A stretch of 64,000 nucleotides of DNA, taken from the NCBI RefSeq assembly GCF_054482525.1, contig NZ_CM137006.1, one strand, 5' to 3'. The notes beneath the pieces were generated by a model. It made no database searches, was not told where the DNA came from, and saw only the letters and a program-made list of their open reading frames with translations. Position numbers and translations under genes: made by a program. Of the stretch, positions 1 to 64,000 are shown one piece after another. Numbering within the stretch: position 1 is the first letter of the stretch; each line of letters starts with the position of its first letter.

Positions 1-1
1 G

Positions 2-724
2 GTGGGCACTGATATTTTTGTCGTTGGCGAGAACCGCAGCGGCGTGCGCAGCGCAGAACAGATGCTGGCAGATTATGCGCCGTTGAATAAAGTCGACAGC
101 GCCCGTCGCTGTGGCCTCTATTTTGGTCGTCTGGAAAAGCAGCCGGTATTTGATGCCGATAAATTCTGGGGCGAATATAACGTGGATGGCCTGACGGTCA
201 AAACGCTGCCGGGCGTGTTTAGCCGCGACGGTCTGGATGTCGGTAGCCAGTTACTGCTCTCGACGTTAACTCCGCACACGAAAGGTAAAGTGCTGGATGT
301 CGGCTGTGGCGCGGGCGTGCTTTCTGTTGCCTTTGCGCGCCATTCACCGAAAATTCGTCTCACTCTGTGCGATGTCTCTGCGCCAGCGGTAGAAGCCAGC
401 CGCGCAACACTTGCGGCCAACGGTGTTGAAGGTGAAGTCTTTGCCAGTAACGTCTTTTCCGAGGTGAAAGGTCGTTTTGATATGATCATCTCCAACCCGC
501 CGTTCCACGATGGGATGCAAACCAGCCTCGATGCGGCGCAAACGCTGATTCGCGGCGCGGTGCGTCATCTTAATAGCGGCGGCGAGCTGCGAATTGTAGC
601 GAACGCCTTCCTGCCTTATCCGGACGTGCTGGATGAGACATTTGGCTTCCATGAAGTTATCGCACAAACCGGGCGCTTCAAGGTGTATCGCGCCATTATG
701 ACCCGCCAGGCGAAGAAAGGTTGA
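2..724 (+). CDS. rsmC: 16S rRNA m2G1207 methyltransferase, C-terminal 240 aa (5' end outside window)
   Basis: ORF open from window edge; SAM-methyltransferase motifs ([17 protein letters not shown]); sits next to the leu tRNA cluster as in K-12. Confidence 0.85.
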
Positions 725-854
725 GTATCTGATATCTGTCGCCGCATACCGTGTCGGATGCGGCGTACACGCCTTCTCTGACCGACAAACGAATTATCCA
801 CAATTCGCTGATGGACATTTTTCCAGCAATTACACCTCCGGCGATAATTAACTA

Positions 855-882
855 TTGACGAAAAGCTGAAAACCACTAGAAT
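855..882 (+). promoter_or_regulatory. sigma70 promoter candidate for the tRNA-Leu operon (TTGACG, 16-bp spacer, TAGAAT, GC-rich discriminator)
   Basis: TTGACG at 855-860 and TAGAAT at 877-882, AT-rich upstream, GCGCC discriminator, about 40 bp upstream of first tRNA. Confidence 0.55.
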
Positions 883-923
883 GCGCCTCCGTGGTAGCAA
901 TTCTTTTTAAGAATTGATGGTAT

Positions 924-1010
924 GCGAAGGTGGCGGAATTGGTAGACGCGCTAGCTTCAGGTGTTAGTGTCCTTACGGACGTGGGGGTTCAAGTCCCCCC
1001 CCTCGCACCA
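924..1010 (+). tRNA. leuQ: tRNA-Leu (anticodon CAG), 87 nt with encoded CCA
   Basis: GCGAAGGTGGCGGAATTGGTAGACGCG...GGTTCAAGTCCCCCCCCTCGCACCA; long variable arm typical of tRNA-Leu; symbol assigned by order in operon from memory. Confidence 0.9.
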
Positions 1011-1038
1011 AAAACCACGTTGATATTGCTCGCACTGG

Positions 1039-1125
1039 GCGAAGGTGGCGGAATTGGTAGACGCGCTAGCTTCAGGTGTTAGTGTTCTTACGGACGTGGG
1101 GGTTCAAGTCCCCCCCCTCGCACCA
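1039..1125 (+). tRNA. leuP: tRNA-Leu (anticodon CAG), 87 nt, single-base variant (GTTCTT vs GTCCTT in variable arm)
   Basis: Second tandem copy, identical except one nucleotide. Confidence 0.9.
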
Positions 1126-1159
1126 AACGAGGCGATATCAAAAAAAGTAAGATGACTGT

Positions 1160-1246
1160 GCGAAGGTGGCGGAATTGGTAGACGCGCTAGCTTCAGGTGT
1201 TAGTGTCCTTACGGACGTGGGGGTTCAAGTCCCCCCCCTCGCACCA
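1160..1246 (+). tRNA. leuV: tRNA-Leu (anticodon CAG), 87 nt
   Basis: Third tandem copy, identical to first. Confidence 0.9.
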
Positions 1247-1284
1247 ATTATCTTTACTTCCTTTCTTGTTGCTTCCCTGTTTTA

Positions 1285-1521
1285 TCATCCCTGCTTCAAA
1301 TTCATTATCATCAGCATGATGCCAGCAATAAGCGCCAGGCACGATGGCAGCAAAACGTAATGCCGCAACTGTTTGTGATACAGCATCACCGGCGTCAATA
1401 CTAATCCCATCAGAATGATAATCCGCCATTGATCCGGCGATAAATCCGCATACATCAGCCCTGCAATCAGCAATCCCGGCAGCAACACTCCCCAGCCACT
1501 GCCCAGCGTACGTTGCAACAT
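1285..1521 (-). CDS. yjjZ: small hydrophobic membrane protein, 78 aa (internal Met of a 115-aa ORF)
   Basis: ORF 1285..1632 minus; 78-aa version from Met at 1521 matches remembered length of K-12 YjjZ; hydrophobic; Fur-box-like sequence just upstream. Confidence 0.55.
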   Translation of the reverse strand: MLQRTLGSGWGVLLPGLLIAGLMYADLSPDQWRIIILMGLVLTPVMLYHKQLRHYVLLPSCLALIAGIMLMIMNLKQG

Positions 1522-1539
1522 GGTTTCATCTCTTTCATT

Positions 1540-1560
1540 GATAATGATAACTAATATCAT
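1540..1560. promoter_or_regulatory. Fur box candidate (GATAATGATAAC...)
   Basis: tGATAATGATAACtAATATCAT resembles Fur consensus GATAATGATAATCATTATC; lies in divergent yjjZ/fhuF promoter region. Confidence 0.5.
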
Positions 1561-1628
1561 ATGATAATTTTTATCATTTGCAAGCCAGAGAAATCCCTTG
1601 CTATCGGGTAAACCTATCGCTAGGATTA

Positions 1629-1643
1629 GCAATCATTATCATT
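1629..1643. promoter_or_regulatory. Fur box candidate upstream of fhuF
   Basis: GCAATCATTATCATT, about 20 bp upstream of fhuF ATG; fhuF is a classical Fur-repressed gene. Confidence 0.5.
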
Positions 1644-1661
1644 TAGATTACTATCCCGATT

Positions 1662-2450
1662 ATGGCCTATCGTTCCGCACCGCTCTATGAAGATGTTATC
1701 TGGCGAACGCATCTCCAGCCGCAGGATGCTGGGCTTGCACAAGCCATACGGGCGACGATCGCCGAACATCGTGAACATTTGCTCGAGTTTATCCGCCTGG
1801 ATGAACCCGCTCCGCTTAACGCCATGACGCTGGCGCAATGGTCATCAACGAATGCGCTAAGTTCTCTACTCGCGGTCTATTCCGATCATATCTATCGCAA
1901 CCAACCAACGATGATCCGCGAGAACAAACCGCTGATCTCACTATGGGCGCAATGGTATATCGGCCTGATGGTGCCACCGTTAATGTTGGCGCTGCTGACG
2001 CAGGAAAAAGCATTAGATGTGTCGCCGGAACATTTCCACGTTAAGTTTCACGAAACCGGACGCGCCGCCTGTTTCTGGGTCGATGTGTGTGAAGATAAAA
2101 ACGCAACACTACATTCGCCGCAGCAGCGAATGGAAACGTTAATCAGTCAGGCGCTGGTTCCGGTAGTGCAGGCATTAGAAGCAACGGGAGAGATCAACGG
2201 CAAACTTATCTGGAGCAATACCGGTTATTTGATCAACTGGTATCTGACTGAGATGAAACAGCTGCTTGGCGAGGCGACGGTTGAATCGCTGCGCCATGCC
2301 CTCTTTTTTGAGAAAATGCTCACGAACGGTGAAGATAATCCACTCTGGCGTACCGTGGTACTGCGCGACGGCCTGCTGGTGCGCCGCACTTGCTGCCAGC
2401 GTTATCGCTTACCGGATGTGCAGCAATGTGGCGATTGTACGCTGAAATGA
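1662..2450 (+). CDS. fhuF: ferric-siderophore reductase, 2Fe-2S protein
   Basis: 262 aa; C-terminal CC-x10-C-x2-C motif (CCQRYRLPDVQQCGDC). Confidence 0.9.
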   Translation: MAYRSAPLYEDVIWRTHLQPQDAGLAQAIRATIAEHREHLLEFIRLDEPAPLNAMTLAQWSSTNALSSLLAVYSDHIYRNQPTMIRENKPLISLWAQWYIGLMVPPLMLALLTQEKALDVSPEHFHVKFHETGRAACFWVDVCEDKNATLHSPQQRMETLISQALVPVVQALEATGEINGKLIWSNTGYLINWYLTEMKQLLGEATVESLRHALFFEKMLTNGEDNPLWRTVVLRDGLLVRRTCCQRYRLPDVQQCGDCTLK

Positions 2451-2487
2451 AAGCACTGCCGGGGAAGTAAACCCGGCATCATGCGGA

Positions 2488-3165
2488 TTAATAGGGATGC
2501 AACACATTACTTGCTTCGCAATGCCGCATACATAACAGAATATCTGCGGCCTCCAACAACCCTGCATCAGAACTGACGCCCAGTTTCGACATCACATTAA
2601 ATTTATGTGCACGGATCGTTTTGATATTGCGTTTAAGCTGCTCGGCAATTTGTGTCATTGAGTAGCCACGCGACATAAAGCGCAATATTTCTCTCTCCGT
2701 CGGGCTTAGCGTTCGGCTTTGATTAATGTACCACTGATTGTTCAGTCGGTCGGTCGCCTGACGTACACCATTTAATGACAAAAAGAGTTCCTGATGAAAA
2801 ATCTCCAGCGTTGACGCTTTACTTAATACACCGTCCAACGGTGATGGCGACAATGAACCAATCAGCCGAGCTTCAATATCATCATCCGCAATAACTAAAC
2901 GCCGGGTACGCGGAAACTTAATCGCCAGTTCAGTCAGGCAAGATAATCCCTCTCTGCGCTCACTTCTCATGGCAGAAAAAGAAAAAATGACCGCCGCAAA
3001 CGAGATCCGCGACATGGCATCCTGAAATGACTCCTGACTGGTATAGGTATGGAGCTTATAAGGGTTACCCGCAAACTTTCTGAATAAACTCTCAATACCG
3101 ATACTACTCATGACGCATTTTTCTATGAGTGCGACATTTCTCTTCTTAATTCGGCTGTGTTCCAT
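2488..3165 (-). CDS. bglJ: LuxR/FixJ-type transcriptional regulator
   Basis: 225 aa; C-terminal LuxR HTH ([36 protein letters not shown]); overlaps yjjQ 3' end. Confidence 0.85.
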
Positions 3166-3848
3166 TCTGCGGCATCTCCATAAACAGAAGGCAAGTTAAG
3201 TTCTCTTGCACCCTGCGCGCTATTTATCCATGCATACATTTCAGCGTTGCTGTGAATTGCCAGTCGACGCATCGCACTGTTTTTTTGGGCGCTGATAGTT
3301 TTATTACTTTTCTTAAGCAATGAAGCTATCTGGTTGATGCCCCATCCTTTACCTAATAGCCGCAGCACTTTGCGCTCTGAAAGAGTGAGAATGACGGAGC
3401 GATAGCTAAAATCATGAGTTTCAGTCATTGCCGGAGAGGTCAGCATGGCGCTGATACGCTCTGCGTGCGTATTGCCGGAACGTACGGTCTTGACCAGATT
3501 CTCAATGGGTTCAACATCAGACAATAACGTCGCCGTAGGGCACATGAGCAATTCTACTGCCTGGGAATACCAGGAGCGTGACACCATGAAAACCCAGTGA
3601 ATTTCCCGATATTGCGAGATTAAAGAATAATAATGTTCACAAACAGAACGTGGATCTTCACTTTCACCGGCTAAATCAGCAATGACTAATCCGGAACGAC
3701 GTAATTGTAATAAGGTAAGGTCCTCCGCAGAGGCGCTGGATATTATTTCATATTCAGGGAAGTGAGTCCTCATGACCTCTTTTAACCCTGCTTGCATAAC
3801 AGGTATTTTACTGATAACAATTCCATTTTTGCAGCATCCTGGCAACAT
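3123..3848 (-). CDS. yjjQ: LuxR-type transcriptional regulator
   Basis: 241 aa; LuxR HTH ([34 protein letters not shown]); upstream of and overlapping bglJ. Confidence 0.85.
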
Positions 3849-4466
3849 ATTTCCTCCACATCCACTGTCTAAAAATTATGATGGTTTATTCAGGATATTC
3901 ATTCCTTAAATGTTTCCAGCAAATTAATAGATTAAGCGAATAAATTATCCTTAGCATTCACTTTCATATCAGCATACTCCTGCTGCACAACAACTCCACT
4001 GCATGTGTCAGAAGGTTAGCATCAAATGATAACCTAGTGAAATAGCCTGGAGACATTTAAAATATCTACATTAAGTTGTTAGAAATACTTAATGAAAAAC
4101 AGAATTCTCATTCATTTAATTTATAATTAACTGATATCCCTTCCAGTAGAATGCAAAATCACACAATCAATATTTATTCAATAAAATCTGATAGTTTTAA
4201 CTTGTAAAAAATAAAAAACGCGCCCAGTTATCTTTTATCCTGATTCGTAAAGGCTAAACAATAAATTCATTATAGTGATAATATTCATGTGATAATTTGT
4301 TTGCGGCGAGAGATAATTCGCTTTTTATCACCGAGCTTCTCCCGATAACCAGGATTAATCAGCGCAATTTTGATCTTAACCTACCGCAAAACAACCGTGC
4401 TTCATGATACAAATGGATTCTCATTATCTGAACAATACGCAGCACGTCTATGACAAAGGGCGAGTT

Positions 4467-5237
4467 ATGCAAACTGAGCAACAGCGAGCCGTAACACGGC
4501 TTTGTATCCAGTGTGGATTATTTCTTTTGCAACATGGTGCCGAAAGCGCGTTGGTTGATGAGCTTTCCTCACGACTGGGTCGGGCGTTGGGAATGGACAG
4601 CGTCGAAAGTTCTATCTCTTCGAACGCCATAGTGCTGACAACCATTAAAGATGGGCAATGCCTGACATCGACACGAAAAAATCACGATCGCGGCATTAAT
4701 ATGCATGTGGTGACTGAAGTCCAGCACATTGTGATTCTGGCGGAGCATCATCTGCTGGATTACAAAGGTGTAGAGAAACGATTTAGCCAAATTCAGCCAT
4801 TACGTTACCCGAGATGGCTGGTAGCCTTAATGGTCGGCCTTTCTTGCGCCTGTTTCTGTAAACTCAATAAAGGTGGCTGGGATGGTGCCGTCATCACCTT
4901 CTTTGCCAGTACGGTCGCGATGTATATCCGCCAGCTGCTGGCACAACGTCATCTTCATCCACAGATCAACTTTTGCCTCACCGCTTTCGCCGCCACCACC
5001 ATTTCCGGTTTGCTTTTGCAACTTCCCACTTTCAGCAATACACCCACTATCGCGATGGCCGCCAGCGTTCTGCTGCTGGTGCCGGGTTTTCCGTTGATTA
5101 ATGCCGTCGCCGATATGTTTAAAGGCCACATCAATACCGGACTGGCACGCTGGGCGATCGCCAGTCTGCTGACACTGGCTACCTGCGTCGGCGTGGTGAT
5201 GGCACTGACGATTTGGGGGCTACGCGGATGGGTGTGA
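4467..5237 (+). CDS. yjjP: ThrE-family exporter subunit (inner membrane)
   Basis: ORF opens at 4404; start taken at Met 4467 (256 aa) from memory of K-12 length; hydrophobic C-terminal half; overlaps yjjB. Confidence 0.75.
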
Positions 5238-5701
5238 TCGAATTTCTGTTAGCGTTGGCGCAGGATATGATCCTCGCCGCCATTCCTGCGGTCGGCTTTG
5301 CGATGGTGTTCAACGTTCCCGTGCGGGCGTTACGCTGGTGTGCGCTGCTTGGCTCGATAGGTCATGGTTCCCGAATGATCTTAATGACCAGCGGGCTGAA
5401 TATTGAGTGGTCAACTTTTATGGCTTCTATGCTGGTCGGCACCATTGGTATTCAATGGTCGCGCTGGTATCTGGCGCATCCGAAAGTGTTTACCGTGGCG
5501 GCTGTTATTCCTATGTTCCCTGGCATATCGGCTTATACCGCAATGATTTCGGCGGTAAAAATCAGCCAGCTAGGTTACAGCGAACCGTTGATGATTACCC
5601 TGTTAACCAACTTTCTTACAGCTTCATCAATTGTTGGTGCGTTATCCATCGGTCTTTCCATTCCTGGATTATGGTTGTACCGCAAGCGCCCTCGCGTATA
5701 A
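5228..5701 (+). CDS. yjjB: ThrE-family exporter subunit (membrane)
   Basis: 157 aa, multi-pass hydrophobic; overlaps yjjP stop. Confidence 0.75.
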
Positions 5702-5807
5702 AATTGCCTCGCTTAAGCACACGGATGAGAGACAGCCTCCTCTCCTCCGTGTGTTACTATAAAAGTTATCTCCCTTCTCGTTCATCGTTCCATATTTGAG
5801 AAACAGT

Positions 5808-6347
5808 ATGTCTTCCAGAGTTTTGACCCCGGACGTCGTTGGTATTGACGCCCTGGTACACGATCACCAAACCGTTCTGGCAAAAGCTGAAGGCGGTGTG
5901 GTTGCCGTATTTGCTAACAATGCCCCGGCGTTTTATGCCGTCACGCCTGCACGCCTGGCTGAACTGCTGGCGCTGGAAGAAAAGCTGGCGCGTCCGGGAA
6001 GCGATGTCGCTCTGGACGATCAACTCTATCAGGAACCGCAAGCCGCTCCCGTTGCTGTACCCATGGGGAAATTCGCCATGTATCCGGACTGGCAACCCGA
6101 TGCCGACTTTATCCGCCTGGCGGCGCTATGGGGCGTGGCACTAAGAGAGCCGGTGACCACCGAAGAACTGGCCTCATTCATTGCCTACTGGCAGGCGGAA
6201 GGTAAAGTCTTTCACCATGTGCAGTGGCAACAAAAACTGGCGCGCAGCCTGCAAATCGGCCGTGCCAGCAACGGCGGACTGCCGAAACGAGATGTGAATA
6301 CGGTCAGTGAACCTGACAGCCAAATTCCACCAGGATTCAGAGGGTAA
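5808..6347 (+). CDS. dnaT: primosomal protein DnaT
   Basis: 179 aa from [12 protein letters not shown]; followed 3 bp later by dnaC. Confidence 0.9.
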
Positions 6348-6349
6348 CG

Positions 6350-7087
6350 ATGAAAAACGTTGGCGACCTGATGCAACGCCTGCAAAAAATGATGCCTGCC
6401 CATATCAAACCTGCTTTCAAAACGGGTGAAGAACTACTGGCCTGGCAGAAAGAACAAGGGGCGATCCGCTCCGCCGCTCTCGAACGTGAAAATCGGGCGA
6501 TGAAAATGCAGCGCACCTTTAACCGCTCCGGTATTCGTCCACTGCATCAGAACTGCTCCTTTGAGAACTATCGCGTTGAGTGTGAAGGGCAGATGAATGC
6601 GTTAAGCAAAGCGCGCCAGTATGTCGAAGAGTTTGACGGCAACATCGCCAGCTTCATCTTTTCTGGTAAGCCAGGAACCGGCAAAAACCATCTGGCGGCA
6701 GCAATCTGCAACGAGCTGCTGCTACGCGGTAAATCCGTATTGATCATCACCGTGGCCGATATTATGTCGGCGATGAAAGATACCTTCAGGAATAGCGGTA
6801 CCAGCGAAGAACAACTGCTTAACGATCTGAGCAACGTTGATCTGCTGGTGATCGATGAGATCGGCGTACAGACCGAATCGAAATACGAAAAAGTGATCAT
6901 CAATCAGATCGTCGATCGCCGCTCTTCTTCCAAACGCCCAACCGGGATGCTGACCAACAGTAATATGGAAGAGATGACCAAGTTGCTGGGCGAACGCGTG
7001 ATGGACCGTATGCGCCTGGGTAACAGTTTGTGGGTGATCTTCAACTGGGATAGCTACCGTAGCCGGGTAACGGGTAAAGAGTATTAA
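6350..7087 (+). CDS. dnaC: helicase loader DnaC (AAA+ ATPase)
   Basis: 245 aa; Walker A GKPGTGKNHLAAA, Walker B DLLVIDEIG. Confidence 0.92.
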   Translation: MKNVGDLMQRLQKMMPAHIKPAFKTGEELLAWQKEQGAIRSAALERENRAMKMQRTFNRSGIRPLHQNCSFENYRVECEGQMNALSKARQYVEEFDGNIASFIFSGKPGTGKNHLAAAICNELLLRGKSVLIITVADIMSAMKDTFRNSGTSEEQLLNDLSNVDLLVIDEIGVQTESKYEKVIINQIVDRRSSSKRPTGMLTNSNMEEMTKLLGERVMDRMRLGNSLWVIFNWDSYRSRVTGKEY

Positions 7088-7135
7088 TCCCCGTTTCTGG
7101 CGGTATACTGCGACACAATTCCACCTTGAGTAATG

Positions 7136-7630
7136 ATGATGAAAACTGTTAAACATCTTCTGTGCTGTGCCATTGCCGCCAGCGCATTAATTTCCACCGG
7201 GGTGCATGCTGCGTCCTGGAAAGATGCGCTCTCCAGCGCCGCCAGCGAACTTGGCAACCAAAACAGCACGACACAGGAAGGCGGTTGGTCGCTCGCGTCA
7301 TTAACTAACTTGCTTAGCAGCGGAAACCAGGCCTTAAGCGCAGATAACATGAACAATGCCGCAGGCATTCTGCAATACTGCGCGAAGCAAAAGCTGGCTT
7401 CGGTAACCGATGCCGAAAACATCAAGAATCAGGTACTGGAAAAACTGGGCCTGAACAGTGAAGAGCAAAAAGAAGACACCAATTATCTGGATGGCATTCA
7501 GGGTTTGCTGAAAACCAAAGATGGTCAGCAACTCAATCTGGATAATATTGGAACGACTCCGCTGGCAGAAAAGGTGAAAACCAAAGCCTGCGATCTGGTG
7601 TTAAAGCAGGGGCTGAACTTCATTTCCTGA
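7136..7630 (+). CDS. yjjA: secreted/periplasmic protein of unknown function (signal peptide)
   Basis: 164 aa; N-terminal signal peptide ending VHA-AS. Confidence 0.7.
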   Translation: MMKTVKHLLCCAIAASALISTGVHAASWKDALSSAASELGNQNSTTQEGGWSLASLTNLLSSGNQALSADNMNNAAGILQYCAKQKLASVTDAENIKNQVLEKLGLNSEEQKEDTNYLDGIQGLLKTKDGQQLNLDNIGTTPLAEKVKTKACDLVLKQGLNFIS

Positions 7631-7883
7631 ACCGCGAAACGCCGCGTTTTAGCTGTTACCCGGCTGACGCGGCTCTCTCCTGCCCTTTTCCCTGCTCCTG
7701 GACGGTTTTACCCCTGTAACACGGGAAGCGAACGCGATCAAAAAAGTCTGTTTATAAACTAATTCCTAACAACATCGCATTTTTTTGACACTAGAATTGC
7801 AGCAATATGGCGACGCCATTACATTGTGCTTCTCAAAAAGCTTAAACGTTGGCTAAACGGCCCGGTTTAGTGAGGATCGCCCG

Positions 7884-10175
7884 TTGTCAGAACTACTCTC
7901 TTTCGCCCTTTTTCTCGCCTCTGTGCTGATTTACGCATGGAAAGCGGGACGTAACACCTGGTGGTTTGCAGCCACATTAACGGTGCTGGGGCTATTTGTC
8001 GTTTTAAATATCACCCTGTTTGCCAGCGACTATTTTACTGGCGATGGTATTAACGACGCGGTTCTCTATACCTTAACCAACAGCCTGACCGGTGCTGGCG
8101 TCAGCAAATACATTCTTCCGGGTATCGGCATTGTGCTGGGGCTGACGGCGGTGTTCGGTGCGCTGGGCTGGATCCTGCGCCGTCGTCGTCATCATCCGCA
8201 CCATTTTGGTTACAGCCTGCTGGCGCTCTTACTGGCGCTGGGTTCGGTGGACGCCAGCCCGGCATTTCGTCAGATAACGGAACTGGTGAAGTCCCAGTCA
8301 CGCGACGGCGACCCGGACTTTGCGGCTTATTATAAAGAGCCGTCGAAAACTATCCCTGACCCGAAACTCAACCTGGTTTATATCTACGGCGAAAGTCTCG
8401 AGCGGACCTATTTTGATAACGAAGCTTTCCCGGATCTCACGCCTGAACTGGGCGCGTTGAAAAATGAAGGCCTGGATTTCAGCCACACGCAGCAGCTGCC
8501 GGGAACGGATTACACGATTGCGGGTATGGTGGCTTCTCAGTGCGGCATTCCGCTTTTTGCCCCATTTGAAGGTAACGCCTCCGCTTCTGTTTCCAGCTTC
8601 TTCCCGCAGAACATCTGTCTGGGCGATATCCTGAAAAACTCGGGTTATCAGAACTATTTCGTGCAGGGCGCGAATCTGCGTTTTGCCGGTAAAGATGTGT
8701 TCCTGAAGTCGCATGGCTTCGACCACTTATACGGCTCAGAAGAGCTGAAAAGCGTGGTGGCCGACCCGCACTATCGCAACGACTGGGGATTCTACGACGA
8801 TACCGTTCTCGATGAAGCGTGGAAAAAGTTTGAAGAGCTTTCCCGCTCAGGTCAGCGATTCTCACTGTTTACCCTGACAGTCGATACCCATCACCCGGAT
8901 GGTTTTATCTCGCGTACCTGTAACCGCAAAAAATATGATTTTGACGGTAAGCCGAATCAGTCATTCAGCGCGGTAAGTTGCAGCCAGGAGAATATCGCGA
9001 CGTTTATCAACAAAATCAAAGCGTCACCGTGGTTTAAAGATACTGTTATCGTCGTCTCTTCTGACCATTTAGCGATGAACAACACGGCGTGGAAATACCT
9101 TAATAAGCAGGATCGCAATAACCTGTTTTTTGTCATCCGTGGCGACAAGCCGCAGCAAGAGACGCTGGCAGTGAAGCGTAACACGATGGATAACGGCGCG
9201 ACGGTGCTGGACATTCTCGGTGGCGATAACTATCTCGGACTTGGTCGTAGCAGTTTATCCGGGCAGTCAATGTCAGAAATCTTCCTCAATATCAAAGAGA
9301 AAACATTGGCGTGGAAGCCGGATATCATCCGCCTGTGGAAATTCCCTAAAGAGATGAAAGAGTTCACCATCGACCAGCAGAAAAACATGATTGCCTTCTC
9401 GGGTAGCCATTTCCGTTTGCCGCTGCTGTTGCGGGTTTCAGACAAACGCGTGGAACCGCTGCCGGAAAGCGAATACTCAGCACCGCTGCGTTTCCAGCTG
9501 GCCGATTTCGCTCCACGCGACAATTTCGTCTGGGTTGACCGTTGCTACAAGATGGCACAACTTTGGGCTCCGGAACTGGCACTCTCCACCGACTGGTGTG
9601 TCTCGCAAGGGCAGCTTGGCGGTCAGCAAATTGTTCAGCATGTTGACAAAACAATGTGGAAGGGCAAAACGGCATTTAAAGATACGGTCATCGACATGGC
9701 GCGTTACAAAGGCAATGTCGATACGCTGAAGATTGTTGATAACGATATTCGCTACAAAGCCGACAGTTTCATCTTTAACGTCGCCGGTGCGCCAGAAGAG
9801 GTGAAACAGTTTAGCGGGATTTCCCGTCCGGAGTCGTGGGGCCGCTGGTCCAACGCGCAACTGGGCGACGAAGTAAAAATCGAGTACAAGCATCCGCTGC
9901 CGAAGAAATTTGACCTGGTGATTACCGCCAAAGCATACGGCAATAACGCCAGCCGTCCTATTCCGGTACGCGTAGGCAATGAAGAACAAACTCTTGTGCT
10001 GGGCAATGAAGTGACCACCACCACGCTGCATTTCGATAACCAAACCGATGCCGACACGCTGGTAATTGTGCCGCCGGAACCTGTCTCAACCAACGAAGGG
10101 AATATCCTCGGACACTCGCCGCGTAAACTCGGGATCGGCATGGTGGAAATTAAAGTGGTAGAACGTGAAGGGTAA
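7884..10175 (+). CDS. opgB: phosphoglycerol transferase I (osmoregulated periplasmic glucan biosynthesis), sulfatase-family
   Basis: 763 aa; N-terminal TM helices then sulfatase-like domain; TTG start. Confidence 0.88.
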
Positions 10176-10187
10176 TTCCTGACTGAT

Positions 10188-10216
10188 GTGTAGGTCGCAT
10201 AAGGTGCGACCTACAC
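10188..10216. repeat. REP-like perfect palindrome downstream of opgB
   Basis: TGTAGGTCGCAtaagGTGCGACCTACA inverted repeat. Confidence 0.5.
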
Positions 10217-10312
10217 GCCTTCTCCGGCTTACAACACACTATTAAGAAACAAAAAAAACAGCGCCCAACACTTCCCCGGACGCTGCATGGCAACTTTAAT
10301 AATCTCGCCTTA

Positions 10313-11335
10313 TCAGAAAGTAATTACACCCTTAATCAACTCACGATTGTTAATCACATCACGCTCGTAGGTTTCTGCCAGCGTGGCGAACGGGTAGCGA
10401 TGGGTTAACATCATGTCGGCAGTGATTTTCCCTTCCGCCATCAGTCGACCGACTTTAGCGAAATCTTCCGGCGTGGCGTTGCGGCTGCCCATCATCGTCG
10501 TTTCTTTTTTATGGAATTCCGGATCGGAGAACTGCAACTCACCTTTAAACAGGCCGACAAATACCACCGTGCCGCCGTGACGAATCAGATTCACGGTGTT
10601 ATTCATCGCATGTTGATTACCTGTCGCGTCGATCACTTTCTGCGCCAGCGAACCACCAAACTGCGCCCGCAGCTGCGCGTCAAAATCTTCGGCTGACGGG
10701 TCCAGTACAGGTAATTCCAGACGCGTTGCCACATGTTCACGGCGCGCCGGACTGGTATCCGCCACCACCACCTGTGCGCCATCGGCTTTAGCGATTGCCG
10801 CCGCGCCCAGACCGATTGGCCCCGCCCCGACCACCAGCACCTGCTCGCCGGGAGCAATGGCTGCGCGACGCACCGCATGAGCGCTAATAGCGAAAGGTTC
10901 AATCAATGCTGCCGCCTGCGGGTCAATACCATCTGCGGGCAAAATGTTCGCCACCGGCACGCTCAAATACTCACTAAAACCGCCATCCTGATGCACGCCA
11001 ATGACTGAAATTTTTTCACAGCAATTGGTACGCCCGCTTTTACACGCCGGGCATTGCTGACAGGCAACATAAGGGATCACAGCAACTTGCTGACCATTTT
11101 TAAGATCAGCAATATTTTTACCCAGCCCAACAATCTCCCCACATATTTCATGGCCTAAAACCCGTGGATAACTAAAAAATGGTTGATTTCCACCCCAGGC
11201 ATGAATATCGGTACCGCAAATCCCGACAGACTTAATTTTTATTAATGCTTCATTGTCACCCGGAATAGGTATCTCGCGTTGTTTCCAGACTAATTCTTTC
11301 GGCTGCTGGCAAATTAAAACATTCATCGTAGACAT
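10313..11335 (-). CDS. lgoD: L-galactonate 5-dehydrogenase (Zn-dependent medium-chain dehydrogenase)
   Basis: 340 aa from MSTMNVL; GHEICGEIVGLG zinc motif, GAGPIGLGA Rossmann motif. Confidence 0.85.
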   Translation of the reverse strand: MSTMNVLICQQPKELVWKQREIPIPGDNEALIKIKSVGICGTDIHAWGGNQPFFSYPRVLGHEICGEIVGLGKNIADLKNGQQVAVIPYVACQQCPACKSGRTNCCEKISVIGVHQDGGFSEYLSVPVANILPADGIDPQAAALIEPFAISAHAVRRAAIAPGEQVLVVGAGPIGLGAAAIAKADGAQVVVADTSPARREHVATRLELPVLDPSAEDFDAQLRAQFGGSLAQKVIDATGNQHAMNNTVNLIRHGGTVVFVGLFKGELQFSDPEFHKKETTMMGSRNATPEDFAKVGRLMAEGKITADMMLTHRYPFATLAETYERDVINNRELIKGVITF

Positions 11336-11473
11336 GATTCGGCTCTCCATTTTTTGTTGCCTTAGATATCAATGAAAATGAAAAATGGCAGCGGAACGGA
11401 AAATCTGTTTTGTGAAAACACACGCATAAAAATGTTTTAAATCGGGTTTTAATGGACTCACAAGGAGGAAAAT

Positions 11474-12388
11474 ATGAGTCGTTCACAAAATTTACGCCAC
11501 AATGTGATTAACCAGGTCATTGATGATATGGCGCGGGGTCATATCCCTTCCCCACTTCCATCGCAAAGTGCGCTGGCGGAAATGTACAACATCAGCCGCA
11601 CTACAGTGCGTCATATTCTCAGCCACTTACGCGAATGCGGCGTCTTAACGCAGGTTGGAAACGACTATGTTATTGCGCGTAAACCTGACCATGATGACGG
11701 TTTCGCCTGTACTACCGCTTCAATGAGTGAACAAAACAAAGTGTTTGAGCAGGCTTTTTTCACGATGATAAACCAGCGCCAGTTACGCCCTGGGGAAACT
11801 TTTTCTGAACTGCAACTGGCTCGGGCCGCGGGTGTCAGCCCGGTTGTAGTAAGAGAATATCTTTTAAAATTCGGCCGTTATAATCTTATTCAAAGCGAAA
11901 AGCGCGGCCAGTGGAGCATGAAGCAATTCGATCAATCCTACGCTGAGCAGCTGTTTGAGCTACGCGAAATGCTCGAAACTCATTCACTTCAGCACTTTCT
12001 CAACCTGCCTGATCATGATCCTCGCTGGCTGCAGGCGAAAACCATGCTCGAACGTCATCGGCTACTGCGTGACAACATCGGCAATAGCTTTCGCATGTTC
12101 TCGCAACTTGACAGAGATTTTCACTCCTTACTGCTTTCAGCTGCCGACAATATCTTTTTTGATCAATCGCTTGAGATCATCTCAGTCATCTTTCATTTTC
12201 ACTATCAATGGGACGAAAGCGATCTTAAACAGCGCAATATCATTGCCGTCGATGAGCATATGACCATTCTCAGCGCTCTGATTTGCCGCAGTGACCTTGA
12301 TGCCACCCTTGCGCTCCGTAACCATTTGAATTCAGCTAAACAATCAATGATTCGATCCATTAATGAGAACACGCGTTATGCTCATTAA
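11474..12388 (+). CDS. lgoR: GntR/FadR-family transcriptional regulator of L-galactonate genes
   Basis: 304 aa; N-terminal winged HTH (LPSQSALAEMYNISRTTVRHIL). Confidence 0.8.
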   Translation: MSRSQNLRHNVINQVIDDMARGHIPSPLPSQSALAEMYNISRTTVRHILSHLRECGVLTQVGNDYVIARKPDHDDGFACTTASMSEQNKVFEQAFFTMINQRQLRPGETFSELQLARAAGVSPVVVREYLLKFGRYNLIQSEKRGQWSMKQFDQSYAEQLFELREMLETHSLQHFLNLPDHDPRWLQAKTMLERHRLLRDNIGNSFRMFSQLDRDFHSLLLSAADNIFFDQSLEIISVIFHFHYQWDESDLKQRNIIAVDEHMTILSALICRSDLDATLALRNHLNSAKQSMIRSINENTRYAH

Positions 12389-12551
12389 GTACGGATTAAA
12401 AACAGCAAACTATTAGCGGGTGCACGGTTTTATCAAAAGATAAATACCGGGAAATTCCCGCTTACCTATGCTCACAATCAGTCGACTAAAAATGTTTTTG
12501 TGAGCGGTAGTAAAGTCCTAAAACTTTAACCTGCCGTTAATGTCAACCTTG

Positions 12552-12568
12552 CGTAATGCACAATTACG
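12552..12568. promoter_or_regulatory. inverted repeat CGTAAT-gcaca-ATTACG, operator candidate upstream of lgoT
   Basis: 6-bp arms, 5-bp spacer, 35 bp upstream of lgoT start. Confidence 0.3.
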
Positions 12569-12602
12569 TAAACAATTAAAATTATAAATACAGGAGTCCG
12601 GC

Positions 12603-13964
12603 GTGGAAAAAGAAAATATCACCCTCGATCCGCGTTCTTCATTTACTCCATCTTCGTCGGCAGATATTCCCGTGCCACCAGATGGATTAGTTCAACGCAG
12701 TACCCGAATTAAACGCATTCAAGCCACCGCCATGTTGTTATTATTTTTTGCGGCGGTAATCAATTATCTCGACCGCAGTTCGCTGTCGGTAGCAAATTTA
12801 ACGATTCGTGAAGAATTGGGATTAAGTGCCACCGAAATCGGCGCTTTGCTCTCCGTGTTTTCACTCGCTTACGGGATTGCGCAACTTCCTTGCGGCCCAC
12901 TATTGGATCGTAAAGGCCCACGCCTGATGCTGGGACTGGGGATGTTCTTCTGGTCACTGTTCCAGGCCATGTCTGGCATGGTGCACAGCTTTACGCAGTT
13001 CGTGTTGGTGCGTATCGGTATGGGGATTGGTGAAGCGCCGATGAACCCATGTGGCGTAAAAGTCATTAACGACTGGTTCAACATCAAAGAGCGCGGACGC
13101 CCGATGGGCTTCTTCAACGCAGCTTCTACCATTGGCGTAGCCGTAAGCCCACCGATTCTGGCAGCGATGATGCTGGTGATGGGCTGGCGCGGGATGTTTA
13201 TTACCATTGGTGTACTGGGGATTTTTCTCGCCATCGGCTGGTATATGCTCTATCGCAACCGCGAGCACGTAGAACTGACTGCCGTTGAACAAGCTTATCT
13301 CAATGCAGGTAGCGTCAATGCCCGCCGAGATCCGCTCAGTTTTGCCGAATGGCGCAGCCTGTTCCGTAACCGCACAATGTGGGGAATGATGCTCGGATTC
13401 AGTGGCATCAACTACACTGCGTGGCTGTATCTGGCCTGGCTTCCTGGTTACCTGCAAACAGCCTATAACCTGGATTTAAAAAGCACAGGGTTGATGGCGG
13501 CTATCCCTTTCCTGTTTGGGGCTGCCGGGATGCTGGTCAACGGTTACGTTACTGACTGGCTGGTCAAAGGGGGAATGGCTCCGATTAAAAGCCGTAAGAT
13601 CTGCATTATTGCCGGGATGTTCTGTTCTGCCGCCTTTACGCTGGTCGTACCGCAAGCGACAACATCCATGACGGCGGTTCTGCTGATTGGCATGGCACTG
13701 TTCTGTATTCACTTTGCCGGAACATCCTGCTGGGGCTTGATCCACGTCGCAGTTGCTTCTCGCATGACTGCATCGGTGGGCAGTATCCAGAACTTTGCCA
13801 GCTTCATCTGCGCCTCTTTTGCGCCGATCATTACTGGTTTTATTGTTGATACCACCCACTCATTCCGTCTGGCACTAATCATCTGCGGTTGCGTCACCGC
13901 GGCGGGTGCACTGGCGTACATCTTCCTGGTTCGTCAGCCGATCAACGACCCGCGTAAAGATTAA
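12603..13964 (+). CDS. lgoT: MFS transporter (L-galactonate:H+ symporter)
   Basis: 453 aa, 12-TM MFS pattern; GTG start. Confidence 0.85.
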   Translation: MEKENITLDPRSSFTPSSSADIPVPPDGLVQRSTRIKRIQATAMLLLFFAAVINYLDRSSLSVANLTIREELGLSATEIGALLSVFSLAYGIAQLPCGPLLDRKGPRLMLGLGMFFWSLFQAMSGMVHSFTQFVLVRIGMGIGEAPMNPCGVKVINDWFNIKERGRPMGFFNAASTIGVAVSPPILAAMMLVMGWRGMFITIGVLGIFLAIGWYMLYRNREHVELTAVEQAYLNAGSVNARRDPLSFAEWRSLFRNRTMWGMMLGFSGINYTAWLYLAWLPGYLQTAYNLDLKSTGLMAAIPFLFGAAGMLVNGYVTDWLVKGGMAPIKSRKICIIAGMFCSAAFTLVVPQATTSMTAVLLIGMALFCIHFAGTSCWGLIHVAVASRMTASVGSIQNFASFICASFAPIITGFIVDTTHSFRLALIICGCVTAAGALAYIFLVRQPINDPRKD

Positions 13965-13972
13965 TCTCCCTA

Positions 13973-14006
13973 TGCCCGATAACATTTTGCTTATCGGGCA
14001 TTTTTA
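13973..14006. terminator. bidirectional rho-independent terminator between convergent lgoT and tsr
   Basis: TGCCCGATAA-cattttgc-TTATCGGGCA followed by TTTTTA. Confidence 0.6.
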
Positions 14007-14012
14007 TGGCGA

Positions 14013-15668
14013 TTAAAACGTTTCCCAGTTCTCCTCGCTATCTGCCATGGCCATTTTACGCGGCGTAGCTGGCGTCACGGTTTTTACCACAGCCGATGTT
14101 TCACGCTGCTGTTGCTGAATCCGGAACACTGCCACAGCTTCGGTCAGGCGACTGGCCTGCTCTTCCAGCGCGGCGGCGGCAGCGGCAGATTCTTCCACCA
14201 GCGCAGCGTTCTGTTGAGTTACCCGGTCCATCTCAGCGACCGCTAAGCCAACCTGATCGATACCACGGCTCTGCTCATCAGAAGCAGAAGCTATTTCGCC
14301 CATAATGTCCGTCACGCGGGTCACAGCACTGACAATCTCCGCCATTGTTTCCCCGGCGCTTTCGACCAGCGTAGAGCCAACATCCACTTTCCCCACCGAG
14401 TCTTCAATCAGGCTTTTAATTTCACGAGCCGCCTGGGCGCTACGCTGGGCCAGATTACGCACTTCTCCCGCAACCACCGCAAAACCGCGCCCTTGCTCAC
14501 CCGCACGCGCAGCCTCAACCGCGGCGTTCAAAGCCAGAATATTGGTCTGGAAGGCAATGCCGTCAATTACGCTGATAATATCGGCGATTTTCTGCGAACT
14601 GGTGGAGATATCGCGCATGGTCTGCACCACGTTATCCACCACTTTGCCGCCGCGTTGCGCCGTTTCAGAAGCACTTAATGCCAGATGGCTGGCCTGGCGC
14701 GCATTCTCGGCGTTCTGTTTCACCGTTGCGGTCAGTTGCTCCATGCTGGCTGCCGTCTCTTCCAGCGAAGCGGCCTGTTGCTCGGTGCGCGAAGAGAGAT
14801 CGTTATTACCGGTGGCGATTTCGCTGGCACCGCTATAGATGGCATTGGCCCCGTTGCGCACATCACCGACGGTACGCATCAGCTCTCCCTGCATATGGCG
14901 CAAACTCTCTGCCAGTTGCCCCATCTCATTAGAGCCATCCACCTCAATCGGTTTCACCAGATCGCCGCCTGCAATATGACGAATGCTGTCAATCAGGCGA
15001 TTCATTGGCGCTACCAACGAGGCTTTAATACCGAACCAGACGGCGAAGATGACCGCCAGTACGACGATCATCACGCCCACCAGAATCCACATCGCCTGGC
15101 TGTAGGAGGCATTGTTATCGCTGACGGCGATATCATAGAGCCGATCGTTTTGCTCCATGTAAGCCACATACTGCTTCTCGAAAGCGTCCTGATATCCCTG
15201 GGTCGGCTGATCAAAGAACTCGTTGATTTTGCCTGCACCTAACAGTTGGATCAGCTCCGCCAGCGCATTGTGATAAATATCGTAATTACGTTTGATCTCT
15301 GACGCTGCGGCGGTGCTCTGACGCGGGTCACGCGGCAACGCTTCGTAATCCGCCCAGTTTTTTTCCGCCTGTTTCAGCGAAATACTGGCACTCTGCATCA
15401 GCTCAGCAACGGTTGAACCGCTACCAATATTATTCTGATCCATCATGTAGCGGATACCCGCGCGGTTGAGGGTGTTACGCGTCTGCAACAACGCAACCCA
15501 GCTGCCATTCAGCGTGGATTGCTGCTGGCGAATGGTTTGTAAAACAGTGAAATTTTCTTTGTCATTCTTTAAGGCATTAAAGAACAGACCGCCTGAAGTC
15601 AGTTGTAAAAGGCCAAAAACGGCCAAAACCAGCAGTAAGCTGGTCACAATTTTGATACGTTTTAACAT
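14013..15668 (-). CDS. tsr: methyl-accepting chemotaxis protein I (serine chemoreceptor)
   Basis: 551 aa; HAMP plus MCP signalling domain, methylation-site EEQ/QEE repeats, C-terminal NWETF pentapeptide. Confidence 0.95.
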
Positions 15669-15698
15669 GGTTTCTCTTTCCTGTGGACCGATGCAAGA

Positions 15699-15725
15699 TT
15701 TTCGGCCTGGAAAGCAAAAACTTTA
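15699..15725 (-). promoter_or_regulatory. sigma28 (FliA) promoter for tsr
   Basis: Minus strand reads TAAAGTTT-N11-GCCGAAAA versus consensus TAAAGTTT-N11-GCCGATAA, about 30 bp upstream of tsr ATG. Confidence 0.65.
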
Positions 15726-15786
15726 TGAAAAGGTGTAACCCGCCATCCATGGAAAAACCAGGCGCTGGTTATCAGATATTAAAAAG

Positions 15787-16233
15787 TTATTCATTATCGC
15801 CCGGGATGTCTTCTTGTCGGGAATTACCCAGAGCAATAAATTCCTCTAACAGATGGGTTAACTGTTGCATTTTCTCGGCAGTAAACTGAGCTTCAATCTG
15901 CCGATAGGCTTCTTCAATCTGTGTCTGAGCGCGGTTATACAGGGCCTGCCCCTCTTTGGTCAGCGAGATATAGAGCTTCCGCTGATCATTGATCGGCTTT
16001 AATCGCAACACTAAACCGTCGCGTTCCATCCGCGTGAGGATCCCGGTCAGGCTTGGGCGCAAAATGCAGGCGCGATACGCCAGATCGTGAAAATCCATTG
16101 ATGGGCTTTCCGCCAGAATACGCACGATGCGCCACTGTTGCTCTGTCAAATTATGCCGTTTAACGATTGGGCGAAAATAACTCATCGCCGCTTCTCGCGC
16201 CTGGAGCAACGCAATGGTTAGTGAGTCGTGCAT
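15787..16233 (-). CDS. hpaR: MarR-family repressor of homoprotocatechuate degradation
   Basis: 148 aa from MHDSLTIALLQ; MarR winged helix; divergent from hpaG. Confidence 0.85.
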   Translation of the reverse strand: MHDSLTIALLQAREAAMSYFRPIVKRHNLTEQQWRIVRILAESPSMDFHDLAYRACILRPSLTGILTRMERDGLVLRLKPINDQRKLYISLTKEGQALYNRAQTQIEEAYRQIEAQFTAEKMQQLTHLLEEFIALGNSRQEDIPGDNE

Positions 16234-16504
16234 TATCTTTCCCCTGAAAAATTCAAAATCATTAATATAGAAACAGTTAATCATCACGTTACCGGGACTG
16301 CGCTGCCCCTGCAATTCTTCATTTTATCAAAATTGAGCATGTTTTGTTAACTTACTGATATTTAATATTTTATTATCTTTAAATGTAAATAGTTTGTTAA
16401 TTAGATCACATTTACATCACTTACTTTTGCCAAACTACGCAATCGGGAATAAAAGTAATCATTAACATATTAATGATTAAGATGATCGAATCCGAGGAGT
16501 GGTA
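16234..16504. promoter_or_regulatory. divergent hpaR / hpaG promoter-operator region
   Basis: AT-rich 270-bp spacer between divergent starts; RBS GGAG before hpaG ATG; HpaR operators expected here (not individually resolved). Confidence 0.4.
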
Positions 16505-17794
16505 ATGAAAGGCACTATCTTCGCCGTAGCGTTGAACCATCGCAGCCAACTTGATGCATGGCAGGAAGCGTTCCAGCAATCCCCCTACAAAGCCCCGCCT
16601 AAAACTGCGGTCTGGTTTATTAAACCGCGCAATACGGTGATTGGTTGCGGTGAACCGATTCCCTTTCCACAGGGTGAAAAGGTACTGAGCGGTGCGACTG
16701 TTGCGCTGATTGTGGGAAAAACGGCGACGAAAGTACGTGAAGAAGATGCAGCAGAGTACATCGCCGGATATGCGCTGGCTAACGACGTCAGCCTGCCGGA
16801 AGAGAGCTTTTACCGCCCGGCAATCAAAGCAAAATGTCGTGATGGATTCTGCCCCATTGGCGAAACCGTGGCTCTCAGCAATGTCGATAATCTGACCATC
16901 TATACCGAGATCAACGGGCGTCCTGCCGATCACTGGAACACCGCCGATTTACAACGTAATGCCGCGCAGTTGCTGAGCGCTCTGAGCGAATTTGCCACGC
17001 TGAATCCAGGCGATGCCATTCTGCTCGGCACGCCACAGGCGCGCGTGGAAATACAGCCAGGCGATCGCGTTCGTGTTCTCGCTGAAGGTTTCCCGCCACT
17101 GGAAAATCCGGTAATGGACGAACGTGAAGTGACCACGCGCAAGAGCTTCCCAACGCAGCCACACCCGCACGGCACGCTGTTTGCCCTCGGCCTGAACTAC
17201 GCCGACCACGCCAGCGAACTGGAATTTAAGCCACCGGAAGAACCGCTGGTGTTCCTGAAAGCGCCGAATACCCTCACTGGCGATAACCAGACCTCCGTGC
17301 GCCCGAACAATATTGAATATATGCACTACGAAGCGGAGCTGGTGGTGGTGATTGGCAAGCAGGCGCGTAACGTCAGCGAAGCCGATGCTATGGATTATGT
17401 CGCGGGCTACACCGTGTGTAACGACTACGCCATTCGCGACTATCTGGAAAACTACTACCGCCCTAACCTGCGGGTAAAAAGCCGCGACGGACTGACGCCG
17501 ATGCTTTCAACCATCGTGCCGAAAGAGGCGATCCCGGACCCGCATAATCTGACCCTTCGCACCTTCGTCAACGGCGAGTTACGCCAGAAAGGCACCACCG
17601 CCGATCTGATCTTCAGCGTGCCCTTCCTGATCGCCTACTTAAGCGAATTTATGACCCTGAATCCGGGCGACATGATCGCCACCGGCACACCAAAAGGCTT
17701 ATCTGACGTGGTGCCTGGCGATGAAGTAGTAGTGGAAGTAGAAGGCGTGGGCCGCCTGGTGAACCGAATTGTGAGTGAGGAAACAGCGAAATGA
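16505..17794 (+). CDS. hpaG: bifunctional 5-oxopent-3-ene-1,2,5-tricarboxylate decarboxylase / 2-hydroxyhepta-2,4-diene-1,7-dioate isomerase (tandem FAH-fold)
   Basis: 429 aa; two homologous halves; first gene of meta-cleavage operon. Confidence 0.88.
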   Translation: MKGTIFAVALNHRSQLDAWQEAFQQSPYKAPPKTAVWFIKPRNTVIGCGEPIPFPQGEKVLSGATVALIVGKTATKVREEDAAEYIAGYALANDVSLPEESFYRPAIKAKCRDGFCPIGETVALSNVDNLTIYTEINGRPADHWNTADLQRNAAQLLSALSEFATLNPGDAILLGTPQARVEIQPGDRVRVLAEGFPPLENPVMDEREVTTRKSFPTQPHPHGTLFALGLNYADHASELEFKPPEEPLVFLKAPNTLTGDNQTSVRPNNIEYMHYEAELVVVIGKQARNVSEADAMDYVAGYTVCNDYAIRDYLENYYRPNLRVKSRDGLTPMLSTIVPKEAIPDPHNLTLRTFVNGELRQKGTTADLIFSVPFLIAYLSEFMTLNPGDMIATGTPKGLSDVVPGDEVVVEVEGVGRLVNRIVSEETAK

Positions 17795-19257
17795 AAAAAG
17801 TAAATCATTGGATCAACGGCAAAAATGTTGCAGGTAACGACTACTTCCAGACCACCAATCCGGCAACGGGTGAAGTGCTGGCGGATGTGGCCTCTGGCGG
17901 TGAAGCGGAGATCAATCAGGCGGTAGCGGCAGCGAAAGAGGCGTTCCCGAAATGGGCCAATCTGCCGATGAAAGAGCGTGCGCGCCTGATGCGCCGTCTG
18001 GGCGATCTGATCGACCAGAACGTGCCTGAGATCGCCGCGATGGAAACCGCGGACACGGGCCTGCCAATCCATCAGACCAAAAATGTGTTGATCCCACGCG
18101 CTTCTCACAACTTTGAATTTTTCGCGGAAGTCTGCCAGCAGATGAACGGCAAGACCTATCCGGTTGACGACAAGATGCTCAACTACACGCTGGTGCAACC
18201 GGTAGGCGTTTGTGCGCTGGTATCGCCGTGGAACGTGCCGTTTATGACCGCCACATGGAAGGTCGCGCCGTGTCTGGCGCTGGGCAATACCGCGGTGTTG
18301 AAAATGTCGGAACTCTCCCCGCTGACCGCTGACCGCCTGGGTGAGCTGGCGCTGGAAGCCGGTATTCCGGCGGGCGTGCTGAACGTGGTACAGGGCTACG
18401 GCGCAACCGCAGGCGATGCGCTGGTTCGTCATCATGACGTACGTGCCGTGTCGTTCACCGGCGGTACGGCCACCGGGCGCAACATCATGAAAAACGCCGG
18501 GCTGAAAAAATACTCCATGGAACTGGGCGGTAAATCGCCGGTGCTGATTTTTGAAGATGCCGATATTGAACGCGCGCTGGACGCTGCCCTGTTCACCATC
18601 TTCTCGATCAACGGCGAGCGCTGCACCGCCGGTTCGCGCATCTTTATTCAGCAAAGCATCTACCCGGAATTCGTTAAACGCTTTGCCGAACGCGCCAACC
18701 GTCTGCGCGTGGGCGATCCGAACGATCCGAATACCCAGGTTGGGGCGCTTATCAGCCAGCAACACTGGGAAAAAGTCTCCGGCTATATTCGTCTCGGCAT
18801 TGAAGAAGGCGCAACCCTGCTGGCGGGCGGTCCGGATAAACCGTCCGACCTGCCTGCGCACCTGAAAGGCGGCAACTTCCTGCGCCCAACGGTGCTGGCT
18901 GACGTTGATAACCGTATGCGCGTCGCCCAGGAAGAGATTTTCGGGCCGGTCGCCTGTCTGCTGCCGTTTAAAGACGAAGCCGAAGGCTTACGTCTGGCAA
19001 ACGACGTGGAGTACGGCCTCGCGTCGTACATCTGGACACAGGATGTCAGCAAAGTGTTACGCCTGGCGCGTGGCATTGAAGCAGGCATGGTGTTCGTCAA
19101 CACCCAGAACGTGCGTGACCTGCGCCAGCCATTTGGCGGCGTAAAAGCCTCCGGCACCGGGCGTGAAGGCGGTGAGTACAGCTTCGAAGTGTTCGCGGAA
19201 ATGAAGAACGTCTGCATTTCCATGGGCGACCATCCAATTCCGAAATGGGGAGTCTGA
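17791..19257 (+). CDS. hpaE: 5-carboxymethyl-2-hydroxymuconate semialdehyde dehydrogenase (NAD aldehyde dehydrogenase)
   Basis: 488 aa; aldehyde dehydrogenase active-site region; ATGA overlap with hpaG. Confidence 0.9.
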   Translation: MKKVNHWINGKNVAGNDYFQTTNPATGEVLADVASGGEAEINQAVAAAKEAFPKWANLPMKERARLMRRLGDLIDQNVPEIAAMETADTGLPIHQTKNVLIPRASHNFEFFAEVCQQMNGKTYPVDDKMLNYTLVQPVGVCALVSPWNVPFMTATWKVAPCLALGNTAVLKMSELSPLTADRLGELALEAGIPAGVLNVVQGYGATAGDALVRHHDVRAVSFTGGTATGRNIMKNAGLKKYSMELGGKSPVLIFEDADIERALDAALFTIFSINGERCTAGSRIFIQQSIYPEFVKRFAERANRLRVGDPNDPNTQVGALISQQHWEKVSGYIRLGIEEGATLLAGGPDKPSDLPAHLKGGNFLRPTVLADVDNRMRVAQEEIFGPVACLLPFKDEAEGLRLANDVEYGLASYIWTQDVSKVLRLARGIEAGMVFVNTQNVRDLRQPFGGVKASGTGREGGEYSFEVFAEMKNVCISMGDHPIPKWGV

Positions 19258-19258
19258 T

Positions 19259-20110
19259 ATGGGTAAGTTAGCGTTAGCCGCCAAGATCACGCACGTACCG
19301 TCGATGTATCTCTCTGAACTGCCAGGGAAAAACCACGGTTGCCGCCAGGGTGCGATTGACGGGCATAAAGAGATCAGCAAGCGTTGCCGGGAAATGGGCG
19401 TCGATACCATTATCGTTTTCGATACCCACTGGCTGGTCAACAGTGCTTATCACATCAACTGTGCAGACCATTTTGAAGGCGTCTACACCAGCAACGAGCT
19501 GCCGCATTTTATCCGCGATATGACCTACAACTACGAGGGCAACCCGGAGTTGGGGCAGCTTATTGCCGATGAAGCCTTAAAACTCGGCGTGCGGGCAAAA
19601 GCGCACAATATTCCCAGCCTGAAACTGGAATACGGCACGCTGGTGCCAATGCGCTACATGAATGAAGACAAGCACTTCAAAGTGGTCTCCATTTCGGCTT
19701 TCTGCACGGTTCACGATTTTGCCGACAGCCGCAAGCTTGGCGAAGCGATTGTGAAAGCGATCGAACAGTACGACGGCACCGTGGCGGTCCTTGCCAGCGG
19801 TTCGTTATCGCACCGCTTTATTGACGATCAGCGTGCGGAAGAAGGGATGAACAGCTACACCCGCGAGTTCGACCGCCAGATGGACGAGCGCGTGGTGAAG
19901 CTGTGGCGCGAAGGCCAGTTCAAAGAGTTCTGCAATATGCTGCCGGAGTACGCCGACTACTGCTACGGCGAAGGCAATATGCACGACACGGTGATGCTGC
20001 TGGGGATGCTCGGCTGGGATAAATACGACGGCAAGGTGGAGTTTATTACCGAGCTGTTCCCAAGCTCTGGCACTGGTCAGGTTAACGCTGTTTTCCCGCT
20101 TCCCGCGTAA
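19259..20110 (+). CDS. hpaD: 3,4-dihydroxyphenylacetate 2,3-dioxygenase (extradiol)
   Basis: 283 aa; starts 2 bp after hpaE stop. Confidence 0.88.
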   Translation: MGKLALAAKITHVPSMYLSELPGKNHGCRQGAIDGHKEISKRCREMGVDTIIVFDTHWLVNSAYHINCADHFEGVYTSNELPHFIRDMTYNYEGNPELGQLIADEALKLGVRAKAHNIPSLKLEYGTLVPMRYMNEDKHFKVVSISAFCTVHDFADSRKLGEAIVKAIEQYDGTVAVLASGSLSHRFIDDQRAEEGMNSYTREFDRQMDERVVKLWREGQFKEFCNMLPEYADYCYGEGNMHDTVMLLGMLGWDKYDGKVEFITELFPSSGTGQVNAVFPLPA

Positions 20111-20119
20111 GGAACCACC

Positions 20120-20500
20120 ATGCCGCACTTTATCGTGGAATGTACTGAAAATATTCGTCAAGAAGCCCGCTTACCTGAGCTGTTTGCCAGTGTTAACACC
20201 GCACTGGCGGCGACGGGGATTTTTCCGCTTGGGGGAATACGTAGCCGGGCGCACTGGATCGATACCTGGCAAATGGCCGATGGCAAGCACGATTACGCCT
20301 TTGTGCATATGACGCTAAAAATCGGCAGCGGGCGCAGTCTGGAAAGCCGTCAGGAAGTAGGTGAAATGCTGTTTGATCTGATTAAAACGCACTTCGCCTC
20401 ACTGATGGAGAGCCGTTACCTGGCGCTTTCATTTGAGATTGCAGAGCTGCACCCGACGTTGAATTTCAAACAGAACAACGTACACGCGTTGTTTAAATAA
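20120..20500 (+). CDS. hpaF: 5-carboxymethyl-2-hydroxymuconate isomerase
   Basis: 126 aa; N-terminal MPHFIVECT. Confidence 0.88.
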
Positions 20501-20567
20501 ATTTGCACCAGCTTCCAGGCCGGATGATAAGGCGCAGCCGCATCCGGCAATGCCACAGGATATCGCC

Positions 20568-21371
20568 ATGTTCGATAAACACACCCACACCCTGATCGCC
20601 CAGCGTCTGGATCAGGCAGAAAAACAGCGCGAACAGATCCGCGCGATCTCGCTGGATTACCCGGAGATCACCATCGAAGACGCTTACGCGGTGCAGCGTG
20701 AATGGGTTCGACTGAAAATCGCCGAAGGTCGCACGCTGAAAGGCCACAAAATCGGCCTGACCTCGAAAGCGATGCAGGCCAGCTCACAAATCAGCGAGCC
20801 GGATTACGGTGCCCTGCTGGATGACATGTTCTTCCACGATGGCAGCGATATCCCGACCGATCGCTTTATCGTGCCGCGCATTGAAGTGGAGCTGGCTTTC
20901 GTGCTGGCAAAACCGCTGCGTGGGCCAAACTGCACGCTGTTCGACGTTTACAACGCCACGGACTATGTGATCCCGGCGCTGGAGCTGATCGACGCTCGCT
21001 GCCACAACATCGATCCGGAAACCCAGCGCCCGCGTAAAGTGTTCGACACCATTTCTGATAACGCCGCCAATGCCGGGGTGATCCTCGGTGGTCGTCCGAT
21101 CAAACCTGACGAGCTGGATCTGCGTTGGATCTCCGCCCTCATGTATCGCAATGGCGTGATTGAAGAAACCGGCGTCGCCGCTGGTGTGCTGAATCATCCG
21201 GCAAACGGCGTGGCCTGGCTGGCGAACAAACTCGCACCGTATGACGTACAACTGGAAGCCGGGCAAATCATTCTCGGCGGTTCGTTCACCCGCCCGGTTC
21301 CGGCGCGTAAGGGCGACACCTTCCACGTCGATTACGGCAACATGGGTTCCATTAGCTGCCGCTTTGTTTAA
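20568..21371 (+). CDS. hpaH: 2-oxo-hept-4-ene-1,7-dioate hydratase
   Basis: 267 aa from MFDKHTH; FAH-fold hydratase. Confidence 0.88.
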
Positions 21372-21381
21372 GGAGAGAACG

Positions 21382-22170
21382 ATGGAAAACAGTTTTAAAG
21401 CGGCGCTGAAAGCAGGCCGCCCGCAGATCGGATTATGGCTGGGGCTAAGTAGCAGCTACAGCGCAGAGTTACTGGCCGGAGCAGGATTCGACTGGTTATT
21501 GATCGACGGTGAGCACGCGCCGAATAACGTGCAAACCGTGCTCACCCAACTACAGGCGATTGCGCCCTATCCCAGCCAGCCGGTAGTACGTCCGTCGTGG
21601 AACGATCCGGTGCAAATCAAACAACTGCTGGACGTCGGCACACAAACCTTACTGGTGCCGATGGTACAAAACGCCGACGAAGCCCGTGAAGCGGTACGCG
21701 CCACCCGTTATCCCCCCGCCGGTATTCGTGGTGTGGGCAGTGCGCTGGCCCGCGCCTCGCGCTGGAATCGTATTCCTGATTACCTGCAAAAAGCCAACGA
21801 TCAAATGTGCGTGCTGGTGCAGATCGAAACGCGTGAGGCAATGAAGAACCTACCGCAGATTCTGGACGTGGAAGGGGTAGACGGCGTGTTTATCGGCCCG
21901 GCGGATCTGAGCGCCGATATGGGTTATGCCGGTAATCCGCAGCACCCGGAAGTGCAGGCCGCCATTGAACAGGCGATCGTGCAAATCCGTGAAGCGGGCA
22001 AAGCGCCGGGGATCCTGATCGCCAATGAGCAACTGGCAAAACGCTACCTGGAACTGGGCGCGCTATTTGTCGCCGTCGGCGTTGACACCACCCTGCTCGC
22101 CCGCGCCGCCGAAGCGCTGGCAGCACGGTTTGGCGCGCAGGCTACAGCGATTAAGCCCGGCGTGTATTAA
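21382..22170 (+). CDS. hpaI: 4-hydroxy-2-oxo-heptane-1,7-dioate aldolase (class II, HpcH/HpaI)
   Basis: 262 aa from [29 protein letters not shown] upstream. Confidence 0.9.
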
Positions 22171-22250
22171 TGCCGGATGCGCTGCGCTTATCCGGCCTAC
22201 ACTCGCACCAAACCGTAGGCCGGATAAGGCGTTTACGCCGCATCCGCCAT
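22171..22250. repeat. pair of REP elements (BIME-like) between hpaI and hpaX
   Basis: TGCCGGATGCGCTGCGCTTATCCGGCCTAC and inverted GTAGGCCGGATAAGGCGTTTACGCCGCATCCGCC. Confidence 0.7.
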
Positions 22251-22293
22251 AAACCTTGTCGTACCCTACAAAAATCCCATTAGAGGAAGAAAA

Positions 22294-23670
22294 ATGAGCG
22301 ACACCTCACCTGCCATACCGGAAAGTATCGATCCGGCAAATCAGCATAAAACGCTGACTGCCGGACAACAGGCGGTTATTAAGAAGCTGTTTCGCCGCCT
22401 GATCGTCTTTCTGTTCGTGCTGTTTATCTTCTCGTTCCTTGATCGCATCAACATCGGCTTTGCCGGGCTCACGATGGGACGCGACCTCGGTCTGAGCGCC
22501 ACCATGTTTGGCCTCGCCACCACCCTGTTCTACGCCGCTTATGTCATCTTCGGCATTCCCAGCAACATTATGCTGAGTATTGTCGGTGCGCGGCGCTGGA
22601 TCGCCACCATCATGGTGCTTTGGGGCATCGCCTCTACGGTCACCATGTTTGCCACTGGCCCCACCAGCTTGTACGTACTGCGCATACTGGTTGGCATTAC
22701 CGAAGCCGGCTTTCTGCCTGGCATTCTGCTGTATTTAACCTTCTGGTTTCCGGCCTATTTCCGCGCCCGTGCCAACGCCTTGTTTATGGTAGCAATGCCG
22801 GTAACGACAGCGTTGGGATCGATCGTTTCCGGCTACATTTTGTCGCTGGATGGCGTAATGGCATTAAAAGGCTGGCAGTGGCTGTTTTTGCTGGAAGGCT
22901 TCCCGTCGGTATTACTCGGCGTCATGGTGTGGTTCTGGCTTGATGACTCACCGGACAAAGCTAAGTGGCTGACGAAAGAAGACAAAAAATGCCTGCAAGA
23001 GATGATGGATAACGATCGTCTGACGCTGGTTCAGCCAGAGGGAGCCATCAGCCACCACGCCATGCAACAACGCAGCATGTGGCGGGAGATCTTCACTCCG
23101 GTGGTGATGATGTATACCCTGGCGTATTTCTGCCTGACCAACACACTTAGTGCAATCAGCATCTGGACACCGCAGATCCTACAAAGCTTTAATCAGGGTA
23201 GCAGTAATATCACCATCGGCCTGCTGGCCGCCGTACCGCAGATTTGTACCATTCTCGGGATGATCTACTGGAGCCGTCACTCAGATCGCCGCCAGGAACG
23301 AAGGCATCACACCGCCCTTCCTTATTTGTTCGCTGCCGCTGGTTGGTTACTGGCTTCGGCAACTGATCACAACATGATCCAGATGCTGGGGATCATTATG
23401 GCTTCGACCGGATCATTCAGCGCAATGGCGATTTTCTGGACAACACCGGATCAGTCCATCAGCCTGCGGGCACGAGCGATCGGTATTGCGGTGATCAACG
23501 CCACTGGCAACATTGGTTCAGCATTAAGTCCGTTTATGATCGGCTGGTTGAAAGATCTGACCGGCAGCTTTAACAGTGGATTGTGGTTTGTTGCCGCGCT
23601 GCTGGTGATTGGTGCGGGGATTATCTGGGCGATTCCAATGCAGTCCTCCCGTCCGCGAGCGACCCCGTAA
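22294..23670 (+). CDS. hpaX: 4-hydroxyphenylacetate permease (MFS)
   Basis: 458 aa, 12-TM MFS. Confidence 0.88.
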   Translation: MSDTSPAIPESIDPANQHKTLTAGQQAVIKKLFRRLIVFLFVLFIFSFLDRINIGFAGLTMGRDLGLSATMFGLATTLFYAAYVIFGIPSNIMLSIVGARRWIATIMVLWGIASTVTMFATGPTSLYVLRILVGITEAGFLPGILLYLTFWFPAYFRARANALFMVAMPVTTALGSIVSGYILSLDGVMALKGWQWLFLLEGFPSVLLGVMVWFWLDDSPDKAKWLTKEDKKCLQEMMDNDRLTLVQPEGAISHHAMQQRSMWREIFTPVVMMYTLAYFCLTNTLSAISIWTPQILQSFNQGSSNITIGLLAAVPQICTILGMIYWSRHSDRRQERRHHTALPYLFAAAGWLLASATDHNMIQMLGIIMASTGSFSAMAIFWTTPDQSISLRARAIGIAVINATGNIGSALSPFMIGWLKDLTGSFNSGLWFVAALLVIGAGIIWAIPMQSSRPRATP

Positions 23671-23679
23671 GGAACGACG

Positions 23680-24570
23680 ATGTGTGACCGTCAGATTGCC
23701 AATATTGATATCAGCAAAGAGTACGATGAAAGCCTGGGTACTGACGATGTGCATTATCAGTCGTTCGCCCGCATGGCGGCATTTTTTGGCCGCCATATGC
23801 TGCCACATCGCCACGAACAGTACTTTCAGATGCATTTCCTCAATAGCGGACAGATTGAGCTACAGCTTGACGATCATCGCTACTCGGTGGAAGCGCCCCT
23901 GTTTGTCCTGACGCCACCGTCAGTACCTCATGCGTTTATTACGGAGTCTGACGCCGACGGTCATGTGTTGACGGTACGGGAAGATCTGATCTGGCCCCTG
24001 CTGGAAGTTCTTTATCCGGGCACTCGGGAAACCTTCGGCCTGCCGGGGATTTGCCTGTCACTGGCAGATAAACCCGACGAACTGGCGGCGCTGGAACACT
24101 ATTGGCAACTGATAGAGCGGGAATCGGTAGAACAACTGCCTGGACGGGAACACACCCTGACGCTACTGGCACAGGCAGTGTTCACCCTACTGCTGCGTAA
24201 CGCAAAACTCGACGACCATGCCGCCAGCGGGATGCGCGGAGAATTAAAACTGTTCCAACGTTTTCATATGCTGATTGAAAGCCATTTTCACCAGCACTGG
24301 ACAGTACCGGATTACGCTAACGAACTGCATATCACCGAATCACGACTCACGGACATCTGCCGTCGCTTTGCCAACCGTCCGCCAAAACGGTTGATTTTCG
24401 ACAGGCAGCTGCGAGAAGCCAAACGGCTGCTGCTGTTTTCTGATAACGCCGTGAACAATATTGCCTGGCAACTCGGTTTTAAGGATCCGGCTTATTTTGC
24501 CCGCTTTTTTAATCGCTTAGTCGGTTGCTCGCCCAGTGCTTATCGTGCCAAAAAAGTACCTGTGACGTGA
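23680..24570 (+). CDS. hpaA: AraC/XylS-family activator of hpaBC
   Basis: 296 aa; C-terminal AraC HTH (IAWQLGFKDPAYFARFFNRLVGCSPSAYR). Confidence 0.85.
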   Translation: MCDRQIANIDISKEYDESLGTDDVHYQSFARMAAFFGRHMLPHRHEQYFQMHFLNSGQIELQLDDHRYSVEAPLFVLTPPSVPHAFITESDADGHVLTVREDLIWPLLEVLYPGTRETFGLPGICLSLADKPDELAALEHYWQLIERESVEQLPGREHTLTLLAQAVFTLLLRNAKLDDHAASGMRGELKLFQRFHMLIESHFHQHWTVPDYANELHITESRLTDICRRFANRPPKRLIFDRQLREAKRLLLFSDNAVNNIAWQLGFKDPAYFARFFNRLVGCSPSAYRAKKVPVT

Positions 24571-24820
24571 AAATCCCTTAGCCTTAACGGGAAACCAGGC
24601 ACCACCTGCTATTCCCCTTTCTCCGCCTGGAGCAAGGGGATTTAGTAACGTTAAAAATCGTTAAAAGCGACCTCGATCACAAAACCGTACCCGACATGAA
24701 AAGTACCAGCCATTGTCCCAAAAGTGTCTTCCCGTAATCGCCCCTGCAAGCTTCAATTGAATAACAAAAACAACACACAAAATTAACAATCGTATTCCGA
24801 TTAATACTGTAGAGGTCGAC
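24571..24820 (+). promoter_or_regulatory. hpaBC promoter region (HpaA-dependent)
   Basis: 250-bp non-coding gap upstream of hpaB; individual sites not resolved. Confidence 0.35.
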
Positions 24821-26383
24821 ATGAAACCAGAAGATTTCCGCGCCAGTACCCAACGTCCGTTCACCGGGGAAGAGTATCTGAAAAGCCTGCAGGATGGTCG
24901 AGAGATCTATATCTATGGCGAGCGAGTGAAAGACGTCACCACTCATCCGGCATTTCGTAATGCGGCAGCGTCTGTTGCCCAACTGTACGACGCGCTACAC
25001 AAACCGGAGATGCAGGACTCTCTGTGTTGGAACACCGACACCGGCAGCGGCGGCTATACCCATAAATTCTTCCGCGTGGCGAAAAGTGCCGACGACCTGC
25101 GCCAGCAACGCGACGCCATCGCTGAGTGGTCACGCCTGAGCTATGGCTGGATGGGCCGTACCCCAGACTACAAAGCTGCTTTCGGTTGCGCACTGGGCGC
25201 GAATCCGGGCTTTTACGGTCAGTTCGAGCAGAACGCCCGTAACTGGTACACCCGTATTCAGGAAACTGGCCTCTACTTTAACCACGCGATTGTTAACCCA
25301 CCGATCGATCGTCATTTGCCGACCGATAAAGTAAAAGACGTTTACATCAAGCTGGAAAAAGAGACTGACGCCGGGATTATCGTCAGCGGTGCGAAAGTGG
25401 TTGCCACCAACTCGGCGCTGACTCACTACAACATGATTGGCTTCGGCTCGGCACAAGTGATGGGCGAAAACCCGGACTTCGCACTGATGTTCGTTGCGCC
25501 AATGGATGCCGATGGCGTGAAATTAATCTCCCGCGCCTCTTATGAGATGGTCGCGGGTGCTACCGGCTCGCCGTACGACTACCCGCTCTCCAGCCGCTTC
25601 GATGAGAACGATGCGATTCTGGTGATGGATAACGTGCTGATCCCATGGGAAAACGTGCTGATCTACCGCGATTTTGATCGCTGCCGTCGCTGGACGATGG
25701 AAGGCGGTTTCGCCCGTATGTATCCGCTGCAAGCCTGTGTGCGCCTGGCAGTGAAATTAGACTTCATTACGGCACTGCTGAAAAAATCACTCGAATGTAC
25801 CGGCACCCTGGAGTTCCGTGGCGTGCAGGCCGATCTCGGTGAAGTGGTGGCGTGGCGCAACACCTTCTGGGCATTGAGTGACTCGATGTGTTCAGAAGCA
25901 ACGCCGTGGGTCAACGGGGCTTATTTACCGGATCATGCCGCACTGCAAACCTATCGCGTACTGGCACCAATGGCCTACGCGAAGATCAAAAACATTATCG
26001 AACGCAACGTTACCAGTGGCCTGATCTATCTCCCTTCCAGTGCCCGTGACCTGAACAATCCGCAGATCGACCAGTATCTGGCGAAGTATGTGCGCGGTTC
26101 GAATGGTATGGATCACGTCCAGCGCATCAAGATCCTCAAACTGATGTGGGATGCCATTGGCAGCGAATTTGGTGGTCGTCACGAACTGTATGAAATCAAC
26201 TACTCCGGTAGCCAGGATGAGATTCGCCTGCAGTGTCTGCGCCAGGCACAAAGCTCCGGCAATATGGACAAGATGATGGCGATGGTTGATCGCTGCCTGT
26301 CGGAATACGACCAGAACGGCTGGACTGTGCCGCACCTGCACAACAACGACGATATCAACATGCTGGATAAGCTGCTGAAATAA
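24821..26383 (+). CDS. hpaB: 4-hydroxyphenylacetate 3-monooxygenase, oxygenase component
   Basis: 520 aa; two-component flavin-dependent monooxygenase large subunit. Confidence 0.93.
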   Translation: MKPEDFRASTQRPFTGEEYLKSLQDGREIYIYGERVKDVTTHPAFRNAAASVAQLYDALHKPEMQDSLCWNTDTGSGGYTHKFFRVAKSADDLRQQRDAIAEWSRLSYGWMGRTPDYKAAFGCALGANPGFYGQFEQNARNWYTRIQETGLYFNHAIVNPPIDRHLPTDKVKDVYIKLEKETDAGIIVSGAKVVATNSALTHYNMIGFGSAQVMGENPDFALMFVAPMDADGVKLISRASYEMVAGATGSPYDYPLSSRFDENDAILVMDNVLIPWENVLIYRDFDRCRRWTMEGGFARMYPLQACVRLAVKLDFITALLKKSLECTGTLEFRGVQADLGEVVAWRNTFWALSDSMCSEATPWVNGAYLPDHAALQTYRVLAPMAYAKIKNIIERNVTSGLIYLPSSARDLNNPQIDQYLAKYVRGSNGMDHVQRIKILKLMWDAIGSEFGGRHELYEINYSGSQDEIRLQCLRQAQSSGNMDKMMAMVDRCLSEYDQNGWTVPHLHNNDDINMLDKLLK

Positions 26384-26400
26384 CGCAGCAGGAGGTTAAG

Positions 26401-26913
26401 ATGCAATTAGATGAACAACGCCTGCGCTTTCGTGACGCAATGGCCAGCCTGTCGGCAGCGGTAAATATTATCACCACCGAGGGCAACGCCGGGCAATGCG
26501 GGATTACGGCAACGGCTGTCTGCTCGGTCACGGATACACCACCGTCGCTGATGGTGTGCATTAACGCCAACAGTGCGATGAACCCGGTTTTTCAGGGCAA
26601 CGGTAAGTTGTGCGTCAACGTCCTCAACCATGAGCAGGAACTGATGGCACGCCACTTCGCGGGCATGACAGGCATGGCGATGGAAGAGCGTTTTAGCCTC
26701 TCATGCTGGCAAAAAGGTCCGCTGGCGCAGCCGGTGCTAAAAGGTTCGCTGGCCAGTCTTGAAGGTGAGATCCGCGATGTGCAGGCAATTGGCACACATC
26801 TGGTGTATCTGGTGGAGATTAAAAACATCATCCTCAGTGCAGAAGGTCACGGACTTATCTACTTTAAACGCCGTTTCCATCCGGTGATGCTGGAAATGGA
26901 AGCTGCGATTTAA
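26401..26913 (+). CDS. hpaC: 4-hydroxyphenylacetate 3-monooxygenase, NADH:flavin reductase component
   Basis: 170 aa flavin reductase; RBS GGAGG before ATG. Confidence 0.9.
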   Translation: MQLDEQRLRFRDAMASLSAAVNIITTEGNAGQCGITATAVCSVTDTPPSLMVCINANSAMNPVFQGNGKLCVNVLNHEQELMARHFAGMTGMAMEERFSLSCWQKGPLAQPVLKGSLASLEGEIRDVQAIGTHLVYLVEIKNIILSAEGHGLIYFKRRFHPVMLEMEAAI

Positions 26914-26919
26914 GCTCCA

Positions 26920-26955
26920 GCCCCTTCACGTATTCGTCGAAGGGGCATTTTTATT
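26920..26955 (+). terminator. rho-independent terminator after hpaC
   Basis: GCCCCTTC-loop-GAAGGGGC followed by ATTTTTATT. Confidence 0.65.
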
Positions 26956-26970
26956 GTGATCTCAATCACA
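26955..26970. promoter_or_regulatory. CRP-binding site candidate (TGTGA-N6-TCACA)
   Basis: Perfect TGTGAtctcaaTCACA; about 335 bp upstream of btsT start. Confidence 0.45.
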
Positions 26971-27305
26971 TATCCACCCGATGAATAATTCTTGCCCAAC
27001 CGCTCACCGCCATTCCTGACCGCTTACATCCCTAAAATAACCACTCAGTTATTTACCTTACTTTATGCGCGCGTAACTCTGGCAACATCACTGCAGGATA
27101 GCGGTCAATTTACCTCCTCAAACGCAACGCAAACCTAGAACGGCTTCGGCCTATGATTAACAAATTACTCTATGGATTTTGGTTTGCAGGAAGGCAGCAA
27201 GTGAGTGAATCCCCGGGAGCTTACAACAGTAAGTGACAGGGGTGAACGAACGCAGCTGCCGCACCTGTAAGCCAAAAGACGACGAGTAAAATGCCAGGTT
27301 TTACT

Positions 27306-29456
27306 ATGGATACGAAAAAACTATTCAAGCACATACCCTGGGTGATTCTCGGAATCATCGGTGCATTCTGCCTCGCGGTAGTTGCATTACGTCGGGGGGA
27401 GCACGTCAGCGCCCTGTGGATCGTGGTCGCCTCTGTGTCGGTGTATCTGGTGGCTTATCGCTACTACAGTCTGTACATCGCCCAGAAGGTGATGAAACTC
27501 GACCCCACGCGCGCGACGCCTGCGGTTATTAACAACGACGGTCTGAACTACGTTCCGACCAACCGTTACGTGTTGTTTGGTCACCACTTCGCCGCTATCG
27601 CCGGTGCTGGTCCGCTGGTTGGACCGGTTCTCGCCGCGCAGATGGGCTACCTGCCTGGCACGCTGTGGCTGCTGGCGGGGGTCGTGCTGGCCGGTGCGGT
27701 TCAGGACTTTATGGTGCTGTTTATCTCCTCTCGCCGTAACGGCGCATCTCTCGGTGAGATGATCAAAGAAGAGATGGGACCAGTACCGGGGACTATCGCG
27801 CTGTTTGGCTGTTTCTTAATCATGATCATCATCCTCGCCGTCCTGGCGCTGATTGTGGTTAAAGCCCTGGCCGAAAGTCCGTGGGGTGTCTTCACCGTTT
27901 GCTCAACCGTACCGATTGCGCTGTTTATGGGTATCTACATGCGCTTTATCCGTCCGGGGCGTGTGGGTGAAGTCTCTGTCATTGGTATCGTGCTGCTGGT
28001 TGCCTCTATCTACTTCGGTGGCGTGATTGCTCACGATCCGTACTGGGGTCCGGCACTGACCTTTAAAGACACCACCATTACCTTCGCGCTGATTGGCTAT
28101 GCGTTTGTTTCCGCACTGCTGCCGGTGTGGCTGATCCTCGCACCGCGCGACTATCTGGCAACCTTCCTGAAAATCGGTGTTATCGTCGGCCTGGCGCTGG
28201 GTATCGTGGTGCTGAACCCGGAACTGAAAATGCCTGCGATGACCCAGTACATTGACGGTACTGGCCCGCTGTGGAAAGGCGCTCTGTTCCCGTTCCTGTT
28301 CATCACCATCGCCTGTGGTGCGGTATCTGGCTTCCACGCACTGATCTCTTCCGGTACGACACCGAAACTGCTGGCTAATGAAACCGACGCGCGTTTCATT
28401 GGCTACGGCGCAATGCTGATGGAGTCCTTCGTGGCGATTATGGCGCTGGTTGCTGCGTCCATCATCGAACCGGGTCTTTACTTCGCGATGAACACCCCGC
28501 CTGCTGGCCTCGGCATCACCATGCCTAACCTGCATGAAATGGGTGGCGAGAACGCGCCGATCATCATGGCGCAGCTGAAAGACGTTACCGCACACGCGGC
28601 AGCGACCGTCAGCTCCTGGGGCTTCGTGATTTCGCCAGAGCAGATCCTGCAAACCGCGAAAGACATTGGTGAGCCTTCTGTCCTGAACCGTGCAGGTGGT
28701 GCGCCGACGCTGGCGGTAGGTATCGCTCACGTGTTCCACAAAGTGCTGCCGATGGCTGACATGGGCTTCTGGTATCACTTCGGTATTCTGTTCGAAGCCC
28801 TGTTCATCCTGACCGCGCTGGATGCGGGTACCCGTTCTGGCCGCTTTATGCTGCAAGACCTGCTGGGTAACTTTATCCCGTTCCTGAAAAAAACCGACTC
28901 TCTGGTTGCTGGTATCATCGGTACTGCGGGCTGTGTGGGTCTGTGGGGCTACCTGCTGTATCAGGGCGTGGTCGATCCGCTGGGCGGCGTTAAGAGCCTG
29001 TGGCCGCTGTTCGGTATCTCCAACCAGATGCTGGCAGCCGTGGCGCTGGTACTGGGTACCGTTGTGCTGATTAAGATGAAGCGCACCCAATACATCTGGG
29101 TAACTGTTGTTCCGGCTGTATGGCTGCTTATCTGCACCACCTGGGCGCTGGGCCTGAAACTGTTCAGCACCAACCCGCAGATGGAAGGCTTCTTCTACAT
29201 GGCAAGCCAGTACAAAGAGAAGATTGCTAACGGTACTGACCTGACGGCGCAGCAGATTGCCAACATGAACCACATCGTTGTGAACAACTACACCAACGCA
29301 GGCCTGAGTATTCTGTTCCTGATTGTGGTGTACAGCATCATCTTCTACGGTTTCAAAACCTGGCTTGCGGTGCGTAACAGCGACAAACGTACTGACAAAG
29401 AAACACCGTACGTTCCAATCCCGGAAGGCGGCGTGAAGATCTCTTCGCACCACTAA
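27306..29456 (+). CDS. btsT: CstA-family pyruvate/H+ symporter
   Basis: 716 aa from MDTKKLFKHIPW; polytopic membrane protein (yjiY). Confidence 0.9.
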   Translation: MDTKKLFKHIPWVILGIIGAFCLAVVALRRGEHVSALWIVVASVSVYLVAYRYYSLYIAQKVMKLDPTRATPAVINNDGLNYVPTNRYVLFGHHFAAIAGAGPLVGPVLAAQMGYLPGTLWLLAGVVLAGAVQDFMVLFISSRRNGASLGEMIKEEMGPVPGTIALFGCFLIMIIILAVLALIVVKALAESPWGVFTVCSTVPIALFMGIYMRFIRPGRVGEVSVIGIVLLVASIYFGGVIAHDPYWGPALTFKDTTITFALIGYAFVSALLPVWLILAPRDYLATFLKIGVIVGLALGIVVLNPELKMPAMTQYIDGTGPLWKGALFPFLFITIACGAVSGFHALISSGTTPKLLANETDARFIGYGAMLMESFVAIMALVAASIIEPGLYFAMNTPPAGLGITMPNLHEMGGENAPIIMAQLKDVTAHAAATVSSWGFVISPEQILQTAKDIGEPSVLNRAGGAPTLAVGIAHVFHKVLPMADMGFWYHFGILFEALFILTALDAGTRSGRFMLQDLLGNFIPFLKKTDSLVAGIIGTAGCVGLWGYLLYQGVVDPLGGVKSLWPLFGISNQMLAAVALVLGTVVLIKMKRTQYIWVTVVPAVWLLICTTWALGLKLFSTNPQMEGFFYMASQYKEKIANGTDLTAQQIANMNHIVVNNYTNAGLSILFLIVVYSIIFYGFKTWLAVRNSDKRTDKETPYVPIPEGGVKISSHH

Positions 29457-29465
29457 CCGTGTTTA

Positions 29466-29492
29466 GCCCCGCTTCGGCGGGGCTTTGTTCTT
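29466..29492 (+). terminator. rho-independent terminator after btsT
   Basis: GCCCCGC-ttcg-GCGGGGC then TTTGTTCTT. Confidence 0.7.
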
Positions 29493-29505
29493 ATCAGAGT
29501 GAACT

Positions 29506-29709
29506 ATGTTTGGTAACTTAGGACAGGCAAAAAAATATCTCGGCCAGGCGGCGAAGATGTTGATTGGCATTCCAGACTACGACAACTACGTCGAGCATAT
29601 GAAGACCAACCATCCCGACAAGCCGTACATGAGCTATGAAGAATTCTTCCGCGAACGCCAGAACGCGCGCTACGGCGGCGATGGTAAAGGCGGTATGCGC
29701 TGTTGTTAA
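29506..29709 (+). CDS. yjiX: small DUF466-family protein
   Basis: 67 aa; conserved partner of cstA/btsT-type genes. Confidence 0.8.
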
Positions 29710-29719
29710 TGGAGAGAGC

Positions 29720-30676
29720 ATGAACCCGATTGCAGTTACCCTACTCACCGGTTTTTTAGGCGCGGGCAAAACCACCCTGCTGCGCCATATTCTTAACGAA
29801 CAACACGGCTACAAGATTGCCGTGATTGAAAACGAATTCGGCGAAGTCTCCGTTGATGATCAACTGATTGGCGATCGCGCCACGCAGATCAAAACGCTGA
29901 CCAACGGCTGCATCTGCTGTTCGCGCTCCAACGAGCTGGAGGACGCGCTACTCGACCTGCTGGACAATCTCGACAAGGGCAATATTCAGTTCGACCGTCT
30001 GGTCATTGAATGCACCGGCATGGCCGATCCCGGCCCGATTATTCAGACCTTTTTCTCCCATGAGATTTTATGCCAGCGCTACCTGCTGGACGGCGTGATT
30101 GCGCTGGTGGACGCGGTACATGCCGATGAGCAGATGAACCAGTTCACCATCGCCCAGTCACAGGTTGGCTACGCCGACCGTATTCTGCTGACTAAAACCG
30201 ACGTCGCAGGTGAAGCAGAAAAACTGCGCGAACGCCTGGCACGCATCAACGCCCGCGCACCGGTCTACACCGTTACCCACGGCGACATCGACCTGGGCCT
30301 GCTGTTCAACACCAACGGTTTTATGCTGGAAGAGAACGTCGTCAGCACCAAACCGCGTTTCCACTTTATCGCGGATAAACAAAACGATATTTCGTCGATT
30401 GTGGTGGAACTGGATTACCCGGTAGATATCAGCGAAGTTTCCCGGGTGATGGAAAACCTGCTGCTGGAGTCGGCAGATAAACTGCTGCGTTACAAAGGGA
30501 TGCTGTGGATTGACGGCGAACCTAACCGTCTGCTGTTCCAGGGCGTCCAGCGCCTCTACAGCGCCGACTGGGACCGCCCGTGGGGCGATGAAAAACCGCA
30601 TAGCACGATGGTGTTTATCGGGATTCAGCTGCCGGAGGATGAGATTCGGGCGGCGTTTGCGGAACTCAAAAAGTAA
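29720..30676 (+). CDS. yjiA: CobW/HypB-family (COG0523) metal-chaperone GTPase
   Basis: 318 aa from MNPIAVTLLTGFLGAGKTTLL (P-loop); CxCC motif (GCICCS). Confidence 0.9.
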   Translation: MNPIAVTLLTGFLGAGKTTLLRHILNEQHGYKIAVIENEFGEVSVDDQLIGDRATQIKTLTNGCICCSRSNELEDALLDLLDNLDKGNIQFDRLVIECTGMADPGPIIQTFFSHEILCQRYLLDGVIALVDAVHADEQMNQFTIAQSQVGYADRILLTKTDVAGEAEKLRERLARINARAPVYTVTHGDIDLGLLFNTNGFMLEENVVSTKPRFHFIADKQNDISSIVVELDYPVDISEVSRVMENLLLESADKLLRYKGMLWIDGEPNRLLFQGVQRLYSADWDRPWGDEKPHSTMVFIGIQLPEDEIRAAFAELKK

Positions 30677-30713
30677 CCAGCCCTCCAACATCACAATACC
30701 TGAGACTTTATCA

Positions 30714-30740
30714 CCCTCATATTCCTCCTGAATATGAGGG
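30714..30740. terminator. hairpin between convergent yjiA and pac (bidirectional terminator candidate)
   Basis: CCCTCATATTC-ctcct-GAATATGAGGG. Confidence 0.5.
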
Positions 30741-30753
30741 CTTTCGGGCTTAA

Positions 30754-33294
30754 TTATCTCTGAACGTGCAACACTTCCTGCGACTCCTTATGCGCCTCCA
30801 CATCCTGCTTCGTTAACCAGAGCGACTTACGACCAAAATTTTCGTACATTTTCAGCTGATCTTCATAGTGCTTATCAACTGTTCCATCGGGAGCAATAAA
30901 TCCACTCTGACCGGGTGCGACCACATCCCAGGCAAGCACCGGGCGATCGCTCGTCATTGGTGAGAAGACAATCATATCGTTTTCTGTTCCACGGTTTTGA
31001 TACTCCGCCTGATGACGCGCTTCTTCCGCTGCGGCCTGCGGTACGCCAAAGAAATTATTTGCCCGGAACGTTAAGGCCATTGCAGGTGTTTTCCAGTTAC
31101 TCACATTATTGCCATAGCGTTTGGAAAGAGTCTCCCAGGTATCTTCCAGCGCAGCCAACACAACCTCCTGCTGTGATTTCCCGGCAAACAGATCAACCGC
31201 CTGTGGGATTGGTGATTTGTCTCCCTGCACCGCCTCATACAAAATTTTTGCTCCAACACTTATATTCAGCGAACCAGTTGGACCGTCCTGGGTTGTTTCG
31301 TAGCCACTGGCGCTGTACCACTTATCAAATGGCATAGGTACAACAGCCACTACGGTACGCTTCAACATACTGGTCAGCCAAACGTTTAGGATGGCAGAGC
31401 CTGGCTGTTGCCAGGTTTTACCATCATCATTGAGCAGATTGATGCCATCCCAACGTGTTAATGTTTCTACCAACTGACGACGCGGATCGCTCTGTGTCAA
31501 ACCAGATGTCGCTGCTTGCAGAGTAGGTAAAAAAAGCCTCAGGTTAAGATCCTGACGACTGGTTTGGCGAATAACATCCCATGCCTGATCAGCAGTTAAG
31601 CGTGGCTTTTGCTCAAGCAGTCGGTCGATCTCCGTAACGCGATCTGCACCACCCCACAAAAAGGCAAACAGATCCGAAGCGGGATAATCTTTTTGGGGGG
31701 AATTGTTCCAGTTAGCAATATATCCCGACTGGGGGTTATACACCTTAGGGTTCATTTCAAAAGGCAATAGCCCTTTCCAGTCCCATTTTCCCGTACCAGG
31801 AACGGGTAATCGCGGATCATGGCCTGATTGACGATCTGGATAAGCACCAGTATGAACATAACCAATATTGCCGTTTACATCAGCATAGTACCAGTTGATG
31901 GTCAGTGCTTGTTTCGCTGCCTGCTGTGTCCACTCCTGCCAATTTTTGGCCTTCATCTGATGAGTCCAGGCCAGCAAAGACGCCACCTCTTTACCATCCC
32001 ATGCGCGGGATTTAGCGTAAGCCGTTTGTGTCGTCTGGTCAGTTTGGAGAATGTTGCCATGCACCGTACGCCAGACAGTAAAGGTCTCTGCCTGACCATT
32101 TTTCACCGTAATGGTTTCCTCACGGCTTAACATTTTCACCCACTTACCATTATGCAAGTAGTAGCCTGGTTTCTCTGCCGACAGCTGTTCAGCAAAAATA
32201 TCGACATCATCGCCGAAACCTGCCGTTGATCCCCAGGAAATGACACCATTATGACCAAAAACCAGCCCCGGATAGGCAAATGGTGTATTGCCAGTGACGT
32301 CATAACCAGCACCATGCAGACCAATACCATAAGTATACGCAGGCGCATACCAGCCAAACTGCGGACCATTTACCATGATTGCTTTCGCATCCTGGGCTTT
32401 GCTTTTGCCGATCACCCACATATTGCTGGTCGTTGGATACCCCGCCAGACCATTGGCACCACTCTGTGCAAATTGTGCAGCAATAGTTTCTCGGTTCTTC
32501 CCTGCTGTTAACGCCAGCAGTGCGCCATCCGCCCCTTTTGCTGGTCGGTCAAGCATTGGTGCAGGCAAATCGTAGCGTGGCAACAGAGCTGCTGTTTGCG
32601 AGTTTTGCTGATTAAATTTAAGTGGGTAGCTACTCTCTTGTACGGCAATAGTGGTTGGCGCTGATGGGTTTACCAGCCATTTCAACTGATTAAATACCGC
32701 CATGCCTTGTGATACACCATATTTATCTTTTAAAGCCGTTAGCAGTGCCAGATTATCAATTTCGCTAGTGCTATCAGAGAAGCGGTTTGCCATGGTGCCC
32801 ACAAATATCATCGCGACATCAAACGGTTCCCAGCGCTTAGGAGTAAAGCCAAATGTATTAAACTGTTTTGGTAAGAGCGTCTCTGGATTGGTATTTACCT
32901 TATCAATCCAGGCATTCATTCCATCAGCGTAGCCTTGCAGAATGGACATATCCTCTGGGGAAAGGGCAGCAATTTGTGCCCGGATAGCATCCGGCCAGTA
33001 GTTACGGCGGATATCTTTATCAAATTTCACAAAATCTTTGCCAAGCACTTCCGCGACAGTTCCTTGAGTACTGCGACGTGCCATTTCCATCTGAAAAAGG
33101 CGATCTTGTGCTACTGCATAGCCATAGCCATAAAATAGGTGCCATGTATCATTGGCATAAATATGCGGCATGCCGTATTCATCGCGAACAATCTTTATCT
33201 CACTTGACGACTGCTCAGCCAGTGCAGGCAAGCTCCAACAACACATCAGGTAAGCAGTAACACAGTTCACGATCATACGATTTCTATTTTTCAT
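30754..33294 (-). CDS. pac: penicillin G acylase precursor (Ntn-hydrolase; signal peptide, alpha subunit, spacer, beta subunit)
   Basis: 846 aa; N-terminus [14 protein letters not shown]...[25 protein letters not shown] matches remembered E. coli penicillin amidase. Confidence 0.93.
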
Positions 33295-33650
33295 TGTATC
33301 CTCTGGCAGGTGTATAATTAGCGAATTGATACTAGCAACGAAGCTTCGGTTATCTATTTGCAGAGAATTGTTTCATTATGAACTGTGAGCGCGATAACTA
33401 ATTTTTGATACAAAAATTTCATTAATGTGATCTAAAACGAATCGCTTTATTCACCGCTGATGATTTTGTTCTTTTACTTTTCCATTCTGTGACAGCCCCC
33501 CGGACGCATAGATGATGACCCCCAGTGAGACAGCTCAGGTCACTATCTGTATGTAAATCAGAAAAATATGTTGTAAACGACTTTTATGGTTGGATTTTGT
33601 AGCAATTTTGAATGCAGACAGGCAGCATTTGCCAACACGCCGCCCATAGT

Positions 33651-64000: not shown

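Follow-up and report, generated by a model that had tools for sequence, protein, structure and literature searches.

Organization of the locus

Three tandem genes for tRNA-Leu(CAG) lie near the start of the window, the 64-kb stretch of DNA that was analysed in this study. ARAGORN identified exactly three tRNA genes in the entire window, all of them tRNA-Leu(CAG) genes of 87 nt on the + strand. The Rfam tRNA covariance model (RF00005) was matched by each copy over its full length (model positions 1-71), with a score of 48.5 bits against a gathering score of 29. Both programs call the three genes at the positions given in Table 1, and the tandem arrangement described in the first-pass annotation is thereby upheld. 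ARAGORN places the anticodon (cag) at position 35 in an anticodon loop of 7 nt in all three copies. The long variable arm of a type II tRNA-Leu appears in the cmscan alignment as a 12-nt insertion at the variable region. Each gene ends in ...CTCGC-A-CCA, so that A73 is the discriminator and the 3' CCA is encoded. The array was also picked up by Tandem Repeats Finder, as a single entry at 924-1247 with a period of 121 and 2.7 copies. The spacers of 28 nt and 34 nt bear no relation to one another, and a chance match cannot be the source of three near-identical 87-mers.

The copies are almost invariant. An alignment of the three 87-mers has 86 identical columns out of 87, and copies 1 and 3 are the same throughout. 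The sole difference is at nt 48: the outer copies have C there (window positions 971 and 1207) and copy 2 has T (window position 1086), so that the local context reads GTCCTT in the outer genes and GTTCTT in the middle one. The first-pass annotation had likewise described copies 1 and 3 as identical and copy 2 as carrying T for C in the variable arm, and the alignment agrees in both respects.

Every gene also contains a run of eight C residues (995-1002, 1110-1117 and 1231-1238) that spans the 3' strands of the T-stem and the acceptor stem. The tRNA 8-C run is an extreme indel hotspot according to a published mutation-accumulation study. In the first copy of strain NRG 857C (positions 325-412 of locus L005) the run is nine C residues long instead of eight; this is a genuine frameshift-type variant or else an error in sequencing the homopolymer.

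The neighbouring genes are rsmC upstream and yjjZ downstream, followed by fhuF, in the same order as in the K-12 and PCN033 annotations. A REP-type palindromic element stands right after the stop codon of rsmC, at window positions 744-783. The small RNA naRNA4 was considered as a candidate for this element and rejected; its Rfam score of 23.6 bits (E = 0.28) falls far short of the gathering score of 59.5, and the site is just a REP element. A Fur-box-like sequence, GATAATGATAACTAATATC, occupies positions 1540-1558 in the divergent yjjZ-fhuF intergenic region. It has three mismatches to the 19-bp consensus, where no such match is expected by chance. It overlaps predicted promoters on both strands, and A/T-rich repeats extend to about position 1585. 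By its sequence, the site is consistent with iron regulation of fhuF. Further along, a 225-aa ORF on the - strand (2488-3165) corresponds to bglJ, a LuxR-type regulator, in the K-12 and PCN033 annotations. The gene yjjQ lies beyond it, and the gene order is ordinary.

Table 1. Features of the tRNA-Leu(CAG) array and its surroundings (window coordinates)
Feature	Position	Strand	Basis
rsmC, 3' part (16S rRNA m2G1207 methyltransferase), upstream neighbour	2..724	+	ORF; rsmC annotation in PCN033 and K-12
-35 hexamer TTGACG	855..860	+	Consensus scan; invariant across 21 sequences
-10 hexamer TAGAAT, 16-bp spacer from -35	877..882	+	Consensus scan; invariant across 21 sequences
GC-rich discriminator GCGCCTCC	883..890	+	Read directly from the sequence
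5' leader hairpin, CAATTC / GAATTG, 6 bp, 7-nt loop	898..916	+	RNAalifold consensus
leuQ, tRNA-Leu(CAG) copy 1, C at nt 48	924..1010	+	ARAGORN, Rfam, alignment, K-12 comparison
Spacer 1, 28 nt, starts AAAACC	1011..1038	+	Agrees with PMC2190699 text on the sequence after leuQ
leuP, tRNA-Leu(CAG) copy 2, T at nt 48 (window 1086), U.G with G55 (window 1093)	1039..1125	+	ARAGORN, Rfam, alignment, K-12 comparison, variable-arm folding
Spacer 2, 34 nt, starts AACGAG	1126..1159	+	Sequence extraction; PMC2190699
leuV, tRNA-Leu(CAG) copy 3, C at nt 48	1160..1246	+	ARAGORN, Rfam, alignment, K-12 comparison
3' trailer, unstructured, C-rich, G-poor; antisense to yjjZ at its end	1247..1330	+	No terminator-like site; composition
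yjjZ (DUF1435, 78 aa), convergent neighbour	1285..1521	-	ORF within 1285..1632; PCN033 and K-12 annotation

Identity with the K-12 operon

The array corresponds to a well-known operon. A pairwise alignment of the window with MG1655 showed 100% identity from about 85 nt 5' of the first gene to 54 nt 3' of the last. The identical stretch includes the promoter, the leader, the three genes and both spacers. The comparison with K-12 leuQPV had been proposed in the first-pass annotation, and the identity to which it led extends to the T of leuP. In the annotation of K-12 MG1655 the genes are leuQ (b4370), leuP (b4369) and leuV (b4368); in order of transcription, copy 1 is leuQ, copy 2 is leuP and copy 3 is leuV. 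The window is oriented in reverse of the K-12 coordinates. Copies 1 and 3 are identical to K-12 tRNA-Leu1, for which charging with leucine by LeuRS is established.

The closest record to window positions 700-1700 is E. coli PCN033, which is 100% identical. Of 5426 complete E. coli genomes, 5405 match at least 80% of this interval. The locus places the window on the chromosome of E. coli, at rsmC-leuQPV-yjjZ-fhuF. Taken jointly, the best explanation of the region as the E. coli leuQ-leuP-leuV operon has a probability of about 0.97. The operon, its promoter, its maturation by RNase P alone and the distinct sequence of leuP are already known from the literature and from standard annotation.

Promoter and leader

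A single promoter precedes the array. Its -35 and -10 hexamers together match the consensus at 10 of 12 positions. Both hexamers and GCGCCTCCGTGGTA are invariant in the 21 sequences compared, namely the window and 20 orthologous arrays, which represent at least 11 named genera, whereas the flanks diverge. A GC-rich discriminator is a hallmark of stable-RNA promoters under stringent control. The sequence, with its near-consensus hexamers, 16-bp spacer and GC-rich discriminator, thus fits the stringent-type promoter that had been proposed upstream of the cluster. Stringent control of leuV was reportedly described by Pokholok et al. in 1999. Ross et al. are said to have addressed the regulation of the leuV promoter in the same year, and a paper on this promoter by Opel et al. 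reportedly followed in 2004. The promoter is the leuV promoter; its control by Fis, by growth rate and by the stringent response is taken from published work and is cited here as such. The action of Fis on the leuV operon is the subject of one sentence in PMC1468432.

The leader contains a short hairpin upstream of the first gene. RNAalifold found three of its pairs to be changed on both sides across genera (CGATAC / GTATCG is one example). Because pairs change on both sides in other genera, the comparison suggests that the hairpin is a conserved structure upstream of the RNase P site.

RNA processing and transcription termination

How the leuQ leuP leuV transcript matures has been studied by Mohanty and Kushner (PMC2190699). 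They found that the transcript is cut into pre-tRNAs by RNase P and that RNase E is not needed. A/U-rich RNase E sites right after the CCA are absent from the leuQPV spacers (PMC2190699). The text of the same paper gives the sequence that follows the CCA as CCAAAAACC after leuQ and CCAAACGAG after leuP, and the window is exactly the same. Table 1 of PMC2190699 swaps these two sequences relative to its own text, and the genome agrees with the text. The leuV trailer is removed by PNPase and RNase II (PMC2190699).

No classical terminator follows the array. A scan of positions 700-1700 found no intrinsic terminator hairpin with a U-tract after leuV on the + strand. In the first 84 nt after leuV, C outnumbers G by 22 to 8 (ratio 2.75), while the window as a whole is 25.7% C and 24.8% G. 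Since there is no hairpin and the composition is C-rich and G-poor, termination within the trailer is probably Rho-dependent. Rho-dependent termination was also inferred in PMC2190699 from the missing hairpin.

The yjjZ unit converges on the array, and its stop codon lies 38 nt downstream of leuV. The first-pass annotation had the 3' end of yjjZ following the cluster directly. Its location downstream of the array stands, but the two do not abut, as a short trailer lies between them. Because there is no intrinsic terminator and the convergent yjjZ is only 38 nt away, read-through from the very strong leuV promoter would run antisense to yjjZ.

Structure of the leuP variant

The base at nt 48 belongs to the variable arm. 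This arm forms a hairpin with the strands G46-U47-C48-C49 and G54-G55-A56-C57 around a UUAC loop, and C48 pairs with G55. In leuP, U48 turns this C-G pair of the 4-bp stem into a U.G wobble. The isolated variable-arm hairpin has four pairs in both forms; its folding energy is -5.2 kcal/mol with C48 and -2.3 kcal/mol with U48. The Rfam tRNA score does not change between the two forms (48.5 bits). When the entire unmodified tRNA was folded by minimum free energy, neither form gave the cloverleaf, which is usual for unmodified tRNA sequences. The structural statement rests on the covariance model and the isolated variable-arm hairpin. U48 most likely has little or no effect on the function of leuP. 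The variant is distinguished in a tRNA-seq preprint, which lists leuP of K-12 apart from the identical set of leuQ, leuT and leuV.

Variation of the array within E. coli

Both forms of the tRNA are common in the species. The exact T-form was found in 4536 of 5429 E. coli records (83.6%), and the C-form in 5375 records. Spacer junctions were counted as lower bounds on the number of arrays, as one SNP can abolish a megablast seed; spacer 1 was present in at least 4733 genomes and spacer 2 in at least 4984. The number of matching places reaches 10-11 in some E. coli genomes. Sixty records were sampled systematically; of these, 55 had three tRNA-Leu genes at the locus and four, mainly O157:H7, had a single gene. 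The remaining record was a 294-kb sequence with a partial match only.

The variation that does occur is of the kind produced by recombination between repeats. The single-copy loci of O157:H7 (Z1816) and EcPF16 contain one C copy, with the leader of leuQ before it and the trailer of leuV after it, as unequal crossing-over of the outer copies would be expected to leave them. Of the three-copy arrays that were fetched, four have the C-T-C order of the window, K-12 and PCN033. A single strain, QEC11-421, has C-C-C, and another, Seattle 1946, has C-T-T, in which the T has spread to the third copy. By their arrangement, the C-C-C and C-T-T arrays are the signature of gene conversion. On a small scale, the array illustrates concerted evolution in nature, and it matters for counts of tRNA gene copies and for the mapping of tRNA-seq reads.

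Conservation in other genera

The T-form extends well beyond E. coli. A scan with the exact T-form pattern, using one genome per species, returned at least 120 loci, a sample that is biased to T-bearing loci. Among the matches listed, there are at least 32 three-copy C-T-C arrays. They come from Escherichia, Salmonella, Citrobacter, Klebsiella, Raoultella and Kosakonia, and also, among the same matches, from Enterobacter, Phytobacter, Pseudocitrobacter, Pseudenterobacter, Intestinirhabdus and Franconibacter. In most of the C-T-C arrays among the matches listed, all three tRNAs match the E. coli sequences exactly. Compared with the window, the spacers of the C-T-C arrays are 65-100% identical and the trailers 52-88%, and the YjjZ proteins of C-T-C loci outside Escherichia show 58-73% identity. 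Synteny was searched at 31 C-T-C loci, and rsmC and yjjZ flank the array wherever the fetched DNA extends to them. Because the C-T-C pattern and the rsmC/yjjZ synteny are common to at least 11 named enterobacterial genera, the T of the middle copy is, on this comparative evidence, ancestral to them; it is old and not a strain mutation.

Other arrangements of the two forms were also found. Two-copy arrays, either T-C or C-T, occur in Xenorhabdus, Photorhabdus, Morganella and Proteus. In Klebsiella, Enterobacter, Citrobacter, Pantoea and E. whittamii, the T-bearing gene that stands alone is leuT, which belongs to the argX-hisR-leuT-proM operon.

Origin and meaning of the leuP variant

The age of the variant raises the possibility that selection maintains it. 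U48 leuP could be a functionally distinct isodecoder that is held beside the C48 form, for example through an effect on stability, modification, processing order or fragment production. The persistence of C-T-C arrays in at least 11 syntenic genera, with tRNAs otherwise identical to those of E. coli despite the divergence of the trailers and of YjjZ, favours such a role. So does the fact that both forms coexist in Xenorhabdus, Morganella and Proteus, whose arrays have two copies, and, with leuT, in many genera. Gene conversion does happen, as the C-C-C and C-T-T arrays of E. coli show, and it has not erased the difference. If selection were responsible, the two forms would predate the split of the enterobacterial genera and would have been kept despite gene conversion, and both forms are found in the Morganellaceae as well.

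Several observations nevertheless make a selected role unlikely. The base pair is kept, and it lies in an arm that is not known to serve as an identity element for E. coli LeuRS. The T is dispensable at the locus in O157:H7 and EcPF16, which have a single C copy there, and in QEC11-421 with its C-C-C array; the T form is absent from 16% of E. coli records altogether. The gene that carries the T also varies, since leuT has T in Klebsiella and C in E. coli, as expected of a tolerated allele that is shuffled by conversion. The cross-genus scan shows that the T allele is old and widespread, but it covered T-bearing loci only, and the frequency with which the T is lost falls outside its scope. Neutrality of U48 is the better reading, because T-free strains exist (including O157:H7), the T-carrying gene varies by lineage and the base pair is kept.

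It is far less probable that leuP has lost its function and is decaying into a tRNA pseudogene. The gene alone departs from the majority sequence, and its variable-arm hairpin is about 2.9 kcal/mol weaker. However, it carries only one change, which preserves the pairing, and its covariance-model score is the same as that of the other copies. The leuP sequence is exactly conserved across genera, whereas a pseudogene would gather more changes. Northern blots show leuP within QPV and QP intermediates that are processed by RNase P (PMC2190699). On these four grounds, namely pairing, model score, conservation and northern blots, the pseudogene was rejected.

A sequencing error or a private mutation of the strain has next to no probability and is refuted: a single transition in one of three repeats is a kind of change that an assembly error could make, but the same T is found in K-12 MG1655, in the E. 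coli records counted above and in the middle gene of arrays from at least 11 further named genera. The one-base difference of leuP is real and old.

Proposed model

In summary, one strong sigma-70 stable-RNA promoter would drive a single transcript. This transcript is expected to start with a leader of roughly 35 nt and to end in an unstructured trailer; between them would lie the three type II tRNA-Leu(CAG) sequences, each of 87 nt with its CCA, separated by two short spacers. The pre-tRNAs would be released by RNase P without help from RNase E. Transcription would probably stop in a Rho-dependent manner in the C-rich trailer, followed by trimming by 3' exonucleases. The three genes account for about three quarters of the supply of tRNA that reads CUG, the commonest codon of E. 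coli. As for nt 48, U48/C48 is best viewed as an old allelic difference between paralogues that is occasionally erased or spread by recombination. Gene conversion would lead to C-C-C or C-T-T arrays, and unequal crossing-over between the copies would lead to a single-copy array.

Comparison with known systems

The closest known system is the leuQ-leuP-leuV operon of K-12, which encodes tRNA-Leu1. It is the same as the window throughout the interval from the promoter to leuV, has T at nt 48 of leuP and has the same neighbours, rsmC, yjjZ and fhuF. The flanks differ. K-12 has about 75 nt of extra REP-type sequence between rsmC and the promoter, and this extra sequence is the chief difference between the two strains in the region. 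The trailer and yjjZ also differ by a few substitutions.

A fourth tRNA-Leu(CAG) gene of K-12, leuT, belongs to the argX-hisR-leuT-proM operon. Its mature tRNA is the same as that of leuQ and leuV, with C at nt 48. Unlike the leuQPV genes, leuT sits elsewhere in the genome, with unrelated tRNA genes around it, and requires RNase E for its processing (PMC2190699). ARAGORN did not find leuT anywhere in the 64 kb of the window.

The valV-valW operon resembles leuQPV in its mode of expression. It also consists of tandem, near-identical tRNA genes that are processed by RNase P alone, and it ends in an unstructured, presumably Rho-dependent terminator (PMC2190699). It differs in that it has two valine tRNA genes at another locus, with a spacer of only a few nt.

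Finally, the leuV promoter shares its main features with promoters of the rrn P1 type. In both, the -35 hexamer is near consensus, the spacer has 16 bp, the discriminator is GC-rich, A/T-rich sequence lies upstream, and activation by Fis has been published. In contrast to the rrn P1-type promoters, the leuV promoter drives an operon that contains tRNA genes only.

Follow-up and report, generated by a model that had tools for sequence, protein, structure and literature searches.

Two sequences resembling Fur boxes lie in the spacer between the divergent genes yjjZ and fhuF of Escherichia coli. The locus raises the question of whether they form one operator shared by both genes or two operators and, in the latter case, which box serves which gene. 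An earlier note, made from the letters of this DNA, had described paired Fur-box-like sequences bracketing the spacer. Both are found where it placed them, GATAATGATAAC at 1540-1551 and GCAATCATTATCATT at 1629-1643. All positions are those of the window, that is, the whole 64-kb stretch of DNA that was analysed.

The yjjZ-fhuF locus

The window is oriented in reverse relative to K-12; its genes and the features of the spacer are listed in Table 1. The three tandem tRNA-Leu(CAG) genes, the leuQ, leuP and leuV genes of K-12, precede the end of yjjZ, the third of them ending 38 bp from the yjjZ stop codon. YjjZ matches the Pfam family PF07256 (E 6.6e-37), and FhuF contains the Pfam domains FhuF and FhuF_C. 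The spacer occupies 140 bp (1522-1661) between the yjjZ ATG at 1521 on the minus strand and the fhuF ATG at 1662. The region 1250-2500 is 100% identical to E. coli strain PCN033 and was found in 5424 of 5426 complete E. coli genomes; the same count was obtained for the spacer itself.

The alignment to K-12 MG1655 has no indels over 1250-1745, and the mapping was checked at both start codons. Published coordinates were converted by the formula: window position = 4607325 - NC_000913.3 coordinate = 4605348 - NC_000913.2 coordinate. The regions used below to train the Fur matrix were moved from K-12 v.2 to v.3 by offsets that we take to be +776, +1975 and +1977; these were checked only against the neighbouring annotated genes. 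Four of the 140 spacer positions (1523, 1552, 1590 and 1623) differ from K-12, and the Fur scores are not materially changed. The difference at 1623 falls within the putative -10 hexamer of fhuF, which reads TAGGAT in the window and TATGAT in K-12. Among the Escherichia and Citrobacter loci sampled, G is more common at this position, and the K-12 variant is nearer to the consensus.

Table 1. Genes, Fur boxes, published footprints and promoter elements of the yjjZ-fhuF locus (window coordinates)
Feature	Position	Strand	Source and remarks
rsmC	2-724	+	gene
three tandem tRNA-Leu(CAG) genes	924-1246	+	
yjjZ CDS	1285..1521	-	ORF; 78 aa, DUF1435 small membrane protein; RefSeq E. coli annotation
footprint fhuF1, high affinity	1533..1585		K-12 v.2 4603763-4603815; Chen et al. 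2007, Table 3 (PMC2189734)
Fur box cluster 1 (box 1)	1540..1581		overlapping 19-mers 1540-1558, 1546-1564, 1557-1575, 1563-1581; 14-21.6 bits
yjjZ transcription start	1548	-	K-12 v.3 4,605,777; 5' UTR 27 nt; ROSE study (PMC10301672)
yjjZ sigma-70 promoter	1556..1583	-	-35 TTGCAA (1583..1578), 16-nt spacer, -10 TATGAT (1561..1556); promoter scan
fhuF core promoter, putative	1598..1626	+	-35 TTGCTA (1598-1603), 17-nt spacer, -10 TAGGAT (1621-1626)
footprint fhuF2, low affinity	1615..1668		K-12 v.2 4603680-4603733; Chen et al. 2007, Table 3 (PMC2189734)
Fur box cluster 2 (box 2)	1622..1646		PWM: 1628-1646 (-) 10.2 bits, 1622-1640 (+) 7.9 bits
fhuF transcription starts	1631..1632	+	K-12 v.2 4603717/4603716; 5' UTR 31 nt; Chen et al. 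2007 (PMC2189734)
fhuF CDS	1662..2450	+	ORF; 262 aa, ferric-siderophore reductase; RefSeq annotation
bglJ, yjjQ		-	genes

Candidate Fur boxes

The Fur PWM was trained on 19 other Fur regions of K-12 (Chen et al. 2007, Tables 3 and 4), with fhuF left out. The training sites were picked by consensus-seeded EM, and thus the training scores are optimistic. Scanning the 64-kb window (about 128,000 strand-positions), a check that the earlier note had proposed, put box 1 at the top: the five best matches (21.6, 21.4, 16.1, 15.3 and 14.0 bits) all lie within 1540-1581, and no position outside 1481-1700 on either strand of the window scores 14 bits or more. In dinucleotide shuffles of the spacer the probability of a maximum of at least 21 bits was 0.0012. 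Box 1 is also the sole match in the 64 kb to the 19-bp Fur consensus GATAATGATAATCATTATC at three or fewer mismatches, with 0 expected (100 shuffles), and it holds a 7-1-7 element with one mismatch at 1562-1576. As a Fur-box sequence, box 1 is far beyond chance.

The yjjZ ATG is 19 bp away from the start of box 1. This start agrees with that given earlier; the end had been set too short, as the cluster runs to 1581. Overall, the box is a 46-bp near-palindrome (1538-1583, centre at 1560/1561). In this palindrome the -35-like hexamers, TTGATA and TTGCAA, mirror each other, and each strand has a TATGAT -10 hexamer, the two copies overlapping. Within it, a transcription start has been reported for the minus-strand (yjjZ) promoter only.

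Box 2 is much weaker. It ends 18 bp short of the fhuF ATG and is the 14th-ranked PWM match in the 64-kb window, with eight equal or better matches elsewhere, three of them in AT-rich stretches; in shuffles of 1586-1661 its P value is 0.035. In inverted orientation it repeats the left part of box 1, with 15 of 17 positions matching (1625-1641 against 1539-1555). Judged by its sequence alone, box 2 would be marginal, if suggestive. We nevertheless accept it as real, because it is conserved across four genera and has been footprinted in published work.

Some other Fur-like signals were observed in the window. Weak PWM matches at 3620-3644 (12.2 and 9.0 bits) lie in the 5' part of the yjjQ coding sequence and are seen again, at an identical offset, in the Escherichia loci L002 and L010 (10.5-12.2 bits). 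Two further matches, 57087-57105 (12.6 bits) and 57295-57313 (11.6 bits), are about 200 bp apart, and between them, at 57232-57246, there is a 7-1-7 match with two mismatches. Apart from the yjjZ-fhuF spacer, no part of the window has a stronger Fur-like signal than 57087-57313.

Published footprints, transcription starts and expression

Two Fur clusters were predicted in this region by Chen et al. (2007, Nucleic Acids Res 35:6762, PMC2189734), and both were confirmed by DNase I footprinting. Following the indel-free mapping, each published footprint contains one box, fhuF1 box 1 and fhuF2 box 2. The comparison with the published fhuF footprint, also proposed in the earlier note, thus places protection at 1533-1585 and 1615-1668 and not elsewhere (PMC2189734). 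The 29 bases between the footprints (1586-1614) are unprotected. The strongest Fur site of that study, 4603779, corresponds to window position 1569, the centre of the 7-1-7 element, and a gel shift with a box 1 oligonucleotide was reported in the same paper (PMC2189734). The PWM scores of box 1 (14-21.6 bits) and box 2 (10.2 bits) agree with the published high and low affinities. Chen et al. (PMC2189734) assigned both sites, as clusters, to the fhuF promoter region.

Besides Fur binding at both sites, published experiments have shown where transcription of the two genes starts and that their expression depends on Fur and iron. The fhuF starts are taken second-hand from the legend to Figure 5 of Chen et al. 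2007 (PMC2189734), the primary paper being Zheng et al. 2001. The yjjZ promoter with the hexamers TTGCAA and TATGAT gives no transcription in the wild type, is active when fur is deleted, and is strong in vitro (ROSE study, PMC10301672); the same hexamers were also given by Shimada et al. (PMC3946193). Both genes are members of the published nine-strain core Fur regulon (pan-regulon), and in a uropathogenic E. coli isolate yjjZ and fhuF were up 7.3-fold and 4.6-fold, respectively, among the upregulated iron-acquisition genes. In Salmonella, deletion of fur raised fhuF expression 8.5-fold (PMC3212961), and yjjZ is iron- and Fur-regulated in published work. The iron regulation of fhuF, with which the paired boxes had been held consistent, is therefore borne out by the footprints and by the Fur-dependent expression. 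The suggestion that yjjZ is co-regulated is likewise supported, and had been published.

Repression of fhuF by OxyR has also been published. The best match to the OxyR motif in the spacer, at 1603-1639, agrees at 13 of 20 specified positions of a four-element motif, and 12 window positions reach 13 or more. It overlaps the -35, -10 and +1 positions of fhuF and the left edge of box 2, in a block conserved across genera. This modest candidate is in keeping with that published repression.

Promoter geometry and the proposed mode of repression

The positions of the transcription starts allow the boxes to be placed relative to the promoters. The two starts are 83 bp apart and face outward. Box 1 occupies -33 to +8 relative to the yjjZ start at 1548 (footprint -37 to +15), so that the -35 and -10 hexamers and the +1 position are all covered. 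Box 2 occupies -9 to +15 relative to the fhuF start at 1631 (footprint -16 to +37) and covers the start and the putative -10 hexamer. The fhuF hexamers were assigned from the sequence relative to the published start 1631/1632, and the block that contains them is conserved in four genera. Counted from the same start, box 1 extends from -91 to -50; it is outside the fhuF core promoter, upstream of the putative -35 hexamer.

It is thus very probable that the spacer contains two back-to-back sigma-70 promoters, each with its own Fur operator, strong on yjjZ and weak on fhuF, both acting by promoter occlusion. When iron is plentiful, Fe2+-Fur dimers would fill the multi-site box 1 and occupy the -35, -10 and +1 positions of yjjZ; RNA polymerase would be excluded and yjjZ would be silent. 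Fur on the weaker box 2 would repress fhuF, as this box overlaps the start of the gene's transcript together with the -10 hexamer and the beginning of the transcribed region. When iron is scarce, Fur would leave both sites, and both yjjZ and fhuF would be transcribed. We infer that box 2 alone suffices for the repression of fhuF in E. coli, box 1 being dispensable for this gene.

We assign box 1 to the yjjZ promoter on the strength of the yjjZ start, which was mapped later (PMC10301672), and of the comparative data given below. Our initial guess had been the opposite one, with box 1 on the fhuF promoter, box 2 on the yjjZ promoter and crossed, overlapping transcripts; it is ruled out by the mapped starts at 1548 and 1631/1632. 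Hence it is the yjjZ promoter that carries the box known for long as 'the fhuF Fur box', and fhuF has a weak operator of its own. The Fur titration assay rests on the repression of fhuF by Fur, and the weakness of this operator might explain why fhuF::lacZ serves as its reporter. The boxes are paired in that one lies near each gene; they are not a shared pair, the strong one being in all likelihood the operator of yjjZ and the weak one that of fhuF.

Many database entries for YjjZ are 91, 92, 98 or 133 aa long (e.g. P0003, P0033). For the 91-aa form, the ATG is at 1560 on the minus strand, within the Fur box (ATCATATGAT), and yjjZ transcription starts 12 nt downstream of it, at 1548. Since this ATG precedes the transcription start, the N-terminal extensions in the longer database forms are probably due to mis-called starts; the 78-aa form fits the transcript.

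Comparison across genera

We compared the loci encoding FhuF relatives and those encoding YjjZ homologues. The retention of the boxes was analysed in seven sequences of Escherichia, four of Citrobacter, one of Salmonella (arizonae) and, of the four Enterobacter loci returned, in the two that were scanned (L026 and L028).

In Citrobacter (four loci), Salmonella enterica subsp. arizonae and Enterobacter, a gene encoding a 354-aa GGDEF-domain protein lies between yjjZ and fhuF, and the start codons of the latter are about 1.4 kb apart. Each box nonetheless stays with its own gene, and both are kept in all four genera examined (Escherichia, Citrobacter, Salmonella and Enterobacter). In the loci with the GGDEF gene, box 1 always lies 19 bp from the yjjZ ATG and scores 16.5-22.8 bits. 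Box 2 (10.2-13.4 bits) is likewise upstream of fhuF in all three genera, at 34-47 bp from the ATG in Citrobacter and Salmonella. Box 1 is unchanged in all 12 aligned sequences over the segment GATAATGATAA (1540-1550) and over most of 1553-1579. In box 2, the same holds for TCATTTAGATT (1638-1648) in the 12 sequences of Escherichia, Citrobacter and Salmonella, and the core ATCATTATC (1632-1640) is identical in 11 of the 12, the sole difference, at 1634, occurring in Salmonella arizonae.

Homology with the other genera stops on the yjjZ side, and begins again on the fhuF side, at about 1582-1586. At this point the Escherichia junction is clean, with both promoters intact. All other sampled genera, Enterobacter included, carry the GGDEF gene (L006-L009, L011, L026-L029), and therefore the separated state is most parsimoniously ancestral. 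A segment of about 1.3 kb with this diguanylate-cyclase gene was probably lost in Escherichia (coli, albertii, whittamii and cryptic clades). The tight pairing of the two boxes would then be a derived, Escherichia-specific arrangement.

Salmonella, in which the boxes are apart, still regulates both fhuF and yjjZ by Fur, and this supports independent operators; the expression data come from serovar Typhimurium and the sequence examined from subsp. arizonae.

One could imagine that this Escherichia-specific pairing of the operators through loss of the GGDEF segment has rewired the control of fhuF. We regard this as rather improbable. If it were so, the strong yjjZ operator might now aid the loading of Fur on the weak fhuF operator, or the mirrored promoter-like element in box 1, which faces the GGDEF gene elsewhere, might now read into fhuF. 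By either route, the iron response of fhuF in E. coli would differ from that in Salmonella and Enterobacter.

Alternative modes of regulation

An unlikely, though by no means negligible, alternative to independent operators is that in Escherichia box 1 also contributes to the repression of fhuF, either by cooperative nucleation onto box 2, about 74 bp away, or through another fhuF promoter further upstream. A plus-strand site within box 1 (TTGATA-16-TATGAT, 1538-1565, 10 of 12 positions) is indeed the spacer's best sigma-70-like match and mirrors the yjjZ promoter in the 46-bp palindrome, and Shimada et al. (PMC3946193) predicted a fhuF promoter with the same -35 hexamer, TTGATA-19-GATAAT. However, the only fhuF starts cited are 1631/1632 (PMC2189734), and none is reported for the plus-strand site in box 1. 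Moreover, the first two bases of TTGATA vary by species (TT, CT, TC, CC, GT), unlike a conserved -35 hexamer. At higher concentrations Fur is known to spread along DNA (secondary footprinting, PMC2189734); against a role of box 1 in fhuF control, the 29 unprotected bases of 1586-1614 part the two footprints. Chen et al. (PMC2189734) and earlier consensus searches took box 1 as 'the' fhuF Fur box; on the other hand, fhuF of Salmonella is Fur-regulated with box 1 at a distance of 1.4 kb (PMC3212961).

A single shared operator, with both boxes in one Fur-DNA complex repressing both promoters as at fepA-fes, is very improbable. The boxes are mutually inverted copies (15 of 17 positions) placed symmetrically in a short spacer. 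However, two discrete footprints with different affinities and independent titration were reported (PMC2189734), each box overlaps only one core promoter, the starts being 83 bp apart, and the boxes work in genomes where 1.4 kb parts them. We therefore rejected this possibility: one contiguous protected region over both core promoters would be expected, and there are two footprints with a 29-bp gap, each over one promoter only.

Finally, it is hardly credible that box 2 is a chance AT-rich resemblance without a role and that the regulation of fhuF comes wholly from box 1: the score of 10.2 bits and the eight equal or better matches in the window, three of them in AT-rich stretches, would allow it, but Fur protects box 2 in vitro (PMC2189734), the box overlaps the fhuF start, TCATTTAGATT is invariant, ATCATTATC has changed by one base in Salmonella arizonae only, the box is kept in Enterobacter, and no other Fur-like site lies near fhuF in the genera where fhuF stays Fur-regulated.

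Comparison with known systems

Two independent operators thus remain the preferred reading, and most of what it rests on is already known: publications and EcoCyc/RegulonDB cover both Fur sites with their affinities, the two starts and the dependence of yjjZ and fhuF on Fur. The Fur-box call made from sequence was accurate, and it re-discovers regulation footprinted in 2007. The sites are fhuF1 and fhuF2 of E. coli K-12 (Chen et al. 2007), the same two sites at the same locus, with no difference in kind.

The arrangement resembles that of the divergent enterobactin pairs fepA-fes, fepD-entS and fepB-entC, where iron-regulated genes also diverge from a short AT-rich spacer with Fur boxes and are repressed by promoter occlusion. 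However, fepA-fes has one footprint of about 48 bp (Table 3, PMC2189734), whereas yjjZ-fhuF has two discrete operators of differing affinity. Box 1 is similar to the multi-dimer Fur operators with overlapping GATAAT-type hexamers or 7-1-7 repeats (e.g. iucA, fecI, yoeA): like strong Fur clusters in general, it has four or five overlapping sites, offset by 6 or 11 bp, and its footprint covers about 50 bp. Compared with these operators, box 2 is a minimal operator of one to two sites.

Follow-up and report, generated by a model that had tools for sequence, protein, structure and literature searches.

The yjjQ-bglJ operon of Escherichia coli is repressed by H-NS and activated by LeuO (PMC5025477, citing Stratmann 2008), and H-NS has been marked at the spacer that separates yjjQ from the divergently transcribed yjjP gene (Shimada 2014, PMC3946193). 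Both the silencing of this spacer by H-NS and its antagonism by LeuO are already published, in agreement with what a preliminary description of the sequence had stated.

We have analyzed the spacer as it occurs in a 64,000-nucleotide stretch of DNA (64 kb; hereafter the window) that is 100% identical to E. coli PCN033. The preliminary description had drawn attention to a short direct repeat and to GATAAT-type hexamers, which it likened to the architecture of a Fur box, and had asked whether Fur or another regulator acts on yjjP. In our judgment the interval is likely to be the already known region that controls yjjQ-bglJ in one direction and yjjPB in the other, silenced by H-NS and reopened by LeuO, with GATAAT sequences that are -10-like words rather than Fur boxes and with a proximal promoter serving yjjPB.

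Experimental Procedures

The Fur PWM was built from 13 K-12 Fur promoters, which gave leave-one-out scores of 10.9-22.6 bits (median about 16.5 bits). A Fur box was defined as either a 19-bp site with a score in the range of known E. coli sites or at least three contiguous, in-phase NATWAT hexamers. The H-NS PWM, with motif tCGATAAATT, was made from Table 1 of Lang 2007 (PMC2094087). The LeuO core palindrome ATATTCA-N5-TGAATAT was reconstructed from the cas and leuO spacers, two loci only, and the description given by Fragel 2019 is consistent with it.

Results

In the RefSeq annotation of the identical PCN033 record, yjjQ lies at 3123-3848 on the minus strand and yjjP begins at 4467 on the plus strand, so the non-coding interval is 3849-4466 and has a length of 618 bp. 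The identification of the genes in the preliminary description, yjjQ-bglJ divergent from yjjPB, agrees with this annotation. The left edge and non-coding character that it assigned to the interval also hold, but its right edge (4403) and its length (555 bp) do not. The figure of 555 bp traces to an older in-frame upstream ATG at 4404, which begins a 277-aa ORF. The start at 4467 (MQTEQQRA...) is aligned from residue 1 in most of 80 related loci, and the segment 4404-4466 is not conserved as coding sequence, its frame being broken by indels in Citrobacter. Conservation backs the 256-aa YjjP start, a by-product of modest use. The features of the locus are collected in Table 1.

Table 1. Features of the yjjQ-yjjP region, in window coordinates
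Feature	Position	Strand	Basis
yjjQ CDS (LuxR-type regulator; first gene of yjjQ-bglJ)	3123..3848	-	RefSeq annotation of identical PCN033 record
yjjQ-yjjP divergent intergenic region, AT-rich silencing region, 618 bp	3849..4466		RefSeq annotation, GC
LeuO core-like site, 12/14, yjjQ leader region	3895..3913		Ties for best score in 64-kb window
Predicted yjjQ promoter: -35 CTGATA (3972..3967), 17-nt spacer, -10 GATAAT (3949..3944)	3944..3972	-	Promoter scan
Low-GC spacer center; 3 of 4 best H-NS motif matches (4112, 4171, 4178)	4112..4187		Lang 2007 PWM, GC
LeuO core-like site, 11/14, spacer center	4155..4173		One of seven scoring at least 11/14 in 64-kb window
GTGATAAT copy 1; its GATAAT (4277-4282) is a -10-like hexamer	4275..4282	+	Promoter-like match TAAACA-16-GATAAT ends here
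Escherichia-conserved core TGATAATATTCAT with exact LeuO core half-site ATATTCA (4281-4287)	4276..4288		Invariant in 6 Escherichia sequences, flanks diverge
GTGATAAT copy 2, minority allele; TGTGATAAT resembles extended -10	4289..4296	+	Sequence, allele comparison
Third plus-strand GATAAT, within weak hairpin plus T-run at 4305-4322	4312..4317	+	Kept only within E. coli and the clade nearest to it
Enterobacteriaceae-wide element upstream of yjjP, tTTTtgCAcAaann-TTGATCT-nan-CCag	4357..4383	+	Conservation; TTGATC at 4370-4375
Extended -10-like TGATACAAA, consensus TGnTAaAA	4405..4413	+	Conserved spacing to TTGATC
ATTATC (minus-strand GATAAT), inside 14/19 Fur-consensus match 4410-4428	4423..4428	-	Fur PWM only 10.3 bits
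yjjP CDS (putative succinate exporter subunit), 256-aa form	4467..5237	+	RefSeq annotation, conservation of start

The AT-richness noted earlier is confirmed. In 200-bp windows the GC fraction is 0.25-0.36 between 3801 and 4400 and about 0.45-0.59 in the flanking DNA; the lowest values, 0.25-0.27, are those of the spacer center. This composition is kept in 51 orthologous spacers (median GC 0.36 vs 0.55 in yjjPB). No RNA family with an E value of 1 or less was detected in an Rfam scan of 3600-4700, and a search for small ORFs in the spacer found none that was conserved or notable.

Four H-NS motif matches in the spacer score at least 8/10 and a further 13 score 7/10. The best are mostly central, with the top match at 3922, and the count is not above that of dinucleotide shuffles (P = 0.23). 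LeuO core-like sites are present at 12, 11, and 10 of 14 positions of a motif that derives from two loci only, and the maximum of 12/14 is equaled in 3% of shuffles. The spacer contains two exact LeuO half-sites where 0.38 are expected (P about 0.03-0.05); half-sites of at least 6/7 are not enriched there (7 vs 6.1). The LeuO motif evidence is marginal. In the mechanism that we propose, about 620 bp of AT-rich DNA would be coated and silenced by H-NS and reopened by LeuO.

GATAAT or its complement ATTATC is found at 3944, 4277, 4291, 4312, and 4423, and the enrichment is real in the PCN033 strain because dinucleotide shuffles lead one to expect 0.97 occurrences rather than five (P = 0.0013). 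These hexamers may be regarded as AT-rich, -10-like words of a promoter type. The minus-strand GATAAT at 3949..3944 is likely to be the -10 element of yjjQ. Shimada 2014 (PMC3946193) gives the same -35 and -10 hexamers for yjjQ-bglJ as our promoter scan, and AAGGATAAnnAATTCA at the predicted promoter is kept in Escherichia, Citrobacter, and Salmonella. The BglJ-RcsB core wwTTCykA showed only a partial fit to TATTCATG.

The direct repeat is exact as described, with GTGATAAT at 4275-4282 and again at 4289-4296, a spacing of 14. An exact 8-mer direct repeat within 30 bp is seen in 27-32% of spacer shuffles, and the repeat is thus within chance level (P about 0.3). The identical 50-bp allele is carried by 267 of 5414 E. 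coli genomes. In K-12, copy 1 reads ATGATAAT and copy 2 reads GTGATAGT; the latter form, with GATAGT, is also found at copy 2 in three of four other sampled E. coli alleles. The TGATAAT core of copy 1 is kept in six of six Escherichia sequences, copy 2 is not conserved in other species of the genus, and nothing around the repeat is conserved outside it. Copy 1 is part of the 13-bp core TGATAATATTCAT, which contains an exact LeuO core half-site, so that this core probably falls within the LeuO site placed over a yjjP promoter in the literature. Judged from these alignments, copy 2 appears to have arisen recently, to vary among strains, and to be under no visible constraint. An origin of the repeat by 14-bp tandem duplication was rejected: in other Escherichia species the place of copy 2 is taken by an equally long but unrelated sequence, which makes point changes the likelier origin.

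A conserved block of 57 bp (4357-4413) lies 75-130 bp downstream of the repeat. Its TTGATC hexamer is invariant in 70 of 70 species. The surrounding sequence TTGATCTTAACCTA (4370-4383) agrees with the FNR consensus at 8 of 10 positions and is the top FNR match in the spacer, a level reached by 41 matches in the 64-kb window. The first half-site, TTGAT, is perfect and invariant. In the second half the conserved sequence is nCCAg, in which a C takes the place of the T favored by FNR. A [T/G]GnTA element stands at a fixed distance from TTGATC, without gaps in 60 of the 70 species, such that 29 nt separate TTGATC from the -10-like sequence. From this arrangement we infer a yjjPB transcription start at about 4418-4421. 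A minus-strand reading of the block, with TATCAT as the -10, was rejected because that hexamer is unconserved outside Escherichia and Citrobacter. TCATCCAAA is a proposed mutant form of TGATACAAA.

Published genome-scale data bear on the same part of the spacer. An FNR ChIP-seq peak assigned to yjjP/yjjQ, for which yjjP is the estimated target and the PWM ln(p) is -7.95, lies at the yjjP-proximal end (Myers 2013). This peak was called by only two of three ChIP-seq algorithms, and loss of hns and stpA raised FNR occupancy from 0.32 to 0.66. In the same study a sigma-70 ChIP-seq peak is located at U00096.2 4600950, equivalent to about 4398 in the window, and its signal increases from 163 under aerobic to 907 under anaerobic conditions. 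The fold-change values for yjjP and yjjB are 0.49 and 0.43, respectively; with the direction taken from comparator genes in the same table, these would correspond to expression about twofold higher anaerobically. Deletion of fnr left yjjP expression unchanged in glucose minimal medium (Myers 2013, Table S9). The ArcA ChIP supplement has no entry for yjjP.

Insertion sequences selected in the mouse gut have been published at -111 (window 4356), at -185 (about 4282, in the repeat itself), and at -256 relative to yjjP; each of the three is upstream of the 4357-4413 block. Insertions of this kind emerged in 57% of wild-type mouse gut populations, and yjjP expression was up about twofold in a clone that carried the -111 insertion plus other mutations.

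The block, with its FNR-like TTGATC half-site, 29-nt gap, and extended -10, would most likely be an activator-dependent, anaerobically favored promoter, and in E. coli this proximal yjjPB promoter would be dampened by H-NS. We tentatively suggest that this block, and not the AT-rich DNA upstream, is the physiologically relevant yjjPB promoter, that TTGATC is read by FNR or another regulator so that the genes may be switched on in the anaerobic gut, and that the H-NS-bound DNA upstream dampens the promoter. Dampening of this kind would explain the repeated selection in the gut of insertions just upstream of the block. As the start site is only deduced, the regulator could be a protein other than FNR.

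A second, rather doubtful possibility is that one or more distal yjjP promoters, with starts near 4289-4325, use the plus-strand GATAAT hexamers (the repeat pair and the one at 4312), which a LeuO site overlaps, as their -10 elements, and that the repeat therefore matters as core promoter DNA. The promoter-like combinations TAAACA-16-GATAAT (ending at 4282) and GTGATA-17-GATAAT (ending at 4317) are consistent with such promoters, as are the resemblance of TGTGATAAT to an extended -10, the location between the copies of an exact LeuO half-site (4281-4287), and the retention in Escherichia of the core around copy 1. One LeuO site reportedly overlaps the yjjP promoter within the "555-bp" spacer, and by that numbering the yjjP transcription start would lie upstream of 4404. 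However, the sigma-70 peak at about 4398 stands over 100 bp beyond the repeat on the yjjP side. In most sampled strains, moreover, copy 2 has the weaker form GATAGT, and nothing in this part of the spacer is conserved beyond Escherichia. Two of the gut-selected insertions also speak against distal promoters, since they lie downstream of the repeat (-111) and within it (-185), and yjjP expression was raised, not abolished, in the clone with the -111 insertion. Should the mapped yjjP start coincide with the repeat, the block nearer the gene would be an additional promoter or would belong to the leader.

The suggestion that a regulator other than Fur acts on yjjP fares better than Fur itself, in that an exact LeuO half-site stands between the copies and FNR and BasR are tied to yjjP in published genome-scale data. 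It is unlikely, all the same, that any metal response of yjjP runs through binding of the Fe3+/Zn2+-sensing BasS-BasR system in the spacer. The spacer contains no match to the BasR box, in which TTAAnnTT is directly repeated. A literature search on BasR with yjjP found no papers. In favor of BasR, "H-NS, BasR" are given as the known regulators of yjjP in Table S9 of Myers 2013, citing Ogasawara 2012.

Less probable still is a weak CRP/FNR-family site far upstream of yjjP in the conserved core TGATAATATTCA (TGA-N6-TCA). Although AGTGATAATATTCATG agrees with the CRP consensus and GTGATAATATTCAT with the FNR consensus at 7 of 10 positions each, and the TGA...TCA dyad is invariant in Escherichia, matches at 7/10 are very common (315 of FNR type at that level in the window). 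Furthermore, K-12 falls to 6/10 for CRP, as read from the alignment, and the published FNR peak is about 100-180 bp nearer yjjP.

The PWM scan had been set beforehand as the test that could refute a role for Fur, and here the Fur reading fails. The repeat reaches 8.3 bits, and the highest-scoring site of the spacer has 11.7 bits, a value attained or exceeded by 37% of 2000 composition-matched spacer shuffles. At the fhuF-yjjZ promoter (1540-1581), a positive control inside the window, the same PWM gives 24.4, 20.0, 16.5, and 15.4 bits. The architecture likened to a Fur box is thus not borne out: spacings of 14 and 21 bp leave the GATAAT copies neither contiguous nor in phase for a Fur hexamer array, and 51 orthologous spacers have no conserved Fur-like site (median best score 10.2 bits, with no shared position). 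Chance scores of 12-15.5 bits occur elsewhere in the window, and four of these were mapped, to hpaB, yjiM, iatD, and the hpaG-hpaR spacer. Some weak binding of Fur could nevertheless take place, because the lowest leave-one-out scores of genuine Fur promoters (fur, 10.9 bits; exbB, 11.4 bits) overlap that of the 11.7-bit site.

Other observations that might be taken to favor Fur are the matches to its 19-bp consensus at 4271 (13/19) and 4410 (14/19), the presence of five hexamers where about one is expected, and the induction of bglJ along with the Fur regulon in iron-poor serum (Huja 2014). Nevertheless, the 14-bp spacing of the copies is out of phase for contiguous hexamers, copy 2 is GATAGT in most sampled E. 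coli, no Fur box was detected for yjjQ-bglJ by Huja 2014, and only bglJ is reported as induced there. Antisense read-through from fhuF offers a simpler explanation of the serum result, since bglJ converges on this Fur-regulated gene, their stop codons being 37 bp apart without a predicted terminator in between. In Myers 2013 the regulators given for yjjP are H-NS and BasR, not Fur, and the Fur-masked category does not contain yjjP. The main text of Beauchene 2015 makes no mention of yjj genes. Direct repression of yjjPB (or yjjQ-bglJ) by Fe2+-Fur at a degenerate Fur box or hexamer array is in our view highly improbable, and the Fur hypothesis is already close to refuted.

Discussion

The spacer is a textbook-type H-NS/LeuO region and has little significance as originally flagged. 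The finding is ordinary because the region has already been studied and the GATAAT words appear promoter-like and strain-variable and not to be Fur boxes. The analysis makes three additions to the known locus: the exact GTGATAAT duplication belongs to a minority allele, its two copies flank an exact LeuO half-site, and the sole family-wide conserved element is yjjP-proximal. This conserved proximal block is a concrete, mutable target for anaerobic induction of the YjjPB succinate exporter, and it offers an explanation for the adaptive insertions that arise in the spacer in the gut.

The likeness to the Fur box (GATAATGATAATCATTATC; NATWAT hexamer arrays; fhuF-yjjZ) consists of the GATAAT word, the AT-richness, and two spacer 19-mers at 13-14/19. 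The Fur box at fhuF-yjjZ gives 15-24 bits compared with 8-12 bits in the yjjQ-yjjP spacer. In addition, the hexamers of the spacer are non-contiguous, out of phase, and not conserved, and its scores are not above those of composition-matched shuffles.

The proximal block bears comparison with class II FNR promoters, which have TTGAT-N4-ATCAA near -41.5. It shares the perfect TTGAT half-site in 70 species, and the fixed 29-nt gap would center its site at about -41.5 to -43.5 relative to the inferred start, but its second half-site is nCCAg and not ATCAA. FNR may act at yjjP as it does at the H-NS-masked FNR sites (Myers et al. 2013), with which yjjP shares an FNR peak, higher occupancy without H-NS and StpA, and more anaerobic sigma-70. 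Nevertheless, unlike FNR-activated promoters, yjjP showed no effect of fnr deletion on its expression in glucose minimal medium (Myers 2013).

The closest match is to the H-NS-silenced, LeuO-antagonized divergent promoters of E. coli, among them bgl, leuO, cas, and the same locus (Stratmann et al. 2008), where the genes and the spacer are the same. The spacer shows no essential difference from these regions. It shares with them a strongly AT-rich center, and it may also share clustered H-NS motif matches, which are no more frequent than composition predicts, and candidate LeuO core-like sites. Insertion sequences that raise expression are common to bgl and the yjjQ-yjjP spacer.

Extent of the yjjQ-yjjP Spacer

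At 100% identity, the window matches the chromosome of E. coli PCN033. All but two of the 5426 complete E. coli genomes (5424) have this segment. K-12 has the identical gene arrangement, with YjjP and YjjB annotated as putative succinate exporters. Because yjjQ reaches 3848 and yjjP begins at 4467, the true spacer between these divergent genes is 618 bp (3849-4466). The preliminary description had rightly recognized a non-coding interval but had ended it at 4403, giving 555 bp, because of an in-frame ATG at 4404. From sequence comparison we take 4467 as the real yjjP start, since YjjP relatives in most of 80 related loci align from residue 1 of the MQTEQQRA start and the preceding 63 nt (4404-4466) show no conservation as a coding region. 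The ATG at 4404 corresponds to an older YjjP start (277 amino acids); the start at 4467 is kept across 70 species. At ~16000-32000, between tsr and yjiA, the strain has an hpa (4-hydroxyphenylacetate) cluster and a penicillin G acylase gene; neither is known in K-12.

Features of the yjjQ-yjjP region (window positions)
Feature	Position	Strand	Basis or remark
fhuF	1662-2450	+	RefSeq annotation
bglJ	2488-3165	-	RefSeq annotation
yjjQ	3123-3848	-	RefSeq annotation
yjjP, then yjjB	from 4467	+	RefSeq annotation
yjjQ promoter-like match	3949..3944 (-10 GATAAT)	-	promoter scan; CTGATA 17 nt upstream
yjjP-directed promoter-like matches	4277, 4291, 4312 (GATAAT)	+	promoter scan
LeuO core-like site	3895		motif scan, 12/14
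LeuO core-like site	4155		motif scan, 11/14
LeuO core-like site	4281		motif scan, 10/14
IS5 insertion	~4211		-256 from yjjP
IS2 insertion	~4282		-185 from yjjP; inside the GTGATAAT repeat
IS1 insertion	~4356		-111 from yjjP; abuts edge of proximal block
Extended -10-like element TGATACAAA	4405-4413		reads as extended -10

Composition, Hexamers, and the Direct Repeat

The AT-richness noted in the preliminary description was borne out, with a GC content of 0.25-0.36 over the spacer versus ~0.45-0.59 in the flanks, and is kept in 51 orthologous spacers (median GC 0.36 versus 0.55 in yjjPB). The direct repeat and hexamers that it had described are also present: GTGATAAT occurs at 4275-4282 and 4289-4296, and five GATAAT/ATTATC hexamers lie at 3944, 4277, 4291, 4312, and 4423, compared with 0.97 expected from dinucleotide shuffles of the spacer (P = 0.0013). 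GATAAT-type hexamers are missing from most of the orthologous spacers (median 0). GATAAT matches the sigma-70 -10 hexamer at 5/6 positions, and the spacer copies are probably sigma-70 -10-like promoter words. The yjjQ-bglJ promoter is given with the same hexamers as our yjjQ match by Shimada 2014 (PMC3946193), and AAGGATAAnnAATTCA at this match is kept in Escherichia, Citrobacter, and Salmonella.

The exact direct repeat belongs to a minority allele and is no more than expected by chance. When this AT-rich spacer is shuffled, 27-32% of the products contain an 8-mer direct repeat within 30 bp, so its occurrence is unsurprising. Among 5414 E. coli genomes, just 267 have the identical 50-bp allele that carries the repeat; K-12 has ATGATAAT...GTGATAGT, and of five further E. 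coli alleles sampled, four have GATAGT as the second copy. No second copy can be recognized in three other Escherichia species, in which TGATAATATTCAT (4276-4288) is invariant. The third GATAAT is enclosed in an E. coli-specific hairpin followed by a T-run (4305-4322; GGCGAGAGATAATTCGCT TTTTATC), which is too weak to count as a terminator.

Fur

The hexamers had been likened to Fur-box architecture, an interpretation that is not supported. Thirteen K-12 promoter regions well known to be under Fur control served to train a 19-bp Fur position weight matrix (PWM), which was refined iteratively; in leave-one-out analysis these promoters scored 10.9-22.6 bits (median ~16.5). The fhuF-yjjZ divergent promoter (1540-1581), inside the window, was the positive control: its overlapping box array scored 24.4, 20.0, 16.5, and 15.4 bits, with boxes matching the consensus at 16/19 and 15/19 positions, and the promoter still scored 22.6 bits when excluded from training. 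The best spacer sites scored 11.7 bits (4088) and 10.3 bits (4410) and the GTGATAAT repeat 8.3 bits; when the spacer was dinucleotide-shuffled 2000 times, 37% of the products reached at least 11.7 bits. The GATAAT copies, 14 and 21 bp apart, do not have the phasing of a contiguous hexamer array. Outside the spacer, the window has chance matches of 12-15.5 bits, four of which map to hpaB, yjiM, iatD, and the hpaG-hpaR spacer; those within the hpaB, yjiM, and iatD coding regions (25981, 40279, and 47166; 13.7-15.5 bits) mark the background level. No conserved Fur site was found in the 51 orthologous spacers, where the median best score was 10.2 bits and the few higher matches had no common position. 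An 18.1-bit Fur-like site in Citrobacter sp. Awk 4 (GAAAATGAAATTAATTAGC), ~540 bp upstream of yjjP and beside yjjQ, is conserved in none of the remaining orthologous spacers. The weakest genuine Fur promoters (fur and exbB) also score ~11 bits, so weak Fur binding may occur here, but nothing positive supports it. Myers 2013 does not have yjjP among the promoters masked by Fur.

Huja 2014 includes bglJ among serum-induced genes, marking H-NS and LeuO as regulators and no computed Fur box. The convergent fhuF and bglJ genes have 37 bp between their stop codons (2450-2488) with no terminator-like hairpin, and along the fhuF strand none is reached until 2699-2717, within bglJ. This arrangement offers a simple alternative explanation for the serum induction, in which transcription of iron-induced fhuF would continue into bglJ in the antisense direction.

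LeuO and H-NS

The spacer is the already known H-NS/LeuO-controlled region of yjjQ-bglJ and yjjPB, as the preliminary description had held for yjjQ-bglJ, and its sequence features are real. A LeuO core motif was derived by comparing two K-12 loci, the cas and leuO spacers, which yielded ATATTCA-TACTG-TGAATAT and ATATTGA-TTTGG-TGAATAT. Two of the seven window sites matching at least 11/14 positions lie in the spacer, which also has two exact half-sites versus 0.38 expected (P ~0.03-0.05 for the site and half-site counts). Looser half-sites are not enriched in the spacer, so the statistical support for LeuO sites is marginal. One exact half-site, ATATTCA (4281-4287), is situated between the GTGATAAT copies and within the Escherichia-conserved core, in agreement with LeuO sites that reportedly occupy the spacer center, with one more overlapping the yjjP promoter. 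Dispersed direct repeats (3891-3911 and 4100-4120, 21 nt, 76% identity; 4104-4112 and 4417-4425, ATTCTCATT, exact) each include ATTC(A/T)CAT-type words similar to the LeuO half-site and may be additional LeuO contacts or have arisen by chance.

Matches to the H-NS motif tCGATAAATT (Lang 2007; PMC2094087) fall mostly in the spacer center (4112-4187), with the top match at 3922. Their density in the spacer is not above composition expectation, as expected because H-NS reads AT-richness. Myers 2013, citing Ogasawara 2012, names BasR among the regulators of yjjP; BasR belongs to a two-component system that responds to Fe3+/Zn2+. No BasR site was located by scanning the spacer for a direct repeat of TTAAnnTT, the BasR box.

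A Conserved, Probable Promoter Block Upstream of yjjP

The most useful new detail is a proximal block, conserved throughout the family, that is probably a promoter of yjjPB. An alignment covered the 135 nt preceding yjjP in 70 species, including genera with ~2.6 kb inserted between yjjQ and yjjP. The block (4357-4413) has the consensus tTTTtgCAcAaann-TTGATCT-nan-CCag...(fixed spacing)...TGnTAaAA. TTGATC (4370-4375) is invariant in 70/70 Enterobacteriaceae species and is followed after 29 nt by TGnTAaAA, the TGnTA element keeping the same ungapped distance in 60/70. DNA farther upstream, the GTGATAAT repeat included, is unalignable outside Escherichia. Since TGATACAAA reads as an extended -10, yjjP transcription is predicted to start at ~4418-4421, with a leader of ~47 nt. 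The spacer's best FNR-consensus match, TTGATCTTAACCTA (8/10), would be centered at ~-41.5 to -43.5 of this start. Matches of 8/10 are common (41 in the window), and the position of the second FNR half-site is kept as nCCAg, not ATCAA.

Experimental evolution lends independent support to the block as a yjjP control element. In published work on E. coli evolving in wild-type mice, 57% of the populations acquired IS elements in the spacer. All three mapped insertions (IS1, IS2, and IS5) are upstream of the block, and yjjP expression was raised ~twofold in a clone with the -111 insertion and other mutations, as expected if the DNA downstream of 4356 holds a sufficient promoter and the AT-rich DNA upstream is inhibitory. 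The raised expression may alternatively come from an outward promoter of IS1.

Published genome-scale data also fit the placement of the yjjP control element in the proximal block. Supplementary positions of Myers 2013 (U00096.2) were converted via the yjjP start. That study reports an FNR ChIP-seq peak at yjjP/yjjQ, with yjjP the estimated target (centers at ~4398-4453; PWM ln(p) = -7.95), found by 2/3 peak callers; in the absence of hns and stpA, the FNR ChIP-chip signal is 0.66 instead of 0.32. Deletion of fnr left yjjP expression unchanged in glucose minimal medium, and yjjP is not listed in the ArcA ChIP data. A sigma-70 ChIP-seq peak at ~4398 increases from 163 aerobically to 907 anaerobically, and the fold-changes of 0.49 for yjjP and 0.43 for yjjB, read against comparator genes in the same table, indicate ~twofold higher anaerobic expression. 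The proximal block is likely linked to anaerobic, possibly FNR-dependent, expression of yjjPB.

Follow-up and report, generated by a model that had tools for sequence, protein, structure and literature searches.

The window analysed here, a stretch of 64,000 nucleotides from contig NZ_CM137006.1 (GCF_054482525.1), carries the serine chemoreceptor gene tsr directly downstream of an hpa cluster that E. coli K-12 does not have at this position. The locus raises the question of what is left of the flagellar promoter of tsr at such a junction, where exactly the hpa DNA begins, and whether it is rightly called an insertion. The tsr promoter and the neighboring hpa cluster are both already known. That hpa lies beside tsr has been in the literature since the 1990s; reportedly it was placed there by Prieto and co-workers in 1996 and by Diaz and co-workers in 2001. 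The hpa cluster of E. coli W, B and C has the same gene content and order as that of the window, between btsT (yjiY) and tsr, with no notable difference.

A reading of this DNA from its sequence only (below, the sequence-only reading) had described a near-consensus sigma28 promoter at 15699-15725 on the minus strand, and the letters are as described. The minus strand from 15725 to 15699 reads TAAAGTTT-TTGCTTTCCAG-GCCGAAAA, that is, a -35 element (15718-15725, positions -33 to -26), an 11-nt spacer (15707-15717) and a -10 element (15699-15706, positions -14 to -7). It agrees with the sigma28 consensus TAAAGTTT-N11-GCCGATAA at 15 of 16 positions; the one mismatch is an A in the -10 element where the consensus has T, and is the same in K-12. 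No other sigma28 match with two or fewer mismatches occurs in the 64-kb window, where 0.04 would be expected by chance and where 4 of 100 dinucleotide-preserving shuffles gave one. At three or fewer mismatches only one extra site appears in the 64 kb, unrelated and inside the hpa genes. From the end of the -10 element to the tsr ATG (15668) there are 30 nt. The coding sequence (14013-15668, minus strand, 551 aa) is 98.4% identical to K-12 tsr at the DNA level, and the same reading frame is annotated as tsr in the E. coli PCN033 record, which is 100% identical over a 1,101-base query (window 15300-16400). Element match, 11-nt spacing and location before a chemotaxis gene are thus all those of the sigma28 class.

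The tsr sigma28 promoter is among the best-documented class-3 flagellar promoters. The window allele differs little from that of K-12 MG1655: from TTCA, just upstream of the -35 element, through ATG, 63 of 64 bases are identical, and the single change, C to G, falls in the spacer (K-12 counterpart TTCCTTTCCAG). The two recognition elements and the entire leader are unchanged, which upholds the earlier statement that the tsr FliA promoter is intact. At K-12 tsr, FliA ChIP-seq gave a peak scoring 94 (fold above threshold) on the motif TAAAGTTTTTCCTTTCCAGGCCGAAAAT; tsr RNA was 630 in motile MG1655 and 9 in a fliA deletion, a 70-fold FliA dependence; and the FliA ChIP-qPCR value was 21.9, with -0.07 as its comparison (Fitzgerald et al., 2014, PMC4183435). 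The sigma28 (RpoF) holoenzyme alone, in vitro, yielded a genomic-SELEX site at 4589632 in the yjiY/tsr spacer (Shimada et al., 2017, PMC5493296).

In RegulonDB the code TIM stands for transcription-initiation mapping. The tsrp start is recorded there at 4589656 (NC_000913.2), the A in cttgcAtcgg, under the codes TIM and HIPP (PMC4183435, supplementary file 5). The sequence from the -10 element to ATG is identical in the two strains, and this position corresponds to 15692 (A, minus strand) of the window, 7 nt past the -10 element. A mapped start inconsistent with the promoter had been named as what would speak against it; the start recorded by mapping in K-12 fits. The portion of the Cappable-seq supplements available to us (PMC4782308) holds no entry near the tsr start. 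Transferred to the window, the start at 15692 would give tsr mRNA a 24-nt 5' UTR, of which the remainder (15669-15691, minus strand) contains a ribosome-binding stretch, AGGAAAGAG, read from the sequence at 15674-15682.

We infer that the FliA binding, FliA dependence and start site of the K-12 allele apply to this strain too, and 15699-15725 (minus strand) is, by that analogy, very probably the class-3 flagellar (sigma28/FliA) promoter of tsr. RNA polymerase with sigma28 (FliA) would recognize TAAAGTTT and GCCGAAAA, 11 nt apart, and initiate at about 15692 (A), giving a tsr mRNA with a 24-nt leader. The gene would be transcribed as a single-gene unit ending at a strong hairpin common to the convergent lgoT (-21.7 kcal/mol), and the serine chemoreceptor would be made along with the late flagellar and chemotaxis genes. 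At the same convergent terminator, a further motif, TAAAGATTAATCTCCCTATGCCCGATAAC (13955-13982, plus strand), overlaps lgoT at its stop codon and extends into the hairpin; it points antisense to the tsr 3' end and is one base off a weak FliA ChIP-seq site of K-12, listed as 'tsr/yjiZ convergent' with score 3 (Fitzgerald et al., 2014, PMC4183435).

We then looked at the promoter across genera. One genome per species was scanned with the first 220 residues of Tsr, and the best 80 loci were taken; they come from Escherichia, Citrobacter, Salmonella, Enterobacter, Leclercia, Lelliottia, Kluyvera, Buttiauxella, Cedecea, Hafnia and others. Titles with Escherichia among these best 80 are 'Escherichia sp. 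E1V33', 'Escherichia sp. ESNIH1' and 'E. coli SCPM-O-B-8794'; no record among them is titled E. albertii, E. fergusonii or E. coli type strain. In all 80, with 250 nt upstream scanned, the best sigma28 match scores 13-15 of 16 and ends 28-37 nt before the tsr start. Windows of 250 nt drawn at random from these loci for the most part give 8-11 of 16; the few that reach 15 most likely overlap the true promoter, such overlaps having been left in. The exact TAAAGTTT is found in 75 of the 80 loci, the remaining five differing at one or two positions, and GCCGA of the -10 element is kept in every one. Across these loci and the E. coli haplotypes the spacer is always 11 nt long, with a sequence that varies among haplotypes and genera. 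GGAAAGAGAAA-ATG is conserved across genera as well.

When the loci are compared anchored at their right ends, cross-genus similarity starts abruptly, within about 10 bases of the -35 element, and covers the -35 and -10 elements, part of the leader and the ribosome-binding site. Beyond position -37 the same comparison finds nothing common to the E. coli haplotypes or to the genera. The tsr promoter is self-contained: its conservation does not extend past -37, and the K-12 version is bound in vitro by the holoenzyme on its own. Established knowledge of class-3 promoters, the K-12 evidence and the conservation point the same way, to transcription of tsr by sigma28 holoenzyme from the two elements. 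An activator site is neither required nor conserved.

It is very improbable that the motif is a chance match and that tsr is transcribed in some other way, for example from a promoter of sigma70 type in the hpaR 3' end or by read-through from hpaR. Such an account could call on a weak sigma70-like match (9/12) at 15820-15793 (minus strand) and on the want of a strong terminator after hpaR, but the sigma70-like scan gave 4 sites vs. 2.1 expected, which is no enrichment, whereas the sigma28 match has the chance expectation of 0.04, recurs at a near-fixed distance (28-37 nt) from the tsr start in 80 of 80 species loci, and belongs to a near-identical K-12 allele with direct experimental support.

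The other side of the junction is hpaR (15787-16233, minus strand), coding for the 148-aa MarR-type repressor of the hpa operon according to the annotation of the identical PCN033 record and the translation. It is on the same strand as tsr, and from its stop codon (15787-15789) to the tsr -35 element there are 61 nt (15726-15786), close to the 60 bp or so given by the sequence-only reading. That reading had confined the left boundary of the hpa DNA to this interval, which can now be narrowed to a point. Megablast end points, alignment and the right-anchored comparison agree that K-12 homology stops at 15729|15730, i.e., -37|-38, four bases upstream of the -35 element, TTCA (15726-15729, minus strand) being the last four bases common to K-12. 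Against B2-type strains, which share TTTTCA, the break is at 15731|15732. The remaining 57 nt between hpaR and the promoter (15730-15786, minus strand) have no match in K-12 and are specific to the hpa haplotype; they are 91% identical in a divergent Escherichia lineage (locus L011). The distance from hpaR to the -35 element, 61 nt in E. coli, is about 31 nt in most Enterobacter, Leclercia and Lelliottia loci.

A scan for intrinsic terminators after hpaR found none. The 57-nt spacer holds a weak hairpin with a run of five T (15753-15770, -5.4 kcal/mol vs. -19.1 kcal/mol for the hpaC terminator), so that any intrinsic terminator here is at most weak, and the whole hpaR-tsr spacer folds no better than shuffles of itself (z = -1.06). 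With no convincing terminator between them, transcription of hpaR may, as judged from the sequence, read through the tsr promoter. The hpaR promoter is de-repressed by hydroxyphenylacetates. Transcription from it might conceivably read into tsr or occlude its sigma28 promoter, linking aromatic-acid catabolism to Tsr expression, although we consider this improbable.

The hpa segment as a whole (hpaR, hpaGEDFHI, hpaXA, hpaBC) is 11,225 bp long (15730-26954) and stands where K-12 has 88 nt. Its far end is the hpaC terminator hairpin, GCCCCTTC...GAAGGGGC followed by TTTTT (26919-26954, plus strand; -19.1 kcal/mol). Immediately beyond, on the btsT side, the first element common to K-12 again is a CRP-type site, TGTGATTGAGATCACA (26955-26970; TGTGATTCATATCACA in K-12). 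CRP binds the K-12 tsr regulatory fragment tightly, with no detected effect on tsr, and the predicted CRP site was placed 132.5 bp upstream of the K-12 tsr start (Hollands et al., PMC2859248). In the window the same site is 11.3 kb from tsr, which fits an element of btsT rather than of tsr. Homology upstream of btsT with Citrobacter, Salmonella and Kluyvera also ends at the CRP site. The 61 nt next to the hpa segment (26955-27015) are only 66% identical to K-12, with the CRP core kept, vs. 94% for the neighboring 150 nt; from the sequence, this jump in identity has the look of an ancient recombination boundary within the regulatory region of btsT. Between this upstream region and the btsT start codon there is also a 124-nt element (27166-27289) that is absent from K-12. 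It presumably resembles the ERIC (enterobacterial repetitive intergenic consensus) repeat, going by the ERIC1R and ERIC2 primer sequences. The full-length element is present in 2062 genomes, close to the 2070 that carry hpa, and partial copies of 85-89% identity are found elsewhere.

The earlier description of the hpa DNA as an insertion holds in so far as the segment is extra relative to K-12. As the name of an event the word claims too much, given the 88 private nt of K-12, the lack of mobile hallmarks and the old linkage of hpaR and tsr; 'insertion' is a description relative to K-12 only. The 88 nt private to K-12 lie between the CRP site and TTCA and have no homologue in 80 other species. 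In local alignments of these 88 nt with the hpaR 3' end and the hpaC end, 275 and 901 of 1000 dinucleotide shuffles, respectively, score as well. MAFFT did pair K-12 TAAATAATGGCTTTTTAAATTCAGA with the hpaR end TAATGAATAACTTTTTAATATCTGA, which would suggest an hpaR remnant in K-12, but the pairing is not significant (275 of 1000 shuffles equal it). No direct repeats of at least 8 bases, inverted repeats or target-site duplication were found at the two hpa junctions; the longest word common to both neighborhoods is 7 nt and is not at the break points. The G+C content shows no shift (hpa segment 54.3%, tsr 54.1%, btsT 56.2%). No integrase or transposase is annotated in the hpa segment of the identical PCN033 record, which has only hpa genes between btsT and tsr. 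No tRNA gene adjoins the segment: the Rfam scan of the whole window gave only three tandem tRNA genes (924-1243, plus strand; tRNA-Leu in the identical record), about 14 kb away, and no known RNA near the promoter. Repeats, an integrase or tRNA gene, deviant G+C and a clean empty site, as would mark a mobile island, are all missing, K-12 having its 88 private nt and the stretch of 61 nt at 66% identity instead.

The adjacency of hpaR and tsr extends beyond E. coli. Among the best 80 loci, 13 further species, belonging to Enterobacter, Leclercia and Lelliottia, have hpaR as the gene immediately before tsr and in its orientation, as does the divergent Escherichia lineage L011, whose tsr is 87-92% identical. 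Between E. coli and Enterobacter, Leclercia or Lelliottia, DNA identity is 76-78% for hpaR and 78-81% for tsr. The divergence of hpaR is thus like that of tsr, so that their linkage goes back about as far as the genera themselves and was not recently imported from them.

Two histories of the difference from K-12 were weighed. According to one, a K-12-like ancestor received the hpa cluster as an island, mobile or horizontally acquired, at a point four bases upstream of the tsr -35 element. The 11.2 kb extra relative to K-12 with a sharp break, the presence of the short K-12-type region in about half of the E. coli genomes, and the Citrobacter and Salmonella loci, which have btsT beside tsr without hpa, are what it would explain. 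However, the private 88 nt make the difference between the hpa and K-12 states a replacement and not a simple insertion; the segment has no direct repeats of at least 8 bases at its ends, a G+C content equal to its flanks, and neither integrase, transposase nor adjoining tRNA gene; and recent import from Enterobacter, Leclercia or Lelliottia is contradicted by the tsr-like divergence of the pair in those 13 species. We regard this history as unlikely. In the other, hpa stood upstream of tsr from the start, and a deletion of the cluster that ended on one side just before the tsr promoter left the K-12-type region. It is favored by the hpaR-tsr adjacency in E. coli, L011, Enterobacter, Leclercia and Lelliottia, everywhere at core-gene-like divergence, and by a difference between strains of Lelliottia nimipressuralis, which have either hpaR (L047) or btsT (L021) upstream of tsr. 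On the other hand, neither end of the hpa segment is significantly similar to the 88 nt of K-12, the K-12-type segment too has a long history in E. coli, with 712 genomes at 90-95% identity, and hpa is absent upstream of tsr in Citrobacter, Salmonella and Kluyvera. An ancestral hpa arrangement followed by deletion is a tentative proposal, not quite an even bet, and loss in the K-12 state is rated somewhat likelier than gain in the hpa state.

Haplotypes were counted in 5,426 complete E. coli genomes, 5390 of which have the tsr start region. Four mutually exclusive arrangements account for 5384 of the 5390. The K-12-type short region is the most frequent (2757 genomes), followed by the hpaR-tsr arrangement (2070), an O157 type (363) with a 180-aa reading frame without Pfam family (788-1330 of locus L004, E. 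coli O157:H7), and a fourth type (194) with a MurR/RpiR regulator and a sodium:solute symporter. The O157-type segment has about 70% DNA identity to a Citrobacter braakii region (L071 and L072 are the Citrobacter loci), and for the fourth-type segment identity is 90% with Escherichia sp. E1V33 and 75% with Leclercia; with hpa, three of the segments in the slot have relatives in other genera.

All four haplotypes keep TAAAGTTT-N11-GCCGAnAA. The O157 type has a promoter spacer of its own, and the fourth type departs in spacer, -10 element (GCCGACAA) and leader alike. In E. coli XDL (L005) and Escherichia sp. E1V33 (L007), which have this -10 element, the 60 nt before tsr have the spacer and leader replaced up to the ribosome-binding site, so that there the end point of the exchange lies inside the transcribed leader and not upstream of the promoter. 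In a metagenome-assembled enterobacterial genome (L015, 904-1920) and in Pseudocitrobacter (L063, 2809-3843), an Ldh_2-family dehydrogenase gene in the same orientation separates hpaR from the tsr promoter, and Pseudocitrobacter has two more genes there; this arrangement is yet another filling of the slot upstream of tsr. Elsewhere, in E. coli ES9 (L006, 2440-2660), an IS5-like element (ISKpn26 family) starts 7 nt into tsr; tsr, lgoT and lgoR are missing, and an intact sigma28 promoter reads into the insertion sequence.

The simplest description of these data is an old variable slot between the divergent tsr and btsT, bounded by the tsr -35 element and the btsT CRP site. We infer that its edges sit where they do since selection preserves the two regulatory regions. 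With four exclusive segments in one intergenic slot between conserved flanking genes, it is like the integration and replacement hot spots of the E. coli pan-genome. Unlike such hot spots, it is marked by no tRNA gene, integrase or repeat, and each of its edges falls on the outermost regulatory element of a flanking gene. Elsewhere in the window, between yjiS and yjiA, there is a penicillin G acylase gene (30754-33294, minus strand), whereas K-12 has mcrC and mcrB after yjiS, which makes this a second variable slot in the window.

The tsr promoter of the window is thus like K-12 tsrp in gene, in position relative to ATG and in its identical -35 element, -10 element and leader. It differs by the spacer base, G instead of C, and in all the DNA upstream of -37, with hpaR and its 57-nt tail where K-12 has its private 88 nt, and with the CRP site 11.3 kb from tsr instead of 132.5 bp. 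A different upstream DNA meets the polymerase alpha subunits in each haplotype, and the strength of the tsr promoter could differ accordingly. To the known promoter and cluster the comparison adds the exact junction at -37|-38 and a clean cross-genus footprint, that of a promoter needing nothing upstream of its -35 element. The hpa 'insertion' is better described as one of four segments that alternate in an old variable slot. A practical point for those who annotate or engineer strains is that the tsr promoter stays whole with any of these segments.

Follow-up and report, generated by a model that had tools for sequence, protein, structure and literature searches.

Within the 64,000-nt window analyzed here (contig NZ_CM137006.1 of assembly GCF_054482525.1), the 4-hydroxyphenylacetate (4-HPA) catabolic cluster hpa has probably long occupied the gap that separates tsr from btsT, passed on in essence by vertical inheritance. 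This gap would act as a multi-allelic replacement site in which the hpa cluster alternates with a short filler, an orphan ORF, and a hydroxyproline island. The gap, from the −35 box of the tsr sigma-28 promoter to the CRP box of btsT, appears to be the only stretch free of regulatory sequence, and its alleles may have been exchanged between lineages through homologous recombination in the conserved genes on either side, a route that could explain why no integrase, tRNA or target duplication accompanies the cluster. The sharp boundaries of the segment would then be due to selection acting on the two promoters and not to a mechanism of insertion.

Positions 14000–29500 of the window are 100% identical to E. 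coli PCN033 (NZ_CP006632.1). The left core flank is tsr, encoding the serine chemoreceptor (14013–15668, minus strand; NCBIfam PRK15041 equivalog, 1211 bits, and RefSeq), and the right core flank is btsT (yjiY), encoding a pyruvate/H+ symporter (27306–29456, plus strand; RefSeq and a CstA-family NCBIfam match). RefSeq coordinates agree that the hpa cluster lies between them, as had been proposed, and it is a complete and intact set of 11 genes (hpaR, G, E, D, F, H, I, X, A, B, and C). Every hpa product scored above the curated cut-off of its own NCBIfam equivalog model in a profile search of the window, and the RefSeq annotation, which contains no pseudogenes among the hpa genes, concurs with the equivalogs on a full pathway that includes a transporter and a pair of regulators. 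The MarR-type repressor of the meta-cleavage operon, hpaR (15787–16233, minus strand; TIGR02337 equivalog and RefSeq), is divergent from the homoprotocatechuate meta-cleavage operon hpaGEDFHI (16505–22170, plus strand; PRK15203, TIGR02299, TIGR02298, PRK15031, TIGR02312, and TIGR02311, all above cut-off). Within this operon, RefSeq and the equivalogs place hpaG at 16505–17794, hpaE at 17791–19257, hpaD at 19259–20110, hpaF at 20120–20500, hpaH at 20568–21371, and hpaI at 21382–22170, all on the plus strand. Then follow, also on the plus strand, the 4-HPA MFS permease gene hpaX (22294–23670; TIGR02332 equivalog), hpaA for the AraC-family activator of hpaBC (23680–24570; TIGR02297 equivalog), and hpaBC for the two-component 4-HPA 3-monooxygenase (24821–26913; TIGR02310 and PRK15486 equivalogs), comprising hpaB (24821–26383) and hpaC (26401–26913), both supported by RefSeq and NCBIfam equivalogs. 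This order and orientation are canonical, and further E. coli strains, as well as other genera, share the gene order. All features listed in the original prediction (the 11 hpa genes, the tsr promoter, a REP pair, a terminator, the CRP box, and the btsT start) were found where it had placed them.

The 11.2-kb cluster is the well-known homoprotocatechuate pathway of the E. coli W/B/C type. HpaBC hydroxylates 4-HPA, and HpaD, E, F, G, H, and I take it through ring cleavage to pyruvate and succinic semialdehyde. The substrate enters through HpaX, and the two regulators are HpaR, a repressor of the meta-cleavage operon, and HpaA, an activator of hpaBC. The E. coli W cluster was reportedly described by Prieto, Diaz and Garcia in the Journal of Bacteriology in 1996 and is said to have been reviewed by Diaz and colleagues in MMBR in 2001. 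Earlier publications already cover the cluster, where it maps, the fact that K-12 lacks it, and its proposed loss, and for E. coli aromatic catabolism these are textbook material. The W cluster (~11.1 kb; absent from K-12 and present in B, C, and W strains) has the same 11 genes in the same order and orientation as PCN033, the two differing only at the strain level: in PCN033, hpaF belongs to one of two deep alleles, and the REP block that separates hpaI from hpaX is shorter. The cluster of B strains measures 11,127 bp (PMC7201708), and growth on 3- or 4-hydroxyphenylacetate has been seen in B, C, W, and phylogroup C strains (PMC7201708; PMC12444784).

The original prediction took 15726–27305 as a single inserted segment. 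Allele alignments uphold only part of this: the strain-variable segment, ~11.2 kb in the hpa allele, runs from ~15727/15730 to 26954, whereas 26955–27305 is conserved btsT promoter and leader. Alignment with K-12 set the junctions, with homology lost at 15726–15729 and regained at the CRP box, and the same loss and regain were seen for every allele compared. The last base common to all alleles is that of the −35 box of tsr, where K-12 and O157 homology ends (15726–15729), and the first base again common to all is that of the CRP box. The tsr sigma-28 (FliA) promoter itself, TAAAGTTT-N11-GCCGAAAA (15699–15725, minus strand), is the sole match in the 64 kb (0 expected by chance), agrees with 15 of the 16 bases of the consensus TAAAGTTT-N11-GCCGATAA with a spacer of 11 nt, and was conserved in 11 genera or species in the intergenic comparison.

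Among 5426 complete E. coli genomes, the hpa allele was present in 2063, a K-12-type allele with an 88-bp filler in 2752 (including a variant of 90–95% identity), and an O157-type allele with a 777-bp filler containing an orphan ORF in 363; a fourth allele, the hydroxyproline island, occurs in MB50-type strains. The E. coli tsr-btsT segment has at least four unrelated alleles. As originally noted, K-12 has tsr and btsT in direct divergence; they are 377 bp apart in K-12 derivatives. Smith-Waterman scores of the K-12 filler against the hpa ends were no better than those of shuffles, and scores for the O157 filler, compared without a shuffle control, were equally low. Because the K-12 scores were at shuffle level, we rejected the filler as a simple deletion scar of hpa; since it has no similarity to the hpa ends, the two states are better described as alternative replacements than as an insertion and an empty site. 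The hpa genes are 96–99% identical within E. coli, like tsr and btsT, with two deep alleles of hpaF, and the distribution of hpaB tracks phylogroups (PMC12444784).

Signatures of mobility were sought across the segment and its surroundings. Every ORF of the segment is an hpa gene, and neither the ORFs, the profile search nor the annotation revealed an integrase, transposase or other mobility gene in or beside it. No tRNA lies within 10000–32000 that could serve as a tRNA or tmRNA target, the two junctions share no direct repeats of ≥8 nt, and the GC content of the segment (54.3%) does not shift from that of tsr (54.1%) and btsT (56.2%), the composition profile being flat. The claim that flanking mobile-element genes and a target duplication are lacking was thus borne out. 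A horizontally acquired island, inserted in a K-12-like tsr/btsT region and disturbing the upstream control of btsT, would fit the absence of hpa from ~60% of E. coli genomes and its position exactly between two divergent promoters; however, the combined lack of mobility genes, tRNA, repeats, and GC deviation makes such an event very improbable, as does the lack of a K-12-like empty site, the 88-bp filler being absent from, and unrelated to, the hpa allele. Integration or replacement hotspots between core genes are a general concept of E. coli comparative genomics, and the tsr-btsT site resembles them in that the space between one pair of core genes holds several unrelated cassettes, depending on strain and species. 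It differs from them in having no tRNA, integrase, phage or IS, in its cargo of ordinary catabolic operons, and in edges that coincide with promoter elements. The locus can be viewed as a clean case of a multi-allelic replacement site, with promoter elements, and no mobile element, defining its edges.

The hpa cluster holds the tsr-btsT position in other genera of the Enterobacteriaceae as well. The order tsr, hpaR, hpaGEDFHI-X-A-BC, btsT is the same in Enterobacter asburiae and Citrobacter sp. 18056; in 16 of the 80 loci compared, hpaE to hpaC immediately precede btsT, and adjacency of hpaC and btsT extends to six genera besides Escherichia (Raoultella, Klebsiella, Citrobacter, Enterobacter, Pseudocitrobacter, and Lelliottia). 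In the same genomes, third-codon identity to E. coli was 48–68% for hpa genes and 61–71% for btsT, so that the silent-site divergence of hpa across genera is about that of btsT. This shared arrangement and divergence, together with the unrelated K-12 filler, oppose the insertion into a K-12-like promoter region that had been predicted, and the arrangement is, in essence, ancestral or ancient. In Pseudocitrobacter, third-codon identity to E. coli was higher for hpaE–hpaI (70–90%) than for btsT (67–68%), which shows some horizontal exchange of hpa DNA and favors an island to the extent that such DNA can move between genera. Direct adjacency of tsr and btsT without hpa is also widespread, occurring in many Citrobacter, Salmonella arizonae and diarizonae, Kosakonia, Phytobacter, and others, and counts against fixing hpa as the family's ancestral state.

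The classical view, given in PMC7201708 where it cites Diaz et al. (2001), is that hpa is ancestral and was simply deleted, and so lost, from K-12. We give this view somewhat less than an even chance. Family-wide synteny and co-divergence of hpa agree with it, as does a GC content like that of the flanks, and a deletion of this kind can be recognized in Escherichia sp. MOD1-EC7003, where only the last ~113 bp of hpaC remain upstream of btsT, fused to TRAP-transporter genes. This remnant is a clear deletion scar, and it too opposes the insertion reading. However, the 88-bp filler holds no remnant of hpaR or hpaC, and short tsr-btsT spacers of K-12-like size occur in many other genera. The hpa-less allele is also not specific to K-12: besides the 2752 genomes, E. 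albertii has a K-12-type filler (~85% identical by eye in the alignment), which means that the K-12-type allele is old too and that any deletion would predate E. coli.

Replacement at an old site could also have taken the form of a balanced trans-species polymorphism, with hpa and short alleles both kept since before the Escherichia species split. We regard this as possible but rather unlikely, together with the reason proposed for it, that growth on hydroxyphenylacetate is of benefit in only some gut niches. Each of the two alleles occurs in at least two Escherichia species and has an intermediate frequency in E. coli; in the alignment, the spacer between the CRP and BtsR boxes (26971–26998) forms deeply diverged, allele-specific haplotypes; and growth on 3-HPA tracks phylogroup (PMC12444784). 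Interspecies recombination could mimic this pattern, however, since the identity between E. albertii and E. coli is 97.4% on the btsT side and 85–87% on the tsr side. Three non-coli Escherichia genomes were recovered, and the genus-level history is therefore thinly sampled.

Expression of btsT is controlled by CRP, BtsS/BtsR, and CsrA (PMC7730263; PMC5431176) and is abolished in a crp mutant (PMC7730263); both CRP binding and CRP-dependent btsT expression are K-12 results (PMC7730263; PMC5431176). The btsT CRP box of the window, TGTGATCTCAATCACA (26955–26970), is its only perfect TGTGA-N6-TCACA (0.05 expected), aligns with TGTGATATGAATCACA in K-12 and TGTGATCATCATCACA in O157, and lies upstream of the BtsR boxes in orthologous promoters across genera. 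The putative BtsR (YehT) binding region (26996–27052, plus strand) aligns to the K-12 "yjiY YehT bs" oligonucleotide (PMC4847170), and its boxes, ACCGCTCA (26999–27006), ACCGCTTA (27019–27026), and ACCACTCA (27040–27047), all on the plus strand, are conserved in K-12 and across genera. The "perfect CRP site" of the original prediction is the CRP box native to btsT, which K-12 also has. The window and K-12 have in common the tsr sigma-28 promoter and the CRP box, BtsR boxes, core promoter, and ribosome-binding region of btsT; they differ in the CRP-to-BtsR spacer haplotype and in a 125-bp leader element missing from K-12. Judged from these alignments, the btsT promoter is left intact by hpa, with its CRP box, BtsR boxes, and core promoter kept. 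That the sites are intact, and the same ones that K-12 uses, contradicts a disturbance of btsT upstream control, and the insertion of an island with such an effect is largely refuted. An ancestral cluster and btsT promoter elements kept downstream of 27000, the two outcomes that the original prediction had named as refuting it, were in essence both observed, the BtsR boxes being the elements on that side. Because a strong hpaC terminator lies just upstream, hpa would be expected to change btsT transcription little. Folding places this intrinsic terminator at a hairpin of 26920–26946 with a T-run to 26954 (plus strand; dG −19.1 kcal/mol, z −6.5). A simple promoter and terminator consensus scan of 26880–27320 found nothing and so missed it, likely owing to a loop limit or to a lack of bulge tolerance.

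The 125-bp element, which had escaped the original prediction, is an ERIC/IRU-type imperfect palindrome upstream of the btsT start codon, in the putative btsT 5′ leader (27165–27289, plus strand), with 26-nt terminal inverted arms and a hairpin of −61.7 kcal/mol (z −7.1). ERIC/IRU repeats of Enterobacteriaceae are imperfect palindromes of ~126–127 bp, and the element resembles them in its length, long imperfect hairpin, dispersed intergenic copies, and presence/absence polymorphism at a given site. Copies were dispersed at a median of 9 places per genome (range 2–15) in 5425 of 5426 E. coli genomes, and the eight places listed are all clear of annotated features. By eye, the core matches 39 of 44 positions of an ERIC consensus, although a search of the window with that 44-nt consensus at ≤3 mismatches gave no match; Rfam returned only a weak, sub-threshold V_AS5. 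The element occurs at the btsT site in 2062 genomes and accompanies hpa in 2059 of the 2063 hpa-positive genomes, and the K-12 and O157 alleles align without it. A literature search pairing ERIC with btsT/yjiY found no paper containing both.

Of the hpa-linked differences, this hairpin in the btsT leader is most likely the one that matters. An effect on BtsT could act through, e.g., mRNA stability or CsrA access, and hpa-positive and hpa-negative E. coli would then also differ in pyruvate scavenging. A wider combination, in which cassettes are exchanged at the promoter-free spacer throughout the family, its alleles (hpa, short filler, orphan ORF, and hydroxyproline island) form an ancient trans-species polymorphism, and the hpa-linked hairpin changes BtsT synthesis, is improbable as a whole. 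Studies of btsT regulation across strains should note that K-12 and hpa-positive strains (B, W, and many commensals) differ in both promoter-proximal haplotype and leader hairpin.

A candidate hpaR terminator (15735–15790, minus strand) folded no better than shuffled sequence (z −0.8) and was rejected. The inverted REP pair (BIME) between hpaI and hpaX (22171–22250) folds at −43.7 kcal/mol (z −6.5) and has a sub-threshold match to Rfam naRNA4, which is REP-derived; its length varies among strains, in which its coverage is only partial. The 180-aa ORF of the O157-type allele had no Pfam or NCBIfam match and a marginal PADLOC match to an orphan methyltransferase (E 9e-4), and by eye it contains a D…E-x-K nuclease-like motif.

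The window is 100% identical to E. coli PCN033 from 14000 to 29500, and genes were called from the RefSeq annotation of the PCN033 record together with NCBIfam equivalog models, each scoring above its curated cut-off. Both sources place tsr (14013–15668) and hpaR (15787–16233) on the minus strand, followed on the plus strand by hpaG, E, D, F, H, and I (16505–22170), hpaX (22294–23670), hpaA (23680–24570), hpaB (24821–26383), and hpaC (26401–26913), with btsT (27306–29456, plus strand; RefSeq and NCBIfam) beyond. HpaBC hydroxylates 4-hydroxyphenylacetate (4-HPA) to homoprotocatechuate, HpaD performs the ring cleavage step, and the cleavage product is taken on to pyruvate and succinic semialdehyde by HpaE, F, G, H, and I; HpaX is the substrate importer, and HpaR and HpaA serve in regulation. 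In gene content, the cluster is the classical hpa pathway.

The smaller features were located by sequence scans and folding. The minus-strand sigma-28 promoter of tsr (TAAAGTTT-N11-GCCGAAAA, 15699–15725) was the sole match in 64 kb (0 expected by chance), and the perfect CRP box TGTGATCTCAATCACA (26955–26970) was the only one in the window (0.05 expected). The plus-strand hpaC terminator (26920–26954) folds with a dG of −19.1 kcal/mol (z −6.5), and the inverted REP pair (22171–22250) with a dG of −43.7 kcal/mol (z −6.5), the latter giving a sub-threshold match to the REP-derived family naRNA4. Every gene and small feature named in the original prediction was thus recovered at its predicted position. 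The hpaI-hpaX spacer that holds the REP/BIME block (22171–22293) is 123 bp in the window vs. 174 bp in PSS-12, BS15R-A, and strain 54.

The cluster had been read as an insertion into a K-12-like tsr/btsT promoter region, an interpretation that alignment does not bear out. We compared the window with the K-12 derivative J53 (intergenic region 377 bp) and an O157-type strain (1063 bp). On the left, all three are collinear from tsr to 15726–15729, directly outside the sigma-28 −35 box, and unrelated beyond it. On the right, alignment resumes at the CRP box, which is present in all three (K-12 TGTGATATGAATCACA, O157 TGTGATCATCATCACA), and from ∼27000 on the sequences are nearly identical across the BtsR (YehT) boxes and core promoter; the K-12 “yjiY YehT binding site” oligonucleotide printed in PMC4847170 aligns to window 26996–27052. 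These points of lost and regained homology delimit a variable segment of ∼15730–26954, and by the same alignments 26955–27305 is native btsT control DNA. Between the two boundaries K-12 carries 88 bp of its own, which is not significantly similar to the hpa segment at either of its ends, and the 777-bp O157 filler is likewise unrelated to the hpa ends by alignment score. With this filler of its own, K-12 is not an empty target site, and the hpa, K-12, and O157 states are alternative replacements rather than insertion and target. No tRNA was found around the hpa segment and no repeats of at least 8 nt were common to both junctions; the GC content of the segment (54.3%) equals that of its flanks.

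Among 5426 complete E. coli genomes, the hpa allele was present in 2063, the K-12-type short allele in 2752 (712 of 3119 matching genomes carried a variant of 90–95% identity), and the O157-type filler in 363, while a hydroxyproline-catabolism island adjoining the CRP box was seen in one (strain MB50). In avian isolates, hpaB tracks phylogroups, with C, A, and B1 having it and B2 and G lacking it (PMC12444784). The hpa genes of PCN033 are 96–99% identical to those of three other hpa-positive E. coli, the same range as for tsr and btsT, and hpaF (20120–20500) exists in E. coli as two deep alleles, 81–83% vs. 99% identical to the window. The identities within E. coli fit long residence with internal recombination rather than recent arrival, and the hpaF split suggests internal allelic replacement.

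Several of these alleles have features of their own. In E. coli 2015C-4944 (L007 18096–26096), a Mu-like prophage inside hpaA truncates the cluster, and hpaG is frameshifted there too. The O157-type filler, found mostly in O157:H7 genomes, contains an orphan ORF (L003 1907–2449, 180 aa) with a D...E-x-K nuclease-like motif discernible by eye; it matched no Pfam or NCBIfam family and gave only a marginal PADLOC match. The hydroxyproline island, a fourth allele that runs up to the btsT CRP box (L096 1–11851 in MB50; L008 1–9650 in Escherichia sp. E1V33), encodes a 4-hydroxyproline epimerase, FAD oxidoreductases, a DHDPS-family enzyme, an aldehyde dehydrogenase, an APC permease, and an AraC regulator.

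The hpa occupancy extends well beyond E. coli. A BtsT scan covering a single genome for each bacterial species yielded 80 loci, onto which the window proteins were mapped. The hpaE to hpaC block lay directly upstream of btsT, with order and orientation kept, in Raoultella (4), Klebsiella (3), Citrobacter (3), Enterobacter (3), Pseudocitrobacter (2), and Lelliottia (1). Extending from hpaE, we found the full arrangement of tsr(−), hpaR(−), hpaGEDFHIXABC(+), and btsT(+) in Enterobacter asburiae and Citrobacter sp. 18056, both with dnaT-dnaC-opgB beyond tsr; in Klebsiella michiganensis the tsr position is taken by other genes. Third-codon identity to the window was 48–68% for hpa genes and 61–71% for btsT of the same genomes, values near enough to indicate that the cluster diverged together with its core neighbor. 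The exception, hpaE-hpaI of Pseudocitrobacter at 70–90%, points to some later exchange. Loci with tsr directly next to btsT and no hpa are widespread as well (many Citrobacter, Salmonella arizonae and diarizonae, Kosakonia, Phytobacter, and others); at these loci conservation is confined to the sigma-28 promoter, CRP box, BtsR boxes, core promoter, and ribosome-binding region, and the 70–95-bp spacer between the −35 box and CRP box is unalignable.

Other hpa-positive loci vary in gene content. Two of them (L089, GCA_013812875.1; L090, GCA_013886335.1), with tsr 80% identical to that of the window, hold five genes between tsr and hpaR, encoding a SIS regulator, an SSF transporter, RidA, an amidohydrolase, and a D-Ser-dehydratase-like protein, and in L090 a metallo-beta-lactamase-fold gene (Pfam Anti-Pycsar_Apyc1 match) additionally separates hpaA from hpaB. 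Among other genera, hpaX falls into two types (70–73% vs. 80–83%).

Within Escherichia, the filler of E. albertii is of the K-12 type, at roughly 85% identity to K-12 as judged by eye from the alignment. In Escherichia sp. MOD1-EC7003, TRAP-transporter genes run into the final ∼113 bp of hpaC, and the terminator and CRP box come next; this fusion is a deletion scar, showing that the locus formerly held hpa. An hpa trace and the short allele both occurring in these relatives implies that both alleles are older than E. coli. In Escherichia sp. E1V33, the hydroxyproline island stops one base into the CRP box, changing its first T to C. Aligned to window 5077–29447, E. albertii NBRC 107761 (L010), whose tsr has a large internal deletion, is 85–87% identical to E. 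coli on the tsr side and 97.4% on the btsT side from ∼27000; btsT is also 98–99% identical in two other Escherichia species. These identities suggest that genes have flowed between species, with a breakpoint located at the tsr-btsT site. A second variable site lies on the other side of tsr, where lgoT (MFS transporter) occurs in the window (12603–13964) and in locus L005 and is replaced by TRAP dctPQM in JA0072, 2015C-4944, and MOD1-EC7003.

Taken across these comparisons, hpa is an ancient allele at a site where several alternatives occur, in E. coli as well as across the family. The sharp segment boundaries may be set by purifying selection acting on the promoter element that lies outermost on each side. 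Homologous recombination through tsr and btsT may carry alleles from one lineage to another; such exchange would explain why no mobility signature is seen, and the unequal E. albertii flanks hint at it. Loss of the cluster from K-12 has been proposed (PMC7201708, citing Diaz et al., 2001), an idea directionally compatible with our data; any such loss would not be K-12-specific and would have left no recognizable scar. The subject is already well known, and our additions are modest: that the site is multi-allelic and bounded by promoters, and that an ERIC-type element in the putative btsT leader is hpa-linked.

The concern that the cluster alters btsT regulation is mostly answered by the alignments. 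The CRP box is the native one, btsT keeps its BtsR boxes and core promoter, and a strong terminator separates them from hpaC. In a K-12 crp mutant, btsT expression is abolished (PMC7730263). Overlooked in the original prediction was a 125-bp imperfect palindrome (27165–27289) between the btsT promoter and ribosome-binding site, which forms a long hairpin (dG −61.7 kcal/mol, z −7.1), is absent from the aligned K-12 and O157 alleles, and belongs to a dispersed repeat with a per-genome median of 9 places in E. coli. Its core resembles the ERIC/IRU consensus at 39 of 44 positions compared by eye, and a search of the window with that consensus at ≤3 mismatches gave no match. Among the papers searched, none mentions ERIC together with btsT/yjiY.

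Of 5426 E. coli genomes, 2062 have the element at the btsT site, and 2059 have it together with the hpaC end. Its linkage to hpa within E. coli is thus nearly complete, which is to be expected of sites separated by 200 bp. This linkage is not obligatory: E. albertii, whose element is identical, and E1V33 have the ERIC-type element without hpa, and L089 and L090 have hpa without it. The element probably lies in the btsT 5′ leader, and since CsrA controls btsT post-transcriptionally (PMC5431176, PMC7730263), the hairpin of the element could matter for btsT. The 8-mer CTATGGAT occurs at the left end of the element (27170–27177) and again across the btsT start codon (27304–27311).
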